The position numbers and the translations under genes are program-made. 64,000 nucleotides of DNA from Sedimentisphaerales bacterium (GTDB lineage Bacteria; Planctomycetota; Phycisphaerae; Sedimentisphaerales; SM23-30). Below are positions 1 through 64,000 of the stretch, piece after piece. The notes beneath the pieces were generated by a model that was not told the DNA's origin, made no database searches, and saw nothing but the letters and a program-made list of their open reading frames with translations. The DNA lies in NCBI GenBank assembly GCA_963663965.2, contig CAXXFK010000037.1, forward strand, positions 19,350 through 83,349, given 5' to 3'. How positions within the stretch are numbered: the stretch's first letter is position 1; every line of letters begins with the position of its first letter.

Positions 1-40
1 ATATACGCGTTAGATAACTATTCATTTTGGAGGAAAAGTT

Positions 41-3000
41 ATGCTATCCACGGTTTCGGTTGTTTTATACAATCTTAAAAGCGTATATCATGGCCTAAAA
101 AAGAACTTCTTCAGGTTGAATGGCAGCCATTCAGGGAGGGCCACCCATTATTCCTGTTGCCTTGAACAGTGTGAATCACGGGTCATGCTTTCGGGTACGA
201 TGGAGACCTGGGATAGCGCCAAAGCGGGCAAGTATGTTCCAAATGATGATGATCCGACCTTTATTTCAGGTGATATGGGTAAATGGGTGGTTGACGATAC
301 GGTTTCATCATTTCCGGAATGCGGACCAACTAAAAATTATGCCCAAATCAGCGGCGGGGTTCTCAAGCTGCATGCCGATGAATCCGATCCGGATGAAGGT
401 TGCGCCGATAATATCTGGGCGGCGCTCTTTAAAGGATTTGACGGTATTCCGATCAACGGTTCCAAGGCCATTCCGTTTGATTCACAGACGGTCATCTCCT
501 TCGATGTGGCCGGTGAACTCGAACATCCAGATCGGGGTTGGGTGAGCGCCCTGTCGTATGATTCCATCTGTCTCAGCCTCGAAACGAAATCGGGGATCGT
601 TCTGGATTATGTCTTTGATCGTCATGAAGACCGCCGCGAAAATTCCGCGGCGGATTATCATGACCTTGACTTCTGGAGAGAGGTGTTTCTGGATATGGAA
701 GGGGGGAGCTATACCCGGAACCTCTATAACGACTTTGCGACCATCCCAGCCTTTTCAGATGGATACTTAACGGCCAATGATTTGCTTATCCATTCGATCG
801 GGTTTGAAGTCGGCGATACCGGCTGGGGGACGCTGGACAATTTGCGTATCGGCGAGACCCTGCCCGGCATCAGCATACACGCATCCGATCCGGATGCGTC
901 CGAAAGCAACCTGGATCCGGGCCGGTTGGTCATCAGCCGGAGCGGATCGACGGACAAAGCGGTCAATGTGACATTGAACATCCAGACCGGGGACAGCAAT
1001 GCGGCGACCGAAGGGATCGATTACCAGACGATTGCCAGATCGGTCCGGATCCCCGCCGGGCAATCGTCAGTTGCGGTAGATATTCTGCCACTTCAGGACA
1101 ATCAGGCGGAAGGCGATGAAACGGTGACAGTTAGTATTACCGCTCCCAGCGGGTATATGCTTTCCGGTCAAGCCGAAGCAACCGTTACAATAGCTGATGA
1201 TGATTTTCCGGAAGTCAGCGTTACCGCCAGCGATGCGTTTGCCTCGGAAGGCGGGTATAACACTGGCCAATTCACCATCAAACGCCTGGGTGAAGCCTTA
1301 GATTCTCTCGACATATATTATTCATTAGAGGGTACGGCTGAAAAGGAAATAGATTTTGAATATCTGAGCGGTACTGTTCATTTTGAAATTGGACAAAGAA
1401 CCTCGGTCGTTGATGTCGTGCCAATAGATGACCAGATTACAGAACCGACTGAGTTTGTCACACTGACTTTGATCGATGGGGATGGTTACGATATTGGAGC
1501 TTCCGGATCCAGCACTGTTTACATCGACGACAACGAAATTAAGATTCTATATTATGAAGTTCAAAATTCAATACCCATAGAAGATTCAAGTCATATAGTA
1601 TGGATAACAGACTTCCCGGAACAAGCAGAACCGATTGCCGACGCCATATCACAACCCGGTTTTCTGGTTCATGCGGTTTTTGATTTTCCCCAAGGAGTTA
1701 ATCCCAATGTTATTTGCAACTATCATATCAGAGGAACCAATCTTCAAGGCCAGGCAAAAACAACCTATTTAGATAATAATACTTTTCGTATTCCAACACC
1801 TTCAACGGTTGGAGAATACGACCTGACTCTGTCATTTTGGACTGATGATCCTGAAAAAGGGCAATTCATGTTCCAAAAAACCGAACACCTTTTATATCAG
1901 ATTTTGGATGAACCTGAAACCACTGACAAAACCGTGACAAAAAAAGAATTAGAGACTGCAACACGATTTGCCGCCGGTGCTACTAGAAAAAACAATTCCC
2001 TGAAACCGCCTTACGATGATGCACTGAATAGAATTATGGCCTCTATCGATGCCGCTAATTGGAAATATGAAACGGTCGCACCCCCACATAATTACATGGG
2101 CTTGATAACAGATACTGTTGATTCTGGCGATTGCAATGACTTTTCCTTTGCCATGAAAAAAATTGGGCAGATTCTTGGGATTGGTGGTTTAAGTACTATC
2201 TGCGATAAAGGACGCTACAATAATGGCTTTCTAACATTAAATAACCCCGCGCTTCCTCTGGAATCACCTGATGAACAAACAGGAAATGCATCAAACTATC
2301 TGTATACTAATACCAAATGGGACCGCTGGTATTTCCCTTCTCATACTTTTGTCGTCTACGGTTCAACATGGTATGACCCAACATTTAATACCTCTTATAA
2401 TGGAAAAGATGATTGGTGGAATAATATTGACAGCACAATTGAATCACACGACAACTGGGAACAGGGTGAACTTTATGCCGTTCAATTTATAAAAGTAGAC
2501 AAACATGGCCGATTTCAATATCGATTGGGAAATATACCGCCCGAGGCTGATTCTGAAAATAAAGTTTCATTGTCAGAACAGGCACAAGTCATCTATAACG
2601 ATCTTGATAAAAATGGATTATACGAATCGCTGACCATCAATATGACTGTCTCAGGTTTGGCAGGCGATTACCTCCTTGCCGGACATTTACGCATCGGCCA
2701 AGATGTCATATCATTAACCGAAACCATGGGAGCTGAATATCATTCATCAACCTATTTCACCTTGGAAGGATCAACATCTACTCAAACAGTATCCATACAA
2801 TTTAGCGGTGAAAGTATCCGTAAAATTGATATATCGAACCGGGAAGTTATCGCGGATCTTTATGTTTTAGATGACCTGGGCATTAAGCAAGACAATACTT
2901 CAGTAGCAGTAGGCACACTGGATTCAAATTTATTTGGAGAAAACAATGGGTATCTCCAGAATCTTGATGTTGTTTTACTGAATACTGGTTCTGACGACAC

Positions 3001-6000
3001 TGTTAATTCCATCCACGTTGAAGCGGAAACGATTGCCACCTCTGCCGGTGAACTTACTCTGGTATTGTCTATCCAAGACGCATACAACACGCTCGCATTT
3101 AGCGCCGAAAAAATAACTCCAGGCATTTCTTCTATCGCCGCATTCTTTGATGCTGAAGTACTGACATACGCTGCTCCCTCCGATTACCTTACTGTTACGG
3201 CAGAATTATTCGATGGAGATCACAGTATTGCCTATCACAAAGACCAGTTAAGCATTGAAGATATTTTATTGCCTCTTCCAAAGTTATGTAATACCACATA
3301 TATCAATGACAGAACAAACAACTTGGATTCGGATAATCTTTGGGATGAACTAATTGTCGACATGAGTGTTGACGTGCTAATTCCTGATATGTATGAATTC
3401 GAAGCATGGCTTTATAATAAAAATGAAGACTTACTTGATATTGCCATTGTTAAACAAAATCTAACTAAAGGCACAAACATCTTCTCACTTATATTTGATG
3501 GAGGAATGATTGGCCAGGCCGAAGTAAACGGGCCCTATTCGCTCAGTTATCTTAACATAAAAGATAGCTCCGATACCATTATCTGTTCACTTTATAATAT
3601 TGGTGAAACTAAACCCTATCAGGTAACCCGCTTTGAAAATAGCCCCGGAAACAGGATACCCCAAACTCACATTCTGGCTATTGGCGTCCGTGATGAATTC
3701 ACTAATATTGCATCTGATATCGCGGCACAACGCTTATCAAAAGCCTTCGAATATCTTCCGGGTGTCTCTTCCAATGAATTGATAATGCTTAACTCGGCAA
3801 ACTCAGGCAACTATTCAGCTATCATCGACGCCGTCGAATTGGCCGGAAGGATTGTAAGGCCTGGAGACACATTCATTTTCTACTTTGGTTCCCATGGTGG
3901 TTATAATATTTCTGGCGATGAAGCGCCTGTTATGACCCAGTACAATCCTGAAAATCTCGATGCACGAATAAAAACCACAGGCGATGAAACGATGTATCTT
4001 TCTTCCGTTGATGGTTCCCAAAATGTTATGACTGACGACCAATTCAGCCAGCTCTTTGTTGGCGGAACCTGGCCTGAAGTCAACAAGTTGTTCATTATGG
4101 ATACCTGTTTTTCCGGAGGCCATATCGGATCCACCGAATATGGCGATACGGGGGATCTTTCTCGACTTAACAGAACGGGGGTTATTACGGCCGCAGAGGA
4201 AGGCAATTTTGGTTGGGCCAGATGGGATTGGTCGACAAATGCATATATCAATATTCTTGCAACCGGATTGACAAATGCGATCTTAGACCTCAAAAATGCC
4301 GACGAATTAACCTATGCGATGCTATTTGAAAAAGCTTCAGTATCTGGCTCTGTATTTGATGGGGAAAATGGTCGCCTGATAACATTTGATCCTGACATTC
4401 AGGACATCTGGAAAAATGATGTCATCATCGAATTTAATCCGGGATTCAACCAGTCAAAAGGCTTCGAAGGCGCCGTCGGTGAAGTCGTTGAACTGGATTT
4501 GCCGGCTAACGCACCGGACTTGACGGGTAATCTGGTGGATGTGGTCATGCCTGCTTCGCTGGTGACTGGCCAGGGTGGTTCGGGTAAGATCGTATTGGCC
4601 GTCGTCAATGATGGCACGGTTGCCGTCGACAAGGGGCAGAAAATAGATATCCGAGTTGTGGCGCGTCCAATCGCCGGCGGACCGGATGTCCATTTAACCA
4701 CCTTATCCAATCAGTCGATCAGCGCTTTGGCGCCCGGCCAGAGCAAACTGTTCAAGGCAAAGATAAACATTCCCGCAACCCTGACAGAGGGTGACTATAC
4801 CCTGCTCATTCTGGTTGACAGCCTGGATGGGTTAGATGAATCGGATGAGTCAAACAATTCGATCGCATCGGATTCCGCGACCCTCCGCGTCGCGCCTCCA
4901 TTCTTCGACCTGGCCGGTTCCGTACTGGCATCCAAACTGCCTGAGCATATTATCTCCGGAGATGGCGCCAAAATCTCCCTGCCGGTTGTCGTAACCAATC
5001 TGGGCAATATTCCGATAGATAATGCCGCGATCGATCTGGCCATTATCGCTCGTCCCGGAGGCGGAGGTCAGGATCTGGTGATTGATACCATTCAGGGATT
5101 GTCCGTTAGCCAGTTAAAGCCCGGTGCGGACAAAAAAGTTAAATGCAATGTAATGCTACCGGCCGGTCTGCCCACGGAACAGTATACTCTGGTGGTAAGC
5201 ATTGACAGTGGTAATCAGGTGCTGGAAACTAATGAGTTGAATAACGAGGCCATATCCGAAATCTTGAGTGTCGAACTGGGCGCCATCGACTTATCCGGCC
5301 ATCTGGAAAAAGTCACCCTGCCTTCGGCAGTTATCCAGGGAACCGGCGCGTCAGGCAAAATGCAGATCGTGGTTACCAATCTGGGCAATGTACCGGTAGC
5401 CAAGGGGCAGACGATAGACATTGACCTTCAACTTCGATCAATCGATGACGGACAGGACACCCCATTGATGACTATTCACGATGCGGCCATCAGTAATCTT
5501 AAACCTGGCAAGAGCAAAAAAATATCCACATCCGTCACGATCACGGATGCCATTGCCTCCGGCGACTATTTCCTGGTAGCGAAAATCGATTCTGCGAACG
5601 AGGTGCCCGGTGAACAGAATCAAGCGAACAGCGAGGCCATCAGCCATATGATCAGTATCGCCCCACCGTTTTATGATCTGACCGCGGCCTTGTCAAATCC
5701 CCAACTCCCCACCAGGATCGTTTCCGGCGATGGCACGAAAATCACATTGCCGGTTACCGTTACCAACCAAGGCAATATTCCGCTGGGCGATCAGGCTATT
5801 GACCTGGCCATTGCGATTCGCCCCAACGAAGGCGGCGAGGATATTGTCATTGATACGATCCAGGGCCAATCGGTGAAGAATATGAAACCCGGTGCGGCCA
5901 AAACGATCAACTGCGAGGCACTACTGCCCGCCGGCATTCCCGAGGATCTTTACCATCTGGTCGTGTTGGTGGACAGCAGTAATTTAATCGAGGAATATAA

Positions 6001-6817
6001 TGAACTGAACAATGAGGCCGTTTCTGATGTCATGGCGGTTGAACCGGGTGAGATCGATCTGAGTGGCCAGATTAATGCCATTACGTTGCCCAAATCATTT
6101 GTTGCCGGCCAATCCGGCCGGAGCCTGGCTGAAATCACTATTTACAACACCGGCAACGTACCAGTTGCCGGAGATTCGGTTAATCCCCTGGTAAAAGTCA
6201 TGTTCACTCCGGTTGATTCCAATGAAACCATTGAAATTGGATCTGCAACATTCGCGAAATCGATTCTGCCAGACAGTTCTGTTACATTAAAAGTGGCTTT
6301 AGAACCTCCAGCCAGTTTGTCCCAGAACCAATATCAGGTGACCGTCCTGCTCGATCCGGATAATTCAAGAACCGAATCCGATGAATCCAACAATATCCTC
6401 GTTCATCCTGACACCTGGAATGTTACTCTTCCTCCTGCCGATCTGATTCTGTCAGCATGCAATGTTCCCGGAAAAATTTATGGTTATGAGCGTTTTTATG
6501 TATCAGACACCGTCAAAAATATCGGCGGCAATCTAAAAACCTCGACCCATCTGGCCTATTACCTGTCGCAAGACAAGAAACTGAGTGGAGATGACATGGA
6601 ACTGGGTGACCGGACAATATCGCCTTTAAATTCCGGCCAGTCGGACAGCGGCAGTACCCGGCTGAGTACTTGGAACATGATCAATCCTTTCGACCAGCCC
6701 ATACCCTATTATATTATTGTGGTGGTCGATTCATATGGCCAGGTTCAGGAGGGAAGTTCTGGTGAAACCAATAATATTAAATCCTATTCCGTCAAGTTTA
6801 TGCCGGGTGATGAATAA
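41..6817 (+). CDS. Large secreted multidomain protein (LEPR-XLL-like leader, 2x Calx-beta, transglutaminase-like domain, Ig-like DxDxNG repeats, caspase/C14-like domain, 6x CARDB)
   Basis: 2258-aa ORF with GGAGG at 29-33. Motifs: LEQCESRVMLS leader; Calx-beta (PLQDNQAEGDETVTVSI, PIDDQITEPTEFVTLTL); GDCNDF...HTFV...WYDPTF; FYFGSHGG...MDTCFSGG; repeated DL...(V/T)NxGN...DSxNxVxExNExNN CARDB units. Confidence 0.85.
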   Translation: MLSTVSVVLYNLKSVYHGLKKNFFRLNGSHSGRATHYSCCLEQCESRVMLSGTMETWDSAKAGKYVPNDDDPTFISGDMGKWVVDDTVSSFPECGPTKNYAQISGGVLKLHADESDPDEGCADNIWAALFKGFDGIPINGSKAIPFDSQTVISFDVAGELEHPDRGWVSALSYDSICLSLETKSGIVLDYVFDRHEDRRENSAADYHDLDFWREVFLDMEGGSYTRNLYNDFATIPAFSDGYLTANDLLIHSIGFEVGDTGWGTLDNLRIGETLPGISIHASDPDASESNLDPGRLVISRSGSTDKAVNVTLNIQTGDSNAATEGIDYQTIARSVRIPAGQSSVAVDILPLQDNQAEGDETVTVSITAPSGYMLSGQAEATVTIADDDFPEVSVTASDAFASEGGYNTGQFTIKRLGEALDSLDIYYSLEGTAEKEIDFEYLSGTVHFEIGQRTSVVDVVPIDDQITEPTEFVTLTLIDGDGYDIGASGSSTVYIDDNEIKILYYEVQNSIPIEDSSHIVWITDFPEQAEPIADAISQPGFLVHAVFDFPQGVNPNVICNYHIRGTNLQGQAKTTYLDNNTFRIPTPSTVGEYDLTLSFWTDDPEKGQFMFQKTEHLLYQILDEPETTDKTVTKKELETATRFAAGATRKNNSLKPPYDDALNRIMASIDAANWKYETVAPPHNYMGLITDTVDSGDCNDFSFAMKKIGQILGIGGLSTICDKGRYNNGFLTLNNPALPLESPDEQTGNASNYLYTNTKWDRWYFPSHTFVVYGSTWYDPTFNTSYNGKDDWWNNIDSTIESHDNWEQGELYAVQFIKVDKHGRFQYRLGNIPPEADSENKVSLSEQAQVIYNDLDKNGLYESLTINMTVSGLAGDYLLAGHLRIGQDVISLTETMGAEYHSSTYFTLEGSTSTQTVSIQFSGESIRKIDISNREVIADLYVLDDLGIKQDNTSVAVGTLDSNLFGENNGYLQNLDVVLLNTGSDDTVNSIHVEAETIATSAGELTLVLSIQDAYNTLAFSAEKITPGISSIAAFFDAEVLTYAAPSDYLTVTAELFDGDHSIAYHKDQLSIEDILLPLPKLCNTTYINDRTNNLDSDNLWDELIVDMSVDVLIPDMYEFEAWLYNKNEDLLDIAIVKQNLTKGTNIFSLIFDGGMIGQAEVNGPYSLSYLNIKDSSDTIICSLYNIGETKPYQVTRFENSPGNRIPQTHILAIGVRDEFTNIASDIAAQRLSKAFEYLPGVSSNELIMLNSANSGNYSAIIDAVELAGRIVRPGDTFIFYFGSHGGYNISGDEAPVMTQYNPENLDARIKTTGDETMYLSSVDGSQNVMTDDQFSQLFVGGTWPEVNKLFIMDTCFSGGHIGSTEYGDTGDLSRLNRTGVITAAEEGNFGWARWDWSTNAYINILATGLTNAILDLKNADELTYAMLFEKASVSGSVFDGENGRLITFDPDIQDIWKNDVIIEFNPGFNQSKGFEGAVGEVVELDLPANAPDLTGNLVDVVMPASLVTGQGGSGKIVLAVVNDGTVAVDKGQKIDIRVVARPIAGGPDVHLTTLSNQSISALAPGQSKLFKAKINIPATLTEGDYTLLILVDSLDGLDESDESNNSIASDSATLRVAPPFFDLAGSVLASKLPEHIISGDGAKISLPVVVTNLGNIPIDNAAIDLAIIARPGGGGQDLVIDTIQGLSVSQLKPGADKKVKCNVMLPAGLPTEQYTLVVSIDSGNQVLETNELNNEAISEILSVELGAIDLSGHLEKVTLPSAVIQGTGASGKMQIVVTNLGNVPVAKGQTIDIDLQLRSIDDGQDTPLMTIHDAAISNLKPGKSKKISTSVTITDAIASGDYFLVAKIDSANEVPGEQNQANSEAISHMISIAPPFYDLTAALSNPQLPTRIVSGDGTKITLPVTVTNQGNIPLGDQAIDLAIAIRPNEGGEDIVIDTIQGQSVKNMKPGAAKTINCEALLPAGIPEDLYHLVVLVDSSNLIEEYNELNNEAVSDVMAVEPGEIDLSGQINAITLPKSFVAGQSGRSLAEITIYNTGNVPVAGDSVNPLVKVMFTPVDSNETIEIGSATFAKSILPDSSVTLKVALEPPASLSQNQYQVTVLLDPDNSRTESDESNNILVHPDTWNVTLPPADLILSACNVPGKIYGYERFYVSDTVKNIGGNLKTSTHLAYYLSQDKKLSGDDMELGDRTISPLNSGQSDSGSTRLSTWNMINPFDQPIPYYIIVVVDSYGQVQEGSSGETNNIKSYSVKFMPGDE

Positions 6818-6916
6818 GAAAGGATCAAGTTCGCCGATTTACTATTGGGATTAGTGAAGAACGCCGCTTTCTCCAGGCCTGACATAATGAACAAACATTG
6901 GGAGTGTTTCCCCTGG

Positions 6917-7273
6917 CTACTTATTCCCCGGATATCCCCAGGAATTTTTAAAGGCGATCGATACATTGGTGGTGGTACATCGCGCCAGGAGTTTTCTGTG
7001 TTCTTCCGTTTTGACACAATCCATCAAATGCTCGGCAAACGAAGCATAAACGGCGTCCATGATGTTTCGATCGGGTAAATCCAGCAACCGGTCCATCGCC
7101 CGCATAATCGCCTTCAAGGTATCCAGATCATGCTTTGCCATCGAATCCTTGTATAAACTCAGCATTTCAATAACCAGATTCCCGGCATTATTGGGGTAAT
7201 TTTTATCAGGATGGCAAAGCAACCGCTTAAACCGGGGTAATTCTTCCAGAATGATTTTTCGCCATTTCGCCAT
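6917..7273 (-). CDS. Hypothetical small helical protein (immunity-protein-like)
   Basis: 118-aa ORF co-oriented with and downstream of the HNH gene. The C-terminal 'DRNIMDAVYASFAEHL' segment recalls small helical immunity-type proteins (recall, unverified). Confidence 0.55.
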   Translation of the reverse strand: MAKWRKIILEELPRFKRLLCHPDKNYPNNAGNLVIEMLSLYKDSMAKHDLDTLKAIMRAMDRLLDLPDRNIMDAVYASFAEHLMDCVKTEEHRKLLARCTTTNVSIAFKNSWGYPGNK

Positions 7274-7359
7274 TTTATTCTCAATTATGCGACTCTACTT
7301 ACCCATTATGTTCAATCACTTCTATTCTACTCAATAATATCCAACCATATACTATTAGA

Positions 7360-8076
7360 CTATTCATTTTCGTCACAGCTTACGATTGCACTTATTTTTA
7401 TTCTGTCCCAAATATTGATATCCCAAAAGCTACCACGAGATAAAGGATCAATAATATATTTTGCCTTGAAATTTCCACCAAGCGAAAATTGTTTTCCTTG
7501 ATTTTTCAAGCAATAATAAAACTCTTCAGGCATCTTTTGCCAAAGGAATATTTCTATTGAATTATTTGTTTCAATATATGTTTGGTTAAAGACGTATGTT
7601 AATCCGTATACTAATTTTTTTGCAAACTGTTTTAAACTATTTTCTGAAAGTAAAATTGGAACACCGGATCCATTTGCACCAAAACCGGGAACAACTGCTG
7701 TACTATATTCATTGTAATCAATGTTAGACACTAAATCGTAACTCTCCTTAATAAAATTACGTTTAATTGAACTCCGAACATTTTCATCCTTTTCATTGCG
7801 ACCACATGATACATCAATAGCTTTTACTGCATTGTTAGCAATTTTTTTAAAATTTGGATCTTCCGGATTCAAACCCAATCCCAATTTCCTTATTAACTCC
7901 CCCTCTATTTTACTATATTTTTGATTGCACTTTTCACAAGCTGGCACTTGATATTGCTCTCCTCTAAAATTACTATCATCTGGATACCAAGATTTTGGCA
8001 ACACATGGTCAGATGTCATTTTCTCATAATAAGATAGACAATAGACGCAACGATAATTCTTAAATTTCTTACTCAT
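7360..8076 (-). CDS. HNH endonuclease domain protein
   Basis: 238-aa ORF with CVYC...SDHVLPKSW...VPACEKCN, the zinc-binding HNH/McrA-type signature. Strongly AT-rich. Confidence 0.8.
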   Translation of the reverse strand: MSKKFKNYRCVYCLSYYEKMTSDHVLPKSWYPDDSNFRGEQYQVPACEKCNQKYSKIEGELIRKLGLGLNPEDPNFKKIANNAVKAIDVSCGRNEKDENVRSSIKRNFIKESYDLVSNIDYNEYSTAVVPGFGANGSGVPILLSENSLKQFAKKLVYGLTYVFNQTYIETNNSIEIFLWQKMPEEFYYCLKNQGKQFSLGGNFKAKYIIDPLSRGSFWDINIWDRIKISAIVSCDENE

Positions 8077-8215
8077 AACAGATCAATGCATATTCAATTT
8101 GCACTCTTTTCTGTAAGACTAAAATTTCGTTGAGATAATGATTCGGATTATACTAACGTTTTTCAGTAAAGGCATTTATATTTCAATTTTAATCTAATGA
8201 CAACATATAGTCTGT

Positions 8216-8479
8216 TCATTTCAAATCCCTCACCCTTTCTTGAATATAAAGCAATTTAATCCTCTTCTTGATATAATCTTTCTCCATAAACTCCAGCCGA
8301 TACTGAATCTCCTGTTCGTAGGTTCGCTCCCGGCCGGGCTGCTGATAGCCGGCGATATGTTTTTGGATGGTCGCATCGGTAAACAAACCCAGTTGGGCTT
8401 TACAGGTTTCGCAGATCGGGTACCCAAACAGTTCGGCCCCGGGCTGGCCGCACTGGAAACAGGGTTCTGGGTTTTTCAT
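8216..8479 (-). CDS. Hypothetical protein with CxxC...CxxC zinc-ribbon motif
   Basis: 87-aa ORF with CFQC...CETC. AAGGAG Shine-Dalgarno upstream on the minus strand (ctcctt at ~8486-8491). Confidence 0.65.
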   Translation of the reverse strand: MKNPEPCFQCGQPGAELFGYPICETCKAQLGLFTDATIQKHIAGYQQPGRERTYEQEIQYRLEFMEKDYIKKRIKLLYIQERVRDLK

Positions 8480-8687
8480 AATAAACTCCTTTGATAACTA
8501 TTACGAGCGCCTCGAATCCATTCATGATTGTCAAACTTGTGTCACTATTGGCCGGGATAAATTTGGAACCGGGTTATGCCGGCCTGGTTGAGTTTGCGTA
8601 ATCTTTTGAAATAAACTATCCTGTGACGTCATGAGAATAAAGAATATTTTTATAAAAGTCCCGCCGGGCGGCATCCTGTCTGATCGC

Positions 8688-8728
8688 CCGCAAGGTAAGT
8701 TTTTATATGTAAAAGACTTACCTTGCGG
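8688..8728. repeat. Inverted repeat with 13-bp perfect arms
   Basis: CCGCAAGGTAAGT (8688-8700) and ACTTACCTTGCGG (8716-8728) are exact reverse complements; the AT-rich spacer is also nearly palindromic. Confidence 0.9.
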
Positions 8729-8940
8729 CCTAAGGAGCCATTCAACGATTAATGGGATCTATTCTCCGGTTTAAGACTTGAGCTGTCCGGTTCATTTATG
8801 GACACCATCGGGAATAAATCCGACCACGAAATCTGTTCAAAATGAAGGCACGGGCAGCGTATTAGATCGCCAAATCCACACTGCCTCAATTCCCCTTCCA
8901 TAACACGCCGCTAAAAAAGGTTACATGTTCATAGGCTTTG

Positions 8941-8949
8941 TGATATAAT
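8941..8949 (+). promoter_or_regulatory. Putative extended -10 sigma70 promoter for the GH20 gene
   Basis: TGaTATAAT about 135 bp upstream of the likely start. Confidence 0.45.
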
Positions 8950-9082
8950 CCGGACAAATAATGTCAGTGAAATCCTGTTTTTATTTAATTTTATACAGAA
9001 CGCAATGGGCAAAACCCGGCGCCGGCACAAAACGCGCTTTTAAAAAGGCTTTGGTCAGAACATTATTGTGGAGGCTTTCTCA

Positions 9083-10918
9083 ATGGTATCAGCATTCAAG
9101 TTTCAGGCGGTTATTATGCTTTTAACAGGTATTTGCTGCAGCTGTGGGCTGGCTGCTTCCGCGACGCAGCCGCCGGAGCGTGCGTATCTGCTGCTTCCTG
9201 TGCCCAGGCAGGTTCAATATCAGGAAGGCATCGTCAAAAGCCCGGTCGCAGAGCTGAGCCGGATGATCAAAATCGATCCGGCGACCGTGCCTCACGAGCA
9301 GGGATACGAGCTGACGATTGCCCCGGAACAGGTATCCATTATCGGTCATGATCAGGCCGGCTTGTTTTACGCGGAGCAAACCCTGAATCAACTGCTGGCT
9401 CAGGCGGATAACGGCAAGCTGACGTGTCTGACGATTCGGGACTGGCCGGACTTTCCGGTGCGCGGGGTCATGCTGGATATCAGCCGGGACAAAGTGCCCA
9501 CCATGGATACGTTGTTTACCCTGGTGGACATGCTGGCTTCGTGGAAGATCAACCATTTCGAGCTTTATACCGAACATACCTTTGCCTACCAGAATCACGA
9601 AACGGTCTGGAAGGATGCTTCGCCGATGACGGCCGATCAAATCCGAATCCTGGATAAATATTGCCGGGAGCGTTTTATCGATCTGGCGCCCAATCAGAAC
9701 TCGTTCGGGCACATGGAGCGATGGATACAGCATGAAGAATACCGCCATCTCGCCGAAGCGCCGGATTATGTGAATACGATCTGGGGCAAACGAAGATGGC
9801 ATACCCTGTATCCGGCCGACCCGGGATCCATTGCACTGATCAGCGAACTCTATGATGAGCTTTTGCCGAATTTTTCCAGCCGGTATTTCAATGTCGGCTG
9901 TGACGAGACGGTGGAGTTGGGCAATGGCCGAAGTAAGGAACGCTGTGAAGAGATCGGCCGCGACCAGGTTTATCTTGATTATTTACTGAAGATTCACGCC
10001 CTGGTGGAAAAACACGGCAAAACCATGATGTTCTGGGCGGACATGATTCAGGACCACCCGGAGGCCATGCAATCGCTGCCGAAGGATATCATTCCGCTGT
10101 TGTGGGGATACAGCGAAACGCATCCGTTTGAGAAGTACTGCAAGGTAGTGGCCGGGACCGGCTGCCGGTTTTATGTGTGTCCGGGAAATTCCACCTGGAT
10201 CAGTATTGCCGGGCAGACCGACCGGGCCAGGGCCAATCTCCTGAACGCGGCTGAAAACGGGAAGAAGTACGGCGCTGAAGGGTATTTAATTACCGACTGG
10301 GGCGACCTGGGGGCGTGGGAACCCATTACGGTCAGTTATCTGGGGTATGCTTACGGAGCGGCCCTGGGCTGGTCGGTTGAGCATAACCGGGAGATCGATT
10401 TGCCGGGTGTTCTGAATGCTTTCGCTTTCAAAGATAAAGCCGGTATTATGGGGCGGCTGATGTACGATCTCGGCAATGCTTATCAGGTGGGAGATGTGAT
10501 TACTTCGAACAGTTCATGGTTTGGAAGGCTCCTGCTTTTTGAGGACTGGGATCTGAACAAGGGGCCGGGCAGCCAACTGACCGTTGAAAAAGTGGAAGCG
10601 CTCAGGCGCTATGTGGCTGGCGTGATGTCAAAGCTCGACAAGGCCGAAATAGACAGGCCGGACGCCGGCTATATCCTCGATGAAATCAGGCAGGTGGCCC
10701 GGTTGATTGATCATGCCTGCGATCTTGCCACGGCGAGACTGAATGCCGAAGACAAAAAAACCGCCAATATTCCCAAGCCGATACGAGAAAAACTGGCTGT
10801 CGATATGCGGGCGATCGAGAAAAATCATCGGAAACTGTGGCTGCGCAGAAATCGCGAGGGCGGCCTGGGAGACAGTTTATCGCGAATGGAGAATCAACTG
10901 CGTTTGTATCAGCCGTAA
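9083..10918 (+). CDS. Glycoside hydrolase family 20 (beta-N-acetylhexosaminidase-like), secreted
   Basis: GH20b N-terminal domain (EQGYELTI...GLFYAEQTL), RGVMLDISRDKVP, and the catalytic pair in NVGCDE. Signal-peptide-like N-terminus. ATG at 9083 follows GGAGG (the ORF track starts at GTG 9068). Confidence 0.9.
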   Translation: MVSAFKFQAVIMLLTGICCSCGLAASATQPPERAYLLLPVPRQVQYQEGIVKSPVAELSRMIKIDPATVPHEQGYELTIAPEQVSIIGHDQAGLFYAEQTLNQLLAQADNGKLTCLTIRDWPDFPVRGVMLDISRDKVPTMDTLFTLVDMLASWKINHFELYTEHTFAYQNHETVWKDASPMTADQIRILDKYCRERFIDLAPNQNSFGHMERWIQHEEYRHLAEAPDYVNTIWGKRRWHTLYPADPGSIALISELYDELLPNFSSRYFNVGCDETVELGNGRSKERCEEIGRDQVYLDYLLKIHALVEKHGKTMMFWADMIQDHPEAMQSLPKDIIPLLWGYSETHPFEKYCKVVAGTGCRFYVCPGNSTWISIAGQTDRARANLLNAAENGKKYGAEGYLITDWGDLGAWEPITVSYLGYAYGAALGWSVEHNREIDLPGVLNAFAFKDKAGIMGRLMYDLGNAYQVGDVITSNSSWFGRLLLFEDWDLNKGPGSQLTVEKVEALRRYVAGVMSKLDKAEIDRPDAGYILDEIRQVARLIDHACDLATARLNAEDKKTANIPKPIREKLAVDMRAIEKNHRKLWLRRNREGGLGDSLSRMENQLRLYQP

Positions 10919-10957
10919 CTGCGTTTTTCGGCAGGGCGTATCGGCAGCCTCCGGATT

Positions 10958-13900
10958 TCAGCGAACCCGGAGGTTGCCGATACTGGTAACGTTTGTCGTA
11001 TTGGAAGGCATTTCAGCAGAAGAGGTATTAATCACATTCCCCAGAAACGCGGCGGCGGCAGTGGATTCAATGGCCAGGTAGTGATCGACGAAATTGGTAA
11101 CGTCGCCGCAGTAGACGCGGGCCGTGGTATTGTTGCGGATATCGTAGGCAAAATCTTCGGCATCGCGCGCGATGTGGAACTGCTGCAATTCGAGATCGCC
11201 GCCGCCGGCAACGACACTGCGGTTGTTGGTACCCCAACAGCAGGTTCCAAACATGCGGAAGGTTTCGTTGAGAGTGTTACCGGTTTCAAGATACCGGCCG
11301 ATTTCACCATTGACGGTGACGATCTGGGAATTGATCATATCGAGTCCCCGCGCGCCGATTTTATCGACCTGAATCGCAGTGGTGCACTGATCGACCCCCA
11401 TACCCATACAATACCCGGACGGGCCATTGCCGTTTTCCGCCAGCAGCTGGACCCCGTACTTACCGCCAAAAACGAAATTCTGGTGCAGGACTTCATTGGT
11501 CATATCGCCAAAGAGGTAAGGCCTGCCATACTGCCAGACGAGTTGATAAACCCCGCCCAGATCGCCGGTAGGTATACTCTGGTAATTGGAAGCCTGATGG
11601 GCATAGGAAGAGGGATTGAACTGGCAATTATGGATCTGGCCATCCACGGAACCATGGCCGACATGGATGCCGGTTTTTATGGCGGTGCCGAACAGGTAAT
11701 CGACGTAATGGCGATCACAGCGATACGTGGCCAGGTCGAGCAACTGCCAGGGAATGGTTGAGGCAACATTAATCACATAGACATCGGCGCCCAGGCCGCG
11801 AATCATAAAGGGGTAGGGCGCCATGCCGTAACTGGTCGTATCGCTGCTATCGTACACCTGGCCGGGATAGTGGATGGTCAGGCCGCGAACGCCGGAACCG
11901 GGAGCCAGTTGAATAAAGGGTGTGCCATTTTCCTGATTGCGGCCGTACCAGGTATTCAGGACACTGCCCCGTCCGCTGCTGCTATGTGCCAGATCGAATA
12001 CGCCGCGCAGTTCGACGCCGGTGGGCACAATCAGGGCGCCATCCAGACGATAATCGCCGCCGGGAACAAAAACAATACCGCCGCCATTATTCCAGGCATC
12101 GGTCAGCGCCGCCTGAAAAGCAGGCGTGTCGTCCACCTGACCATTTCCCTGAGCGTGATAAGGCGGATTGGTCACAACAAAGAGGTCGGTTCTGGGTGGG
12201 GTGAAGGCCCGGGAGGGCTTACGATATTGATAATCGGGCAGCGGCGCCAGATTCAGCTGGGTGTGATCGACAATCACCGGATAGCCGGTATTGTCCACGA
12301 TTTGAGGATTGCGGCTGAAACGGTTGCCCAGAATCGATGCGCCATGAACGCCGCTGTTGATCCGGATGTGGACCCCACCGGGGCTATTGAAATCGCAATT
12401 CATAATAGAGGCATAGCCACCGTCAAAACGCATTTCGCCGTTCAGAACCGTGCAACTGGTCAGGAGCATACGCTGTAAACCGGCATTATGGACGGCATAA
12501 CCGGACGCGTCGATAGCACAGGAATGAAACAGTGCGGCGTTGTCGGTTGAGGCTGAACTGTAATAAATACCGGTCCGGGCATTTTGAATATTGAACCGGG
12601 TAAACATAAAGCCCGCGTAGGAGCTCTTCTCGACATAGATGCCGGTTTGACAATTTTTTAAGGTAAAACCGTAACACTGGCCGTTGGGGGTATCGGCGGC
12701 ATTGCGCCGTGAGGGCCATAGCTGTAATCCCCGGTTATAGCCATCCACCGTCACATACGCGGCATAAGACCAGTCAATCCGGCCCAGTACCACACCCACG
12801 CCATTGCCATAGATCCATGCCGCATGCTGATTGGCTGTAGGCGCCTGAGGGAGGCCGGAATTTTTCCAGAATTCGGGGGAGAAATAAACGGTTTCAATCC
12901 GGCCCACATCCGCCAGGCAATCAAATTCGATCCCGGTTTTCAGGGGTGTGCCATAGATATGGCGCAGGAAGGGACTGGCGGTAATATCGCTACTGTAATT
13001 GGAGAAGCCGATATACGCGTTGATCAGGGTGATATTTTCAACCGTCTGATTACTGCCATAAATGCGCTGGAGCGTGGGCGGATAGGGCAGAATGTTATCG
13101 GGTGTTTGTTCGGGGTACCAGATTGCCAGGCCTTTAACGCCGGCACAATTACTCAGGCCGATAAAAGGCGTACCGGAATCGCTGCCCCGACCGGCATAGG
13201 CCATGAGAATGGTACCGGTCACCGGCTGATCGGGATTGGGGATTTGCCAGTCGCCGCGCAGGGTAACCCGTGAAGGAATCGTTAAGGTACCAGACACTTT
13301 ATAACGACCGGCGGGCAGGAACAAAGCGCCGCCGCCCAGATTACTCACGGAGATCAATGCGGTTTGAATCGCTTCGGTGACATCGGTCTGGCCATCGGGA
13401 ATAATGCCGAAATCTTCGGCATAATGCGGTGTGACGATCAGGTCATCGGTGGGATACAGGGTCTGGGCAACATGCCAATGGGTAACGATCCCTTTCATCC
13501 AGTTGAGCGCGAATTGGGTAAAATCGCCCCAATCGACACCGGGATTGCCATCGAACTCGGCCGGGCTGTTACCGGAACGATTGAGCCATTCCGGCGCGAA
13601 CAGACTCAGATCGTTCACATCCACATCGAAATCTTTATCCAGATCCCCCAGAACAGGGGCTTTGGCAGTAACGGTTGTTTTACCGGGATTCGTTACGTTA
13701 TAATCATAGACAATCGAACCGGCTCCGCCATAGGCCGTGAGTCGACCGGCAGTTACTTCGGTGGCAACCTGTCCGGTAACATCGCCGGATTTGATAAAGA
13801 CGCCGCCGGCAATATCCATGGATCCGGCGCCGCCGCCATTGACAAGGTCCCAACCGCCATTGGCAAATAATTCACCGCCATTGAGTTGGTAGTGGCCGCG

Positions 13901-14389
13901 ACCGCCATAAAAAGCCGGGCCCAAAACCCCATTCACCGAGACGATCCCGCCATTCTGTTCGACCGAGGCGCCAAAGGTCGCGTTTTTATTATGAGACCAG
14001 GGGCCAATGAATAAATGACTGTTACAATCCAGACGGCCGCCATCAACCACAATGCGCGCGCCGGGCTTGCTATAGGCCAGTATCGCCCAGTCCATCACGG
14101 TAAGATGGCCTCCGGTGACAATTCGCAAGGGTTTATACTGGTCCAGATGCAGATTCTGGATGGTCGGGCCATCGTAATCCAGAACGCATTCATTCCAGTT
14201 ATCGAGCAGATAAACCTTGTAGACATCGGTCGCGCCCGGTTTCAAACTATCCGGGACATCGTGATTGTTCCAATTGGCCGCATTGGACCAGAGTGTGCCA
14301 TTGACAGGTCGCCAGAAACAACCGATTTCAGCATATAAATGACTGACAAAGCCTAACAACATGCAGGAAACGATCGATAACTTCATCAT
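10958..14389 (-). CDS. Secreted double right-handed beta-helix glycoside hydrolase (pectate_lyase_3/GH55-GH87-like) with dockerin-like module
   Basis: Signal peptide; Gly-rich N-terminal beta-repeat region; GDLDKDFDVDVNDL...EWL dockerin-like duplication; two beta-helix starts (DGQTDVTEAIQTAL...GGGALFLPAGRY and GNGQVDDTPAFQAAL...GGGIVFVPGGDY). Confidence 0.8.
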   Translation of the reverse strand: MMKLSIVSCMLLGFVSHLYAEIGCFWRPVNGTLWSNAANWNNHDVPDSLKPGATDVYKVYLLDNWNECVLDYDGPTIQNLHLDQYKPLRIVTGGHLTVMDWAILAYSKPGARIVVDGGRLDCNSHLFIGPWSHNKNATFGASVEQNGGIVSVNGVLGPAFYGGRGHYQLNGGELFANGGWDLVNGGGAGSMDIAGGVFIKSGDVTGQVATEVTAGRLTAYGGAGSIVYDYNVTNPGKTTVTAKAPVLGDLDKDFDVDVNDLSLFAPEWLNRSGNSPAEFDGNPGVDWGDFTQFALNWMKGIVTHWHVAQTLYPTDDLIVTPHYAEDFGIIPDGQTDVTEAIQTALISVSNLGGGALFLPAGRYKVSGTLTIPSRVTLRGDWQIPNPDQPVTGTILMAYAGRGSDSGTPFIGLSNCAGVKGLAIWYPEQTPDNILPYPPTLQRIYGSNQTVENITLINAYIGFSNYSSDITASPFLRHIYGTPLKTGIEFDCLADVGRIETVYFSPEFWKNSGLPQAPTANQHAAWIYGNGVGVVLGRIDWSYAAYVTVDGYNRGLQLWPSRRNAADTPNGQCYGFTLKNCQTGIYVEKSSYAGFMFTRFNIQNARTGIYYSSASTDNAALFHSCAIDASGYAVHNAGLQRMLLTSCTVLNGEMRFDGGYASIMNCDFNSPGGVHIRINSGVHGASILGNRFSRNPQIVDNTGYPVIVDHTQLNLAPLPDYQYRKPSRAFTPPRTDLFVVTNPPYHAQGNGQVDDTPAFQAALTDAWNNGGGIVFVPGGDYRLDGALIVPTGVELRGVFDLAHSSSGRGSVLNTWYGRNQENGTPFIQLAPGSGVRGLTIHYPGQVYDSSDTTSYGMAPYPFMIRGLGADVYVINVASTIPWQLLDLATYRCDRHYVDYLFGTAIKTGIHVGHGSVDGQIHNCQFNPSSYAHQASNYQSIPTGDLGGVYQLVWQYGRPYLFGDMTNEVLHQNFVFGGKYGVQLLAENGNGPSGYCMGMGVDQCTTAIQVDKIGARGLDMINSQIVTVNGEIGRYLETGNTLNETFRMFGTCCWGTNNRSVVAGGGDLELQQFHIARDAEDFAYDIRNNTTARVYCGDVTNFVDHYLAIESTAAAAFLGNVINTSSAEMPSNTTNVTSIGNLRVR

Positions 14390-14882
14390 TTATCTCCCGG
14401 TCGGGGTACTAAAATCAGATCACAAATAATTATAAAACAAGATAGAAAACAATCTCAAGGCAATCTAAGTCATAGCAGATATAAGTATCGCTGAGATTAT
14501 CAGACGCATGGTCAGGGAAGGTAAATAAAGGAAGTAATTAATGACTGAATTAGATTCATTTTCTCCAGATCAGGCACCATTTTCAGGCTACCGGTCTTCT
14601 ATTCTTATCGATTCCTTTACTTATAAATAAACCATCAACTAGTCTAAAAAATTAAACCTGTTTTTTACAAAAGGAGGCATTTAACCATTTATAGGACGTA
14701 TCTATGTATCTAAATTTGATATCACCTGAGATAGCGATGGTATTTTCATTCATAAAAAACGATACTATCCTGTCAGATAAAAGTTGGCAACTGGGCACCA
14801 ACGATCAAAAAAAAACCTTAACCGCTTATTAATTAAATAGTTATCTCTAGCATTACCCTGATATCTAACTTGAACAAAATAA

Positions 14883-14910
14883 TTGGCTCAGATCAGCGTT
14901 TGGCTATAAT
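14883..14910 (+). promoter_or_regulatory. Putative sigma70 promoter for the GH43 gene
   Basis: TTGGCT-16 bp-TATAAT in an AT-rich divergent intergenic region. Confidence 0.35.
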
Positions 14911-15018
14911 AGGAATCCCGTGAAAACAGGATATTGCTTACAAATAAATTTCTGATACTGAATATTCTGAGAGCGCCAATATATTAAATCCATAACAGCA
15001 GACTGAAGGAAACCACTT

Positions 15019-16986
15019 ATGAATTGGAAAAACAGAACGAATCTGGTATTACCGTTATTGACGGCCAGTCTATTGCTGATGGCGATAATGAACGTGACGG
15101 TAAGGGCGGCAGAGTCGCCGGAGATGTCGGGGAATCCATTATTTCCGGGTTGGTACGCCGATCCGGAAGGGGTGATTTTCGGGGATGAATACTGGATTTT
15201 TCCAACCTATTCAGCCCCTTATAAACAGCAACTGCATCTGGACGCGTTTTCATCGAAGGATCTGGTACACTGGACCAAGCATGAACGGGTACTGGATAAT
15301 AAGGCGGTGACCTGGGTCCACATGGCCATGTGGGCTCCGGCGGTTGTCGCCAGGGATGGGAAGTATTATCTGTTCTTTGGCGGTAATGATGTCCATGAAG
15401 GCGAAATCGGCGGGATCGGGGTTGCCGTGGCGGATAAACCGGGCGGACCCTACAAGGATTACCTGGGCAAGCCGCTGATTGGCAATATTATCAATGGCGC
15501 TCAACCGATCGATCAGTTTGTCTTTCTGGATAAAGACGGCCAGTATTATATGATCTACGGCGGCTGGGGCCACTGTAACATCGCCAAACTGAACAGTGAT
15601 TTTAACGGATTTATTCCATTTGACGATGGCGTGACGTTTAAAGAAATCACACCCAAAGGCTATGTCGAAGGACCGTTTATGTTTCTTAAAGATGGCCGTT
15701 ATTACTTTATGTGGTCGGAAGGCGGCTGGGGCGGCCCGAATTACAGTGTCGCGTACGCGATAGCGGATTCACCGCTGGGACCATTTAAACGGATCGGCAA
15801 AGTGTTGCAACAGGATCCACAGGTTGCCACCGGCGCCGGTCATCATTCGGTAATCCATGATCAGAAGGCCGATATCTGGTACGCGATTTATCACCGGCGG
15901 CCACTGACGGAAAGAGACGCCAACCACCGGGTCACCTGTATCGACCGGATGTATTTTGATGAGAATGGCTTTATCAAGCCGATTAAAATCACCCACGAAG
16001 GTGTGCCGGCACGAAAACTGGAAAAATCCGTTGACGATAAAGACCAGAACCCATCGAAAAACACTTTTACCAATCCTTTGAATCCTGGAGCGGACCCCTG
16101 GATGCAGACTTACCGGGGAAACTACTACCTGACTACCACCCAGGGCAATTGTATTCGCATGTGGAAAGCGCCGACCCTGGCCGGCTTGAAGACGGCGAAC
16201 GCAGTCATGTTGTGGCGCGACAGTAATCCGGAACGGTCTGATGGTATCTGGGCGCCTGAGTTTCATCTGATTAACGGCCGCTGGTATCTGTATTATACGG
16301 CCATGGCGGCAACAAAAGTGGATACGACCCATCGAATGCACGTCTTGGAAAGCGAGGGAGATGATCCGCTGGGGCCCTATCATTACAAAGGCCGATTGTT
16401 CGATCCGACCAACGATCAATATGCCATTGACGGCAGTGTGTTTCAGCATCCGGGAGATGGGGCGTGGTATTTTTTGTGGGCGGCGCATCCGGGGCATGTG
16501 ATCAATATCGCCCGTATGAAAAATCCATGGACTTTGGCCACGCCGGGTGTAGTAATACCGGCTTCAGGATTTGGTTGTGAAGAGGTGCGTGAAGGGCCGG
16601 TCGTCCTTAAGCGTAATGGCAAGCTGTTTTTAACCTATTCCGCCTGCGATACGGGCAAACCGGATTATAAGATCGGGATGCTGATCGCTGACGATACCGC
16701 CGATGTGATGAATCCGGCCTCGTGGAAACAATATCCCCGGCCGGTCTTTGAGCGCAACGACGAAAATGGCGTCTTTGGCCCGGGGCATCACGGCTTTTTC
16801 CAGTCTCCGGACGGCAGTGAAGACTGGATCGTTTACCATGGCAAAACCACATCTCAATATACCTATCGCGGACGGACCACCCGTGCCCAGAAATTCATCT
16901 GGAACGCGGATGGTACGCCAGACTTTGGAACGCCTTATTCGCTGGATACGGTACTGGAAGAGCCATCGAAAGTTTCAGCAAAGTAA
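15019..16986 (+). CDS. Tandem GH43-GH43 glycoside hydrolase (arabinofuranosidase/xylosidase-like), secreted
   Basis: Signal peptide and two five-bladed propeller motif sets: YADP...WAP...IDQF...VEGP and GADPW...WAPE...AIDG...REGP. Confidence 0.9.
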   Translation: MNWKNRTNLVLPLLTASLLLMAIMNVTVRAAESPEMSGNPLFPGWYADPEGVIFGDEYWIFPTYSAPYKQQLHLDAFSSKDLVHWTKHERVLDNKAVTWVHMAMWAPAVVARDGKYYLFFGGNDVHEGEIGGIGVAVADKPGGPYKDYLGKPLIGNIINGAQPIDQFVFLDKDGQYYMIYGGWGHCNIAKLNSDFNGFIPFDDGVTFKEITPKGYVEGPFMFLKDGRYYFMWSEGGWGGPNYSVAYAIADSPLGPFKRIGKVLQQDPQVATGAGHHSVIHDQKADIWYAIYHRRPLTERDANHRVTCIDRMYFDENGFIKPIKITHEGVPARKLEKSVDDKDQNPSKNTFTNPLNPGADPWMQTYRGNYYLTTTQGNCIRMWKAPTLAGLKTANAVMLWRDSNPERSDGIWAPEFHLINGRWYLYYTAMAATKVDTTHRMHVLESEGDDPLGPYHYKGRLFDPTNDQYAIDGSVFQHPGDGAWYFLWAAHPGHVINIARMKNPWTLATPGVVIPASGFGCEEVREGPVVLKRNGKLFLTYSACDTGKPDYKIGMLIADDTADVMNPASWKQYPRPVFERNDENGVFGPGHHGFFQSPDGSEDWIVYHGKTTSQYTYRGRTTRAQKFIWNADGTPDFGTPYSLDTVLEEPSKVSAK

Positions 16987-17095
16987 GTGCACCTCACAAA
17001 ATGAGTTTTCTCCTGTGACCGGCTGCAAAAGTGGTTCCGATCTATCGGAATTCTCGGGGCCCAATATTCTCAACACCCCATAGCAGGGTTGCCTG

Positions 17096-17111
17096 TCCCG
17101 ATTTATCGGGA
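17096..17111. repeat. Short REP-like palindrome
   Basis: TCCCGAT-TT-ATCGGGA in the intergenic region downstream of the GH43 gene. Confidence 0.5.
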
Positions 17112-17172
17112 TTCGCAGCCCCGGGATATTGTCAATCTATTTTAAAGATTGAGGGATGGCTGAAAAACTGAG

Positions 17173-17201
17173 TTGAAATCAAGTTATGATTGTGGTATTA
17201 T
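17173..17201 (+). promoter_or_regulatory. Putative sigma70 promoter for the C25 peptidase gene
   Basis: TTGAAA-17 bp-TATTAT with TG extension. Confidence 0.6.
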
Positions 17202-17276
17202 TAAGCTTACAAGGTAGATATCGGGCAGCTGATGAAAGAGACGTTTTCGGCAATCTCTCTGGCAGGCGAGGTTATC

Positions 17277-20200
17277 ATGGAAAGATATCATATCTTAACA
17301 AGCGTCGCGATAAGTATTTGTGCAGGGTTAAGTGTGCTGGTTCCTGTCGCCCTGGGTGATAACGGTGATGGACGATATTTGCTGATCACGGGAGAAGCGC
17401 TCAAAGACAGTTTTCAGCCACTTGTCGATCATCGAGTCGCTCAAGGTCTGGACGGGATCCTTATTACCATTGAGGAAATAGCGGCAAGCGGCGAATACTC
17501 GGGGATCGATATCCAGGCGAAAATTCGGGACTGTATCCAGCGCCACTATGATCCTAACCGCTCCATGTATCTGGTGTTAGGGGGAGATGAACACATCGTG
17601 CCGGTACGATATTGCCAGACAGAAGATGAGACCGTACCTGTCGATCTCTATTACGCAGATATGGATGGCACTTTGTGGGACGCTGACGGAGATGGTATCT
17701 ATGGAGAGATCGGCGACATCGGGCTTGCTGAATTGACCCCCGAATTGTGTTTTGGCCGAATTCCCGTAGACACCCCGGAAGAAGTGGAAGCCTATTATTC
17801 CAAGATGATTCGATATGAAACCATCGATCCCAATGAGTTTGTTGATTCTCTATTACTGTTGTCCGGGTCGGGATACGAATTCTGTTATGAGGGGCCTGAA
17901 CGGCCTGCGGCATACAGAGACCATGAACCCGTGAGCCAGAAGGAAGTGGAAATGACGGATGTCTTCTTGAACATTATCCAGCCCTATTGGCAACCCGGAC
18001 ACCTGGCGAGATTATTTGACAGTAACACGGATTGGGACGTCAATCAGTTTGGTGATTTTCCGATCACCTGGGTTAATGTGTTCGATACGATTAACCGCGG
18101 TTATCACTACATCTATTACTGGCAGCATTCCGGCACCAGGTATTGGACCTTCCAGGATGAGGATACGGGGTGTGTTTTTAACTGGGTACACGGGTCCAAT
18201 GTAACCAACACGTTTCCATCCATCATGTTTGCCCGTGGCTGCTCAACTGCCCGTTATGATGAAGATGATACCAATTTGTGCGAGTCCTTGATCAAAAACG
18301 GTAACGGGGGAGCTATAATCTACTTCGGACATACCCGCTCGGCGGGCGGCTCTCCCCATTGGGATCAGATCCTCCGCAACGTTTTTCAGGAATCTCACCC
18401 CAGGATTGGAGAAGCCTATAAAGCGTGTTTGACCATCTTAGCGCCAGAGAAGATAAGTAATCCGTGGCACCAGTATATTTTCGTGCTGCTCGGTGATCCG
18501 GCCATCGTATGCCACCAGCAACAAAAGAGAACCTTGCAGTTGCTATCTCCGAAAGGGAACGAGATTAGCCAGGCGGGTTCTGATCTTTTCATAAGATGGA
18601 ATGGCGCCGGGAGTTTCTCTCCACAGGACCAGGTCACCCTTTCCTACTCGGACGATGACGGGCTCCACTGGTACTCCATCCCCGGGGCCGATCATCTGCC
18701 GTACAATGCCGCGGTTTTTACCTGGGAGAACTGCCCCCTGCCATGTGGATCGGGCTATCGCGTGAGAGTCTCGTCACTCTCTAATCCCGAGTTGCAGGTC
18801 GAATCGTCCCAGTCTTTCAGAATCGCTGATATGGTTGAGTTAACGATAAAATCCAAACCAATGTCTGCTGTAAAAGTCACGGGAGCACATTGCTATCAGA
18901 CCGACTGCATTTTATCCGTTATTGCAGGAGAGCCCGTTCAGCTTACCGCACCCGAGCACTGGGGCGATCTCACCTTCATTAGATGGATTGCTGACGATGG
19001 CAGCACGTTCAGCAGCGACTCTGAGTTGAATCAATCATTTGGCGTTAATATTACTCTAACAGCCACCTACGAATATCATGGTGACATCGCAGGCTTCTTT
19101 GTTAACGACGAGATCGCGGAAGATGGTATGGCCGCCGGTAACGACAGTCAGGATGGCCGCTCTTCCACAACACCTATGCGTTCCGTCCAGGCCCTGCTCG
19201 ATCGATACCCTGACATTGGCTATGGTGACATAGTACACGTTTCAGAAGGGCGGTATATAGAGAACCTTTTCCTGAGTCAAACGCATGTCGGCTTGACCCT
19301 TCGTGGCGCAGGACCCACCCAATCCATCATTGACGGCGGCCACGTAACATCCTGCCTTCTGGCAGATAACGGTTGGTGTGGAGAACTGCAAAACCTGGGT
19401 TTCGAAAATGGGTTGGGTACTACCCATGGCGGCGCTCTGCAATTAGGCGGCGGTGCCGCATGTATCGTTCGGAACTGTCGGTTTGTCGGTAATGAGGCAC
19501 AAAACAGGGGAGGCGCCATCTATTTAAGCTGTTCAATCTGGCCGATGGGGCTGGAGGTCTATGATTCTATCTTTCTTAACAACCGCGGTAACCAGGGTAT
19601 AGTCTTCACGGCAAAAGACGTCATGGCAACATTCCAAAACTGCACATTTCAAGGCAATACTTCAAATAATGGCTGTGTTAAAGTTACCGGAAGCACGCAA
19701 CTTATATTTACCGACTGTTTGTTCGAGAATAACGTTACCCTGGGCAGTGGGGGCGCGATTCAGATGAGCGCAGAAGGAGTCAGCCACGCGAATCACTGCA
19801 CGTTCACTGCGAATTCAGCTAAACAGGGTGGGGCCGTGGAAGCAGATACTGCTGCGCGGTTCACAGCGGAAGACTGCATCTTTCAGGGTAATACCGCCCC
19901 AGAAGGAGGTGGCGCCGTTCATTTCTTTGGTTCCGCCACCGGTCAGTTCCGGCGATGCACCTTTAAAAATAACACCGGCTATCAGGGCGGCGGTGTTTAC
20001 TGCAGGGATCAATCCCGTGTTGAAGCGGATCACTGCCTTTTCACAGGTAATGTCGTTTCTCAGGCCGGCGGCGCGGTTGGGATCTATAACGATGCCGTCT
20101 TCACCGCGACCAATTGTACCATAGCCGATAACAGCTGCGGTAACCTCAGTGGGGGTATCGCATGGCATTCCTGGGGTGATCTTACCTTAAATAACTGTAT

Positions 20201-20726
20201 CCTGTTCAACAATCCCGCCCCCAAGTACCCGGATCTTCGTTTGTCGGGTAATGGCACCGCCATGGTCTCGTTCTGCTGTACCCCTGATCTGAGGGATGGT
20301 ATCGGGAATATTACCGATGATCCTTTATTTGTAGATGCTGAGGCCAGCGACTATCACCTGAAATCTCAGGCGGGACGATGGGATTCGAACCTGGGCCGTT
20401 GGCTCGTGGATGATGTAACCAGCCCGTGTATCGACGCCGGGGATCCTGCTACTGACTGGAAAGAGGAGTTCTGGCCTCACGGTGGTCGTACGAACATCGG
20501 TTTCTATGGGGGAACAAGTGAGGCAAGCATGTCCCAGAGTCCGGTGGGTAATGTGGCCGACCTTAACCTGAACCATTCAGTGGATATTGCCGATCTCATG
20601 CTTTTGGCCGACCAGTGGATACAAGAGTTACATCTGCTGCGAGCCGATCTCGACAGGAATGGGCGAATTGACTTAAAGGATCTTACGATGATGTCCCTAT
20701 ACTGGCTGGAGGTTTTAGGTTTATAA
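17277..20726 (+). CDS. Peptidase C25 (gingipain-like) domain plus right-handed beta-helix (Pmp-like GGA(I/V) repeats) plus dockerin-like module
   Basis: YLLIT...YLVLGGDE...VPV...DLYYADMDG...GRIP...QHSG...GCSTARYD...LLGDP is the C25 pattern; FxxNxAxxGGA repeats follow; C-terminal ADLNLNHSVDIADL/ADLDRNGRIDLKDL. ATG 17277 follows GAGG (the ORF track starts at 17232). Confidence 0.85.
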   Translation: MERYHILTSVAISICAGLSVLVPVALGDNGDGRYLLITGEALKDSFQPLVDHRVAQGLDGILITIEEIAASGEYSGIDIQAKIRDCIQRHYDPNRSMYLVLGGDEHIVPVRYCQTEDETVPVDLYYADMDGTLWDADGDGIYGEIGDIGLAELTPELCFGRIPVDTPEEVEAYYSKMIRYETIDPNEFVDSLLLLSGSGYEFCYEGPERPAAYRDHEPVSQKEVEMTDVFLNIIQPYWQPGHLARLFDSNTDWDVNQFGDFPITWVNVFDTINRGYHYIYYWQHSGTRYWTFQDEDTGCVFNWVHGSNVTNTFPSIMFARGCSTARYDEDDTNLCESLIKNGNGGAIIYFGHTRSAGGSPHWDQILRNVFQESHPRIGEAYKACLTILAPEKISNPWHQYIFVLLGDPAIVCHQQQKRTLQLLSPKGNEISQAGSDLFIRWNGAGSFSPQDQVTLSYSDDDGLHWYSIPGADHLPYNAAVFTWENCPLPCGSGYRVRVSSLSNPELQVESSQSFRIADMVELTIKSKPMSAVKVTGAHCYQTDCILSVIAGEPVQLTAPEHWGDLTFIRWIADDGSTFSSDSELNQSFGVNITLTATYEYHGDIAGFFVNDEIAEDGMAAGNDSQDGRSSTTPMRSVQALLDRYPDIGYGDIVHVSEGRYIENLFLSQTHVGLTLRGAGPTQSIIDGGHVTSCLLADNGWCGELQNLGFENGLGTTHGGALQLGGGAACIVRNCRFVGNEAQNRGGAIYLSCSIWPMGLEVYDSIFLNNRGNQGIVFTAKDVMATFQNCTFQGNTSNNGCVKVTGSTQLIFTDCLFENNVTLGSGGAIQMSAEGVSHANHCTFTANSAKQGGAVEADTAARFTAEDCIFQGNTAPEGGGAVHFFGSATGQFRRCTFKNNTGYQGGGVYCRDQSRVEADHCLFTGNVVSQAGGAVGIYNDAVFTATNCTIADNSCGNLSGGIAWHSWGDLTLNNCILFNNPAPKYPDLRLSGNGTAMVSFCCTPDLRDGIGNITDDPLFVDAEASDYHLKSQAGRWDSNLGRWLVDDVTSPCIDAGDPATDWKEEFWPHGGRTNIGFYGGTSEASMSQSPVGNVADLNLNHSVDIADLMLLADQWIQELHLLRADLDRNGRIDLKDLTMMSLYWLEVLGL

Positions 20727-20990
20727 AAGCAATCTGAAAACGGATTCAAGAGTGAACTCGTTACTGTCTCTAAACCTTGGGTCAATAAGAAGGGATCGAT
20801 ATTGTTCCGATTGATGTCTGCCGACGTTGCGCCCGGCGATCCACCAAGCATCAGGCGATTCTGCTCGCGTGGCTGGAGTTTAATCTGCCCAGGCAAATAA
20901 AAAGTAAATACGAAATGTAGTGAAAACTTGTATACTGCATTGACACTATCAAAAACGCCGTTTTAATCCCGCACGTGTAAAATCTGGGTG

Positions 20991-21024
20991 AAAAAAAATG
21001 AGGGCGCCAAAAAGCGACCTCATT
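20991..21024 (-). terminator. Rho-independent terminator
   Basis: Minus strand reads AATGAGGTCGC-loop-GCGCCCTCATT (one mismatch) followed by a T run, 30 bp after the stop at 21054. Confidence 0.75.
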
Positions 21025-21053
21025 GATACTTTGATTAATAAATGAAAAGTTGA

Positions 21054-21932
21054 TCAGATCAGCTTCATTTTTTTGAGGCTGTCAAAACAGCGCTTGACAC
21101 ATTCGATGGGCGGGTAGGCGTAGCTTTCGTGTTCGATGATGTACCAGTCGGTTTCACCCACGGCCTGACAGAGCGCGAAATAGGCTTTCCAGTTGATCTC
21201 ATCTTCACCGATCAGGGCCTTGTCATCTTTGGAACTGTATGCCTTGACATGGACGGTCGTAGCGCGGCCGGGATAACGATAGAGATAGGGCAGCGGATCG
21301 GCGCCGCCATGGCCGGCGTTGCAGGTATCGAGTTGCATAATCACTTCGGGATGGGTGTTCTGCAGGAAGACATCCCAGGGAATCAGGCCGTCCATGGGCT
21401 GGAATTCGACACTATGATTATGATAGCCGACACGCATACCGTGAGGCTTGACTTTATCGGCCAGTTCGTTAAAGAGCGCGGCGGTTTTCTTCCAGGCATC
21501 AATTGAATTACGATTTTGATCGGGCAGGCTGGGAACGATCAGGTATTTGTTACCGATCGTTTTGTTATATTCGATAGTTTTAGCCAGATTATCACCCATC
21601 AGGGTATCCAGTCCGGTATGGGTGCCGCAGCAAACCAAACCGTTATCATTGAGGAGCTTACGCATGTCAGTGGCCGAGTAATTATAATAACCGGCAAACT
21701 CAACGCCGGCATAACCGATTTTTGATACGGCGGCCAGAGTCGCAGGCAAGTTTTTACCACAATCTTCGCGGACTGAATAGAGTTGCAGCCCGACATTGAC
21801 TTTATTCTTTTTGCCGACTTTGGGTTTTGTCGGCTCAGCGGCCTGTAACGATGAAGCCAATACGGCCGAAGCTGAAACAGTACCGGCCAGGAACAGCCGA
21901 CGGGAAAGCGGGTCAGATCGATTGGATGACAT
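21054..21932 (-). CDS. Sugar-phosphate isomerase/epimerase family (xylose isomerase-like TIM barrel), Tat-exported
   Basis: SRRLFL twin-arginine signal; GLQLYSVR, GYAGVEFAG, YHNH, HVK and IIEHE motifs; AGGAG Shine-Dalgarno. Confidence 0.9.
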   Translation of the reverse strand: MSSNRSDPLSRRLFLAGTVSASAVLASSLQAAEPTKPKVGKKNKVNVGLQLYSVREDCGKNLPATLAAVSKIGYAGVEFAGYYNYSATDMRKLLNDNGLVCCGTHTGLDTLMGDNLAKTIEYNKTIGNKYLIVPSLPDQNRNSIDAWKKTAALFNELADKVKPHGMRVGYHNHSVEFQPMDGLIPWDVFLQNTHPEVIMQLDTCNAGHGGADPLPYLYRYPGRATTVHVKAYSSKDDKALIGEDEINWKAYFALCQAVGETDWYIIEHESYAYPPIECVKRCFDSLKKMKLI

Positions 21933-21984
21933 GATATTCTCCTTGAATTACAGGTAGATATTATTGATGGAACATCAAGGAGAT

Positions 21985-22013
21985 ACTATAGCGCAGGCCG
22001 GGATATCTGGCAA
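21985..22013 (-). promoter_or_regulatory. Putative sigma70 promoter for the TIM-barrel gene
   Basis: Minus strand TTGCCA-17 bp-TATAGT. Confidence 0.6.
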
Positions 22014-22139
22014 ATAATTTCGAAACGTAAAATATGCCTATCGGGTATAAAAATGTCCGTTCACAGGTAAGTTAAGTTTTTATTCGCAAAAGACTTATTT
22101 CACAGCCAAGCGGGCATTTTCAATCGTTAATGTTACTAC

Positions 22140-25100
22140 TCAGGGATTAGGACAAAGTACTTCTACTACCCCGGCGCTCAGTGGCGGCATAGAGAAGCGC
22201 AGGGTCTGGTTTCTGAGATTGACCTGCCCTGATTCGGGCTGGACCGAGACAGGATTTTCGAGCAAATTGATCGCAGACAGTGACCCTGGCGCTACCAGTT
22301 GGTAATCGGCATGAATAGCCTGCCGGGGAGTATCGAGCAGGATTCTGAGCGGGATTTCCTGATCGGTTGGATTCACCGCCTTAAATATTATCCGGTCGCC
22401 GGATTCACTCCGCGTGGCCACAACGTTTAAATCAGAGACAGACCCTTCAATAGCAACGCGTTGCGGGGCGTAATGGTCGCGCCAGAGCCGCATGACAACA
22501 TAGTTTGGCGCCGGGAACCAGCTCTGATGGTTGAAATTAATAAAGGCATTGTTCCAGCCGCCAGCCGAAACATGACGCAGGAACAGGGCTGGTCCACCTA
22601 TTACGAATGAGTCGCCGGTACGTTCGAAGACATTGAGCAAACCGCCGGCATAGAGCCCGGTGCGCCAATCGATGCTCTGGGCATTCCATTCGGACATATA
22701 GATTTTGATATTGGGATTGGCGGATGCCGCGATCCGATCGGAAAGCGCGACAATGAAATTTTCGTAATTGCCCGGTCCAGTCTGGTAATTGGCAGGATCT
22801 TCGTAATGATGGACACTGATATAATCCATCAGATCGGCACAGCCATTGAGGATATCCTGGTTCCAGCCCTGATCGAAGCCACTGCCACCGCAAACCAGGA
22901 TGGTGATATCCGGATCGCAGGCTTTCATCGGGGGAACAAACTGGCGTACTTTGGCAACATAAGCGGCGCTGCCGGCTTGCCAGGTCTCGTTATCGATCTC
23001 CCAGTATTTTACGTGATAGGGTTCGGGATGGCCATTGGCGGCGCGGACTGAACCCCAGGTGGAATCGGCCGGACCATTGCAATATTCCATCCAATCGAGC
23101 GCATCCTGCAGGTATTCATCGGCATCTTCCGGATGAGGGATGGGACCCACACCACAAGTGCTATCGAGAACTCCGACGTTGATAACGATGATCGGCTCGA
23201 CATTCAGGCGTTCACACATGCGGAGGAATTCATCGGTTCCATAGGAATTGACATCACGGTCCTCCCAGAGGGTCAGGGCATACTGGCCGCGCTGGTGCTG
23301 GGGACCGATCCCATCTTTCCAGCGATAAGCGGAAGCATAACAGCCGCCGGGCCAGCGGATAATCGGTGGACGCAACGCAGCCACTGCCTCATATAGATCG
23401 GGACGATAGCCATCGTTGTCGATCGAATCCTGACCCATCATACTGACTTCATCGACCAGAACAGTGCCAGAACCCTGCAAACCCACCTGTAAAGTGGCGT
23501 CCGGGGCAATCACAGTGGGTATGAGGGTAAATGGGTATTCCTGCCAGGTATCGCCAGGTGATCCGAGCGATGCCTGGGCCAGGACCTGAGAACCGTTGAG
23601 TAACCGTACCATAAGCGTGCCACCGTTACCTTTGGCCCAGAACGATCCACGATAGGGTTGTATTTCAATATTAAAAGGAGTCTGCTGGATTCCGCTGAAG
23701 CTACTATCCGTATTATTGATCTGGGTACAAAGCTGATTGTTATATCCATCGGAATTCAGAAAAGCCGTACCGGAGCCAAAGGATGTCCAGTATTGGGGTA
23801 AACCGGTAGGATTGATCGCCGGTAATCCGCTAAAGAGTAGATTGTTAGCCAGGTCGCGTACTTCGATATTGCGGTACCGGGCCGTGGTAGACCAGGTACC
23901 CAGGCCAACCTGACCGGTTAAATAAGGGGCGCTGTCGGTATAGTCCAGGACCAGTTCTTCATCCAGATACAGGCGCAGGCGATTGCCTTCGCACCGCATA
24001 CGGATATTGTGCCACCGATCGGATTCAATCACGCCGTTAACCTGATTACCGACCACACCCCAGGTGCCACCGGCAGTCCCCTTTTCGACGGCATGAAGGG
24101 TGTTGCCCCAGCCGCCCAGGTTGAACCAGTAGAAATTATTGCCGTTGGCCCGGCAGATAATCAGGAAACCTTCGGCGCCGCCGGTTTTCATGGCCTGACA
24201 GGTCATTTCATAATCGGTCCAGGTTGTATCGCCAAAAAGCAGGCGGACATTGGCGCTGGTGGCGTTCTGGACCAGTTCATCCGCTTCGATCGACCAGTCA
24301 CCCTGGCCGGACGCCAGCATTTCCATACTGCGGTTCCAGACCAGATCACCCCAGAGTCCGCCATTGGCGGAATGATAAATATGTTCGAAGAAATGACCGT
24401 AAATTTTTTCGTCGATTGGGTTGAGAATCTGATCGGCATGGATCGTCAGAACGTTATCGGTTTCTTTGATCGGACCAGTTACCGCGCCGGGCGCGTAAGG
24501 TTCGGTAGTGGCCAGCCAGTCTACCGTAAAGGTACGGAGAGTTTCGTTGAGTCCGAGCCATTCCATGGCCAGTTGGGCATAATCATCCAGATCAACCCGG
24601 CAATCGAAATTGTAATCCTCGTAGAGATAGCCCCAGGCACCGCAATCATTTTCAGCAATCTGGACTGAAATGGGCTGGGTGTGTGAGTCATGATAACGAG
24701 GATCCTCACTGATCACAGTGAAACGGATATAGGTTTCATGGGGATCGGATTCCAGAATATCATCATCAACGGCATTCAGCTGCACGGTTTGTTCCGTTGA
24801 CCAGTTTTGTGGAGTAAAGATCAGCTGGGCAGGTTGCAAAGTAAGCTGACCAGCTTCGCTAAGTATTACAGTAACATCACTCTGGGGCGGCTGATCACCA
24901 GACGCGGACAGCAGGCTGATCATCAGCTGATCACCGGTGGATTGATATTCACTGACAGCCGTCGAGTCATCTGTTTGCCGGACCGCCAACAGGGAGGTTC
25001 TGTTCTGCAAAAATTCTTGCGGCTCCAAAGCCCGCAAAGTGAGTCTGACATCATCGATCATACCGTTGAGATAATCCACTTTATTGTTGTTATACATGGC

Positions 25101-25856
25101 CCTCCCCAGTACCCAGGGGGCATTGTCGCCGCTTTTAGCCAGAGCGCTATTGCCGGTAAGCGGCGTTGAGGCTTCCAGCTGAAAACCATTGCCATCGAGC
25201 CGATCCACATACAGTTCCAGGGCCAAACCAGTGCTACGGCCCACCACGTGATACCACTGACCGGCAGAGACGGTCCAGGATGTCGTGGCCAGGAAATTAA
25301 GACCGTCCACGCTCAGAAACTGAATGCGAAGGTAATTATCCCAGGTTTTCTGAAAATAAAGTGGACAAAGCCTGGCATCATTGCCAACCTGATAACCGTC
25401 GCGGGAGACGAAGGTGCGCCAGCCGTTCAGATCGTTGAATAATACCGAAGTTTCCAAGGTCCATTGGGCAGGAGTAATAATATGAACGTCCACCCCCGTT
25501 ACCGTGGTCTGGCTGGTATAGGCCTCCTGATTACCGGTGAATATCAGGCACAGCCCCTGATTGTCGGGAGCCTGGCCCAACTGAGAAAATTGCGGTGTTG
25601 AACTACTGCGCCATCCGGCGAGGTGATTGCCGTTACCACTGAGGTCGGCTGTGCCGATTATTGATGGATTCGCGCCGGAGCTGGTATGAGCCATCAAGGA
25701 ACCGGCGGGACTTTCTTCAAAATTCCACCAGGCAACAGCATCAGCCAGATTCGCCCCGGATAAAATTGAGCAATCTGGACAGAACAGTATGAACCATACG
25801 CCCACAAACATAAACAGATTGAACAGACCGATACTCCGGGATGCTTTTTTTTCCAT
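22140..25856 (-). CDS. GH51 alpha-L-arabinofuranosidase with LamG-like, dockerin-like and inserted beta-sandwich domains
   Basis: IYGHFFEH, IRWPGGC, WEIDNE (acid/base) and MSEWN (nucleophile). LamG pattern GQWYHVV...GMIDDVRL. CGAWGYLYEDYNFDCRVDLDD half-dockerin. Signal peptide. Confidence 0.9.
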   Translation of the reverse strand: MEKKASRSIGLFNLFMFVGVWFILFCPDCSILSGANLADAVAWWNFEESPAGSLMAHTSSGANPSIIGTADLSGNGNHLAGWRSSSTPQFSQLGQAPDNQGLCLIFTGNQEAYTSQTTVTGVDVHIITPAQWTLETSVLFNDLNGWRTFVSRDGYQVGNDARLCPLYFQKTWDNYLRIQFLSVDGLNFLATTSWTVSAGQWYHVVGRSTGLALELYVDRLDGNGFQLEASTPLTGNSALAKSGDNAPWVLGRAMYNNNKVDYLNGMIDDVRLTLRALEPQEFLQNRTSLLAVRQTDDSTAVSEYQSTGDQLMISLLSASGDQPPQSDVTVILSEAGQLTLQPAQLIFTPQNWSTEQTVQLNAVDDDILESDPHETYIRFTVISEDPRYHDSHTQPISVQIAENDCGAWGYLYEDYNFDCRVDLDDYAQLAMEWLGLNETLRTFTVDWLATTEPYAPGAVTGPIKETDNVLTIHADQILNPIDEKIYGHFFEHIYHSANGGLWGDLVWNRSMEMLASGQGDWSIEADELVQNATSANVRLLFGDTTWTDYEMTCQAMKTGGAEGFLIICRANGNNFYWFNLGGWGNTLHAVEKGTAGGTWGVVGNQVNGVIESDRWHNIRMRCEGNRLRLYLDEELVLDYTDSAPYLTGQVGLGTWSTTARYRNIEVRDLANNLLFSGLPAINPTGLPQYWTSFGSGTAFLNSDGYNNQLCTQINNTDSSFSGIQQTPFNIEIQPYRGSFWAKGNGGTLMVRLLNGSQVLAQASLGSPGDTWQEYPFTLIPTVIAPDATLQVGLQGSGTVLVDEVSMMGQDSIDNDGYRPDLYEAVAALRPPIIRWPGGCYASAYRWKDGIGPQHQRGQYALTLWEDRDVNSYGTDEFLRMCERLNVEPIIVINVGVLDSTCGVGPIPHPEDADEYLQDALDWMEYCNGPADSTWGSVRAANGHPEPYHVKYWEIDNETWQAGSAAYVAKVRQFVPPMKACDPDITILVCGGSGFDQGWNQDILNGCADLMDYISVHHYEDPANYQTGPGNYENFIVALSDRIAASANPNIKIYMSEWNAQSIDWRTGLYAGGLLNVFERTGDSFVIGGPALFLRHVSAGGWNNAFINFNHQSWFPAPNYVVMRLWRDHYAPQRVAIEGSVSDLNVVATRSESGDRIIFKAVNPTDQEIPLRILLDTPRQAIHADYQLVAPGSLSAINLLENPVSVQPESGQVNLRNQTLRFSMPPLSAGVVEVLCPNP

Positions 25857-26170
25857 AATAGAATCTCTTTTACTGTTCCAGTTTATCCATTTTCAGCCTG
25901 AGTGCGGTAATCGATAAAAAGAATTATCGAACATCATGACTGATATACTATTTAGTATTATCGCATAAATTCAATTGAATATAAAGCCTTTTTTGGCTTA
26001 CTGGCGGATGGAATGATTCCAGAATGAAAAAAATATAAAGTCACATAACCTGTGACAGGATCGATACAATTATATTTATTAACCAAACATCGCCCTAACA
26101 GAATTCAAACAAATCAGCAGGGCTATTCTGCAAACAGATGCCCAATTATCCGGTTCGGTTAAAAACTCGT

Positions 26171-29100
26171 TTAAAAGCTCAAGAGCGTGATATCGTTATA
26201 ATGAGCGGAAGAGTTATCGGTACCAATACCGAGTGATCCATCGGTAATCGGCGTATCAAAAGTAAAGCTGACCGCACCAGCAGTATTGGCAACCAGGCTT
26301 GCGGTGGTCCCGTTAATCAGCAGACTCAGGGCCACGTCCTGACCGTATTTAATTTTCTGGTGGCTGTAGGCGTCGATGATCCATTCGCTGCCATCGTAAT
26401 GGCCGATGATGAGTTTGTTCTTGCGGGCAGAAATTCCGGCGAATTTGAAGGTGCCATCTTCCTGCCGGTCAAAGATGATATAACCGTTGCCATCGAGCCC
26501 TTTGCCGGGTTTGTCGATGGTTACAGTCGTTTCAAATTCGACATAATCGGGAACCTGGCCGGAATCAACCAATTGGAAGTAGGTCGCGGTATCGGGAACC
26601 GAGGCATCGATGAAGACTTCACCATCGGCCAGTTGAGAAACCGCCGCACTGGCCAGTTCATTGAGTTCAACCCGATTGGCCAGCGAGGGAATAAAGGTCA
26701 GTTCCGTTCGCGGCTGGCTTTGCGCTTCGGTCAGACTGAGCAGGAAGGATCGGAACGGATCGGCGCCGATGAGGAACTGGCCACCGGCGGCCTGACTGGC
26801 AGCCGGGGCGGGCAGGTCACCACCACTGCTTTTAACTGTGGCGTCGGGGCTGGTGGTTATGGTGTCTTTACCGCTACCGCCATAGACCTGAGCAATGCCC
26901 TGATCGAAACTCATGGTATCAGCGCCCCACTGGCCGTAGGCAATGACATCACCCATGGCCTCGATGGTATCGATATTGACAGTAGACGCTTTTTTGTCAT
27001 ATTTACGAATCTGGCGAACCGAGACATCTTCTTTCAGACTGGCAATCTTGAAATTGAGCGTTCGGTTGACGGCATAGGGATCGGTGAGCGATTGAGCGTC
27101 GACGGTACTGAACAAGGTGGCGCTGTCGCCGATGAGATAGTCGTTGCCGCCGGCGCTGTTGAGCGAGTCATTGGCGGCGTTGATGGTCTGGAGGGTACGA
27201 TTACCGCCACGATCGATGAAGCTGTCGGGATGGTTGGCAAATTGGATCTTGCCGGATTGCATATCGTATTGGTCATCAACAAAGCGACCAATATCCTTAA
27301 GCAGGGCGTCGATATCTTTTTCCAGTTGTCGGGCTTCCTTCTCATCCTGGACGCTGGTTTGCACCACCGGCAGGGCAATCACGGCAGTATTACCAAAGAC
27401 AACATCATCCCCCAGACCGCCATCGACACTATTGTTATGGATCGACAGGTCATAGGGATAATCCCAGGCGATATCATCCAGTTCCCACGATTTATAGGTC
27501 AATTTTTTCAGGGCCAGGTCATCGACGTGATTAGCCAGGGCCTTATCATAGGCTTTAGCCTGATCTTTCAGGGCCGATTCGGTATCTTTGGTTATGGCCG
27601 GATCGAAGGACAGGCCGGTATCACCGGAGACAGGACTGTCGCCAACAATGGTCACTATCAATGTGCCATCATCGCCGACAACCAGATCCTCACCGGCGCC
27701 GGAATCGATGGTGTCGTTATTGAGATACAGATCGTGTAAATCAGGATCCACCTGTTCGGACGATTTGATCTTTTCCTTTTTGGGATTTTCTACCCCGGCT
27801 GAAGCAATCTGTTCACCGACAAGCTGATAATGCATCTGGAAGAGCGCCGCCTCGGTATCCACCGCAAGGCGGTTCATATCGAGCAGATAGCGCTGGAGCT
27901 GCATAGCCTGGTCGACATAACGGTTATCGATATCGGGCAGGCCATTGACGAAGGACTGGATAATGACCCCATTGTCGCCAAAGACCATATCATTGTCGTC
28001 GCCGGAATTGATCGAGTCCGCACCAACTACCAGGTCATGTTCATCGGTCGAACCGGCATATCCAACCAGATCGGTCATCAAGTAATCATCGGCGGCCAGC
28101 ACGGTTTGCAGCGTGTTCCAGAGAGTGGTGCGGGCATCGACGATGGGCTGAAGCTCATTGGCCAGTTCAGAATGGACCAGCCCTTTATCGCCAAAGACCA
28201 GATCATCCCCGGCGCCGGCTTCGATGGTATCGTTACCGGGCAGGATTTCGCGATGGTCGGAGATGGCCGGGACAAAAGTAAAGAATCCACGCGCCAGCGA
28301 GCCATCGGCCAGGGGCAGATCGGTGATGTTTTCCTGACGGCTGATATCGCGAATCGATTGGGGCAGGACCGCGCCAAACGGGGTATCGAAGATATAAGGC
28401 GATACGATATCCAGCGCAGCCGTCTTGAGGCCAAGTGGATCAGCGATGACCGTGCCGCCGGACCGGATAACAATCTGATCATCGGCGGTATTGGTCACAC
28501 GCAAGGCGTTGAGGACATGTGGCAGGTCGGTATCGAACGAGACAACATTCTGTGCTTCATCGCCAAAAATCGTGTCGTTGTCATCGCCGCCCAGGATCGT
28601 ATCGTTACCCAGATCGCCAAAGATGATATCGTTACCGGAACCGCCATCAAGGGTATGCTGACCAATATCAGGCAGATCGATCAGCACCAGCCGGGTTTGC
28701 CAGACACCATTGACCGTTACGGGTGAGCCATCGGAATGATAGAGACCGGCCGCCATGACCAGATCAGCCTGGTAAAGGGTCTGGGCCAGCAGTTCGCCAC
28801 TCAGATCAAGTGTGCTGTCAATATCCATTATGCCGGTGACCATTATATCACGTTGCAGCATGACATCACGATGCCAGCTGCCATCGATATTCAGGCGGGG
28901 CAGGCCATCGGCGTCATAAGCGCGTTGGATCACGGCATCCTGGCCGGTGATCACGTCGTTATCATCTCCACCGGAAATCTGATTGCTGCCGGCACCGCCG
29001 ATCAATTCATCATCGCCGGCTTCACCAATCAGAATATCATCACCAAGCTGACCCCAGATCCGGTCATCACCGGGACCACCGGTCAGCAGATCATTGCCGC

Positions 29101-29209
29101 CGGTGCCGGGATTGTCATAAAACTGGGTAATTTCACGAATCACATCCGCAAAGGGCGCGGGATAAACGACCCACTGACCGTTTTCCAAGGTTCGCTGGGA
29201 TGATACCAT
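26171..29209 (-). CDS. C-terminal portion of the giant RTX-repeat surface protein, separated by a frameshift; ends in a concanavalin/lectin-like beta-sandwich
   Basis: GGxGxD repeats continue from the upstream ORF, which it overlaps (29133-29209). No convincing independent start signal. The frame is restored by deleting one base at 29197-29199. Confidence 0.8.
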   Translation of the reverse strand: MVSSQRTLENGQWVVYPAPFADVIREITQFYDNPGTGGNDLLTGGPGDDRIWGQLGDDILIGEAGDDELIGGAGSNQISGGDDNDVITGQDAVIQRAYDADGLPRLNIDGSWHRDVMLQRDIMVTGIMDIDSTLDLSGELLAQTLYQADLVMAAGLYHSDGSPVTVNGVWQTRLVLIDLPDIGQHTLDGGSGNDIIFGDLGNDTILGGDDNDTIFGDEAQNVVSFDTDLPHVLNALRVTNTADDQIVIRSGGTVIADPLGLKTAALDIVSPYIFDTPFGAVLPQSIRDISRQENITDLPLADGSLARGFFTFVPAISDHREILPGNDTIEAGAGDDLVFGDKGLVHSELANELQPIVDARTTLWNTLQTVLAADDYLMTDLVGYAGSTDEHDLVVGADSINSGDDNDMVFGDNGVIIQSFVNGLPDIDNRYVDQAMQLQRYLLDMNRLAVDTEAALFQMHYQLVGEQIASAGVENPKKEKIKSSEQVDPDLHDLYLNNDTIDSGAGEDLVVGDDGTLIVTIVGDSPVSGDTGLSFDPAITKDTESALKDQAKAYDKALANHVDDLALKKLTYKSWELDDIAWDYPYDLSIHNNSVDGGLGDDVVFGNTAVIALPVVQTSVQDEKEARQLEKDIDALLKDIGRFVDDQYDMQSGKIQFANHPDSFIDRGGNRTLQTINAANDSLNSAGGNDYLIGDSATLFSTVDAQSLTDPYAVNRTLNFKIASLKEDVSVRQIRKYDKKASTVNIDTIEAMGDVIAYGQWGADTMSFDQGIAQVYGGSGKDTITTSPDATVKSSGGDLPAPAASQAAGGQFLIGADPFRSFLLSLTEAQSQPRTELTFIPSLANRVELNELASAAVSQLADGEVFIDASVPDTATYFQLVDSGQVPDYVEFETTVTIDKPGKGLDGNGYIIFDRQEDGTFKFAGISARKNKLIIGHYDGSEWIIDAYSHQKIKYGQDVALSLLINGTTASLVANTAGAVSFTFDTPITDGSLGIGTDNSSAHYNDITLLSF

Positions 29210-32200
29210 TATCGCCTAGAATCACGTCAGCATCGGCGCCGCCATCAATCACATCGGCGCCATCAGCACCACCGGCATGGTTATGGCCGCCGATCAGGTC
29301 ATCCTGGCCATCCTGACCATAGATCATATCATCACCCTGCTGGCCCAGGATAAAGTCATCACCGGCGCCGCCAAACAGGGTATCGTTACCGGCGTAAGCA
29401 CTTTCGATGGAGAGAATGGTCTGTCCGGCAGGCGCGGTAAAGTCATAACTGCCATGATCGCCTAGAATGACATCAGAACCCGCCATGCCGTCAATGGTAT
29501 CGTTGCCACTGCCACCAAAGAGGATATCATTTCCGGCATTACCCACAATGATATCCGAACCACCCAGCTCGGGCGAAAGGGTTTCGGAGGCCATCGGCGC
29601 GCGCCAGTCCCCTTCGACCGAGCCAAAATCACCAAAGATCACATCATCGTTACTACCGCCGGAAAGGGTGTCGGCATCCTGTTCGCCAAAGAGATAGAGC
29701 CGGTGAGTAGAAGCACTACCATTGAGGGTATCCTGACCTTCCTGGCCGTGGACGACCAGCGTATCATCCTGATTTTCATCCAGGGCCATCGTGATGTTGT
29801 CGTTGCCGGTATTGGCCCAGACGGTGGTAATGGTATGGACCCCAGCGCGGCGATGAGTGGCGTCGATCGCGAACTGATCATTCGCCTGGCCCAGCCACAG
29901 GTTAACCCCGCCGGAGAAATCACCCGATTCCGTATCGCTACTGAAGCCGATCCGGCCACCAGACAATCCGGCCAGGGTCATTTCTGATTCGGCCATACCC
30001 TCCGCGCCGCGGGCCCAGCTTGCGCCGGTAGTATCGAGGGTATCGGCTTCATCGCTCATCAGCAGGGTATGCGTACCAGAGCCGGCAACCAGTTCGAGAT
30101 CGCCCAGGATCGCGTTTAAATCGCCTGATAACGTATCATCGGGGTCATCATCAAGTCGGACATTGGCCAGCGATGCGACATAGAACGATTCATCACCGGC
30201 GTTCGTGCGCAGGATGGTATGGGCCGTTGTACCCTGAACGTTAATGATATCATTACCGGAACCCAATCCGATGGTCAGATCGGACAGGCCGGTATATTCG
30301 ATGGCCTGCGGCAGGGTTAATCCTGTAATCTGTGAGCCAGTCAGGTTCAGAACGCGATCATCCACTGCCGCGGTATCATCGATATCCAGCCAGTCGCCAT
30401 CATTGGCTCCGGTAATCTGCAGCAGACCGACCATATCATCAACCGTACCACCGATTTCAGGCATAGTGCTGCCAACATGGACCGCGTCAATCCCTGCGCC
30501 GGTCTCAATCGCAGTGATACCGGCATGGATTGAGGTAATATACAGGGTATCCCGGGCCCGGCCCAATAGAAGTTCGGTTGTTTCAAAGTCAAGATAGCCA
30601 ATACCGGCCGGGGCCAGCCCCAATCCGGTCAGGGTATCGTTGGCAAGGTATCCAGTATTGTCAGCGGTATCGCCGCTGTCGTCAAAACGGACCGTATCAT
30701 CTCCGCTGCCGCCACTGATATCCAGCCGGCCATCGATATCGTCAAGCCGCCGCAGTGTGTTCGCGATGTTGACAAGATCGTCGCCCTGGGCAAGCCGGGC
30801 AGTCGTTTGTCCAGTATGGGTACTGACAATATTCAAGGTATCGCTGCCACTACCGGTGGTCAGGTTCAGATCATCGAATTGAGTATACTGGATCTGACCG
30901 GCCATATCGAATCCGGCCAGAGAAACAGCTGTAAGAACACCGACATTGTCATTAGTATCAGCGCTGTCATCCAGATTCAGAACATCCAGATCCGTACCGG
31001 CATCCAGACTCAGAACGGCTCCGATAGCATCCAGCGTGCCGCCGGTCTCCGGAGCGGTCGTACCAACATTGACAACATCCTGGCCCGCTTCGGTAAGTAC
31101 TTCGGTACGACCGGAAATGGTCTGGATATTGATCGTGTCATCCTGACCATGACTGTTAAGGTGGGTCAGGCCGGTATGGGTGGATTCGATAGTAAAGGTA
31201 TCCATACCATCACCCAGATCGATATTCAGCGTTTCGGTGTTCATATAGGTGATACCATCCTGAACCATATCGGTCCAGGTCAGCGAATCATCGGTGAGTG
31301 TACCGGTACGATTGCCGTTATCAGAACGATTGGATACCCAGATGGTATCGGAACCGGTCTCGCCGTCGATCGACAAGGAATCGTCGATTCCCGCCAGAGA
31401 CCGGTTATTGCCGGCCGGTTGTCCGACATTAATCTGATCATTGCCGGCGCCGGCATCAACCTCAGTCTGGCCGGAGATGGCTTCGATATCCAATACATCG
31501 TTCCCATTCCCCAGATCAATCGTAGTAAGGCCATGATGAGTGTCGGCTACCAGTAAATGGTCGCTGCCTCCGCCCAGATATAAATCAAATTGTTCCAGTT
31601 CGGTGTAGGAGATCCCGCCGGCAAAGGTATATTTTCGGCCGTCGCCGACATCCAGCAGCAGATCGCCAGAGAGTCCCAGACCGGTTAAGCGGCTTTCCGT
31701 CAATAATCCGGTATCGTTTGCGTTACTCTGATCGTTATTGACATGGATGCGGTCGGTGGCGTTGTTGTCATCACCAAGAATTGGGGTATCGGGCAGTACC
31801 GGTCCGGTACCTGCGCCACCATCGGTTTCGTGGGGCAACATGATCGGTTTATCCGGAACAAAACTCTGGACCTGGCCGAGACCGCCTTTGATAACAAGCG
31901 GGCCGCCCAGGCGGGTCAAGGTATGGCTCTGTATCGGGAAGGTAGCAAATTTTCCATTAGTAACGGAAACGCCATCGGGATTCTTTTTCGCCAGATCGGC
32001 TGCGGCCAGACCAATATCGATCGCACCGGTTACGGTACCGGTCAGTTCGATGGTATCGTTGCCCAGGCCACCGGTTACTTTGGTGACAACCTGGGTTGAT
32101 GTACTCTGGACAAAGATGGTATCGTCACCTTCCAGGCCATCCACCTCGATCACTTCGACATCAGTATACCAGTTGATCCGGCCGGCACCATAGATGGCAT

Positions 32201-35200
32201 TTTCAGTAATGACAAAACGATCATCATTGTAAGTACCGGTAATCAGCAGGGTATCGAAGCCGGCGCCACCGTTGACATTGACGGGTGAATTGGCGGCATA
32301 GGCAATGGTGTTATCGCCGGAACCGGCGTCAATATCAATTTCTTTCTGGGCTTTGGCGCCGGTGGGATCGTTTTTCACAACAAAGGAACGTACGACGAAA
32401 TAATCATCGCCATCCTGACCATTCAGATTCATCTCGGCGATATTATGATATACCGAGAAGACATCGTTATCATCGCCGCCATGAATCGTAGTGGCCCGAC
32501 TGACGCCGTTGGTCAGCCAGGCGGTATTGCTGCCGTCGGTCGTGACTTCAACCAGATCGGCCGGCAGATATTGATCACGCGGTTCGATACCGGCATTGGC
32601 ATCGCGCGGAGTGGCAAAGAGCTGGCCGATCTGGAACCAGTCGTTGCCAATACCGCCATCCAGGGTTGTTTCGGCGCTGTTATCATCCAGGGCAAAGAAG
32701 TCATTGCCACCCAAACCATAAACGAACATTGTTTCGACGCCGAGTCCGGTCGTGTCATTGGCAGGGACATGGTAGTTGTAGTTAATACGCTCCACGGCAT
32801 CGGCAATCTGGTCATTTCCGGCCAGATCGTTGAGTAAAGCAACAAAATACTGACGGAACAAAATCGTATCGTTCTGGCCAGTGGCAAAAATGGTCATTTG
32901 ATCGGCATCGACACCCAGGCCATGGTCTTCGATATTGACTTCGTAGGCGCTGTGACCGGACCAGACAACCTGATATTGATCCGCGCCGGACTGACCATCC
33001 AGGGTGAGGGTATCCAGAACACCGGGAATCCACTGGGAGGTCAGCGATGGGATGGTAGTGACAAAATACCGATCGGTATTATCGCCGCCAAAGATGGAGG
33101 TCGGACCGTTGATCTGATTGATCGCGAAGGTATCCTCACCATTGGCGCCGTAGATTTCGGTTACACCGGTGTGAGTGCCGTTAATCGTCAGATTATCATT
33201 CTGACGACCCAGGTGGATACTTAAGAGTTCAAAAGTTTCATAAGAGACAGTAGCGGTCATGCCCAAGCCGGTCAGGGTAGTTCCAGTCAGCGTACCGCTA
33301 GCGTTTTGTGATTCCCCGCTATCGATCAGATATAATGTATCCGTATCACCCTGTCCTAATAACCGAAGCGGGGCCATGATCCCATTGAGTTGTCCAGTGA
33401 TACTGGAAACAGCAATCTGGTCATTGCCATCACCGGATGCCACCGTTGTCGGACCCTGAATGGTCCTGATATAGATCTGGTCATCATTGGGGCCGGTATG
33501 AATTTGAGTTGTCCCGGTATGAGTATCGACAATCGTCAAGGTATCTTTGCCCTCGCCCAGAGACAGATTGAGGTCTTCGAAACCGGTGTAATCGATAGAC
33601 TGGTCTAAACCAAATCCGGTAAATTGATTGAAACTCAACTGGCCACTGCCATCGAGGGTTTCGCCAGTATCGTCGATATTCAATTGATCAGTCCCATCGC
33701 CGGCATTGATGGCGATAACACCCATGAGATTATTCAAGTCACCACCGAATGACGGAGAATTCGAGCCGATATTCACGGTATCATCCTGCGAGCCGGTTTC
33801 GAGATTGATCGAACCGCCGGTCGTCAGGATATTCACCTGATCGGCGCCATCGTGGGTTTTAACAGTGACCGTCATTCCGGGCATGGTGCTGAGGATATCG
33901 AAACGATCATCCTGAGATCCGGTCTCGACAGTCAGGACTTCTACGCCATTGTACTCGATAAAACCGCCCGGCACTCCGGTCTGGATCAGAGTGGAACCGG
34001 ATACCTGATTCACCGATTGATCGGTAATCGTTTTCAGGCGATAATCGTTGCCATCCAGTGCGGTGATTTCGTTGCTATTGAGAGTGGCGGCGCTGTAATC
34101 AACTCCAAACAGGCCGGCAGCGTATTCCAGATGGGTCAGGACATCGAGGCTGGTATTACGAGACCAGCGCAGGACTTTGTATTGGGTATCCGCTATTTGG
34201 GTATCATCCTGCGATGCCGGAGGCTGAGTCCCTTTCACCTCCATGGTCAATACCTGCTGAAGGGTTTTGCTGCCATCGGTAGCGGTCACGGTCCAGGTCT
34301 GGTTTCCTGGGGTAGTGGGGATACCGACAATCCGCCAGGTATCCGGATCGAGTACAAATCCGGTATTGTCCAGGCCCGCCACCGTATAGGATACCAATCC
34401 CGGATCATTAAACTGACCCCGGAAAATCTCTTTGAGATCAACCGCTTTGATCCGGTAATTGATATAGGAAGTGAGAGGATCAACATCGATATCAAACGAA
34501 TAATTTTCCGTTTGAGCGCCTTTTTTCGCGGTAAGTTGTATGGCATATTGACCGGCATTGAGCGGGACACCGTCGATTACGCCATCGGCGAAGTTCAGGC
34601 CGCTGTTGGCCAGGCCGGAGATGGTATAGGTGACATTATCCAGCGATCCAAAATCTTTTTCGATCGCTGTCCGCAAATCGATCTGGCCAATCTTGTAACC
34701 GGTCATTTCGACCGGCTGATCGATAAAAATGGTCAGGCTGCGTTCTTCCCGCTGGTTGGTATCGGATATGGCGACCAATTTGATGGTGCGGCCGGATGGA
34801 CCGGTGACATCCATGGGGGTTGGCCGGCCGATAATCAGGCCTTTGGCCGAGGCCTGTTTCAGGCCATCATCTACTTTCAAGCCGCTGCCGGCCGGTAATC
34901 CTTCCAGATGATAAGTCACCTGGTTCCAGTTTTCTAACGTGCCACCAAACATCGAACGCACGTCAATCCCATCCAGTTCGACACCGGAATGGCCCTGAAC
35001 CTCTTTAATGGCCAGTTCAAACTCATATGTCAGTGATTTGTTCTGACCGGATTCACGCCAGTACATTTCAAGCTTATAGGTATTGGTTCCCACATCATAA
35101 GGTAGCGGCGTACCGGTAATGAGTCCCTCAAAAACATCGACCCGTAATCCGCTATTGACGGAACTGACCCAGTCGTTGCCATATTTACGATAGAGTTCAT

Positions 35201-38200
35201 AACGCGGCTGGATCCCGTTGAGATTCACATCGAAGATATCGGCCCCGGTCATATCGATCGTACCCACCGACGTTCCGACCATCCCGCCGGTACGGGCAAT
35301 TTCCAGATCAAACTCATAGGATTTGATCTGGCCGTTCCAGTCGGCATCAAGTTGCATCCGGTTGGTGCCCACATCAAATACATCCAGACGCGGAACCCCG
35401 CTGATAATGCCATCTTTGTTATCGCCGATAAGTACGTGCACCCCATCGGCATCGTTTAAGAGCTGCCAGGCATTATTCTTCCAGAGGTACAGGGAATAGG
35501 TCAGGGTTTCAAGTTCGTTTTCGATAAAATCGGTATAGGTCTGCGGCGAACTGCCCGGCGCGATAAACTCATAGGCAAAGACACTGCGCAGATCGAGCGA
35601 CTGGATCTTGAAACCAGCCATGGCGCCGGTTGATTCGATCGCAGCAACTGGAGTGTCTTTTTTGCTGGTAATACTGGTAGTTATTTCATCCAGAGAGACG
35701 ACCTGTAAAGCCCCAGTCTGCGGAACGCTGCCGAGGGCGCCGGCGTTGCTGGTATGGACCTGATCGTCACCTTCTCCGCCACGGATAATCAGGCTATCGG
35801 GAATACCGGCGAGCGTGCCATTGGCCGCATTGTCGGGATTGGCACCATCGAAGCCAACATAAATGGTGTCATCATCCGCACCACCTTCGATAATCGTTAT
35901 TCCTCCGGCCGACTCGACATGAATGATATCGTTGCCGGCCCGTGCGTTGACCACGGTCGTGGAGTCTTGCGGCGTACTGTTGACGGTAAAGACATCCGCG
36001 GCATCGCTCAGTTCGATATTGATCACCGAGGCGTTGCCAAATTCGATAGTGACACCGGGCTGCATATTGCGGCCCGATAAGACGGTCCGCTGACCATAGC
36101 GGAAGTACTCGATAAATTCTTTGGGATTGCCTTCTTTATTCAATACGCCATTAAACGTATACACCACCGTCCCAATGCCGGGCTCTTCACTATCGGGCGT
36201 AAAGAATAAATTGCCGTTACCAGTTTGCCAGGAGCCGGCGCCTGTCACACTTTCGATCTGTAACTGGGCCGCATCGTAGGTCAGACCGTCCAGCAAGTCA
36301 ACCGTTACCTGACCGCCGCCTTCAAGACCAATCCGGCCGGGGGCGGAGTCATCCTGACTGTTAATCACAATCCGGTCATTGGCGCCTTCGCCGCCATCCA
36401 CGGTGAACGAACCGCCAAACTGGCTCAGGCTCTTTTGCGGACCGGCAGTAAACAGGAAAGGCGCTGGATCGACAGTGACCGGTTCAGGGACCACCTGGTA
36501 TGGCGGTGGATCGATCATATTGGGGACCGGCTGTTGATAGGGCTGCGGATTGATCCAGACCCAGGCCGTATTACCATAAGTATTGTATCCGCCCGAACCC
36601 CACCGGGTATCCAGTACGCTGACCAGTTGCTGACCGTTGCCACTCTCATCATCGAATGACCAGATCTGGTTGTAATAGTAAGAAATGGCAGTGCTGAAAT
36701 CCATGCTGACCGATCCTTCGGGTGATCCGTCGGCAATATATTCGGAGAGGTACTGACGGTATTTTGCGGACATCCGGCCGGTTTTATAATCCTGTTCGAT
36801 CGCGGCAGCCTGGCCGGTAATATAATCATTGACCCGGTTCAAGGGCGCCGCCCAGTAGCGATCGATCCAATCGTTGTACCAGACGCTGGAACTGGTTATC
36901 CAGCGATGGCCTTTATCATAGGGCCAGAGGAAACTGTAAGGATTGTCGTAATGGTAGAGTTGGGAAGGGATATTAATCGGAGCCAGATAGGCACCTGGAT
37001 CAACGGTGATGAGTTTCCAGCCATCCTGGAACGGGGCCGGATCGACCATATAAGAGGGCGGCTGATAGGTATAGGCAGGGGGATCGACATAGACGGACGC
37101 TTCCTCGCCGCCGACATAGATGGTATCATCACCAAACCCACCATTGACAACCAGATCCAATCCAGCTACGGTGCCAAAGACATAGATGCTGTCATTGCCA
37201 CCGGCGCCGTTGACTTCCAGCAGTTCAACCTCTTCCATCGATCCAACTTGAATACCGGCGCCGTAGATGACCTGCTTGCCATCGACAACCGCGATGATAA
37301 AGGTGTCATCAATGGGTGTGCCGTTAATCACCACGGTATCGATGCCTTCACCGCCGTTGATATTGACTTTGGCGTTCTGGACATAGGTAATCTGGTTGTT
37401 GCCGATACCGCCGTAGATATTGGCGGTTTTATCCACCTCCAGATTGGCATTGATCACAAATTTATCATTATCATCTTCACCGAACAGAAAGACTTCGGCC
37501 AGGTTATGATTAACCTCCATGTAGTCGTTGCCGGTACCACCATAGAAATAGCTGACCATGCTGACGCCGTTGGTCATTTCGGCGGCGTAGAGGATGGCGG
37601 GGATATCGTCGGTAAAGGCGGCTTCAACAACCTGGCCGATCTGGAACTGATCAGCGCCTGCCCCACCGAAGATGTGCAGGGGCACACCGTTATCATCCAC
37701 GAGAAAGACATCATCACCGGCCAGGCCGTGGACCAGCAGGTATTCCGGGCCATTGTATTTAAGAATAGTATCGCCCATGGTGACTTCGCCGTCGGATGGA
37801 TTGGCGTTGTAGCTGTCGGCATTGAAACCGAAGGTGTCGGCCTGATCGGTACCGGTTATCACAATGGCGTCATTGCCGATGGTACTGCCGGGCGGATTGC
37901 CGTGGCCCACACCACCGGAATCCTGTTCGATAAAGCGCGCTCCGGGACTGGTCGCCAGATCAAGCACATAACGATCCGATCCACCCTGGCCATCCAGAAA
38001 GACCTCGGCGTTGAAATCGTGAATATAGAATATATTCTGGGGATGCTGCCATTGATCACTGATAACCTGGTCCTGTCCGCTTAATCGGAAGGTAGCGAAA
38101 TTCACATTAGCGAGATTTTCAAATTCGGCGTCGGTCGCCCAGCCGTAATGCTTAGTGGCGCCCGCTTGAAGCCATTGATCCGGATCGGGATATTGGGGAT

Positions 38201-41200
38201 AACTCTCCGGGGAAGCGTTCAGGGTATTTTGCGACAGGGGACTGGCCGGATTTTCACTGAAATCACCCACGATCAGATAACCGCCGGTCAGTTCGAAATC
38301 GGCATTGCGAGCTTCTTCCAGAATATTTCGCCCTACCAGATCGTAAAAATTATCAACGCCGGCCCCGCCGGTGTAAACATCATCCCCGGCACCCCCCTTG
38401 AGAATATCGGCAAAAGCGGTTCCCCTCAGGGTGTCCTGACCATCTCCGGCATCGATGACCAGTTGCATGATATCGGCATGCTCGCCCGAAACACCGCCGG
38501 CATCGATTTCATCCCCTGCAGCCATGGTTTGAATCAAAAGGCGGTCTCCCGTCGCACGGTTAGCCTGCCGGATCGTATAGCGTACGGCGCCCTGATCCTG
38601 AACAATTCTCCATAGCGGCTGAACATGGGTCTGACCCTGGTCGTCAATCACATTGGTTACCACAGAATTGATAGCGAAATTATCCGGTCCGTCCGAACTT
38701 CTTAATGTTACATTATCCGCCGCGGCATCGGCGGTAAAAATCTGGGCGGGACCTTCAGGCTGTTTGGGATAAGCCGTAATCTCATCGACCTGGCCATTGA
38801 CACTGACGGTATCATCCTCATTAATGGTGACATCATCAGGATTAATCGCAACACCCTGGCTGTTATAATAATCCACCACCGCCTGTTTGATCTGGCCGCT
38901 GGTCTCGACCGATGCGGCAAGGATGACACCCGCACCATCTGGATCGAGTATCACTTCACGGGCTTCCGGCCCGGAGGTGTTGACTGTCCCCGAACTGGTG
39001 GTAGAACCACCCAGGCGAATATCGAAATCCGTTACCGTGGTGGTCCGCAGGTCATTAATCCCAAATTGATCGGCACCCTGACCGGCATTTAATATCACCT
39101 TTTCCACACTGACCAGATTAGTTCGCATGCCCGAAAGGGTCATCAGCAGGTCGGCCGGATTGGTGCCGGCCTCGAACGACCAGCTATCGCCACTGTCGGC
39201 GCCATTCAGTTCAAGCAGATCATCGCCATCGCCCAGATTAACCTGATCGGCGCCTTCCCCGCTGGTCCAGCGCAGGGTATCGGCGTCATTTTCGGTTACG
39301 ACACCGTTAATATCGGCCAGATACTGAGTCCAGATCTCCTGCCAGGCTCCGGTGAAATCGCCCTGATCGTAGGTATGGACCCCGATCAGATCGTCACCGT
39401 CCCCCCCCTGGATACTGTCGTTACCATTTTCGCCGTGGATATAATCATCACCTTCATCACCGCTGATCCGGTCATCGCCATCGCCACCCAGCAGGAAGTC
39501 ACTGCCCATCGTAACGGCAATCTGGGTAGTTAGCGGATCATTGGGACCGGGATTGGGATGCACTAAAGTGACCAGACGATAATCGACTCCTTCGGCGCCG
39601 CCTTTTTCAGCCTTGCTCTTGGGAATCGTACCATCACCGACCAGGATATCATTGCCGCCATATCCGATCAGGACATCGTTACCGCCGCCGCCAATCAGGG
39701 TATCATCGCCCTGGATACCGGCCTGATCCTGTTGAGCATTGCTGAGCGGAGCGACCTCCACTCGATTCTGGTTGTCATAGGCCATGCCGTCGCCATAAAG
39801 GAAATCGTCCCCAAAACCGGCCTGAATAATATCGTCACCACCACCGCCAAACAGGATATCATCGCCGGCACCGCCCTCCAGATAATCGTTGCCGGCTCCG
39901 GCTATGATGGTATCGTTGCCGCCTCCGGCCACCAGGACATCGTTCCCGGCGCCGCCATCCAACAGAACATCGCCATCGGTCTGGATCAGGGCGTAGTCAT
40001 CGCCACCGCCGCCGGTAAATTCCACTGTGGGAGCAAAGACGACTGTTTCATCCTTGGGCTTCTTGATCGTGATCATGTCATTGCCATCGCCGCCAATCGC
40101 TTTGATATGGGTGACCTCGTCGATATCGAAATATTCGACATAGGCATCATTATAGGTCACTTTGACAGAGCCGTTTTTCTCGATGACCTTGCCATCATTA
40201 TCCAGGGTATCGACGACTTCCACGATAAAGCCAGTATCGGCGTTGGGATCGATATCTTCCGATCCGGTACTGCCCCGATTGGAGGCATAATCACCCATAT
40301 GCAGCACCAATACGCTACCGCCGCCGTTGGGGCTGATATCGTCCAGACCTTGCGGGCCTGACAGCGCGGGCAAGGAGATCAGACTGGCCGGATCGGGCGC
40401 CGGCTTAGGCGAACAGGTATGGCCGAAGCTGGCCAGGGTTATCTGGGCCAGGGTAATACTGGCGTCGAACAGGGTGAGTTTGGCGCCGAACACTTTTAGC
40501 CCAACCCAGAGTCCAGCGGTCAGATCGGCGCCCAGCCGGCCGCTGGTTTCGATCATGCAGAGCGGGCCGCAGCAGGCGCTGTAATACTGGAAACGTTTAT
40601 CCAGTTCAGTAAAGGTGACCTTGCCGTCTTTTTCATTGACGCCGCTCAAATCGACCGCGGCCCCGCCGATAAAATCATGGGAATAGGGCTCGGCCAGATC
40701 GAAGGCAATTTCACCAGTGAACCCGCCTTCGACATACGCTTCTATCAGGCCGCCGATACCCACCGACGCGCCGGCAGCGATCCGGGCAGTGAGCCAGGCC
40801 TCGGCCCGGTCGCCGGTGGCCGGATCGGTGATCGGACCATCGCCGCTGCCTTTATGGTCATTGAGATAAAAACCATCCAGCAGAACAGACTCATCGGCCT
40901 GATCAAATCCTTTGGCCTTGACCTGACTGATGTACTCGTTCAGGCCGGAGGTATCGTAACCAAAGCCCAGATTGAAGCCGGCGCTGATCGAGCCGGACAG
41001 CCGGGCGTTGAGGCCGGTAAAGATGGGGAATGACTGGGAGTATTCAAAATTGAGGGCCGCGCTGGGCAGTTCATAGCGGAAGATATCAGCCGGACGGCCG
41101 GTAATCAGATTGAACATCTGTTTGGGATCGGTCAGAACAGGGAACTCCATTTCTCCCGGTTTCTTGGAAACATATTTATCGACAAACGATTTTGAGCCGC

Positions 41201-44200
41201 TGTCTACCTGCTGGCCGCCGCCGGTCGGATTGAACTGGCTGTCATTCTGCCGGTCTGATGTAGTGGTATCATATCCCGGCTCAGAGGCGCTGGGCGTTTG
41301 ATCGGCGCCAACCAGAATAAAGTCGCCGAAATAAATCTTGCCGTCTGGACTGTCGGGCAGGCTATTCACCGCATCGACAATGGTTACCAGGGCGTCGATG
41401 ACCGTCACAAATTTATCCAGATTTTTATCCGCGCCGGCAAATAATTTCGCCAGGTCGCCCAGGGTGGCCGGACCGCCCAGTTCGCCAATCACCGGCAATT
41501 CGCCGTTCCAGATATCCGCGATCGGCTGCATGGGTGAGGTGATTTTTTTGACCTGTTTAAGTGTATCGCCGACCACGCCATTCATAAACGGTCCCAGGTC
41601 AAGCGCGACATTTTCCAGACTGACCAGCGGGGATCCAACATCCAGTTTTTTGCCGTTACCATCGGGGTCTTCCGGATTCCAGGTGAGTTCCTGGCGATAA
41701 TGGACATTGGCGCTGGCCTCCAGGAAATCGACACTATCGAAACCGATTTCGGCATACAAATCCACATCGGCAATCCCCACCACTTCCGCTTCAACAAAAT
41801 CTTTCAGTTTATTTTCTGACGCAGTCAATTCATCCAGAGTCAACCGGCCATCGGCCTGGCCAACAGTCAACTGGTCATCACGTAAATCGATGGACGCGTT
41901 GACCATGACCTGACTCAATATCCCATCTTCATCATCCACCCCACTGAGGGTTTCGACCCGGGCACGCATAAAGCCCAGTAAGGCGTCGAGGTGAGCGCCA
42001 TCCTGAAGCCCTACCATGGCATTAAGGACAAACTCTTTACCACCAGGCCCGGCCGCGGCATCCACAAAGAACAAGTCTTTATAATTGCCATCTTTGGGTA
42101 ATCCGGTATTGGGCACATCGACACCGAAACAAAAATTCAGTTCATAATCGACCGAAGCCAGAATTTCCGTTTCGACATCCAACCCCAGACCGGGCAGTTC
42201 ATCACCAAATTCCAGTTTGATACTCTCATCAAAAATAGTACCGGCTACCTTCAAATTAAATGTGACCCGGGTTCCTTTACCCGATGCGTCGTCGAACGAC
42301 TCCAGCGAGGCCATAACATAGCGGCCACTATTGCCTTGAGCCACGGTATCATCAATGACCGACAGAATATCCAGACCATCCGGTCCCAACGCGTTATACA
42401 GCTCATCCTGAATAATTTCTATCGTGGAACGGCCATTGATAAAGCCGCGGGCCGCGTTGATGGTATCATCGATTTTCTGATAGATATCGTTGGCAATAAA
42501 ATCGTCAACAGATCCCAGGTGCTGTCCAACCAGGGGCAGGTCGCCCAATTGCGGGGTTTGAGCCCGGAGTTTATTGAGAATATTCTGAACACCGGCCAGC
42601 AGAACATCCGGGTTGTTAATCAGACTGAACGCGTTGAAGGTGCTGGCAAAATCGGGTGTAATGACCGTCACGCCATCGAACTGCAAACCCGAGGTATTAT
42701 CCCAGGAGACGGCCGTATCGATTTTTAAAACGTTGTCAGGAACACCATCGCCATCCAGATCATCGGTTGAACCGCTGACCGGCAGACTTTCGGTAATATA
42801 CATCGGCAAATCAACGGAAAACTCGCCGCGGGCTTCCATGACAAACGACAGATCCGTTACGGGTATTTTGCCATCAACTCCTTCCTTTAAACTGATACCC
42901 AGTGAAGCGCCGGCCACGGCAGTTCCTTCTTTAACATGCAGTCCGATTTTATCGGCGATATCCAAACCCGTGTTAATCGCCGCAACAAAAGTCAGATCCT
43001 TGCCTCCCAGGGTTACTGAGGCATCAATTCCGCTGGTATCGGTTACATAAGGCTCAAAACTTTCACCGGCGGATATATCCGGCAACAGGTCGATCCCAAC
43101 CCCAATTTCCAGCGCGGTCCGGGCGTCCACAAAAAGATTACCACCGGCCTGAACCGTAAACAGGCCGCCATCACCAAACAGGCCATCCGCTCCACCGGCA
43201 AAATCGGCCATATCGAAGCCGAAGCCCTTTTCGCCATAGTAACCGGCATCAAAGGTAAAACCATAGAACAATTCACCATCATTGAATCCCAGACTGAAAT
43301 CGGGATTCACCCAGGCTCCAAATTCTCCAACTCCCAGTTGAGTTGGAATATTGGGCAGTGAGATTTTAGCATCCAGTATCCCTTCGATCTCCTGTAAGCT
43401 GCCGGCCCAGTTGGCCGGATTGATCCATTCAATCGCATCGAGAATCGCCTGGCCGATACCCGCGGTCAAGTCATCCAGGTTCAGTTCAATTCCGGGAATC
43501 TCTTCAAACCAGAGACCGCTGGGATCGAACACCAGATCGACCGTGACTTTCAGGGCATCATAAATATCGGCCAACGACAATTTGCCCAGATCCGAAAGAT
43601 CGCCCAGATCGAAATTCACGGCATCCAGAGATATGGAGGTATCGAATTGAGTAATGAACTCCCCGAGAGTCAGACCGCCAAACAGATCGGTATCAAAATC
43701 GAATACCGTCCTGAGCGTGGCCAGATCCAGCGATAAGCCGGCCAGTTGCGAACCAAACGGCAGGTCCACGACAAACTCACCCTCTTTAACAATCCGGCCG
43801 GACAGATCTTTATAATTAAAATTATTGACGACGTCTTGGGTCAGGACATAATGTCCGGTTGTTTCAAAACCAACACTAAAATCAAACGCAACAGTTCCAT
43901 CATTCACACCCGCAGCCAGTATTCCCAGATCGAAGCCCAGATCGATATGCTGTGCGCCCAACATACCGTTATCCAGCATCAGCGCGGGATCGGCCAGATA
44001 AAAATCGCCATTCTCTTCCAGACCAAAACTGAATGTAAACACCACATCCATGGTCAGTCCCAGTGTGCCGGACGCGTCAACACCATTCAGATCGCCCAGT
44101 AAATCGCTGATCGCATCGACCAGATCGATATTGGTGGTCAGTTCGACTGCGCCCAGATCGACCGTGCCGCGAAATTCTTTCTGATAGCTGGTGGGCGATA

Positions 44201-46958
44201 CGGTAATACCCTCGACTTCAAACAGGTTATCGACCGTACCGCTACCATCATCAGAACCATCACCGGTCTGCCAGGGACCAGCGCCACCCAGGTAGGCTTC
44301 GACACTGGCCACCAGGTCACCCACCGCGTCGAAAAGGCGTTGTTTCAGAAATCCGGCGCCGGCAGTATCGATGGCGCCAAAGACCAATACATCCAGCAAT
44401 TCATCCACTGCACCGCCCAATTTACCAGCCCACTCCTGAACCAGATCGAGACCACCATCGGTGGTATCGGTACCAATAATCGCCTCGACTTCGGCCTGAG
44501 TCAGCTCCAGATTTTCCTGCCGGACGGTATCATTCTCTTTCATACCATCCAGACGTTCGACAAAACCGCCACTCGCGTCGACCCGGTTGGTCGAACCGGC
44601 AAAATCGGCTTCATCATAGACACGCACAATTCCTTTGTCATCATCCCCTTGTGGTGAAGCATTGGCCGGATCTTCAATCTGCCAGGTCAGACTGGAAGCC
44701 ACCGCCATAAAATCCAACGTATCAACAAATCCATTGCCATAGCGGTTCCAGGCGCCGCCATCATCCTCCACCACCGTATCCTGACCCCAGTTTTCACCGA
44801 ATACATAACGATCCTGACCACCCTTACCCGTGAGAATATCATTGCCCGGTCCACCGGTGAGAATATTGGCCTGGCTGTCACCGGTAAGCACATCGGCGCC
44901 AGCACCACCGGTCAGGTTTTCGATACCGCTGGTTGTGGTGATTTCCGTTGCGTTGATTTTACCTTTTTTATCTCCCGATAAATCCAACGTAACGCCACTG
45001 GTGAAATTTTCGTAACTGACCGTGTCATTCCCACCGCCACCAACGATATTATCCGCTCCCCCACTCCAATCGGCTCTTTCGTATAAGACAAAAATATTGG
45101 CATCATCATTACCGCTAAGGGTATTGACACCCTGGGCGGCAATAATGTTTTCAACGCCACTGACACTGCCGGGCGCGCCGCCATTAACATATTCTGCGCT
45201 GCCACTGGACAGTGTCACGACGATATCTCCAGTTACGGGCGAATAATCCAGCCAGTCACTGCCCTTGCCTCCAGTCAGTTTCTGTATCGAATTTACTGAA
45301 GCAACGGCATTATTTGAATCATCACCAGCCTCAATCTGACTCAAACCGCTGGCGCTGATTTTGAATACGATATCCGTTTTTGACTGGCTAAATGAAACGG
45401 TATTAACACCGCCCCCGCCATCGACGCTATCGCCATTCCAATCATCCTCAAATTCAAACGTATCGTTTCCTCCTCCACCTTTGAGTGTATCACTCCCTTT
45501 ACCGCCAATCAGAATATTCGCGTTACTATCTCCGGTAAGATCATCATCCTGATCGGAACCAACAATCGTTTTGATCCGGGTCCAACCTGCCGTAGACAAA
45601 TCCACTGTAACCGCGGTATCGTAGCCGGAAAAATCAATGGTATTATCCCCACTGCCGCCATCGATAGACAGCGAGTTATAGGCTACGGTCCCCTGGTAAA
45701 TGAATTTGTCATTACCGCTACCGCCAATTATTTTTTCGATACCCTGAGCAGTTATTTCCCGGTCACCCGATACCGCCCGAACTTCCAGATCGCCGCCGGC
45801 ATTTTCGCTGATAGTGAATTCGATATCCTCGGTAAATCCACTGAAATCCAAAGTGCCATTGGCTGAGACCAGATCGTCAATTTCCAATTCGCCATCACCG
45901 GGCAAAATGGCATAGGTGTTCTGCCCACCACTACCCACTACTTTATCAATGTAGGTTACATCCACCAGCTTATTAAGACCGCTAGTCGCTGAAACGGCGG
46001 TTTTACCACCCGAATCTCCAACGGTAATCACCAGCGTATCGCTCATCAAACTAAAATCAAGGGTATCATCTCCTCCAAAGCGCTTTTCTTCAACCAGATC
46101 TTCACCCCAGTTATTGGCAAAGACATAAATATCATCACCCCGGCCGCCGGTCAGAGTATCATTGCCTTTCCCGCCGGCCAGAATATCCGCGCCACCCGCA
46201 CCGGTAAACAATTCAGCATTATCCCCACCTGCCAGAATGTCAGATTTACTACCTCCTGTAACCGCGATGATACCCGCGAAAAGATTACTATCCAATAAGG
46301 CGCTGGCAGAGTTGGCAGTGAGATTCGTTGATGAATATTGGAATGATGAACCACTCAAATTCACCTGAACAGGCTTGCCGTAGGATGAATAATCCAGCGT
46401 ATCGCCCGATCCAGTCGTAATAGCTATCTGGTCAGTGACATCTAGCTTACCCGGCTTAAAGAGATTTCCACTACTATCGCCGGCATAACTTTCAACCGAA
46501 TCGGTACGGATGGTAAACTGTTCCGTTCCATCGCCGGCTAGAATAGTCGCGCTATACCCCTGGGCCAGGGCAACTTCGGGCCCGGTAATCATATTGGAAA
46601 ATGCTATACTATCATCCCCTGTTCCCCCTTTGAATAGTATCGATTTTCCGATAAATCCATCGATCAAAAGCTTATCGGCCTGGTCTCCACCCGTTATTTC
46701 AACCCGGGAAACATCCGATAGCAAAGCCGATTGAGCCAGCGAGCCATCCTGATAGAGTTCCAGCGTATTTGCATTGACCTTTAAAATCGCATCCAGGTTA
46801 TCAGGTCCGGCTGAATACTTAAAGGGATCGCCACTTAATAATAAACGCCGTTCCAAGACTTCGGTAATTAATGATGTTGGTGAATTCACATCATAAATTT
46901 TATGAGTTACCCGACGTAAAATTCTGCGTTTTAGTTTATTACGTCTCACTTTATACAT
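29133..46958 (-). CDS. Giant Ca2+-binding RTX-repeat surface protein/adhesin with LEPR-XLL leader (N-terminal 5941 aa of a frameshifted ~6928-aa gene)
   Basis: Basic N-terminus then TEVLERRLLLS; many GGxGxDxL nonapeptides; five putative Ig (He_PIG-like) repeats at ~34230-35625; the last ~20 residues are out-of-frame sequence. Confidence 0.88.
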   Translation of the reverse strand: MYKVRRNKLKRRILRRVTHKIYDVNSPTSLITEVLERRLLLSGDPFKYSAGPDNLDAILKVNANTLELYQDGSLAQSALLSDVSRVEITGGDQADKLLIDGFIGKSILFKGGTGDDSIAFSNMITGPEVALAQGYSATILAGDGTEQFTIRTDSVESYAGDSSGNLFKPGKLDVTDQIAITTGSGDTLDYSSYGKPVQVNLSGSSFQYSSTNLTANSASALLDSNLFAGIIAVTGGSKSDILAGGDNAELFTGAGGADILAGGKGNDTLTGGRGDDIYVFANNWGEDLVEEKRFGGDDTLDFSLMSDTLVITVGDSGGKTAVSATSGLNKLVDVTYIDKVVGSGGQNTYAILPGDGELEIDDLVSANGTLDFSGFTEDIEFTISENAGGDLEVRAVSGDREITAQGIEKIIGGSGNDKFIYQGTVAYNSLSIDGGSGDNTIDFSGYDTAVTVDLSTAGWTRIKTIVGSDQDDDLTGDSNANILIGGKGSDTLKGGGGNDTFEFEDDWNGDSVDGGGGVNTVSFSQSKTDIVFKISASGLSQIEAGDDSNNAVASVNSIQKLTGGKGSDWLDYSPVTGDIVVTLSSGSAEYVNGGAPGSVSGVENIIAAQGVNTLSGNDDANIFVLYERADWSGGADNIVGGGGNDTVSYENFTSGVTLDLSGDKKGKINATEITTTSGIENLTGGAGADVLTGDSQANILTGGPGNDILTGKGGQDRYVFGENWGQDTVVEDDGGAWNRYGNGFVDTLDFMAVASSLTWQIEDPANASPQGDDDKGIVRVYDEADFAGSTNRVDASGGFVERLDGMKENDTVRQENLELTQAEVEAIIGTDTTDGGLDLVQEWAGKLGGAVDELLDVLVFGAIDTAGAGFLKQRLFDAVGDLVASVEAYLGGAGPWQTGDGSDDGSGTVDNLFEVEGITVSPTSYQKEFRGTVDLGAVELTTNIDLVDAISDLLGDLNGVDASGTLGLTMDVVFTFSFGLEENGDFYLADPALMLDNGMLGAQHIDLGFDLGILAAGVNDGTVAFDFSVGFETTGHYVLTQDVVNNFNYKDLSGRIVKEGEFVVDLPFGSQLAGLSLDLATLRTVFDFDTDLFGGLTLGEFITQFDTSISLDAVNFDLGDLSDLGKLSLADIYDALKVTVDLVFDPSGLWFEEIPGIELNLDDLTAGIGQAILDAIEWINPANWAGSLQEIEGILDAKISLPNIPTQLGVGEFGAWVNPDFSLGFNDGELFYGFTFDAGYYGEKGFGFDMADFAGGADGLFGDGGLFTVQAGGNLFVDARTALEIGVGIDLLPDISAGESFEPYVTDTSGIDASVTLGGKDLTFVAAINTGLDIADKIGLHVKEGTAVAGASLGISLKEGVDGKIPVTDLSFVMEARGEFSVDLPMYITESLPVSGSTDDLDGDGVPDNVLKIDTAVSWDNTSGLQFDGVTVITPDFASTFNAFSLINNPDVLLAGVQNILNKLRAQTPQLGDLPLVGQHLGSVDDFIANDIYQKIDDTINAARGFINGRSTIEIIQDELYNALGPDGLDILSVIDDTVAQGNSGRYVMASLESFDDASGKGTRVTFNLKVAGTIFDESIKLEFGDELPGLGLDVETEILASVDYELNFCFGVDVPNTGLPKDGNYKDLFFVDAAAGPGGKEFVLNAMVGLQDGAHLDALLGFMRARVETLSGVDDEDGILSQVMVNASIDLRDDQLTVGQADGRLTLDELTASENKLKDFVEAEVVGIADVDLYAEIGFDSVDFLEASANVHYRQELTWNPEDPDGNGKKLDVGSPLVSLENVALDLGPFMNGVVGDTLKQVKKITSPMQPIADIWNGELPVIGELGGPATLGDLAKLFAGADKNLDKFVTVIDALVTIVDAVNSLPDSPDGKIYFGDFILVGADQTPSASEPGYDTTTSDRQNDSQFNPTGGGQQVDSGSKSFVDKYVSKKPGEMEFPVLTDPKQMFNLITGRPADIFRYELPSAALNFEYSQSFPIFTGLNARLSGSISAGFNLGFGYDTSGLNEYISQVKAKGFDQADESVLLDGFYLNDHKGSGDGPITDPATGDRAEAWLTARIAAGASVGIGGLIEAYVEGGFTGEIAFDLAEPYSHDFIGGAAVDLSGVNEKDGKVTFTELDKRFQYYSACCGPLCMIETSGRLGADLTAGLWVGLKVFGAKLTLFDASITLAQITLASFGHTCSPKPAPDPASLISLPALSGPQGLDDISPNGGGSVLVLHMGDYASNRGSTGSEDIDPNADTGFIVEVVDTLDNDGKVIEKNGSVKVTYNDAYVEYFDIDEVTHIKAIGGDGNDMITIKKPKDETVVFAPTVEFTGGGGDDYALIQTDGDVLLDGGAGNDVLVAGGGNDTIIAGAGNDYLEGGAGDDILFGGGGDDIIQAGFGDDFLYGDGMAYDNQNRVEVAPLSNAQQDQAGIQGDDTLIGGGGNDVLIGYGGNDILVGDGTIPKSKAEKGGAEGVDYRLVTLVHPNPGPNDPLTTQIAVTMGSDFLLGGDGDDRISGDEGDDYIHGENGNDSIQGGDGDDLIGVHTYDQGDFTGAWQEIWTQYLADINGVVTENDADTLRWTSGEGADQVNLGDGDDLLELNGADSGDSWSFEAGTNPADLLMTLSGMRTNLVSVEKVILNAGQGADQFGINDLRTTTVTDFDIRLGGSTTSSGTVNTSGPEAREVILDPDGAGVILAASVETSGQIKQAVVDYYNSQGVAINPDDVTINEDDTVSVNGQVDEITAYPKQPEGPAQIFTADAAADNVTLRSSDGPDNFAINSVVTNVIDDQGQTHVQPLWRIVQDQGAVRYTIRQANRATGDRLLIQTMAAGDEIDAGGVSGEHADIMQLVIDAGDGQDTLRGTAFADILKGGAGDDVYTGGAGVDNFYDLVGRNILEEARNADFELTGGYLIVGDFSENPASPLSQNTLNASPESYPQYPDPDQWLQAGATKHYGWATDAEFENLANVNFATFRLSGQDQVISDQWQHPQNIFYIHDFNAEVFLDGQGGSDRYVLDLATSPGARFIEQDSGGVGHGNPPGSTIGNDAIVITGTDQADTFGFNADSYNANPSDGEVTMGDTILKYNGPEYLLVHGLAGDDVFLVDDNGVPLHIFGGAGADQFQIGQVVEAAFTDDIPAILYAAEMTNGVSMVSYFYGGTGNDYMEVNHNLAEVFLFGEDDNDKFVINANLEVDKTANIYGGIGNNQITYVQNAKVNINGGEGIDTVVINGTPIDDTFIIAVVDGKQVIYGAGIQVGSMEEVELLEVNGAGGNDSIYVFGTVAGLDLVVNGGFGDDTIYVGGEEASVYVDPPAYTYQPPSYMVDPAPFQDGWKLITVDPGAYLAPINIPSQLYHYDNPYSFLWPYDKGHRWITSSSVWYNDWIDRYWAAPLNRVNDYITGQAAAIEQDYKTGRMSAKYRQYLSEYIADGSPEGSVSMDFSTAISYYYNQIWSFDDESGNGQQLVSVLDTRWGSGGYNTYGNTAWVWINPQPYQQPVPNMIDPPPYQVVPEPVTVDPAPFLFTAGPQKSLSQFGGSFTVDGGEGANDRIVINSQDDSAPGRIGLEGGGQVTVDLLDGLTYDAAQLQIESVTGAGSWQTGNGNLFFTPDSEEPGIGTVVYTFNGVLNKEGNPKEFIEYFRYGQRTVLSGRNMQPGVTIEFGNASVINIELSDAADVFTVNSTPQDSTTVVNARAGNDIIHVESAGGITIIEGGADDDTIYVGFDGANPDNAANGTLAGIPDSLIIRGGEGDDQVHTSNAGALGSVPQTGALQVVSLDEITTSITSKKDTPVAAIESTGAMAGFKIQSLDLRSVFAYEFIAPGSSPQTYTDFIENELETLTYSLYLWKNNAWQLLNDADGVHVLIGDNKDGIISGVPRLDVFDVGTNRMQLDADWNGQIKSYEFDLEIARTGGMVGTSVGTIDMTGADIFDVNLNGIQPRYELYRKYGNDWVSSVNSGLRVDVFEGLITGTPLPYDVGTNTYKLEMYWRESGQNKSLTYEFELAIKEVQGHSGVELDGIDVRSMFGGTLENWNQVTYHLEGLPAGSGLKVDDGLKQASAKGLIIGRPTPMDVTGPSGRTIKLVAISDTNQREERSLTIFIDQPVEMTGYKIGQIDLRTAIEKDFGSLDNVTYTISGLANSGLNFADGVIDGVPLNAGQYAIQLTAKKGAQTENYSFDIDVDPLTSYINYRIKAVDLKEIFRGQFNDPGLVSYTVAGLDNTGFVLDPDTWRIVGIPTTPGNQTWTVTATDGSKTLQQVLTMEVKGTQPPASQDDTQIADTQYKVLRWSRNTSLDVLTHLEYAAGLFGVDYSAATLNSNEITALDGNDYRLKTITDQSVNQVSGSTLIQTGVPGGFIEYNGVEVLTVETGSQDDRFDILSTMPGMTVTVKTHDGADQVNILTTGGSINLETGSQDDTVNIGSNSPSFGGDLNNLMGVIAINAGDGTDQLNIDDTGETLDGSGQLSFNQFTGFGLDQSIDYTGFEDLNLSLGEGKDTLTIVDTHTGTTQIHTGPNDDQIYIRTIQGPTTVASGDGNDQIAVSSITGQLNGIMAPLRLLGQGDTDTLYLIDSGESQNASGTLTGTTLTGLGMTATVSYETFELLSIHLGRQNDNLTINGTHTGVTEIYGANGEDTFAINQINGPTSIFGGDNTDRYFVTTIPSLTSQWIPGVLDTLTLDGQSGADQYQVVWSGHSAYEVNIEDHGLGVDADQMTIFATGQNDTILFRQYFVALLNDLAGNDQIADAVERINYNYHVPANDTTGLGVETMFVYGLGGNDFFALDDNSAETTLDGGIGNDWFQIGQLFATPRDANAGIEPRDQYLPADLVEVTTDGSNTAWLTNGVSRATTIHGGDDNDVFSVYHNIAEMNLNGQDGDDYFVVRSFVVKNDPTGAKAQKEIDIDAGSGDNTIAYAANSPVNVNGGAGFDTLLITGTYNDDRFVITENAIYGAGRINWYTDVEVIEVDGLEGDDTIFVQSTSTQVVTKVTGGLGNDTIELTGTVTGAIDIGLAAADLAKKNPDGVSVTNGKFATFPIQSHTLTRLGGPLVIKGGLGQVQSFVPDKPIMLPHETDGGAGTGPVLPDTPILGDDNNATDRIHVNNDQSNANDTGLLTESRLTGLGLSGDLLLDVGDGRKYTFAGGISYTELEQFDLYLGGGSDHLLVADTHHGLTTIDLGNGNDVLDIEAISGQTEVDAGAGNDQINVGQPAGNNRSLAGIDDSLSIDGETGSDTIWVSNRSDNGNRTGTLTDDSLTWTDMVQDGITYMNTETLNIDLGDGMDTFTIESTHTGLTHLNSHGQDDTINIQTISGRTEVLTEAGQDVVNVGTTAPETGGTLDAIGAVLSLDAGTDLDVLNLDDSADTNDNVGVLTAVSLAGFDMAGQIQYTQFDDLNLTTGSGSDTLNIVSTHTGQTTARLAQGDDLVNIANTLRRLDDIDGRLDISGGSGDDTVRFDDSGDTADNTGYLANDTLTGLGLAPAGIGYLDFETTELLLGRARDTLYITSIHAGITAIETGAGIDAVHVGSTMPEIGGTVDDMVGLLQITGANDGDWLDIDDTAAVDDRVLNLTGSQITGLTLPQAIEYTGLSDLTIGLGSGNDIINVQGTTAHTILRTNAGDESFYVASLANVRLDDDPDDTLSGDLNAILGDLELVAGSGTHTLLMSDEADTLDTTGASWARGAEGMAESEMTLAGLSGGRIGFSSDTESGDFSGGVNLWLGQANDQFAIDATHRRAGVHTITTVWANTGNDNITMALDENQDDTLVVHGQEGQDTLNGSASTHRLYLFGEQDADTLSGGSNDDVIFGDFGSVEGDWRAPMASETLSPELGGSDIIVGNAGNDILFGGSGNDTIDGMAGSDVILGDHGSYDFTAPAGQTILSIESAYAGNDTLFGGAGDDFILGQQGDDMIYGQDGQDDLIGGHNHAGGADGADVIDGGADADVILGDNGIIPANLGKRSVGRLSRALCGCDS

Positions 46959-47407
46959 AGGAAAACCCTTTCAAGGCAATGACTTGTGAAATAAGGGCAC
47001 CGGTTAAGCAAGTATTAATCATACCCTCACATCCACACCGCCTGTGGAATAGAAAATTAATCAACGATTTTTCCAAAACAAATCCTTCTCACTTGAGATT
47101 TTTTTAATTTCGCTGCCCCAACGGAAAAAGCGTTCAGAAAAATACGATTTGTTTATCATTTAAAACAGAAACGTTGTTTCAGAATAATTCTTCCATTCGG
47201 AAATATGCCTTTCGTTCAGATCCTATGCGACAAAACTAACGTTAACCTAATATAAATTAGATAGTTATCATAAAGCCTGCCTTAATGTACCCCAGAGTTC
47301 CGTCACATAAGAGCCTGAACCATACCAGCCGTACCCGATGAAACAGAGTTGACTTTCCGGACATAATGACAGAAAGTCTGGCCGGCAGATCATACATACA
47401 ATATGTT

Positions 47408-47437
47408 ATTATAGACCCGCAAATTTATGAAAATCAA
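47408..47437 (-). promoter_or_regulatory. Putative sigma70 promoter for the giant RTX gene
   Basis: Minus strand TTGATT-18 bp-TATAAT, just downstream of the GH29 terminator and about 450 bp before the start codon. Confidence 0.45.
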
Positions 47438-47524
47438 TTTATTGACTGATTCTAAGTCAAAACAATACCTTAACCAATATAGGAAACTGATCCTCGAAAA
47501 TATTGATCAAATCTATTTATTCAT

Positions 47525-47558
47525 AAAAAAGGCATCTCAAACTTCCATTTGAAATGCC
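47525..47558 (-). terminator. Rho-independent terminator ending the sugar-utilisation operon
   Basis: Minus strand GGCATTTCAAA-TGGAAG-TTTGAGATGCC-TTTTTT (one G:U pair), about 47 bp after the GH29 stop. Confidence 0.8.
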
Positions 47559-47604
47559 GTCTACACCAATCAGCTAATCTAACTATTACATACAAGCCGG
47601 TCAA

Positions 47605-49281
47605 TTACTTTTTATGGAACAGTTGAAACTCCCAGATAGTAGGTCCTTCCGTAGCCTGTAAAATATCCAGTCGGAAAATCCGTGCCCGAACAGGATCAAA
47701 TGTGATCGTCTTTTCTGAATCGACCTTGCCCCCTTTATAGGCAGTTTTCCATTCATTACCCGACTGATACTTGATTTCGAATTGGGTTATCCGGTTCCAG
47801 TCGTGCTCATCAATTCTTGCGGCATTGACCGTGGTATCCTGTCCCAGATCTACTTGCAGCCAGGCAGCATGGGTCCCGCCATCGGTGGCCCAGCGGGTTT
47901 CCGGATCGTCATCGAATGCTTTGGAGGCTTCATAGTTTTTTTGGTTTTGAAAGACATTAGAGGCTTTGGCCGGCTTCTCAAACGCTACTGAATCACTGGG
48001 GAGATTCATTCTAACTGGTTCGATATCGAACGCACGCCCGGCCACAGTCAGTTCCACGACCGAGGCGATTTCATTTCGCTCGGCGATTGGGATATCCAGT
48101 TCAATTCCTGCTTTGGTATTTTTAAAAGTCACGACTCCCCCGCCGCGTACTATCGCTTTTTGAATCTTTAAAGACTGTGTTGGAATAAGAAATGGACCGT
48201 CCTGGGGCCAGTTCATGATAAACAGGAACACTTTATTATCTTTGCAGGTAGAAGCGCCCCAGCGTCCCGGCTTGAGTGGGCCGCCCCGGGTGCCATAGAT
48301 GGTATCGCCATACTGCTGCATCCATTGTCCCATTTCCATCAGACGCTCAACCTGACGCGGTTCGATCCGGCCATCGGGCATCGGGCCAACATTAAACAGC
48401 AGGTTGCCATCACCGCCGGCGGTATAGATCAACGTTTGCAGACACTGCTTCAACGACTTCATGGTATCATCGGGCTTCCAGGCCCATTGCCGACAGATGG
48501 TCATGCAGGTTTCCCAGGGGCGTTCCCGGTTGAAGCCGCCGACTCGTTGTTCGGGGGTATCAAAATCGCCCGGCGCCCCGGTACGGTTGTTAATCACAAT
48601 ACTGGGCTGTAAAGCACGGGTAAAAGCAATCACACTCTCGCCGCGCTGCCGGTCGAATTCCTGGGGAACATCATACCACAGGGTTATCAGCGGGCCGTAA
48701 TTGACCAGCAGCTCTTTGACCTGGGCCTTGAGATACTCGGTATAGCGGTCCAGATTATAAGTATCCCGTTTGACCTGGCCGCCGGGACTGGTGCGGGGAA
48801 AATCCGGATGATGCCAGTCGCAAGTGGAATAATAGGTACCAAAGGCGATCCCCTGCCGCTTGCAGGCGTCGGATAACTCTTTAACGACATCGCGCCCTAA
48901 CGGCGAGTTCATCATATTGAAATCGGTCTGTTTGGTATCCCAGAGGCAAAAGCCGTCATGGTGCTTGGTCGTCAAAATAACATATTTCATGCCGGCCTGT
49001 TTGGCGACTTTTACCCAGTCGTCCGCATTGAAGTGTTCCGGGTCGAAACGCTTATACAATTGATCGTATTGTTCAACAGGAGTCTCGCGGCCGCGTGACC
49101 AGCCGATTTCATGACCGGTCAGACTGACCGGTCCCCAGTGTATGAACATGCCAAATCGCATATCCTGCCAGCGCTTCAGAGCTTCGGGATTGACCTGGGC
49201 GGCCGGCCTGTCAGCCGCCAGAGCCCATACACTAAAAACCGTTATCAGAAAATACCCTATAGTAAAATGCTTGGGAGCCAT
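47605..49281 (-). CDS. GH29 alpha-L-fucosidase with C-terminal F5/8 type C (CBM32-like) domain
   Basis: RFGMFIHWG, TKHHDGFCLW, LWYD, WETCMT and LLFNVGP motifs; AFDDDPETRW...WLQVDLG discoidin domain; signal peptide; AGGAG Shine-Dalgarno. Confidence 0.93.
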   Translation of the reverse strand: MAPKHFTIGYFLITVFSVWALAADRPAAQVNPEALKRWQDMRFGMFIHWGPVSLTGHEIGWSRGRETPVEQYDQLYKRFDPEHFNADDWVKVAKQAGMKYVILTTKHHDGFCLWDTKQTDFNMMNSPLGRDVVKELSDACKRQGIAFGTYYSTCDWHHPDFPRTSPGGQVKRDTYNLDRYTEYLKAQVKELLVNYGPLITLWYDVPQEFDRQRGESVIAFTRALQPSIVINNRTGAPGDFDTPEQRVGGFNRERPWETCMTICRQWAWKPDDTMKSLKQCLQTLIYTAGGDGNLLFNVGPMPDGRIEPRQVERLMEMGQWMQQYGDTIYGTRGGPLKPGRWGASTCKDNKVFLFIMNWPQDGPFLIPTQSLKIQKAIVRGGGVVTFKNTKAGIELDIPIAERNEIASVVELTVAGRAFDIEPVRMNLPSDSVAFEKPAKASNVFQNQKNYEASKAFDDDPETRWATDGGTHAAWLQVDLGQDTTVNAARIDEHDWNRITQFEIKYQSGNEWKTAYKGGKVDSEKTITFDPVRARIFRLDILQATEGPTIWEFQLFHKK

Positions 49282-49332
49282 ATGATTCTCCTGAATGACT
49301 GGCTAAAATTACCATCATAAATACAACAACTA

Positions 49333-51333
49333 TTACAATTCCTGGTCGCTGCTATAAGACAACCACTCTTTCGTCAAAAAATTAAAATCAGCATAGTCAA
49401 CCTGTCCATTTTTATCCAGATCCGCTCCTGTATTGGTGTCCAGCCAGCCTCCAACCAACACGGCCAGGTCGGCCGCGTCGGTTCGGCTATCATGATTCAG
49501 ATCAGCGATCAGAGGGAGTTCCAGGCGGATGGCATCGTACATGATATTGGCAAAGGTACTGCCCCGGACTTGTTTGAATGAAATGGTATTGATCCCCTGG
49601 CGCAAATAGGTGGTGTTAAATTTCAACCTCTTGAGTTCATAGGCGCCCTGTATACTATCCCGTACACAGGCGGATCCGGCATCCAGGCTAGTATCATACT
49701 CAATCCGGATCCCGTTAACCCTGATCTCCAAAGCACCCTGGCGCTGGGCGGCGATAGCCACGGTCAGCATGGCCTGACCAACCGGGATCGTCTCTATATC
49801 GAAATGCACAACCCAGACCGGTAAATGCCAGGATCCATTCTCACGCTGACAGGCCATCTGGGTATAGTTCCAATCGTCTCGTTCACAACTGCGGCCTATC
49901 CAGATATCCACATCCGCAGGAAAATCCGTGAGATAATTGTTCCACATCCCCCAGGAAGTTCCATCATGAAACCGATCGCCATATTTATATTCACCCGCTG
50001 TCCGGTCAAAGCGGCCAATCTGCCAGAGGCGGCGGCCGAATTTCTGCGGGCTCCAATTCAAAATACCCAGATCAGCAGTCTGACCGGCAGTAATAACAAC
50101 ATCATCCAGCCGATATTCTTCTGGAATACCATTTACGAAAGCATATAACGAATAGGTACCCGGCCTGACCTGTTCTATTTTAAAATTGCCCTGCTCATCG
50201 GCACGGGCATAAAATTGATAGCCTTTGCACTGCTTCTGCCAGTTGGGAATTTCCGGCAGATTCTCGGGGCTAGCCAGGATCACCCAGGCCCCAGTCGGAT
50301 TGGTTCCGTCGGTTAATTTTAATTTACCCACCAAATTGCCCCGATCCAGGGGATAATCCGGCCGGTCCAGCCACTGATAGGGCCATTTTTGCCTTTCAAG
50401 CGAAGCCGCCGCTTTAGCGTCATCCCATTGTTCTTCAGGGGTATCACCTTCATTGACATAAAGGAAGAACGGCCCATAGATCTTTGACCAGCGTTCGCCG
50501 GTTTGAAATTCCGCCTGGCCGCCGCCGTAATGGCTGCCCTGAAAATCGTTCAGGATCACCGGGGTCGTTGTGGTCTGATGGACCGTCAGTTCCTGATGGG
50601 TCGGCCCGCCATTGTAAAACTCCGAACTGGGAGTAATCATCCACATCCCGTAGCCATCTCCGCACCAGCCGTGAACATAGTGTTCACTGACATAATCGGC
50701 AAACAGATACTTATCATCGACGGTACCATCCGGCATTCGTGTTGCTTCAGAGGGGCTGAGAATCCCGCCATTGGCCCGGGCCAAAGCCAGTTCCTGGGGA
50801 GTAGGGGCGACTTTCTGGCGATTATCATCCACCACCATCCGATTGAATACTGCCGGACTGTTGCGCACGACACAGCGGGCCTGGTCCAGATCCCATTCAG
50901 CCGGACTACTGGTTGACAAAACCGCAAAGGCGTAGAATCCGCTAACGCCCCGGCGCAGGATATAATGCACTTCATAATCCAGCACACCTCCAAGCATCCC
51001 GATCGCCTGAAAGGCAATCTCGACCTGATCATCCGTATTCGTCACGACCGAGTAAGCCGCATTGGCAACCCCTTCATAAAGCCCGCCATTTCCATTGCAA
51101 TCCCAGTACCAGGCGTTTCCGATCAAATTGGAACTGGATCCTTTGTACAGAGTGGTCATGCGGGCATTGGATTTATTAATCATACCGGTTATCTGTCCGT
51201 TTGACAGGGTAACCGTGCTGTCAGTGTCCAACAGTGAAACTGGAGGATCAGACTGGGCAGAGAGAAGGGGACTAATGCCAAAAGTCCATAAGGCAGCCAG
51301 CCCAATGATTATGATTGTTGATTTGCGATTCAT
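49333..51333 (-). CDS. Polysaccharide lyase family 4 (rhamnogalacturonan endolyase) with C-terminal dockerin-like module
   Basis: VDDKY...VHGW...GGPTHQEL...SHYGG...KIYGPF; GYQFY...VRPGTYSL (fn3-like); LWQIGRFDR...MYDAIRLE (CBM-like). Probable start MNRKST at 51333 (the ORF track starts at 51369). Confidence 0.9.
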   Translation of the reverse strand: MNRKSTIIIIGLAALWTFGISPLLSAQSDPPVSLLDTDSTVTLSNGQITGMINKSNARMTTLYKGSSSNLIGNAWYWDCNGNGGLYEGVANAAYSVVTNTDDQVEIAFQAIGMLGGVLDYEVHYILRRGVSGFYAFAVLSTSSPAEWDLDQARCVVRNSPAVFNRMVVDDNRQKVAPTPQELALARANGGILSPSEATRMPDGTVDDKYLFADYVSEHYVHGWCGDGYGMWMITPSSEFYNGGPTHQELTVHQTTTTPVILNDFQGSHYGGGQAEFQTGERWSKIYGPFFLYVNEGDTPEEQWDDAKAAASLERQKWPYQWLDRPDYPLDRGNLVGKLKLTDGTNPTGAWVILASPENLPEIPNWQKQCKGYQFYARADEQGNFKIEQVRPGTYSLYAFVNGIPEEYRLDDVVITAGQTADLGILNWSPQKFGRRLWQIGRFDRTAGEYKYGDRFHDGTSWGMWNNYLTDFPADVDIWIGRSCERDDWNYTQMACQRENGSWHLPVWVVHFDIETIPVGQAMLTVAIAAQRQGALEIRVNGIRIEYDTSLDAGSACVRDSIQGAYELKRLKFNTTYLRQGINTISFKQVRGSTFANIMYDAIRLELPLIADLNHDSRTDAADLAVLVGGWLDTNTGADLDKNGQVDYADFNFLTKEWLSYSSDQEL

Positions 51334-51372
51334 AAAATCCCAGCAGGTTGACCAAACGGCCATTAACATTCT

Positions 51373-51804
51373 TCAATCAAAATGGAACACCTCTTCCATA
51401 TCGGCCCACCACTCGCCCTCCTTTCGATTCTCCAAAGGCTCCTGGCATGGATTGCAGTGCTTCCACCATTCCCGGGTGGTAGGATCAGCGGCCATGATCG
51501 CCATATCCGCGTCAAAATCATCACCGGTATATTCCAGATAACTGAATAAGTAAAGTCGTCCATCATCCAGTTCACGCAGATAGATCGAATAATTCCGGAT
51601 ATGACATTGTTTGATCATGGCCAGTACATCCGGCCAGACCGCGGCATGCAATTGTTTATATTCTTCCACCTTATCGGGCTTCAGGCCGATTACCCAGCCA
51701 AAACGCCGGCACTTTGCCTGGGATGGCCGGAACCCGGAACAACCGCTCAACAGGATTCCTGCTAATACAACCACAACGCACAGCCAGAGACGATTTGTTT
51801 TCAT
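51373..51804 (-). CDS. rhaM: L-rhamnose mutarotase family protein with lipoprotein signal peptide
   Basis: EEYKQLHAAVWP...IRNYSIY...LFSYLEY...WW...MEEVFHFD. N-terminal MKTNR-hydrophobic-LSGC lipobox. Probable start at 51804. Confidence 0.85.
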   Translation of the reverse strand: MKTNRLWLCVVVVLAGILLSGCSGFRPSQAKCRRFGWVIGLKPDKVEEYKQLHAAVWPDVLAMIKQCHIRNYSIYLRELDDGRLYLFSYLEYTGDDFDADMAIMAADPTTREWWKHCNPCQEPLENRKEGEWWADMEEVFHFD

Positions 51805-51838
51805 TTCTGATAATCCTACGTCAGAATTCATACCCATC

Positions 51839-52654
51839 TTAATATAAACTTCTAAAAGCATATCCCCGTTTCATGTATTGCAGATCCGTTCCATCTTCAC
51901 CTGAATATAATGTCTGGTAAAAAGATTGGCTAAGGGCCATATCAAGGGTGCTTTGTTCAACCCACTTATGCATCTCGGCGTGACCATCACAGAATCCCAG
52001 CGTACTTTGTTTGTTATGCCAGATCGCTATCGGATCGATCCATGAATTGGTGGTGTGTGAACCAAGCGGATAAACAACCCAGGAACCCATATTGTCGCCC
52101 CGTCCATCCATTTCTTCGATAAACGCATATTTTTCTGAAGGGGTTTTAATTTCGGACATTTTTGTTATCGGGACAATACCCCAGGCACCGGCAGTATCCA
52201 CACCAAATAAACCACCGGGAATGGAATAACTGCGATACCCCCCCAGAAGGGCAGGACTATCACTCGTAGCAGCGGATGGCTTTAAACTGCGTTTATCGCC
52301 GGGGCAATTATATACCTCAACGCTTTGGGTATATTTATAAAGCAATCCCCGTCGGATTGCGTCAAATTTGGGTTCTAAAGACGGCTGCCCGGCCGCGGCA
52401 ACTGAATTGCTGTAATATACCCACGGTTTAAATCCATTCCAGTCATCCGTATGGCCCATGATAATCTGGCCTTCGTTATCATCCTGATACATATTCCATG
52501 CCAGGGACAAACTCTTGCAATTGGCCAGGCAAACCGCGCCGGTCGCCTGCTGACGCGCGCTGTTTAAGGCCGGCATTAGGATCGCCACCAGCAGAGCAAT
52601 GATGGAGATTACGACCAGTAATTCGATCAACGTGAATCCTTTTTTTGTTCTCAT
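51839..52654 (-). CDS. Prepilin-type N-terminal cleavage/methylation protein with H-X9-DG motif (DUF1559-like)
   Basis: KKG|FTLIELLVVISIIALLVAILMPAL; CPGD; HNKQSTLGFCDGH (H-X9-DG); AGAAAGG upstream. Confidence 0.92.
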   Translation of the reverse strand: MRTKKGFTLIELLVVISIIALLVAILMPALNSARQQATGAVCLANCKSLSLAWNMYQDDNEGQIIMGHTDDWNGFKPWVYYSNSVAAAGQPSLEPKFDAIRRGLLYKYTQSVEVYNCPGDKRSLKPSAATSDSPALLGGYRSYSIPGGLFGVDTAGAWGIVPITKMSEIKTPSEKYAFIEEMDGRGDNMGSWVVYPLGSHTTNSWIDPIAIWHNKQSTLGFCDGHAEMHKWVEQSTLDMALSQSFYQTLYSGEDGTDLQYMKRGYAFRSLY

Positions 52655-52668
52655 GATTTAAACCTTTC

Positions 52669-53736
52669 TTAGGCTGTCCCACGATTAATCAGCTCATAAA
52701 CACCAGATTCCACAACCGTATCAAACATAGCCAGGATATTTTCCACCGGGGTTTCTTCCAGAATGGAATCATGGCTGGCGCCGGCAATATATCGGCCACC
52801 GGGCATCATGATATCCAACACCTCACGGGTCTTTTGCCGAACCTCTTCGGCTGAACCATCAATTAACACATGATGTGAATCTATCGCGCCATTAAAGACG
52901 ATCCGGTTACCAAACTGCTCTTTTAACGTTTGCAAATCCATTCCCTGACAACTGGGTTGAACCGCCTGCAGGGCGTCCAGTCCGGTTTCGAGCATCAATG
53001 GTATCAAGGGGGCAAAGCCGCCACAACAATGCAACTGCACTTTGAGGCCAAAGTCATGGCCTAATGCGACCAGGCGCTGCAAATGGGGCACAATAAATTC
53101 TCGAAACAGGTCCGGCCCCAATAATGGGCCGCATTGACTGCCGAAATCATTGCCAATAAAAAAAATATCAATATGCCGGGCAGCCGCGTCAAATATTCGC
53201 CGGCTCACTTCCCAATAATAATCCACCACCTTTTGCAGTGCGGCTTTCACTACCTCCGGTTCGGTATACATTCGGATAAAAAACGTTTCCATCCCAAAGA
53301 GTTCCATAACATCATGCCAGAACGGGGACCAGTCTCCTCCCAGAATCGCATACTTGCCGTCATAACTCCGGGCCGTCGCCTCAATAGCGCTCACATCCAT
53401 CCAGGCCGGATCAGGCCAGGGGTAATCCAGTACATCGCTAAGCCCGGCGCCGGCCAGGGGATGATTCAATGCCTGACCATAACCCAGACCATCCCGCTCA
53501 ATACCAAAAATAGTCCTAATTTTACCATGCTGTGGATTTCCCAGATCGGGCCCGTTATAAGCAGCATAGACCCGGCGAAAGTCGTCGCGCATACGAATCC
53601 GCAAATCTTCATCCTCCAGAATTCCGGTATATCTTTTCGCTTTGGCCCAGAATTCATCGGAAGCACCGCACCAGCACGGAACCCGGTCCGGCATTTCACC
53701 TGATAAAACAGCCAATACTCGTTCGCGCGAATTCAT
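52669..53736 (-). CDS. Uroporphyrinogen decarboxylase (UroD)/MtaA-CmuA-like family protein
   Basis: MNSRERVLAVL...PDRVP; NDFGSQ...LLGPDLFREFIVP; LHCCG; LKEQFG...FNGAID; GGRYI...TPVENILAM. Confidence 0.88.
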   Translation of the reverse strand: MNSRERVLAVLSGEMPDRVPCWCGASDEFWAKAKRYTGILEDEDLRIRMRDDFRRVYAAYNGPDLGNPQHGKIRTIFGIERDGLGYGQALNHPLAGAGLSDVLDYPWPDPAWMDVSAIEATARSYDGKYAILGGDWSPFWHDVMELFGMETFFIRMYTEPEVVKAALQKVVDYYWEVSRRIFDAAARHIDIFFIGNDFGSQCGPLLGPDLFREFIVPHLQRLVALGHDFGLKVQLHCCGGFAPLIPLMLETGLDALQAVQPSCQGMDLQTLKEQFGNRIVFNGAIDSHHVLIDGSAEEVRQKTREVLDIMMPGGRYIAGASHDSILEETPVENILAMFDTVVESGVYELINRGTA

Positions 53737-53835
53737 AACTTTTTGAAATTGATAGGTTTAACTCTGAAAATTCCTAAATTGGCTTCGTTTGGCCCAATTG
53801 CTTTATTTTACTATGACTCACCAGAACGAACCAGA

Positions 53836-53867
53836 CCATTTTGTTCGTATTAATCGCCATTTCGTCC
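53836..53867 (-). promoter_or_regulatory. Putative AraC/XylR-type operator (tandem direct repeat, 21-bp period)
   Basis: Minus strand GGACGAAATGG (53867-53857) and GAACAAAATGG (53846-53836), exactly 21 bp apart, between the regulator stop and the UroD-like start. Confidence 0.6.
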
Positions 53868-53903
53868 AGACTACATCGATAACGACTTCCTGATGCTATA
53901 ATT

Positions 53904-55106
53904 TTATTTTGCCCCGAATTGTTTGCGAAATGCCTGGGGGGATAGTCCTTTGATATCGCGAAAATAACGCGACAGATGGCTTTCGCTTTCAAAACCCAAT
54001 TTTAATGCAATTTGCTTGATCGGGGCCTGAGTCGTTATCAGGGCTCTGGCGATCGATTCCACCCGGGTTCGTTTAATTTCTTCATGAATCGACCGGCCCA
54101 GCACCTTACGAAACCGATCATAAAGCACCGTCCGGGATACCGCAATTCGCTCGACCACATCGTTTACCTGGATAGACTTATGAGCATTCTGGCGGATAAA
54201 ACGGATGGCCTGGGCGACCTCACGATCGTAAATTGCCTGAATTTCAGTCGATTGCCGTTCCATCACAACGGTTGGCTTGACATAAATCACATTGGTATCC
54301 AGAGCAAGCCCGGCCATTTGTCGATCCAACAGCTCAGCCATTTCGTATCCGGCGCGTTCAAAGTTAATACCGATACTGGAAAGCGGGGGATGACACATGT
54401 TACAAATCAACTCATCGTTATCGCATCCCAACACGCTGACTTCATCGGGCACCACAATATCCAGAATGCGGCAGGCCTCCAGCACGACCTCGGCCAGATC
54501 ATCGTTCCAGGCCCAGACCGCCAGGGGTCTGGGCAGATTCTGGAGTTGTTTGCCGATCCATTCGAGTTCATCCTGCCAGCTGATCATGTGGCCGGACTGG
54601 GTCTGATTCACCACGATAGGTTCTATCCCAGCCTGACGTAAACGCCGACAGAATCCCTGCTCACGCTGCTGCGACCAGTAAATCGGTCCATATCCAAAGA
54701 ACGCAATCTGTTTGAATCCCAGCTTAAGAAAGTATTCTGCTGCCATGATACCGGTCCGGCCGGGATCACTCATTACATTGACATATCCCGGCACTGTTTC
54801 TTCAGTAGGTATAATCACCGCGGGAAAATCGGGCGGTACAATATGTCGAACCGTCGATAAATCAGGCATCTCGGCCACCAGACCATCTATTTGAGAACTG
54901 GCAATCATCTGTTGAAGCGCCGATTGGTAATCCTGTTTCCAGAAACCGCCGCTACCTGATTCAGAAGGCACTTTATAAAAGGGTAACCGGCGTATGAAAA
55001 CCCAGGGACCGTAGAGGTTGGCATATTGGGTAATACCCCGCACAAAACCACGCGCGGCCTGTCGATCCAGATGCCCTGAAATCAAGATCCGTTTCGGTGA
55101 TGTCAT
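53904..55106 (-). CDS. XylR-type transcriptional regulator (LacI-type sugar-binding domain plus AraC HTH)
   Basis: GIMAAEYFL...WSQQREQGF...VPDEVSVLGCDND...LSSI...RQST; C-terminal AraC HTH (IALKLGFESESHLSRYFR...SPQAFR). Probable ATG at 55106. Confidence 0.92.
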   Translation of the reverse strand: MTSPKRILISGHLDRQAARGFVRGITQYANLYGPWVFIRRLPFYKVPSESGSGGFWKQDYQSALQQMIASSQIDGLVAEMPDLSTVRHIVPPDFPAVIIPTEETVPGYVNVMSDPGRTGIMAAEYFLKLGFKQIAFFGYGPIYWSQQREQGFCRRLRQAGIEPIVVNQTQSGHMISWQDELEWIGKQLQNLPRPLAVWAWNDDLAEVVLEACRILDIVVPDEVSVLGCDNDELICNMCHPPLSSIGINFERAGYEMAELLDRQMAGLALDTNVIYVKPTVVMERQSTEIQAIYDREVAQAIRFIRQNAHKSIQVNDVVERIAVSRTVLYDRFRKVLGRSIHEEIKRTRVESIARALITTQAPIKQIALKLGFESESHLSRYFRDIKGLSPQAFRKQFGAK

Positions 55107-55124
55107 AACGTAAAGAATCCCCAA

Positions 55125-58100
55125 TCAGTCAATGAGTGTCGCCGCCATCAATCCAATAACGACTTCATTTGACAAGGCTCGTATCGTCAATGCATTAAGC
55201 GCTTTTCCAGTATCCAGGGGGATTGCCAGTATTGTGGCTGACCCGCCCGGCACTTTGCCCCCCTTCCGCTTGAAGCTGATGGGGTCCAGAATCCGCAACC
55301 GGCCGGTTTTCAGATCCAGTCGCGGCGGAATGGGCTGGGGCCGGCGAAAGGCATAATCGTCGATATAAAAATCCTGATCGATCGGCCACCAATTGGTGGG
55401 ATGACGCAACGCCAGCCGTTGATAAGTATTGTCCGTATACATCACAATCATTTCGCCGTTATCGATATGGCTCTGCATGGAATTGGTGGAACCTGCCACC
55501 AAGACATACAGGCATCGCGCCCGGCCGGTCAAGGGAATGGTTGCTTCATCGGGATAATTGTCCCAGAGCGAGACATAGATGATATTATCCGCATCCGGCT
55601 CGCCGGGAGTACTTAATGCGATTCCGCCCGGCCCGGCAATCCGGCCGCCATGGTTACGGGCCTGCGCCCGCAATCCGGTATCATCCACGCCGAAGGTTTC
55701 TTTGAAATTGCACCAGGCCCCGATTCCCTGGCTGGGGATCGCCAGCGAACAGAACGGCGACCGGGGCGAGACATATTCGTTTTGGAAGATCCGGGTTACC
55801 TTGTCATTGAATTGGGATTTCAGATCGACCATGCGCGCCTTGGTCGAGGCGGCCGGTAGATGCCAGTTGATAATTTCGCCGGTAATGGTCAGACCCGGCC
55901 GAAGTGTTGCCTTGATTGGACAAACACCCGGCAGAATCCCTCTGGCCGGTAATACAATTTCATCAGATACCCACCCGCCATTGACAGTCACCGGCAACGT
56001 CCAGTTCTGACCGCTACTATTAAAGGTTACACTGCCCCGAAAATCCGACTGGGTATTATTTTTCAAACGGAATCTCAGACTCTGGTCATCCTGTTGGAGG
56101 CTGTCCACCAATTCATACTCGGGCCTGATCTTGACACTGACAGGCATGGTCCAGGTTAGATCGCCCTGTTTTACCCGGGCAAACAAAGTCCGGAACCCTT
56201 CCATGTCCTGAACCACACCTGTAAAACCTGACTCAGAGAGATTTAAAGAATCAAAGACTCCCTGAGGATCATCTACTGCGGTTACTGTCACCCTGTCCAA
56301 ATCAACGGTCTCTTGACGGCCTGGATTCATGATTGCTTTTATACGAGCATGCTTCAAAGGCTGCCCCCGCCACTGTATTACCACTTCATACCGCGGGGCC
56401 CGTGATTCAATGATTATCTTTGGCAATCCTATATTGTTCTGATCACATTGCCATTGGGCCGGCTGCCCATTCACCCGAACGGATGCTATTGTATCGCGAA
56501 AAGCGGGCAATGCCAACTGCAATGCCATTGGCCGCCCAAACGCCGGTTCAATCAGATAGCGTTCCTGTTCACCTTGCCGCTGATATGACAGGGTTATATC
56601 CGGGTGAATAATTTGAGCGGAATCCCAGTCCTGGGGCCAACCGGGCCGGATACGCAGTTCACCAGCCAACGCGTCCGGCATAATCCCGAATAATCCTTCC
56701 ATGAACGTGCGCGCCGTTACGCCTATTCCATCGGCAAAATCACGCTGCGATTCACCCCGCGCCATATCATAATAGGAACACATACCAACATTTCCCGGAC
56801 ACGCGCCCAGGTACATGCCATCCAGCAGACAGCCCTTGAACAATTGAAACGCGGTTTCATCCCGGCCGGATTGCCAGTAAGCCAGCGCGGTATGGGCCGA
56901 CTCCGCCAGAACAACGTTATTGATCGACCACGAATAGGGCATCCAGTTACTGGTTGAAATGGTATGATAACCGGCAGGCACTCCCGGCCCGACAATCGGA
57001 ATCGAAGGAATCATGGTATCGACATACCGACTCATCTGGTATAGCTGCCGCGCCGTTGCCGCCTGGCTGTCGGCGGTATGATAAAACGTCCAGACCGCCG
57101 GATAATCATGGGTTCGGCGTAATCCCAGCCAGTCTTTATATTCGGCGAACCAGCCCTTATCCGCCAGCCAGAGTTCACGCTGCATCGCCTGCCAGATCAA
57201 TTGTGCCTCTTTTTCATAGGCCGAGCCATCTTCACCCAGCAATCCCGCCAGGCGCGCCGCCATTTTGTTATGATAATAATTATACGCTGTGGTATGGGTC
57301 ACCCCCCCGCCGCTGTATTGCAGGTCATCGCTGGCCCAGATCGCCGCGTACGCTTCATAAAGCGGCAGTCCATCCGAACCATAAGGCCGCCGGAACAATC
57401 GGCGCTCCCAGGCCAGGTGCCGCTCGATCACTGGCCAGACACTCCGGGCAAAATCGAGATCACCCGTCCACAAGATATGTCGGAACAGAGCATCGATATA
57501 AACCAGGTTCATATCGTAATGCGATTTGGACATCGTACCATTACAATGTAAAGATGGCTCATTACGGGATAGATTAGCACTGGGATCCGCCGGCAGAATG
57601 GCCGGAGGTATTGACCCGGTGTCCTGTTGTCCGGCCCAGCAGGTCAGATGACGGCGCATGCGGTCATGCCAGCCGAGGGCATCAAAGGCATACGGACCGC
57701 GCCAGCCCAGTAGTTTACGCCGCCAGGCACAGGCGCCATGCATGACCGCGCCCTGGGCCTCATCCCAGATGGCGTCGGTCGCCACACACAGCGCCGCGGC
57801 TGCCGCGTTTAAATAGTCATCGGGCGTCTCGATACGAATCTGGGTTGCTATCTTTTTCCGTTGTGCTTGAACTTCAGAATACAATTGATACCAACCGGCT
57901 TCATCCAACTGTTGCGGCCAGGTGCGTTTTTCCTGACTTTGACTTTCTATAGTAAGAAACACCTGTTGACCACTGGAGAGTTTTGAGCGAATCAACGCCA
58001 CCGGCGATTCTCCAGTATAATTCGCGGACGTAATTAATTGATTCAGATTATCCCAGTTGTTGGCATCCCCAATGAGGCATTGACTGTCACCACTGACAGA

Positions 58101-58781
58101 ACCGGCCATGATGGATGACGGTCCGGTCAGCAAGAAACGAGCGCCTTCAAACTCGATTTGATTACCCTTACAATAATCCGGCTTGACGGCATAGAACTCA
58201 CTCAGCGGCATGCCTTCACAACCAAGATCGCCATCACGTTTACCTCGCTTACCACTGACACCGCCAAATACCCACCATATTTCCACCTGGGGTTGAGAGC
58301 CACTTAGATGGGCGTCGGCCAGTAATCCATCACGATCATACAAGCCGGTAAACCGTACTGACAACTTACTACCAGCCAACACCGGATCTTCGATAAGATA
58401 CAACATGGATCCCGGTTGATAACGCGCTTCAATCCTGGCGGCTTGATGGAGCCATAAGGCTTTATTTCCAATTCGAATTCCGACTCGAACAGCGCCTCTG
58501 CGTCCAGAGGAATAAAAGGCGCATTCCGGCCGGTCGCCTGCGTCGATGCGGAAAGCAGTATTGCCGCCATAGAGCGGCCGGTTAAACGCTTCATCGCCAT
58601 TAACAATCACAAAATCAGTGCCATCCGGTTGATAACGTAAGGGGCGTTCCTGGGAGCTGCTGAATTCCGGCCGCTCTGCCGCGATCCGTTCCGGGGCCAG
58701 GGTTTGCCCACCCGCCTGCCATGTGAATAATGATATTAAAATACCTGAGAGTCCGGCCATACGAACCATTAATGCCATCAT
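55125..58781 (-). CDS. DUF4450-containing (alpha/alpha)6-barrel glycosidase (GH139-like, tentative), secreted
   Basis: RPLRYQPDGTDFVIVNG...FNRPLYG...GDRP N-terminus recalled as DUF4450; HGACAWR...GWRG, HYDMNLVYID and IWASD six-hairpin region. Probable ATG at 58781 after AGGGCAGGA. The GH139 link is from recall only. Confidence 0.7.
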   Translation of the reverse strand: MMALMVRMAGLSGILISLFTWQAGGQTLAPERIAAERPEFSSSQERPLRYQPDGTDFVIVNGDEAFNRPLYGGNTAFRIDAGDRPECAFYSSGRRGAVRVGIRIGNKALWLHQAARIEARYQPGSMLYLIEDPVLAGSKLSVRFTGLYDRDGLLADAHLSGSQPQVEIWWVFGGVSGKRGKRDGDLGCEGMPLSEFYAVKPDYCKGNQIEFEGARFLLTGPSSIMAGSVSGDSQCLIGDANNWDNLNQLITSANYTGESPVALIRSKLSSGQQVFLTIESQSQEKRTWPQQLDEAGWYQLYSEVQAQRKKIATQIRIETPDDYLNAAAAALCVATDAIWDEAQGAVMHGACAWRRKLLGWRGPYAFDALGWHDRMRRHLTCWAGQQDTGSIPPAILPADPSANLSRNEPSLHCNGTMSKSHYDMNLVYIDALFRHILWTGDLDFARSVWPVIERHLAWERRLFRRPYGSDGLPLYEAYAAIWASDDLQYSGGGVTHTTAYNYYHNKMAARLAGLLGEDGSAYEKEAQLIWQAMQRELWLADKGWFAEYKDWLGLRRTHDYPAVWTFYHTADSQAATARQLYQMSRYVDTMIPSIPIVGPGVPAGYHTISTSNWMPYSWSINNVVLAESAHTALAYWQSGRDETAFQLFKGCLLDGMYLGACPGNVGMCSYYDMARGESQRDFADGIGVTARTFMEGLFGIMPDALAGELRIRPGWPQDWDSAQIIHPDITLSYQRQGEQERYLIEPAFGRPMALQLALPAFRDTIASVRVNGQPAQWQCDQNNIGLPKIIIESRAPRYEVVIQWRGQPLKHARIKAIMNPGRQETVDLDRVTVTAVDDPQGVFDSLNLSESGFTGVVQDMEGFRTLFARVKQGDLTWTMPVSVKIRPEYELVDSLQQDDQSLRFRLKNNTQSDFRGSVTFNSSGQNWTLPVTVNGGWVSDEIVLPARGILPGVCPIKATLRPGLTITGEIINWHLPAASTKARMVDLKSQFNDKVTRIFQNEYVSPRSPFCSLAIPSQGIGAWCNFKETFGVDDTGLRAQARNHGGRIAGPGGIALSTPGEPDADNIIYVSLWDNYPDEATIPLTGRARCLYVLVAGSTNSMQSHIDNGEMIVMYTDNTYQRLALRHPTNWWPIDQDFYIDDYAFRRPQPIPPRLDLKTGRLRILDPISFKRKGGKVPGGSATILAIPLDTGKALNALTIRALSNEVVIGLMAATLID

Positions 58782-59037
58782 TCCTGCCCTTTCTACGCTA
58801 TAAATCAAGTAACTGATTTTTCGTACGCAATCTGGTAATACCATGAGATGTCTCTTTTTGCAATCACCAGTTAATCATGATAGAGGATCTATGAAATTAT
58901 GCCTTGAATAACTATAGAATATCCTTTGCCGGTCAGCTTGACAAGCCCCATTCCCATCAGGCCGGCACTCATTATGGGCATACATACCGGTTATTATTCA
59001 AATATGAAACCCGGCCAGTAATTTCATTTTTAAGCCG

Positions 59038-61170
59038 TTAATCCCGCAGATAGTCCTCCGGTAAATAATGTGGCCCAACAAACTCCTCGATGAAGGTTCG
59101 TGACTGTTGATAAATCTCTTTCATCAACGATACCGGACTGCCCAGCGCCGGACGCGTGCGTAATTGGCCCAGGGTCGTATCATAACAGGAAAACTTCAGA
59201 TCAGGATCGTATTCGAACAGGCGTTGTCGATGTGCCATCACCTGGTCATAAGCCGCGACAATATACCCCATTTGTTCCGGATCGGTGGTCCGCATGGCGG
59301 CCAGCTGTCGGATATACCGGAAACGCCAGAGCGCTTCTTCCAGGTAACGCTTGATGATGGCAAATTCCTGCAACCAGCGAAAACGGGTGGCCAGTTCCTG
59401 ATATTGATTTTCTTTCAGATAAGGCCGGGCTTTTTCCAACTCGGTTAGCATCTGTCTGATCTGGTCCAGGCAGTCTTCTTTTTCATCGATGACACGCCGG
59501 ACATTGTCAAGGTTTGGTTCCAGATAGCGGGCATATTCCGGCAGAAAATGACGGTTGGTATACATCAGCAGGGTTTCACGCCGGGCTATATTGCTGACAA
59601 AATCGGAGTTCGTGCTGGAACCCATACCGAGAGTTGAGAAGGTGCGGTCTACGGCCGTTTCCGACAGGCGTAAGGCCCGCGCCAGATAGGGCGCGGCTTG
59701 CGGCCCGAAGGTTTCTTCGGTCCAATCCTGCCAGATTTTATCCAGATCGGCATTGACATCCCAGGAAAGTTCCCGCCAGGCCCGGGTATTGATACTATTA
59801 CAGATATCATCTAACAAATAATAATTACTCTGGCGTGTCCCGCCCAGAAACAGATTGACCCCGCCGGCCGGGCCCACCAGGTCGTGGCTCTTTTTCATCG
59901 TCCAGGCGGTATGTGTCACCGTCGCGGCCGGGAAATAGTATCGCCCGGTAGTCTGGCCGGTCATCTGATACTCGGCAATTTCGGTATGAGGTCCGGCCTG
60001 GCCCAGCAGAGTACTGAAGCGGGCGTTGGGCTGGCAGTCGGCATGATAGACCTTGGTTTGCAGGATAATATCCGCCGGCAGGTCATGGATCACCCGGGAC
60101 CAGAGTTCGGTCCCGCTCAGATCAAGATGGTCATAACCCGGCGCGTTCACCCATTGATCCCGCAGCCAGTGGGGTACTCCCGAGGACCAGGTCCGCACGA
60201 TCATTTTCTTTCCTAACGCACTGACGGTTTTATGATACGGCTTCACGCATTCATACAATTCATTGGGAAAGGTATTCAGCCCGTTCGCCCGACAGCGGTC
60301 GCACTGACAATACAGGCCGTAATTATCCCAGAACGTCACATAAAGCACATCGGCCCGGGTCTGTTGCAGGTACTCACGCAGGTAAGCGTCGATCACCCGC
60401 CAGGTCATCGGTTCGGAAGGACACAGCGTGCCCAGTTCCCAGGAATTACTTGCCGACCGGCCTTTGATCTGGGGATAAGCCTTAATCGCGGCCTCATAGA
60501 GCGAACCGGACCAGCGCTGCAAGTCGTTGCCATACAGAAAAGCGCTGTACACAATATCGGCATCGTGACAGGCCTGTCGAACCGGATTGTCTTGGGCCAG
60601 ATTGAAGTTGGCGGATCGCTCCAGACCACGCTGCTGATCTGGTGTTAACTGATCCCAGATCTCCGGCAGGGTATCTTTGAATGTTACGGTATAACGCGCT
60701 TTACGATCGATCAACAGGTTCAATCCCAACTCCGCGACATATTCGGCCATAGGCGCGCTGCCATGATACTCCACACTGCGGGTAATAAAATCAGGATGTC
60801 TCTCAAAGACGCCCTCCGTGCGGTTGCGCCATAAACGCAAATCCCCGGCGGCATAGAGCAAAGCGCGCGGCCTGTCGCCCCGGATCAATGTTCCGCCATC
60901 GGCACTGGTGACGGTATAGCCATCACTCTCTGAGGCAGTATCACCACAGGTCAGTATGATCCCGCCGGTCTGTGGCCGGGACAGGTCATCAACAGTTCGA
61001 ATCGTGCTGTCCGGCAATCCCAGTTTCTCCGCCAGGATCAACGCCGCCGAACGCAACGCCGGCGCCGCATTATCTGGAACGCCTATCCAGCGATATTCGA
61101 CAGCAGAAACAAAATTACATATACAAAGTGAGATTATTGAAACGAGTATTATCCGTTCGCTTGATGTCAT
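59038..61170 (-). CDS. Secreted putative uronidase-like glycosidase (GH67/GH115-type N-terminal domain plus TIM barrel)
   Basis: Signal peptide; DGYTV...IRGDRPRALLYAA resembles the GH20b/GH67 N-terminal domain; LCPS...CQCDRC; IVRTW...QTKVYH...EYQMTGQ resembles GH67-like barrels. Family not pinned down. Confidence 0.55.
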   Translation of the reverse strand: MTSSERIILVSIISLCICNFVSAVEYRWIGVPDNAAPALRSAALILAEKLGLPDSTIRTVDDLSRPQTGGIILTCGDTASESDGYTVTSADGGTLIRGDRPRALLYAAGDLRLWRNRTEGVFERHPDFITRSVEYHGSAPMAEYVAELGLNLLIDRKARYTVTFKDTLPEIWDQLTPDQQRGLERSANFNLAQDNPVRQACHDADIVYSAFLYGNDLQRWSGSLYEAAIKAYPQIKGRSASNSWELGTLCPSEPMTWRVIDAYLREYLQQTRADVLYVTFWDNYGLYCQCDRCRANGLNTFPNELYECVKPYHKTVSALGKKMIVRTWSSGVPHWLRDQWVNAPGYDHLDLSGTELWSRVIHDLPADIILQTKVYHADCQPNARFSTLLGQAGPHTEIAEYQMTGQTTGRYYFPAATVTHTAWTMKKSHDLVGPAGGVNLFLGGTRQSNYYLLDDICNSINTRAWRELSWDVNADLDKIWQDWTEETFGPQAAPYLARALRLSETAVDRTFSTLGMGSSTNSDFVSNIARRETLLMYTNRHFLPEYARYLEPNLDNVRRVIDEKEDCLDQIRQMLTELEKARPYLKENQYQELATRFRWLQEFAIIKRYLEEALWRFRYIRQLAAMRTTDPEQMGYIVAAYDQVMAHRQRLFEYDPDLKFSCYDTTLGQLRTRPALGSPVSLMKEIYQQSRTFIEEFVGPHYLPEDYLRD

Positions 61171-61187
61171 ATCTGTTCCTCAAAAAA

Positions 61188-64000
61188 TCATTTTTCAATA
61201 ATTGAAAGCTCTGCTATCGAAGCAAATGGCTGATCCTGCATTTCTGAGAGAGCGACTAACCGTAAATATACGCATTTAACCGAAGCGGGAAACAGAATCG
61301 TCTGTAAGCCTTTGCCCCCCGTCAAGGTTCCCGAAGCCACCGGCCGCCATTGCTGACCGTCCATACTCACTTCCACACGATACTCCTTGATCCAGCCGTT
61401 AACACGGTCCTGACGCGGCAGATAGCGCAAGCCCGCCACCGAAACCGTCTGTTTGAATTCCATCATCAGCCAGTGCGGGTGTCCTGGTGACTGGTCACGC
61501 CATTGGGTATGCCAGATGGTGGCCGGATTGCCATCCAGCGCGTTGCTGGCCGGATCGGTCTGCGATTCGCTATCGGCGCTGACCCGCTGAACCAGGGCCG
61601 CAGTCGGATTGGAGGATGACTCCAAACCGGTAAGCCCTTCAAAAATTTCCTCAGTAGCGGTACGAACCGTTCCATAGGATCCGGAGCTATTGACGGTATC
61701 GGCCAGATCACCACCGGCATAGATCACCGCCAGTTCTGCCAGGGCCGCGGCAGTATCGCCGCCAAAACCGCTTAAAGCATCCAGTTTCAGATAACGCGCG
61801 GTGATGGTATTATCAAAATGGATGGTCTGCGGATCGAAGGTCGATTCCAGTTCACCGCGTCTGGCCTCACGCCACTCTTTTCCATCATCACTGACCGACA
61901 GAACATATTCACAAATATCACCCTCATGCTCCCGATTGTCCTGACGGTTCATCACCACCAGCCCATCCATCGCAACCGGAGCCGGGAACCCAACCTGGAT
62001 TTCATGAGGATAGGGCTTGCCCCGGCCGCGCCGGGCTGTCAGCCAGTATGAATTGGGATTGCCATCGATCAGGGCCTGGGCTGAGCGGCCGCCCTCGACC
62101 TCATCCACCTTGATTGCCGCGCCCAGTTTAGCCATGATCTGATTATCGAAACGCAACCGGTCGATCACATCAAAATCCACTTTAACCTCTGGATTGAACC
62201 GGTCAGAAGCCATGTAATTCAGCAGACTCTGACATAGCTGCCGCGCTACCGGCCGGTTCGATAAGTCGCTTTCCAGATCGGCCGCGCATACCAGCAGCCG
62301 GCCACGCCCCACCTGGCATTCAAAAACAATTCCCACTTTATAATTGCGGTTCCAGTCGTCGATCATCTGAACGATGGGGGTCAACTCCGCGGGCATATCC
62401 GCCAGATTGAGCGCCCGGCAATAGGGCCGGAACACATCGCCCCACTGCCAGTTATAATGAGATTCGGTCGGGAACGAAGCCAGCGCCGGGTGAGCCGGAT
62501 CGCAGACTATGCCCAGGAACCGCTCCCAACCCGGTCCCATCAACCGGTTCCAGAAGATGGGCCGCCGCCCCACCGGAGGGCAGTCCCAGCGCAGATCGCG
62601 ATACTGCGGGATAAACAGCACTTTACTACCCGCCTCTAATGCGTCGCGTGCTGACGGGAATGACCGGGCGATTACAATATCATCGGGCGCTTCGATGGGC
62701 CTGTCATCCGGATAAACCCAGAACAACCAGTCGTTTTCGACTGCCATCCCTTCCAGACCTACAACAATTTTATATTGACCCGGCGCGGTCAAGCCGGCCA
62801 GTTCAACACTAATCTGTCCCAGCGGGGTGCCGTTTTCCACCGGGATCGTCAGGGTATCGAACCGGCCTTCTCGAACCGTTCGGCCCCCATGATCGATAAT
62901 CTTCCACCAGGGTACCGCACCATCCAACGGTTTGCGGCCAAAATGTGCTATCTCCACCGGTACTTCCAGCCGTTCCGACTGGGTATAGACCTGGCGATAG
63001 AGCCGGGCCAGCGGTACAGTGACATTGCAGAACCGGGTAAACTCTTTGGGGGTAATATATCCCTTGGATTGCCAGAAGACATTCAAAACGCCCACCAGGG
63101 CCGTGCCCTGCCCCGGAAAATCATGCAGATCGAGTAATTGAAAACCACCCATCCCCGGCGTGCGCAACAGGGCTTCGATCTCTTCCTTATAACAGGCCAC
63201 CTGCCAGCGCCCGCTGGCCATCAGAAAATCCCTGGCCCGGTCGAGCAAGCCATGTTCCGCCAGCGAGTCCCGGAAGATTTCAAAATTTTTGGCTTTCAGC
63301 TTGCCGGTATATTTTACTATCTCAGAGAAATCCGGAAACGCGCACCACTGCCCGGTTTCATGCGAGATCACCGGGTAATTCACCCCGTCCAGCGACCGGC
63401 GGAAATCCCGGCCAAACCAACCGCTGTCGCCCCGGTACATATACGAACCAATCCGCATGGTATCGAGATAATCGATATCCGGCACCGGCCCGGGCCGCTC
63501 GCCAAAGAATCGGCCCGTCTGGCTGGCGTAGAGTCGGCGGTTGTCTTTCGCCTTCCACTCACGGCACCAGCGCAGCAAAGGCTCCTGCCAGGGACCGGCC
63601 GGCTCGTTGCCGGTCGAAAACAAGACAAATGAAGGGTGGTTACCGTAAGATTTGACTAACTGCTCGGTTTCACGCCCCAGCCATTCCACCAGATCGTTAT
63701 TACGCGAGGAATACTGCCCCCAGTTGGAACATTCCGGCTGCAGGTACATACCCATCTCATCAGCGGCGACAAAGGCTGCTTCCGGCGGACACCAGGAATG
63801 GAACCGCATGTGATTGATCCCGTAATCCTGGCAGACCTGAAACACCTTGCGCCAGGATTCGACATCCATCGGCGGATAACCGGTTAGCGGGAATTCGCAG
63901 CCTTCATGCGTTCCCCGGAAAAAAACGCGGTGGCCATTCAGATAAAACCGGGCATCCCGCGCCTCAATTTTTCGCAGGCCCACTGTTAATTGACTGGCAT
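61188..64000 (-). CDS. GH2 glycoside hydrolase with two C-terminal F5/8 type C domains (5' end outside the window)
   Basis: GLR...FYLNG...FFRG, NHMRFHSWCPP, NHPSFVLFSTGNE, ISHETGQW; two discoidin domains (IDGNPNSYW, LDGNPATIWH). The frame stays open to the window edge. Confidence 0.9.
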   Translation of the reverse strand, partial: ASQLTVGLRKIEARDARFYLNGHRVFFRGTHEGCEFPLTGYPPMDVESWRKVFQVCQDYGINHMRFHSWCPPEAAFVAADEMGMYLQPECSNWGQYSSRNNDLVEWLGRETEQLVKSYGNHPSFVLFSTGNEPAGPWQEPLLRWCREWKAKDNRRLYASQTGRFFGERPGPVPDIDYLDTMRIGSYMYRGDSGWFGRDFRRSLDGVNYPVISHETGQWCAFPDFSEIVKYTGKLKAKNFEIFRDSLAEHGLLDRARDFLMASGRWQVACYKEEIEALLRTPGMGGFQLLDLHDFPGQGTALVGVLNVFWQSKGYITPKEFTRFCNVTVPLARLYRQVYTQSERLEVPVEIAHFGRKPLDGAVPWWKIIDHGGRTVREGRFDTLTIPVENGTPLGQISVELAGLTAPGQYKIVVGLEGMAVENDWLFWVYPDDRPIEAPDDIVIARSFPSARDALEAGSKVLFIPQYRDLRWDCPPVGRRPIFWNRLMGPGWERFLGIVCDPAHPALASFPTESHYNWQWGDVFRPYCRALNLADMPAELTPIVQMIDDWNRNYKVGIVFECQVGRGRLLVCAADLESDLSNRPVARQLCQSLLNYMASDRFNPEVKVDFDVIDRLRFDNQIMAKLGAAIKVDEVEGGRSAQALIDGNPNSYWLTARRGRGKPYPHEIQVGFPAPVAMDGLVVMNRQDNREHEGDICEYVLSVSDDGKEWREARRGELESTFDPQTIHFDNTITARYLKLDALSGFGGDTAAALAELAVIYAGGDLADTVNSSGSYGTVRTATEEIFEGLTGLESSSNPTAALVQRVSADSESQTDPASNALDGNPATIWHTQWRDQSPGHPHWLMMEFKQTVSVAGLRYLPRQDRVNGWIKEYRVEVSMDGQQWRPVASGTLTGGKGLQTILFPASVKCVYLRLVALSEMQDQPFASIAELSIIEK

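Follow-up and report, generated by a model that had tools for sequence, protein, structure and literature searches.

A UroD-superfamily protein of a sugar-degrading anaerobe probably demethylates fucose-type sugars through a vitamin B12 carrier, without oxygen

The uroporphyrinogen decarboxylase (UroD) superfamily includes corrinoid-dependent O-, S- and halogen-demethylases (PMC10418091; PMC13222342), and some related methyltransferases lack zinc (PMC13222342). OdmB, VdmB (Acetobacterium dehalogenans), MtvB, MtoB and the dehalogenase CdmB belong to this superfamily, as does the protein described here, designated MT-A, which was compared with them by description only. Enzymes of the OdmB/VdmB type catalyze the reaction R-O-CH3 + Co(I) -> methyl-Co(III), the chemistry proposed for MT-A, and require a corrinoid protein, an activator and a methyltransferase II; genes for the first two and a candidate gene for the third were present in the genome analyzed. 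However, their substrates are aryl ethers, while the substrate proposed for MT-A is an alkyl (sugar) ether. Moreover, most described systems cluster their corrinoid components (PMC10418091), whereas the partner genes of MT-A were unlinked and apparently common to many paralogs, and MT-A was instead found with a mutarotase, an importer and fucosidases. MtaA/MtbA and CmuA (TIGR01463) share the fold and the H-x-C motif with MT-A, but have Cys rather than His as the third ligand and are only 19-20% identical to it. Side-by-side UroD-like genes, as observed here, also occur in the type 1 mlp clusters of anaerobes, which include a corrinoid protein and Ram/RACE and were proposed to act on methyl-sulfur compounds or selenide (PMC10418091). 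Co-transcription of at least two Mlps with a corrinoid protein as well as a Ram protein, which defines these clusters, was not found at MT-A, where the context is sugar uptake.

Methylated sugars have been described as resistant in the gut and as building up in the sea (PMC6292453). The cytochrome P450 6-O-methyl-D-galactose demethylases (PMC6292453) also act on monosaccharide ethers derived from polysaccharides, but depend on oxygen, produce formaldehyde and have a fold unrelated to that of MT-A. All of the sugar O-demethylases found in literature searches need oxygen, and no description of corrinoid sugar demethylation was found in the literature searched, although supplements could name such genes.

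We consider it probable (about 0.65) that MT-A serves as methyltransferase I in a corrinoid-dependent O-demethylase that acts on an O-methyl-6-deoxyhexose, most likely a methyl-fucose. The fold, the motifs, the gene context, the co-occurrence and the presence of partner genes were shown, and metal binding, methyl transfer, the substrate, the direction and the choice of acceptor are inferred. The features in the 64,000-nucleotide stretch of DNA analyzed (the window) and the unlinked partner genes on other contigs are listed in Table 1.

Table 1. Features of the MT-A locus and unlinked corrinoid partner genes
Feature	Position	Strand	Remarks
MT-A, UroD-superfamily TIM-barrel protein, 355 aa	52669..53736	-	Pfam URO-D 111 bits (cut-off 23.9)
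H-C-C-G motif (H236-G239)	53020..53031	-	H236 and C238 putative metal ligands, at barrel-strand end
G-A-S-H motif (G319-H322)	52771..52782	-	alignment with MtaA/CmuA types
N196-D197	53146..53151	-	conservation of D197
DUF4450 protein, pectin-associated (alpha/alpha)6 glycosidase-like	55125..58844	-	
XylR-type sugar-sensing regulator (LacI-type sensor, AraC HTH)	53904..55124	-	between DUF4450 and MT-A
Prepilin-type N-terminal methylation-motif protein	51839..52654	-	
RhaM2, divergent RhaM-like mutarotase	51373..51861	-	Pfam rhaM 113 bits; probable start 51804
PL4-type rhamnogalacturonan lyase	49333..51369	-	not a conserved MT-A partner
GH29 alpha-L-fucosidase family protein	47605..49281	-	probable last gene of MT-A transcript
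Stand-alone corrinoid protein	C33:79075-79701		
RACE activator	C42:85639-87429		
MTHFR-methyltransferase fusion	C20:149075-151546		C-terminal domain vs PRK07535 89 bits (cut-off 259)

The original prediction of a UroD-fold gene encoding an H-C-C-G motif was confirmed. In the predicted model (pLDDT 94), residues 232-236 form a barrel strand with His236 at its end. MtaA (4ay7; Z 28.2, rmsd 3.0, 302 residues aligned) and UroD (4exq; Z 27.4, rmsd 3.2, 307 residues aligned) tie as fold matches, and the fold does not tell them apart. The G-A-S-H motif was aligned with the P-G-C motif of CmuA and of the two MtaA-like paralogs of the genome and, therefore, His322 replaces the Cys, as predicted. His236, Cys238 and His322 were kept without exception in the 120 close homologues. 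Among 110 full-length representatives of greater distance, 67 had H-x-C with the His, and no representative had Cys at this position. The substitution is unremarkable because of this conservation, and the G-A-S-H motif was rejected as a special feature of MT-A. Asp197, which may be an additional ligand or a catalytic acid, was retained in all of the close (120/120) and distant (110/110) representatives.

In the proposed pathway, fucosidase-type enzymes would free the methyl sugar, RhaM2 would convert it to the required anomer and an importer would take it up. MT-A would hold a metal through His236, Cys238, His322 and perhaps Asp197, activating the ether oxygen, and would methylate Co(I) on a stand-alone, shared corrinoid protein (on C33), which the RACE activator (on C42) would keep in the reduced state. 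The methyl group could then pass to tetrahydrofolate via the MTHFR-methyltransferase fusion (on C20) or, alternatively, to homocysteine via the enzyme adjoining the activator, while the demethylated sugar would enter fucose catabolism. Acetogenesis was rejected as the fate of the methyl group, as no match to CdhC/ACS was found in the genome, which is 94.6% complete.

The original prediction looked to corrinoid-protein and activator genes elsewhere in the genome, and both were found; the genome does not lack a candidate corrinoid partner. These genes and the fusion are all unlinked to MT-A, and not one of 80 MT-A loci carried a gene for a corrinoid protein, an activator or a methyltransferase II. 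The absence of B12 genes there is one argument for a reading in which the UroD barrel of MT-A has been turned into a metal enzyme that needs no corrinoid and works in a deoxy-sugar pathway as an isomerase, a dehydratase, a decarboxylase or a hydrolase. In addition, a row of several unrelated UroD-like genes could represent successive steps, and UroD, which ties with MtaA as a fold match, is a decarboxylase. However, this explanation is unlikely, since 1) one member of the same motif class, P0257, which shares the H-C-C-G motif, the Asp and the distal His, carries B12-binding domains in the same polypeptide as a fusion, 2) a stand-alone corrinoid protein was present in 47 of 50 genomes carrying MT-A and RACE in 46 of 50, compared with 51 of 150 in the phylum sample, although this may just mark anaerobes rich in such enzymes (16 paralogs here), and 3) MT-A co-occurs with the methyl-fucosidase family. 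P0257 is a distant relative, 30% identical to MT-A over 392 residues and nearer to a paralog on C18 (39%).

The neighborhood of MT-A was counted at 80 orthologous loci. The most constant neighbor was RhaM2 (44/80), followed by a sugar importer (36/80) and the other UroD-like genes, MT-B (27/80), MT-C (23/80) and MT-D (9/80). A fucose-type glycosidase or isomerase was present at 19 of the loci and absent from 61, and GH29 was found at 15. At least one of these module genes occurred at 62 of the 80 loci; the remaining 18 had none, many of them being short contigs. At one locus (L099), RhaM2, RhaT, MT-B, MT-D, MT-A and GH139 formed a single run. RhaM2 scored below the cut-off of TIGR02625 (52.7 versus 99.6 bits) and formed its own clade; its N-terminus was of the lipoprotein type with a lipobox-like pattern, and all three RhaM2 genes of the genome were near a UroD-superfamily gene and GH29. 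Within the bacterium's own order, GH139 was present in 13 of 19 genomes with MT-A and 15 of 101 others, and RhaM2 in 29 of the 33 genomes that carried MT-A or MT-B but only 12 of the 87 others, contrasts that overstate the significance because the genomes are related. GH139 adjoined MT-B more often than MT-A. In the phylum-wide sample, MT-A was found in only 2 of 150 genomes, too few to be informative.

The same neighbors bear on the possibility that MT-A, as a corrinoid methyltransferase I, takes its methyl group not from a sugar but from another donor released by glycan breakdown, such as methanol from pectin esters, methoxylated aglycones or O-methyl-cyclitols. Aryl ethers are chemically easier methyl donors, the characterized O-demethylases of this fold in the literature found act on aryl methyl ethers, and GH78/GH106 rhamnosidases were near MT-A at three loci (L063, L109 and L111). 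However, the constant neighbors are sugar importers and a mutarotase from a clade of its own, dedicated to this setting, and neither a pectin methylesterase nor an aromatic-type gene was conspicuous among the annotated neighbors, for which 81 of 202 unlabelled ones close by were scanned, making a non-sugar donor quite improbable.

According to the original prediction, the DUF4450 protein would be a GH139 enzyme that frees 2-O-methyl-fucose or 2-O-methyl-xylose from rhamnogalacturonan II (RG-II) for demethylation by MT-A. Both genes are read from the same strand with a single gene between them, the DUF4450 protein adopts a glycosidase fold and its gene has pectin neighbors, and a GH140-type apiosidase, which is a marker of RG-II, is encoded in the genome. 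However, they are not adjacent, as had been supposed, because the XylR-type regulator separates them. The GH139 structures 9HYQ and 9HMB are labelled DUF5703, and the DUF4450 protein gave no sequence match to them at E<=1 or E<=10, while other genes matched at 1e-80 and 6e-118. The profile comparison with GH139 gave 0.3%, and the DUF5703_N domain was not in the DUF4450 protein, the genome having matches on C6 and C15 only. The protein consists of a beta-sandwich, an (alpha/alpha)6 toroid and a C-terminal beta domain, an architecture common to many families (GH78, GH94, GH63 and GH116 types at 10-16% identity), and fold searches singled out none of them. 9HYQ and 9HMB were not among the matches listed in two such searches, an absence that alone is inconclusive, and atlas searches with 55125-58844 returned DUF4450 clusters only. 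A DUF4450 gene (27% identity) was near MT-A at 1 of 80 MT-A loci, no MT-A orthologue was found at 80 DUF4450 loci, and the DUF4450 query was matched in 5 of 50 MT-A genomes. On sequence grounds, the DUF4450 protein is not a GH139 enzyme and, judged by linkage and co-occurrence, it is not part of the methyl module; the scheme in its exact form is very unlikely; what survives of it is demethylation of a methylated sugar by the UroD-like protein, most likely as a corrinoid methyltransferase, with DUF4450 removed as the releasing glycosidase. DUF4450, of which the literature search found no mention, remains a candidate unclassified family of pectin glycosidases. The genes around MT-A are sugar genes, among them GH29, the PL4-type lyase, the RhaM-like gene and a GH2 resembling BT4151, and the named enzymes of the window suit RG-I or general pectin rather than RG-II.

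The DUF5703 proteins on C6 and C15 are members of the family of the GH139 2-O-methyl-alpha-L-fucosidase BT0984 (PMC12282258; 9HYQ), with which DUF4450 has only the general (alpha/alpha)6 architecture in common. The predicted pairing of a true GH139 with a UroD-like gene does occur on C6, with a different paralog (MT-B), and 2-O-methyl-fucose is a better fit for that paralog than for MT-A. The C6 protein keeps the equivalents of BT0984 W403, Q411, N412, E561, E641, W683, D723 and N729, read by eye from the alignment with a one-residue offset, but not those of W490 and N639, and E472 was not aligned. GH29 and GH95 have been reported to be unable to cleave 2-O-methyl-fucose, and one GH139 member assayed was inactive (PMC12282258).

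Judged by sequence, MT-A is neither a HemE nor an MtaA/CmuA protein but a member of a large His-x-Cys...His class. It has the UroD-superfamily barrel of a corrinoid O-demethylase methyltransferase I and the H-x-C of MtaA/CmuA (His236, Cys238), but His322 in place of the distal Cys. Its scores were below the cut-offs of both TIGR01463 (MtaA/CmuA; 74.5 versus 235.4 bits) and TIGR01464 (HemE; 28.5 versus 302.95 bits). In a quick tree of 38 rows, the HemE (98) and MT-A (100) clades were separate and MT-A stood apart from CmuA; the placement outside HemE agrees with the original prediction. MtaA types are the closest solved structure and give the best HMM scores, which speaks for a reading in which MT-A runs backwards, or is itself a methyltransferase II, and takes methyl from the corrinoid protein for transfer to a thiol or sugar, but MT-A lacks the third Cys, the paralogs on C20 and C7 keep it and outscore MT-A as MtaA/CmuA, and the gene context is catabolic, so there is little to recommend this reading. 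Databases call its homologues uroporphyrinogen decarboxylase, His322 was aligned with a HemE His and no HemE scored above the cut-off anywhere in the genome, but, given the TIGR01464 score, the separate clade and the lack of the Arg-rich motif RQAGR (present in 3/3 HemE references), which we take to be the N-terminal substrate-binding motif of HemE, a true decarboxylase is scarcely credible. As predicted, there were no heme genes nearby, none being found among the 18 window proteins scanned.

The corrinoid demethylation of a methyl-6-deoxyhexose by MT-A would be the oxygen-free counterpart of P450 sugar demethylation; it would explain the use of methylated sugars by anaerobes and add alkyl ethers to the aryl ethers on which UroD-fold O-demethylases act. 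On balance, we lean slightly toward the broader view that anaerobic glycan degraders of several phyla carry an undescribed modular O-methyl-sugar system of UroD-fold methyltransferases, a mutarotase, importers, GH139/GH29 and a shared corrinoid protein. MT-A to MT-D would each serve perhaps one methyl position or sugar, and the dedicated mutarotase would occur in cytoplasmic and lipoprotein forms. Such a system would be the oxygen-free route for sugars considered resistant and would account for what many proteins now misnamed uroporphyrinogen decarboxylase do, and one genome supplies a testable set: MT-A, MT-B, the corrinoid protein, the activator, the acceptor, the mutarotase and a true GH139. 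The phyla named for it are Planctomycetota, Verrucomicrobiota/Lentisphaerota, Acidobacteriota, Chloroflexota, Bacteroidota and Spirochaetota.

Of the other genes in the window, the PL4-type lyase was found at 0 of 80 MT-A loci, and 59038-61170 yielded no consistent family in atlas searches. A XylR-like regulator was near MT-A in L100, L107 and L113, but at only 2 of 80 wider loci, and the prepilin-type protein was near it in L099, L100, L107, L110 and L113. A promoter scan of 46900-59200 gave 23 sites versus 17.0 +/- 4.5 in shuffled sequences, which is not informative, and a terminator-like hairpin follows the GH29 gene at 47558-47531. Thirteen more distant homologues (40-47%) carried a LacI-type domain of the sugar-sensing kind as a fusion, which speaks for the proposed function, and one MT-A homologue, P0242, was fused to PF07596.

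The window covers C37:19350-83349. Its UroD-like gene, designated MT-A, encodes a 355-residue protein that scored far below the cut-offs of both HemE (28.5 vs 302.95) and MtaA/CmuA (74.5 vs 235.4). Its predicted structure (pLDDT 94) matched MtaA and UroD equally well in a structure search. The HemE arginine motif was absent from MT-A in the alignment, and a quick tree of 38 rows, the deep branches of which are unreliable, placed MT-A in a clade of its own, apart from HemE and CmuA, and the grouping with HemE named as refuting in the original prediction was not seen. The family is tight, the best 120 homologues being 64-71% identical, and relatives are encoded by 411 stretches in GTDB genomes. 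His236, Cys238, His322 and Asp197 were invariant in all 120 close homologues, while the H-x-C motif plus the histidine occurred in 67 of 110 distant full-length representatives and the distal cysteine in none of them. In the model, His236/Cys238 and His322 come after barrel strands, a placement that would be expected of a metal site. P0257, a protein of the same motif class, was fused to B12-binding domains. The genome has 16 URO-D-type genes, many of which, at first look, adjoin sugar-type genes; two retain the MtaA-type cysteine. Other relatives observed were a UroD-like gene appearing in two frames (C18:126237-127261), MT-A homologues (P0243-P0255, 40-47%) that carry a LacI-type regulator, or the sensor domain of one, as a fusion partner, and, adjoining a CobW-type gene on contig C7, an MtaA/CmuA-like protein fused to thioredoxin-like domains (L089:1971-4520).

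Features of the MT-A locus, in minus-strand order, with the two MT-A motifs last
Feature	Position	Strand	Remark
GH2 like BT4151	61188-63998	-	
GH67/GH20-like protein	59038-61170	-	no family assignment
DUF4450 gene	55125-58844	-	
XylR-type regulator	53904-55124	-	between DUF4450 and MT-A
MT-A, UroD-like gene	52669-53736	-	
Prepilin-type gene		-	after MT-A
RhaM-like gene (RhaM2)	51373-51861	-	after prepilin-type gene
PL4-type lyase, then GH29		-	after RhaM-like gene
H-C-C-G motif of MT-A	53031-53020	-	
G-A-S-H motif of MT-A	52782-52771	-	

Genes lie close together from MT-A through GH29, where the run ends in a terminator-like hairpin, so they plausibly form one transcript. Among 80 orthologous MT-A loci (up to 10 kb per side, many shorter), the neighbors were RhaM2, a divergent RhaM-like mutarotase type (44), the UroD-superfamily paralog MT-B (27), an ABC sugar importer (26), MT-C (23), GH29 (15), MT-D (9), SSF (8), GH95-like (6), RhaT (4), GH139 (4), a fucose isomerase-like gene (1) and DUF4450 (1). 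The RhaM2 clade is separate from canonical RhaM (25% identity). It includes three of the four RhaM genes in the genome, and all three have both a UroD-superfamily gene and GH29 nearby. In these loci and the window, RhaM2 occurred in two forms, one short and cytoplasmic (about 107 residues), the other bearing a lipoprotein-type signal; a strict lipobox pattern was matched by 15 of 55, including that of the window. A periplasmic mutarotase would be unusual. MT-D of locus L090 (7068-8363; C28:255067-256362) belongs to a 431-residue family lacking a Pfam match, a very distant UroD-superfamily member, and adjoins SSF, RhaM2 and GH29.

Related genomes are not independent, and the co-occurrence figures are therefore contrasts, not tests. 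Among 120 genomes of the order, GH139 was present in 13 of 19 with MT-A vs 15 of 101 without; by class, the counts were 9/11 (MT-A and MT-B), 4/8 (MT-A only), 8/14 (MT-B only) and 7/87 (neither). Similarly, RhaM2 occurred in 29 of 33 genomes with MT-A or MT-B vs 12 of 87 with neither. In a wider set, GH139 was found in 30 of 50 MT-A genomes vs 1 of 28 controls positive for the corrinoid activator RACE (the first 28 of 49, unmatched for sugar use). The equivalents of Q411, N412, E561, W683 and D723 were kept in the 12 GH139 proteins aligned. The pairing of a methyl-fucosidase with a UroD-like gene envisaged in the original prediction does exist on contig C6, with GH139 (AraC, RhaM2, RhaT, MT-B, GH139, GH29, GH106, GH127), but the paralog there is MT-B. 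Locus L099 of another genome joins RhaM2, RhaT, MT-B, MT-D, MT-A, a prepilin-type gene and GH139. GH139 was physically nearer MT-B there, in L101-L104 and on C6. A one-base frameshift near codon 50 interrupts the C6 MT-B gene (L083:7351-8546; C6:141350-142545). It is probably an assembly error, since a contig of run X1 (depth 2.9) differs from the assembly there by one base; run X2 had no coverage.

These observations are consistent with MT-A acting on a methylated sugar, a reading to which we assign a probability of about 0.65. We judge another O-methyl fucose or rhamnose a somewhat better candidate substrate than 2-O-methyl-fucose, which is unlikely because GH139 lies nearer MT-B and because GH29 and GH95 are reported not to cleave it (PMC12282258). 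By analogy with the Odm, Mtv and Mto systems (PMC13222342 and PMC8630106), 1) glycosidases would free an O-methyl-6-deoxyhexose, 2) the importer would take it up, 3) the putative metal of MT-A would activate the ether, 4) the methyl group would pass to Co(I) of a shared corrinoid protein and 5) then to tetrahydrofolate or homocysteine, while the sugar would be fermented. GH139 is inverting and releases the beta anomer (PMC12282258), which would provide a reason for a mutarotase. In its mode of action MT-A would resemble a three- or four-component corrinoid O-demethylase; its locus does not qualify as a type 1 mlp cluster (PMC10418091). The published sugar demethylases found were P450s (PMC6292453), and the non-subscription papers searched yielded no corrinoid sugar demethylase.

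Both the corrinoid protein and the activator called for by the original prediction are present in the genome: one stand-alone corrinoid protein of the methyltransferase type (C33:79075-79701) and one RACE (C42:85639-87429), adjoining a homocysteine methyltransferase/MTHFR gene. An 823-residue fusion of MTHFR, MetV-like and methyl-THF:corrinoid methyltransferase-like (methyltransferase-II-like) domains (C20:149075-151546; L086:4076-6547) could channel methyl groups directly to methylene-THF. Fhs is present and the ACS subunit CdhC was not found in the genome, so the methyl group would either be oxidized via Fhs in the direction of formate or go into methionine. None of these partner genes occurred in the 80 MT-A loci, which counts against a classical operon. 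In the genomes of the first 50 loci, the corrinoid protein was present in 47 and RACE in 46, compared with RACE in 51 of 150 genomes of a phylum sample, a co-occurrence that may partly reflect an anaerobic lifestyle.

The original prediction was confirmed in its motifs and UroD-like gene and partly supported in its methyl-sugar idea, and failed in equating DUF4450 with GH139 as the source of the methyl sugar. The DUF4450 protein matched neither 9HYQ nor 9HMB, the deposited GH139 structures (PMC12282258), while a GH139 near an MT-A orthologue matched both. The DUF5703_N genes of the genome lie on C6 and C15, and the C6 product matched 9HYQ at 1e-80; comparing this GH139 with a profile built from 118 DUF4450 proteins gave a probability of 0.3%. 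The DUF4450 query matched 5 of 50 MT-A genomes and none of the 28 controls. In 80 metagenomic DUF4450 loci, the recurrent neighbors were GH28 (17), a pectate-lyase/esterase cluster (12), GH2 and GH106; MT-A orthologues, GH139 and RhaM2 were absent from all 80, and one had a distant UroD-like gene. DUF4450 was consequently rejected as the methyl-fucosidase partner of MT-A, from which it is parted by a 167-base gap as well as the regulator. It is best read as a pectin glycosidase outside the classified families, upstream of MT-A by chance. Its predicted structure (residues 41-850, pLDDT 87) has a beta-sandwich and an (alpha/alpha)6 barrel. It resembles the GH78, GH94, GH63 and GH116 types, identities being roughly 10-16%, and no family was singled out. 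With more than 4000 homologues, a glycosidase fold, pectin surroundings, fusion to GH78 in two cases and no mention by name in the literature searched, DUF4450 is a candidate unclassified GH family. The adjacent 710-residue GH67/GH20-like protein is another glycosidase candidate without a family: its matches, of the DUF4838/GH67-like kind, were weak, and a sequence search found no relative of solved structure.

Three further loci were observed. A 1057-residue ORF (C33:84129-87302) has an N-terminus that presumably resembles a small Cas9. In the window, a 5941-residue ORF and an overlapping 1012-residue ORF with RTX calcium-binding repeats (26171-46958) are possibly a single giant surface protein broken by a frameshift. 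A gut-bacterium locus, L199 (Subdoligranulum variabile, OY725838.1), holds four URO-D genes, an MT-D homologue, a ROK kinase, GH78, GH2, a GH88-type gene and RACE within 28 kb, a physical link between such genes and an activator.
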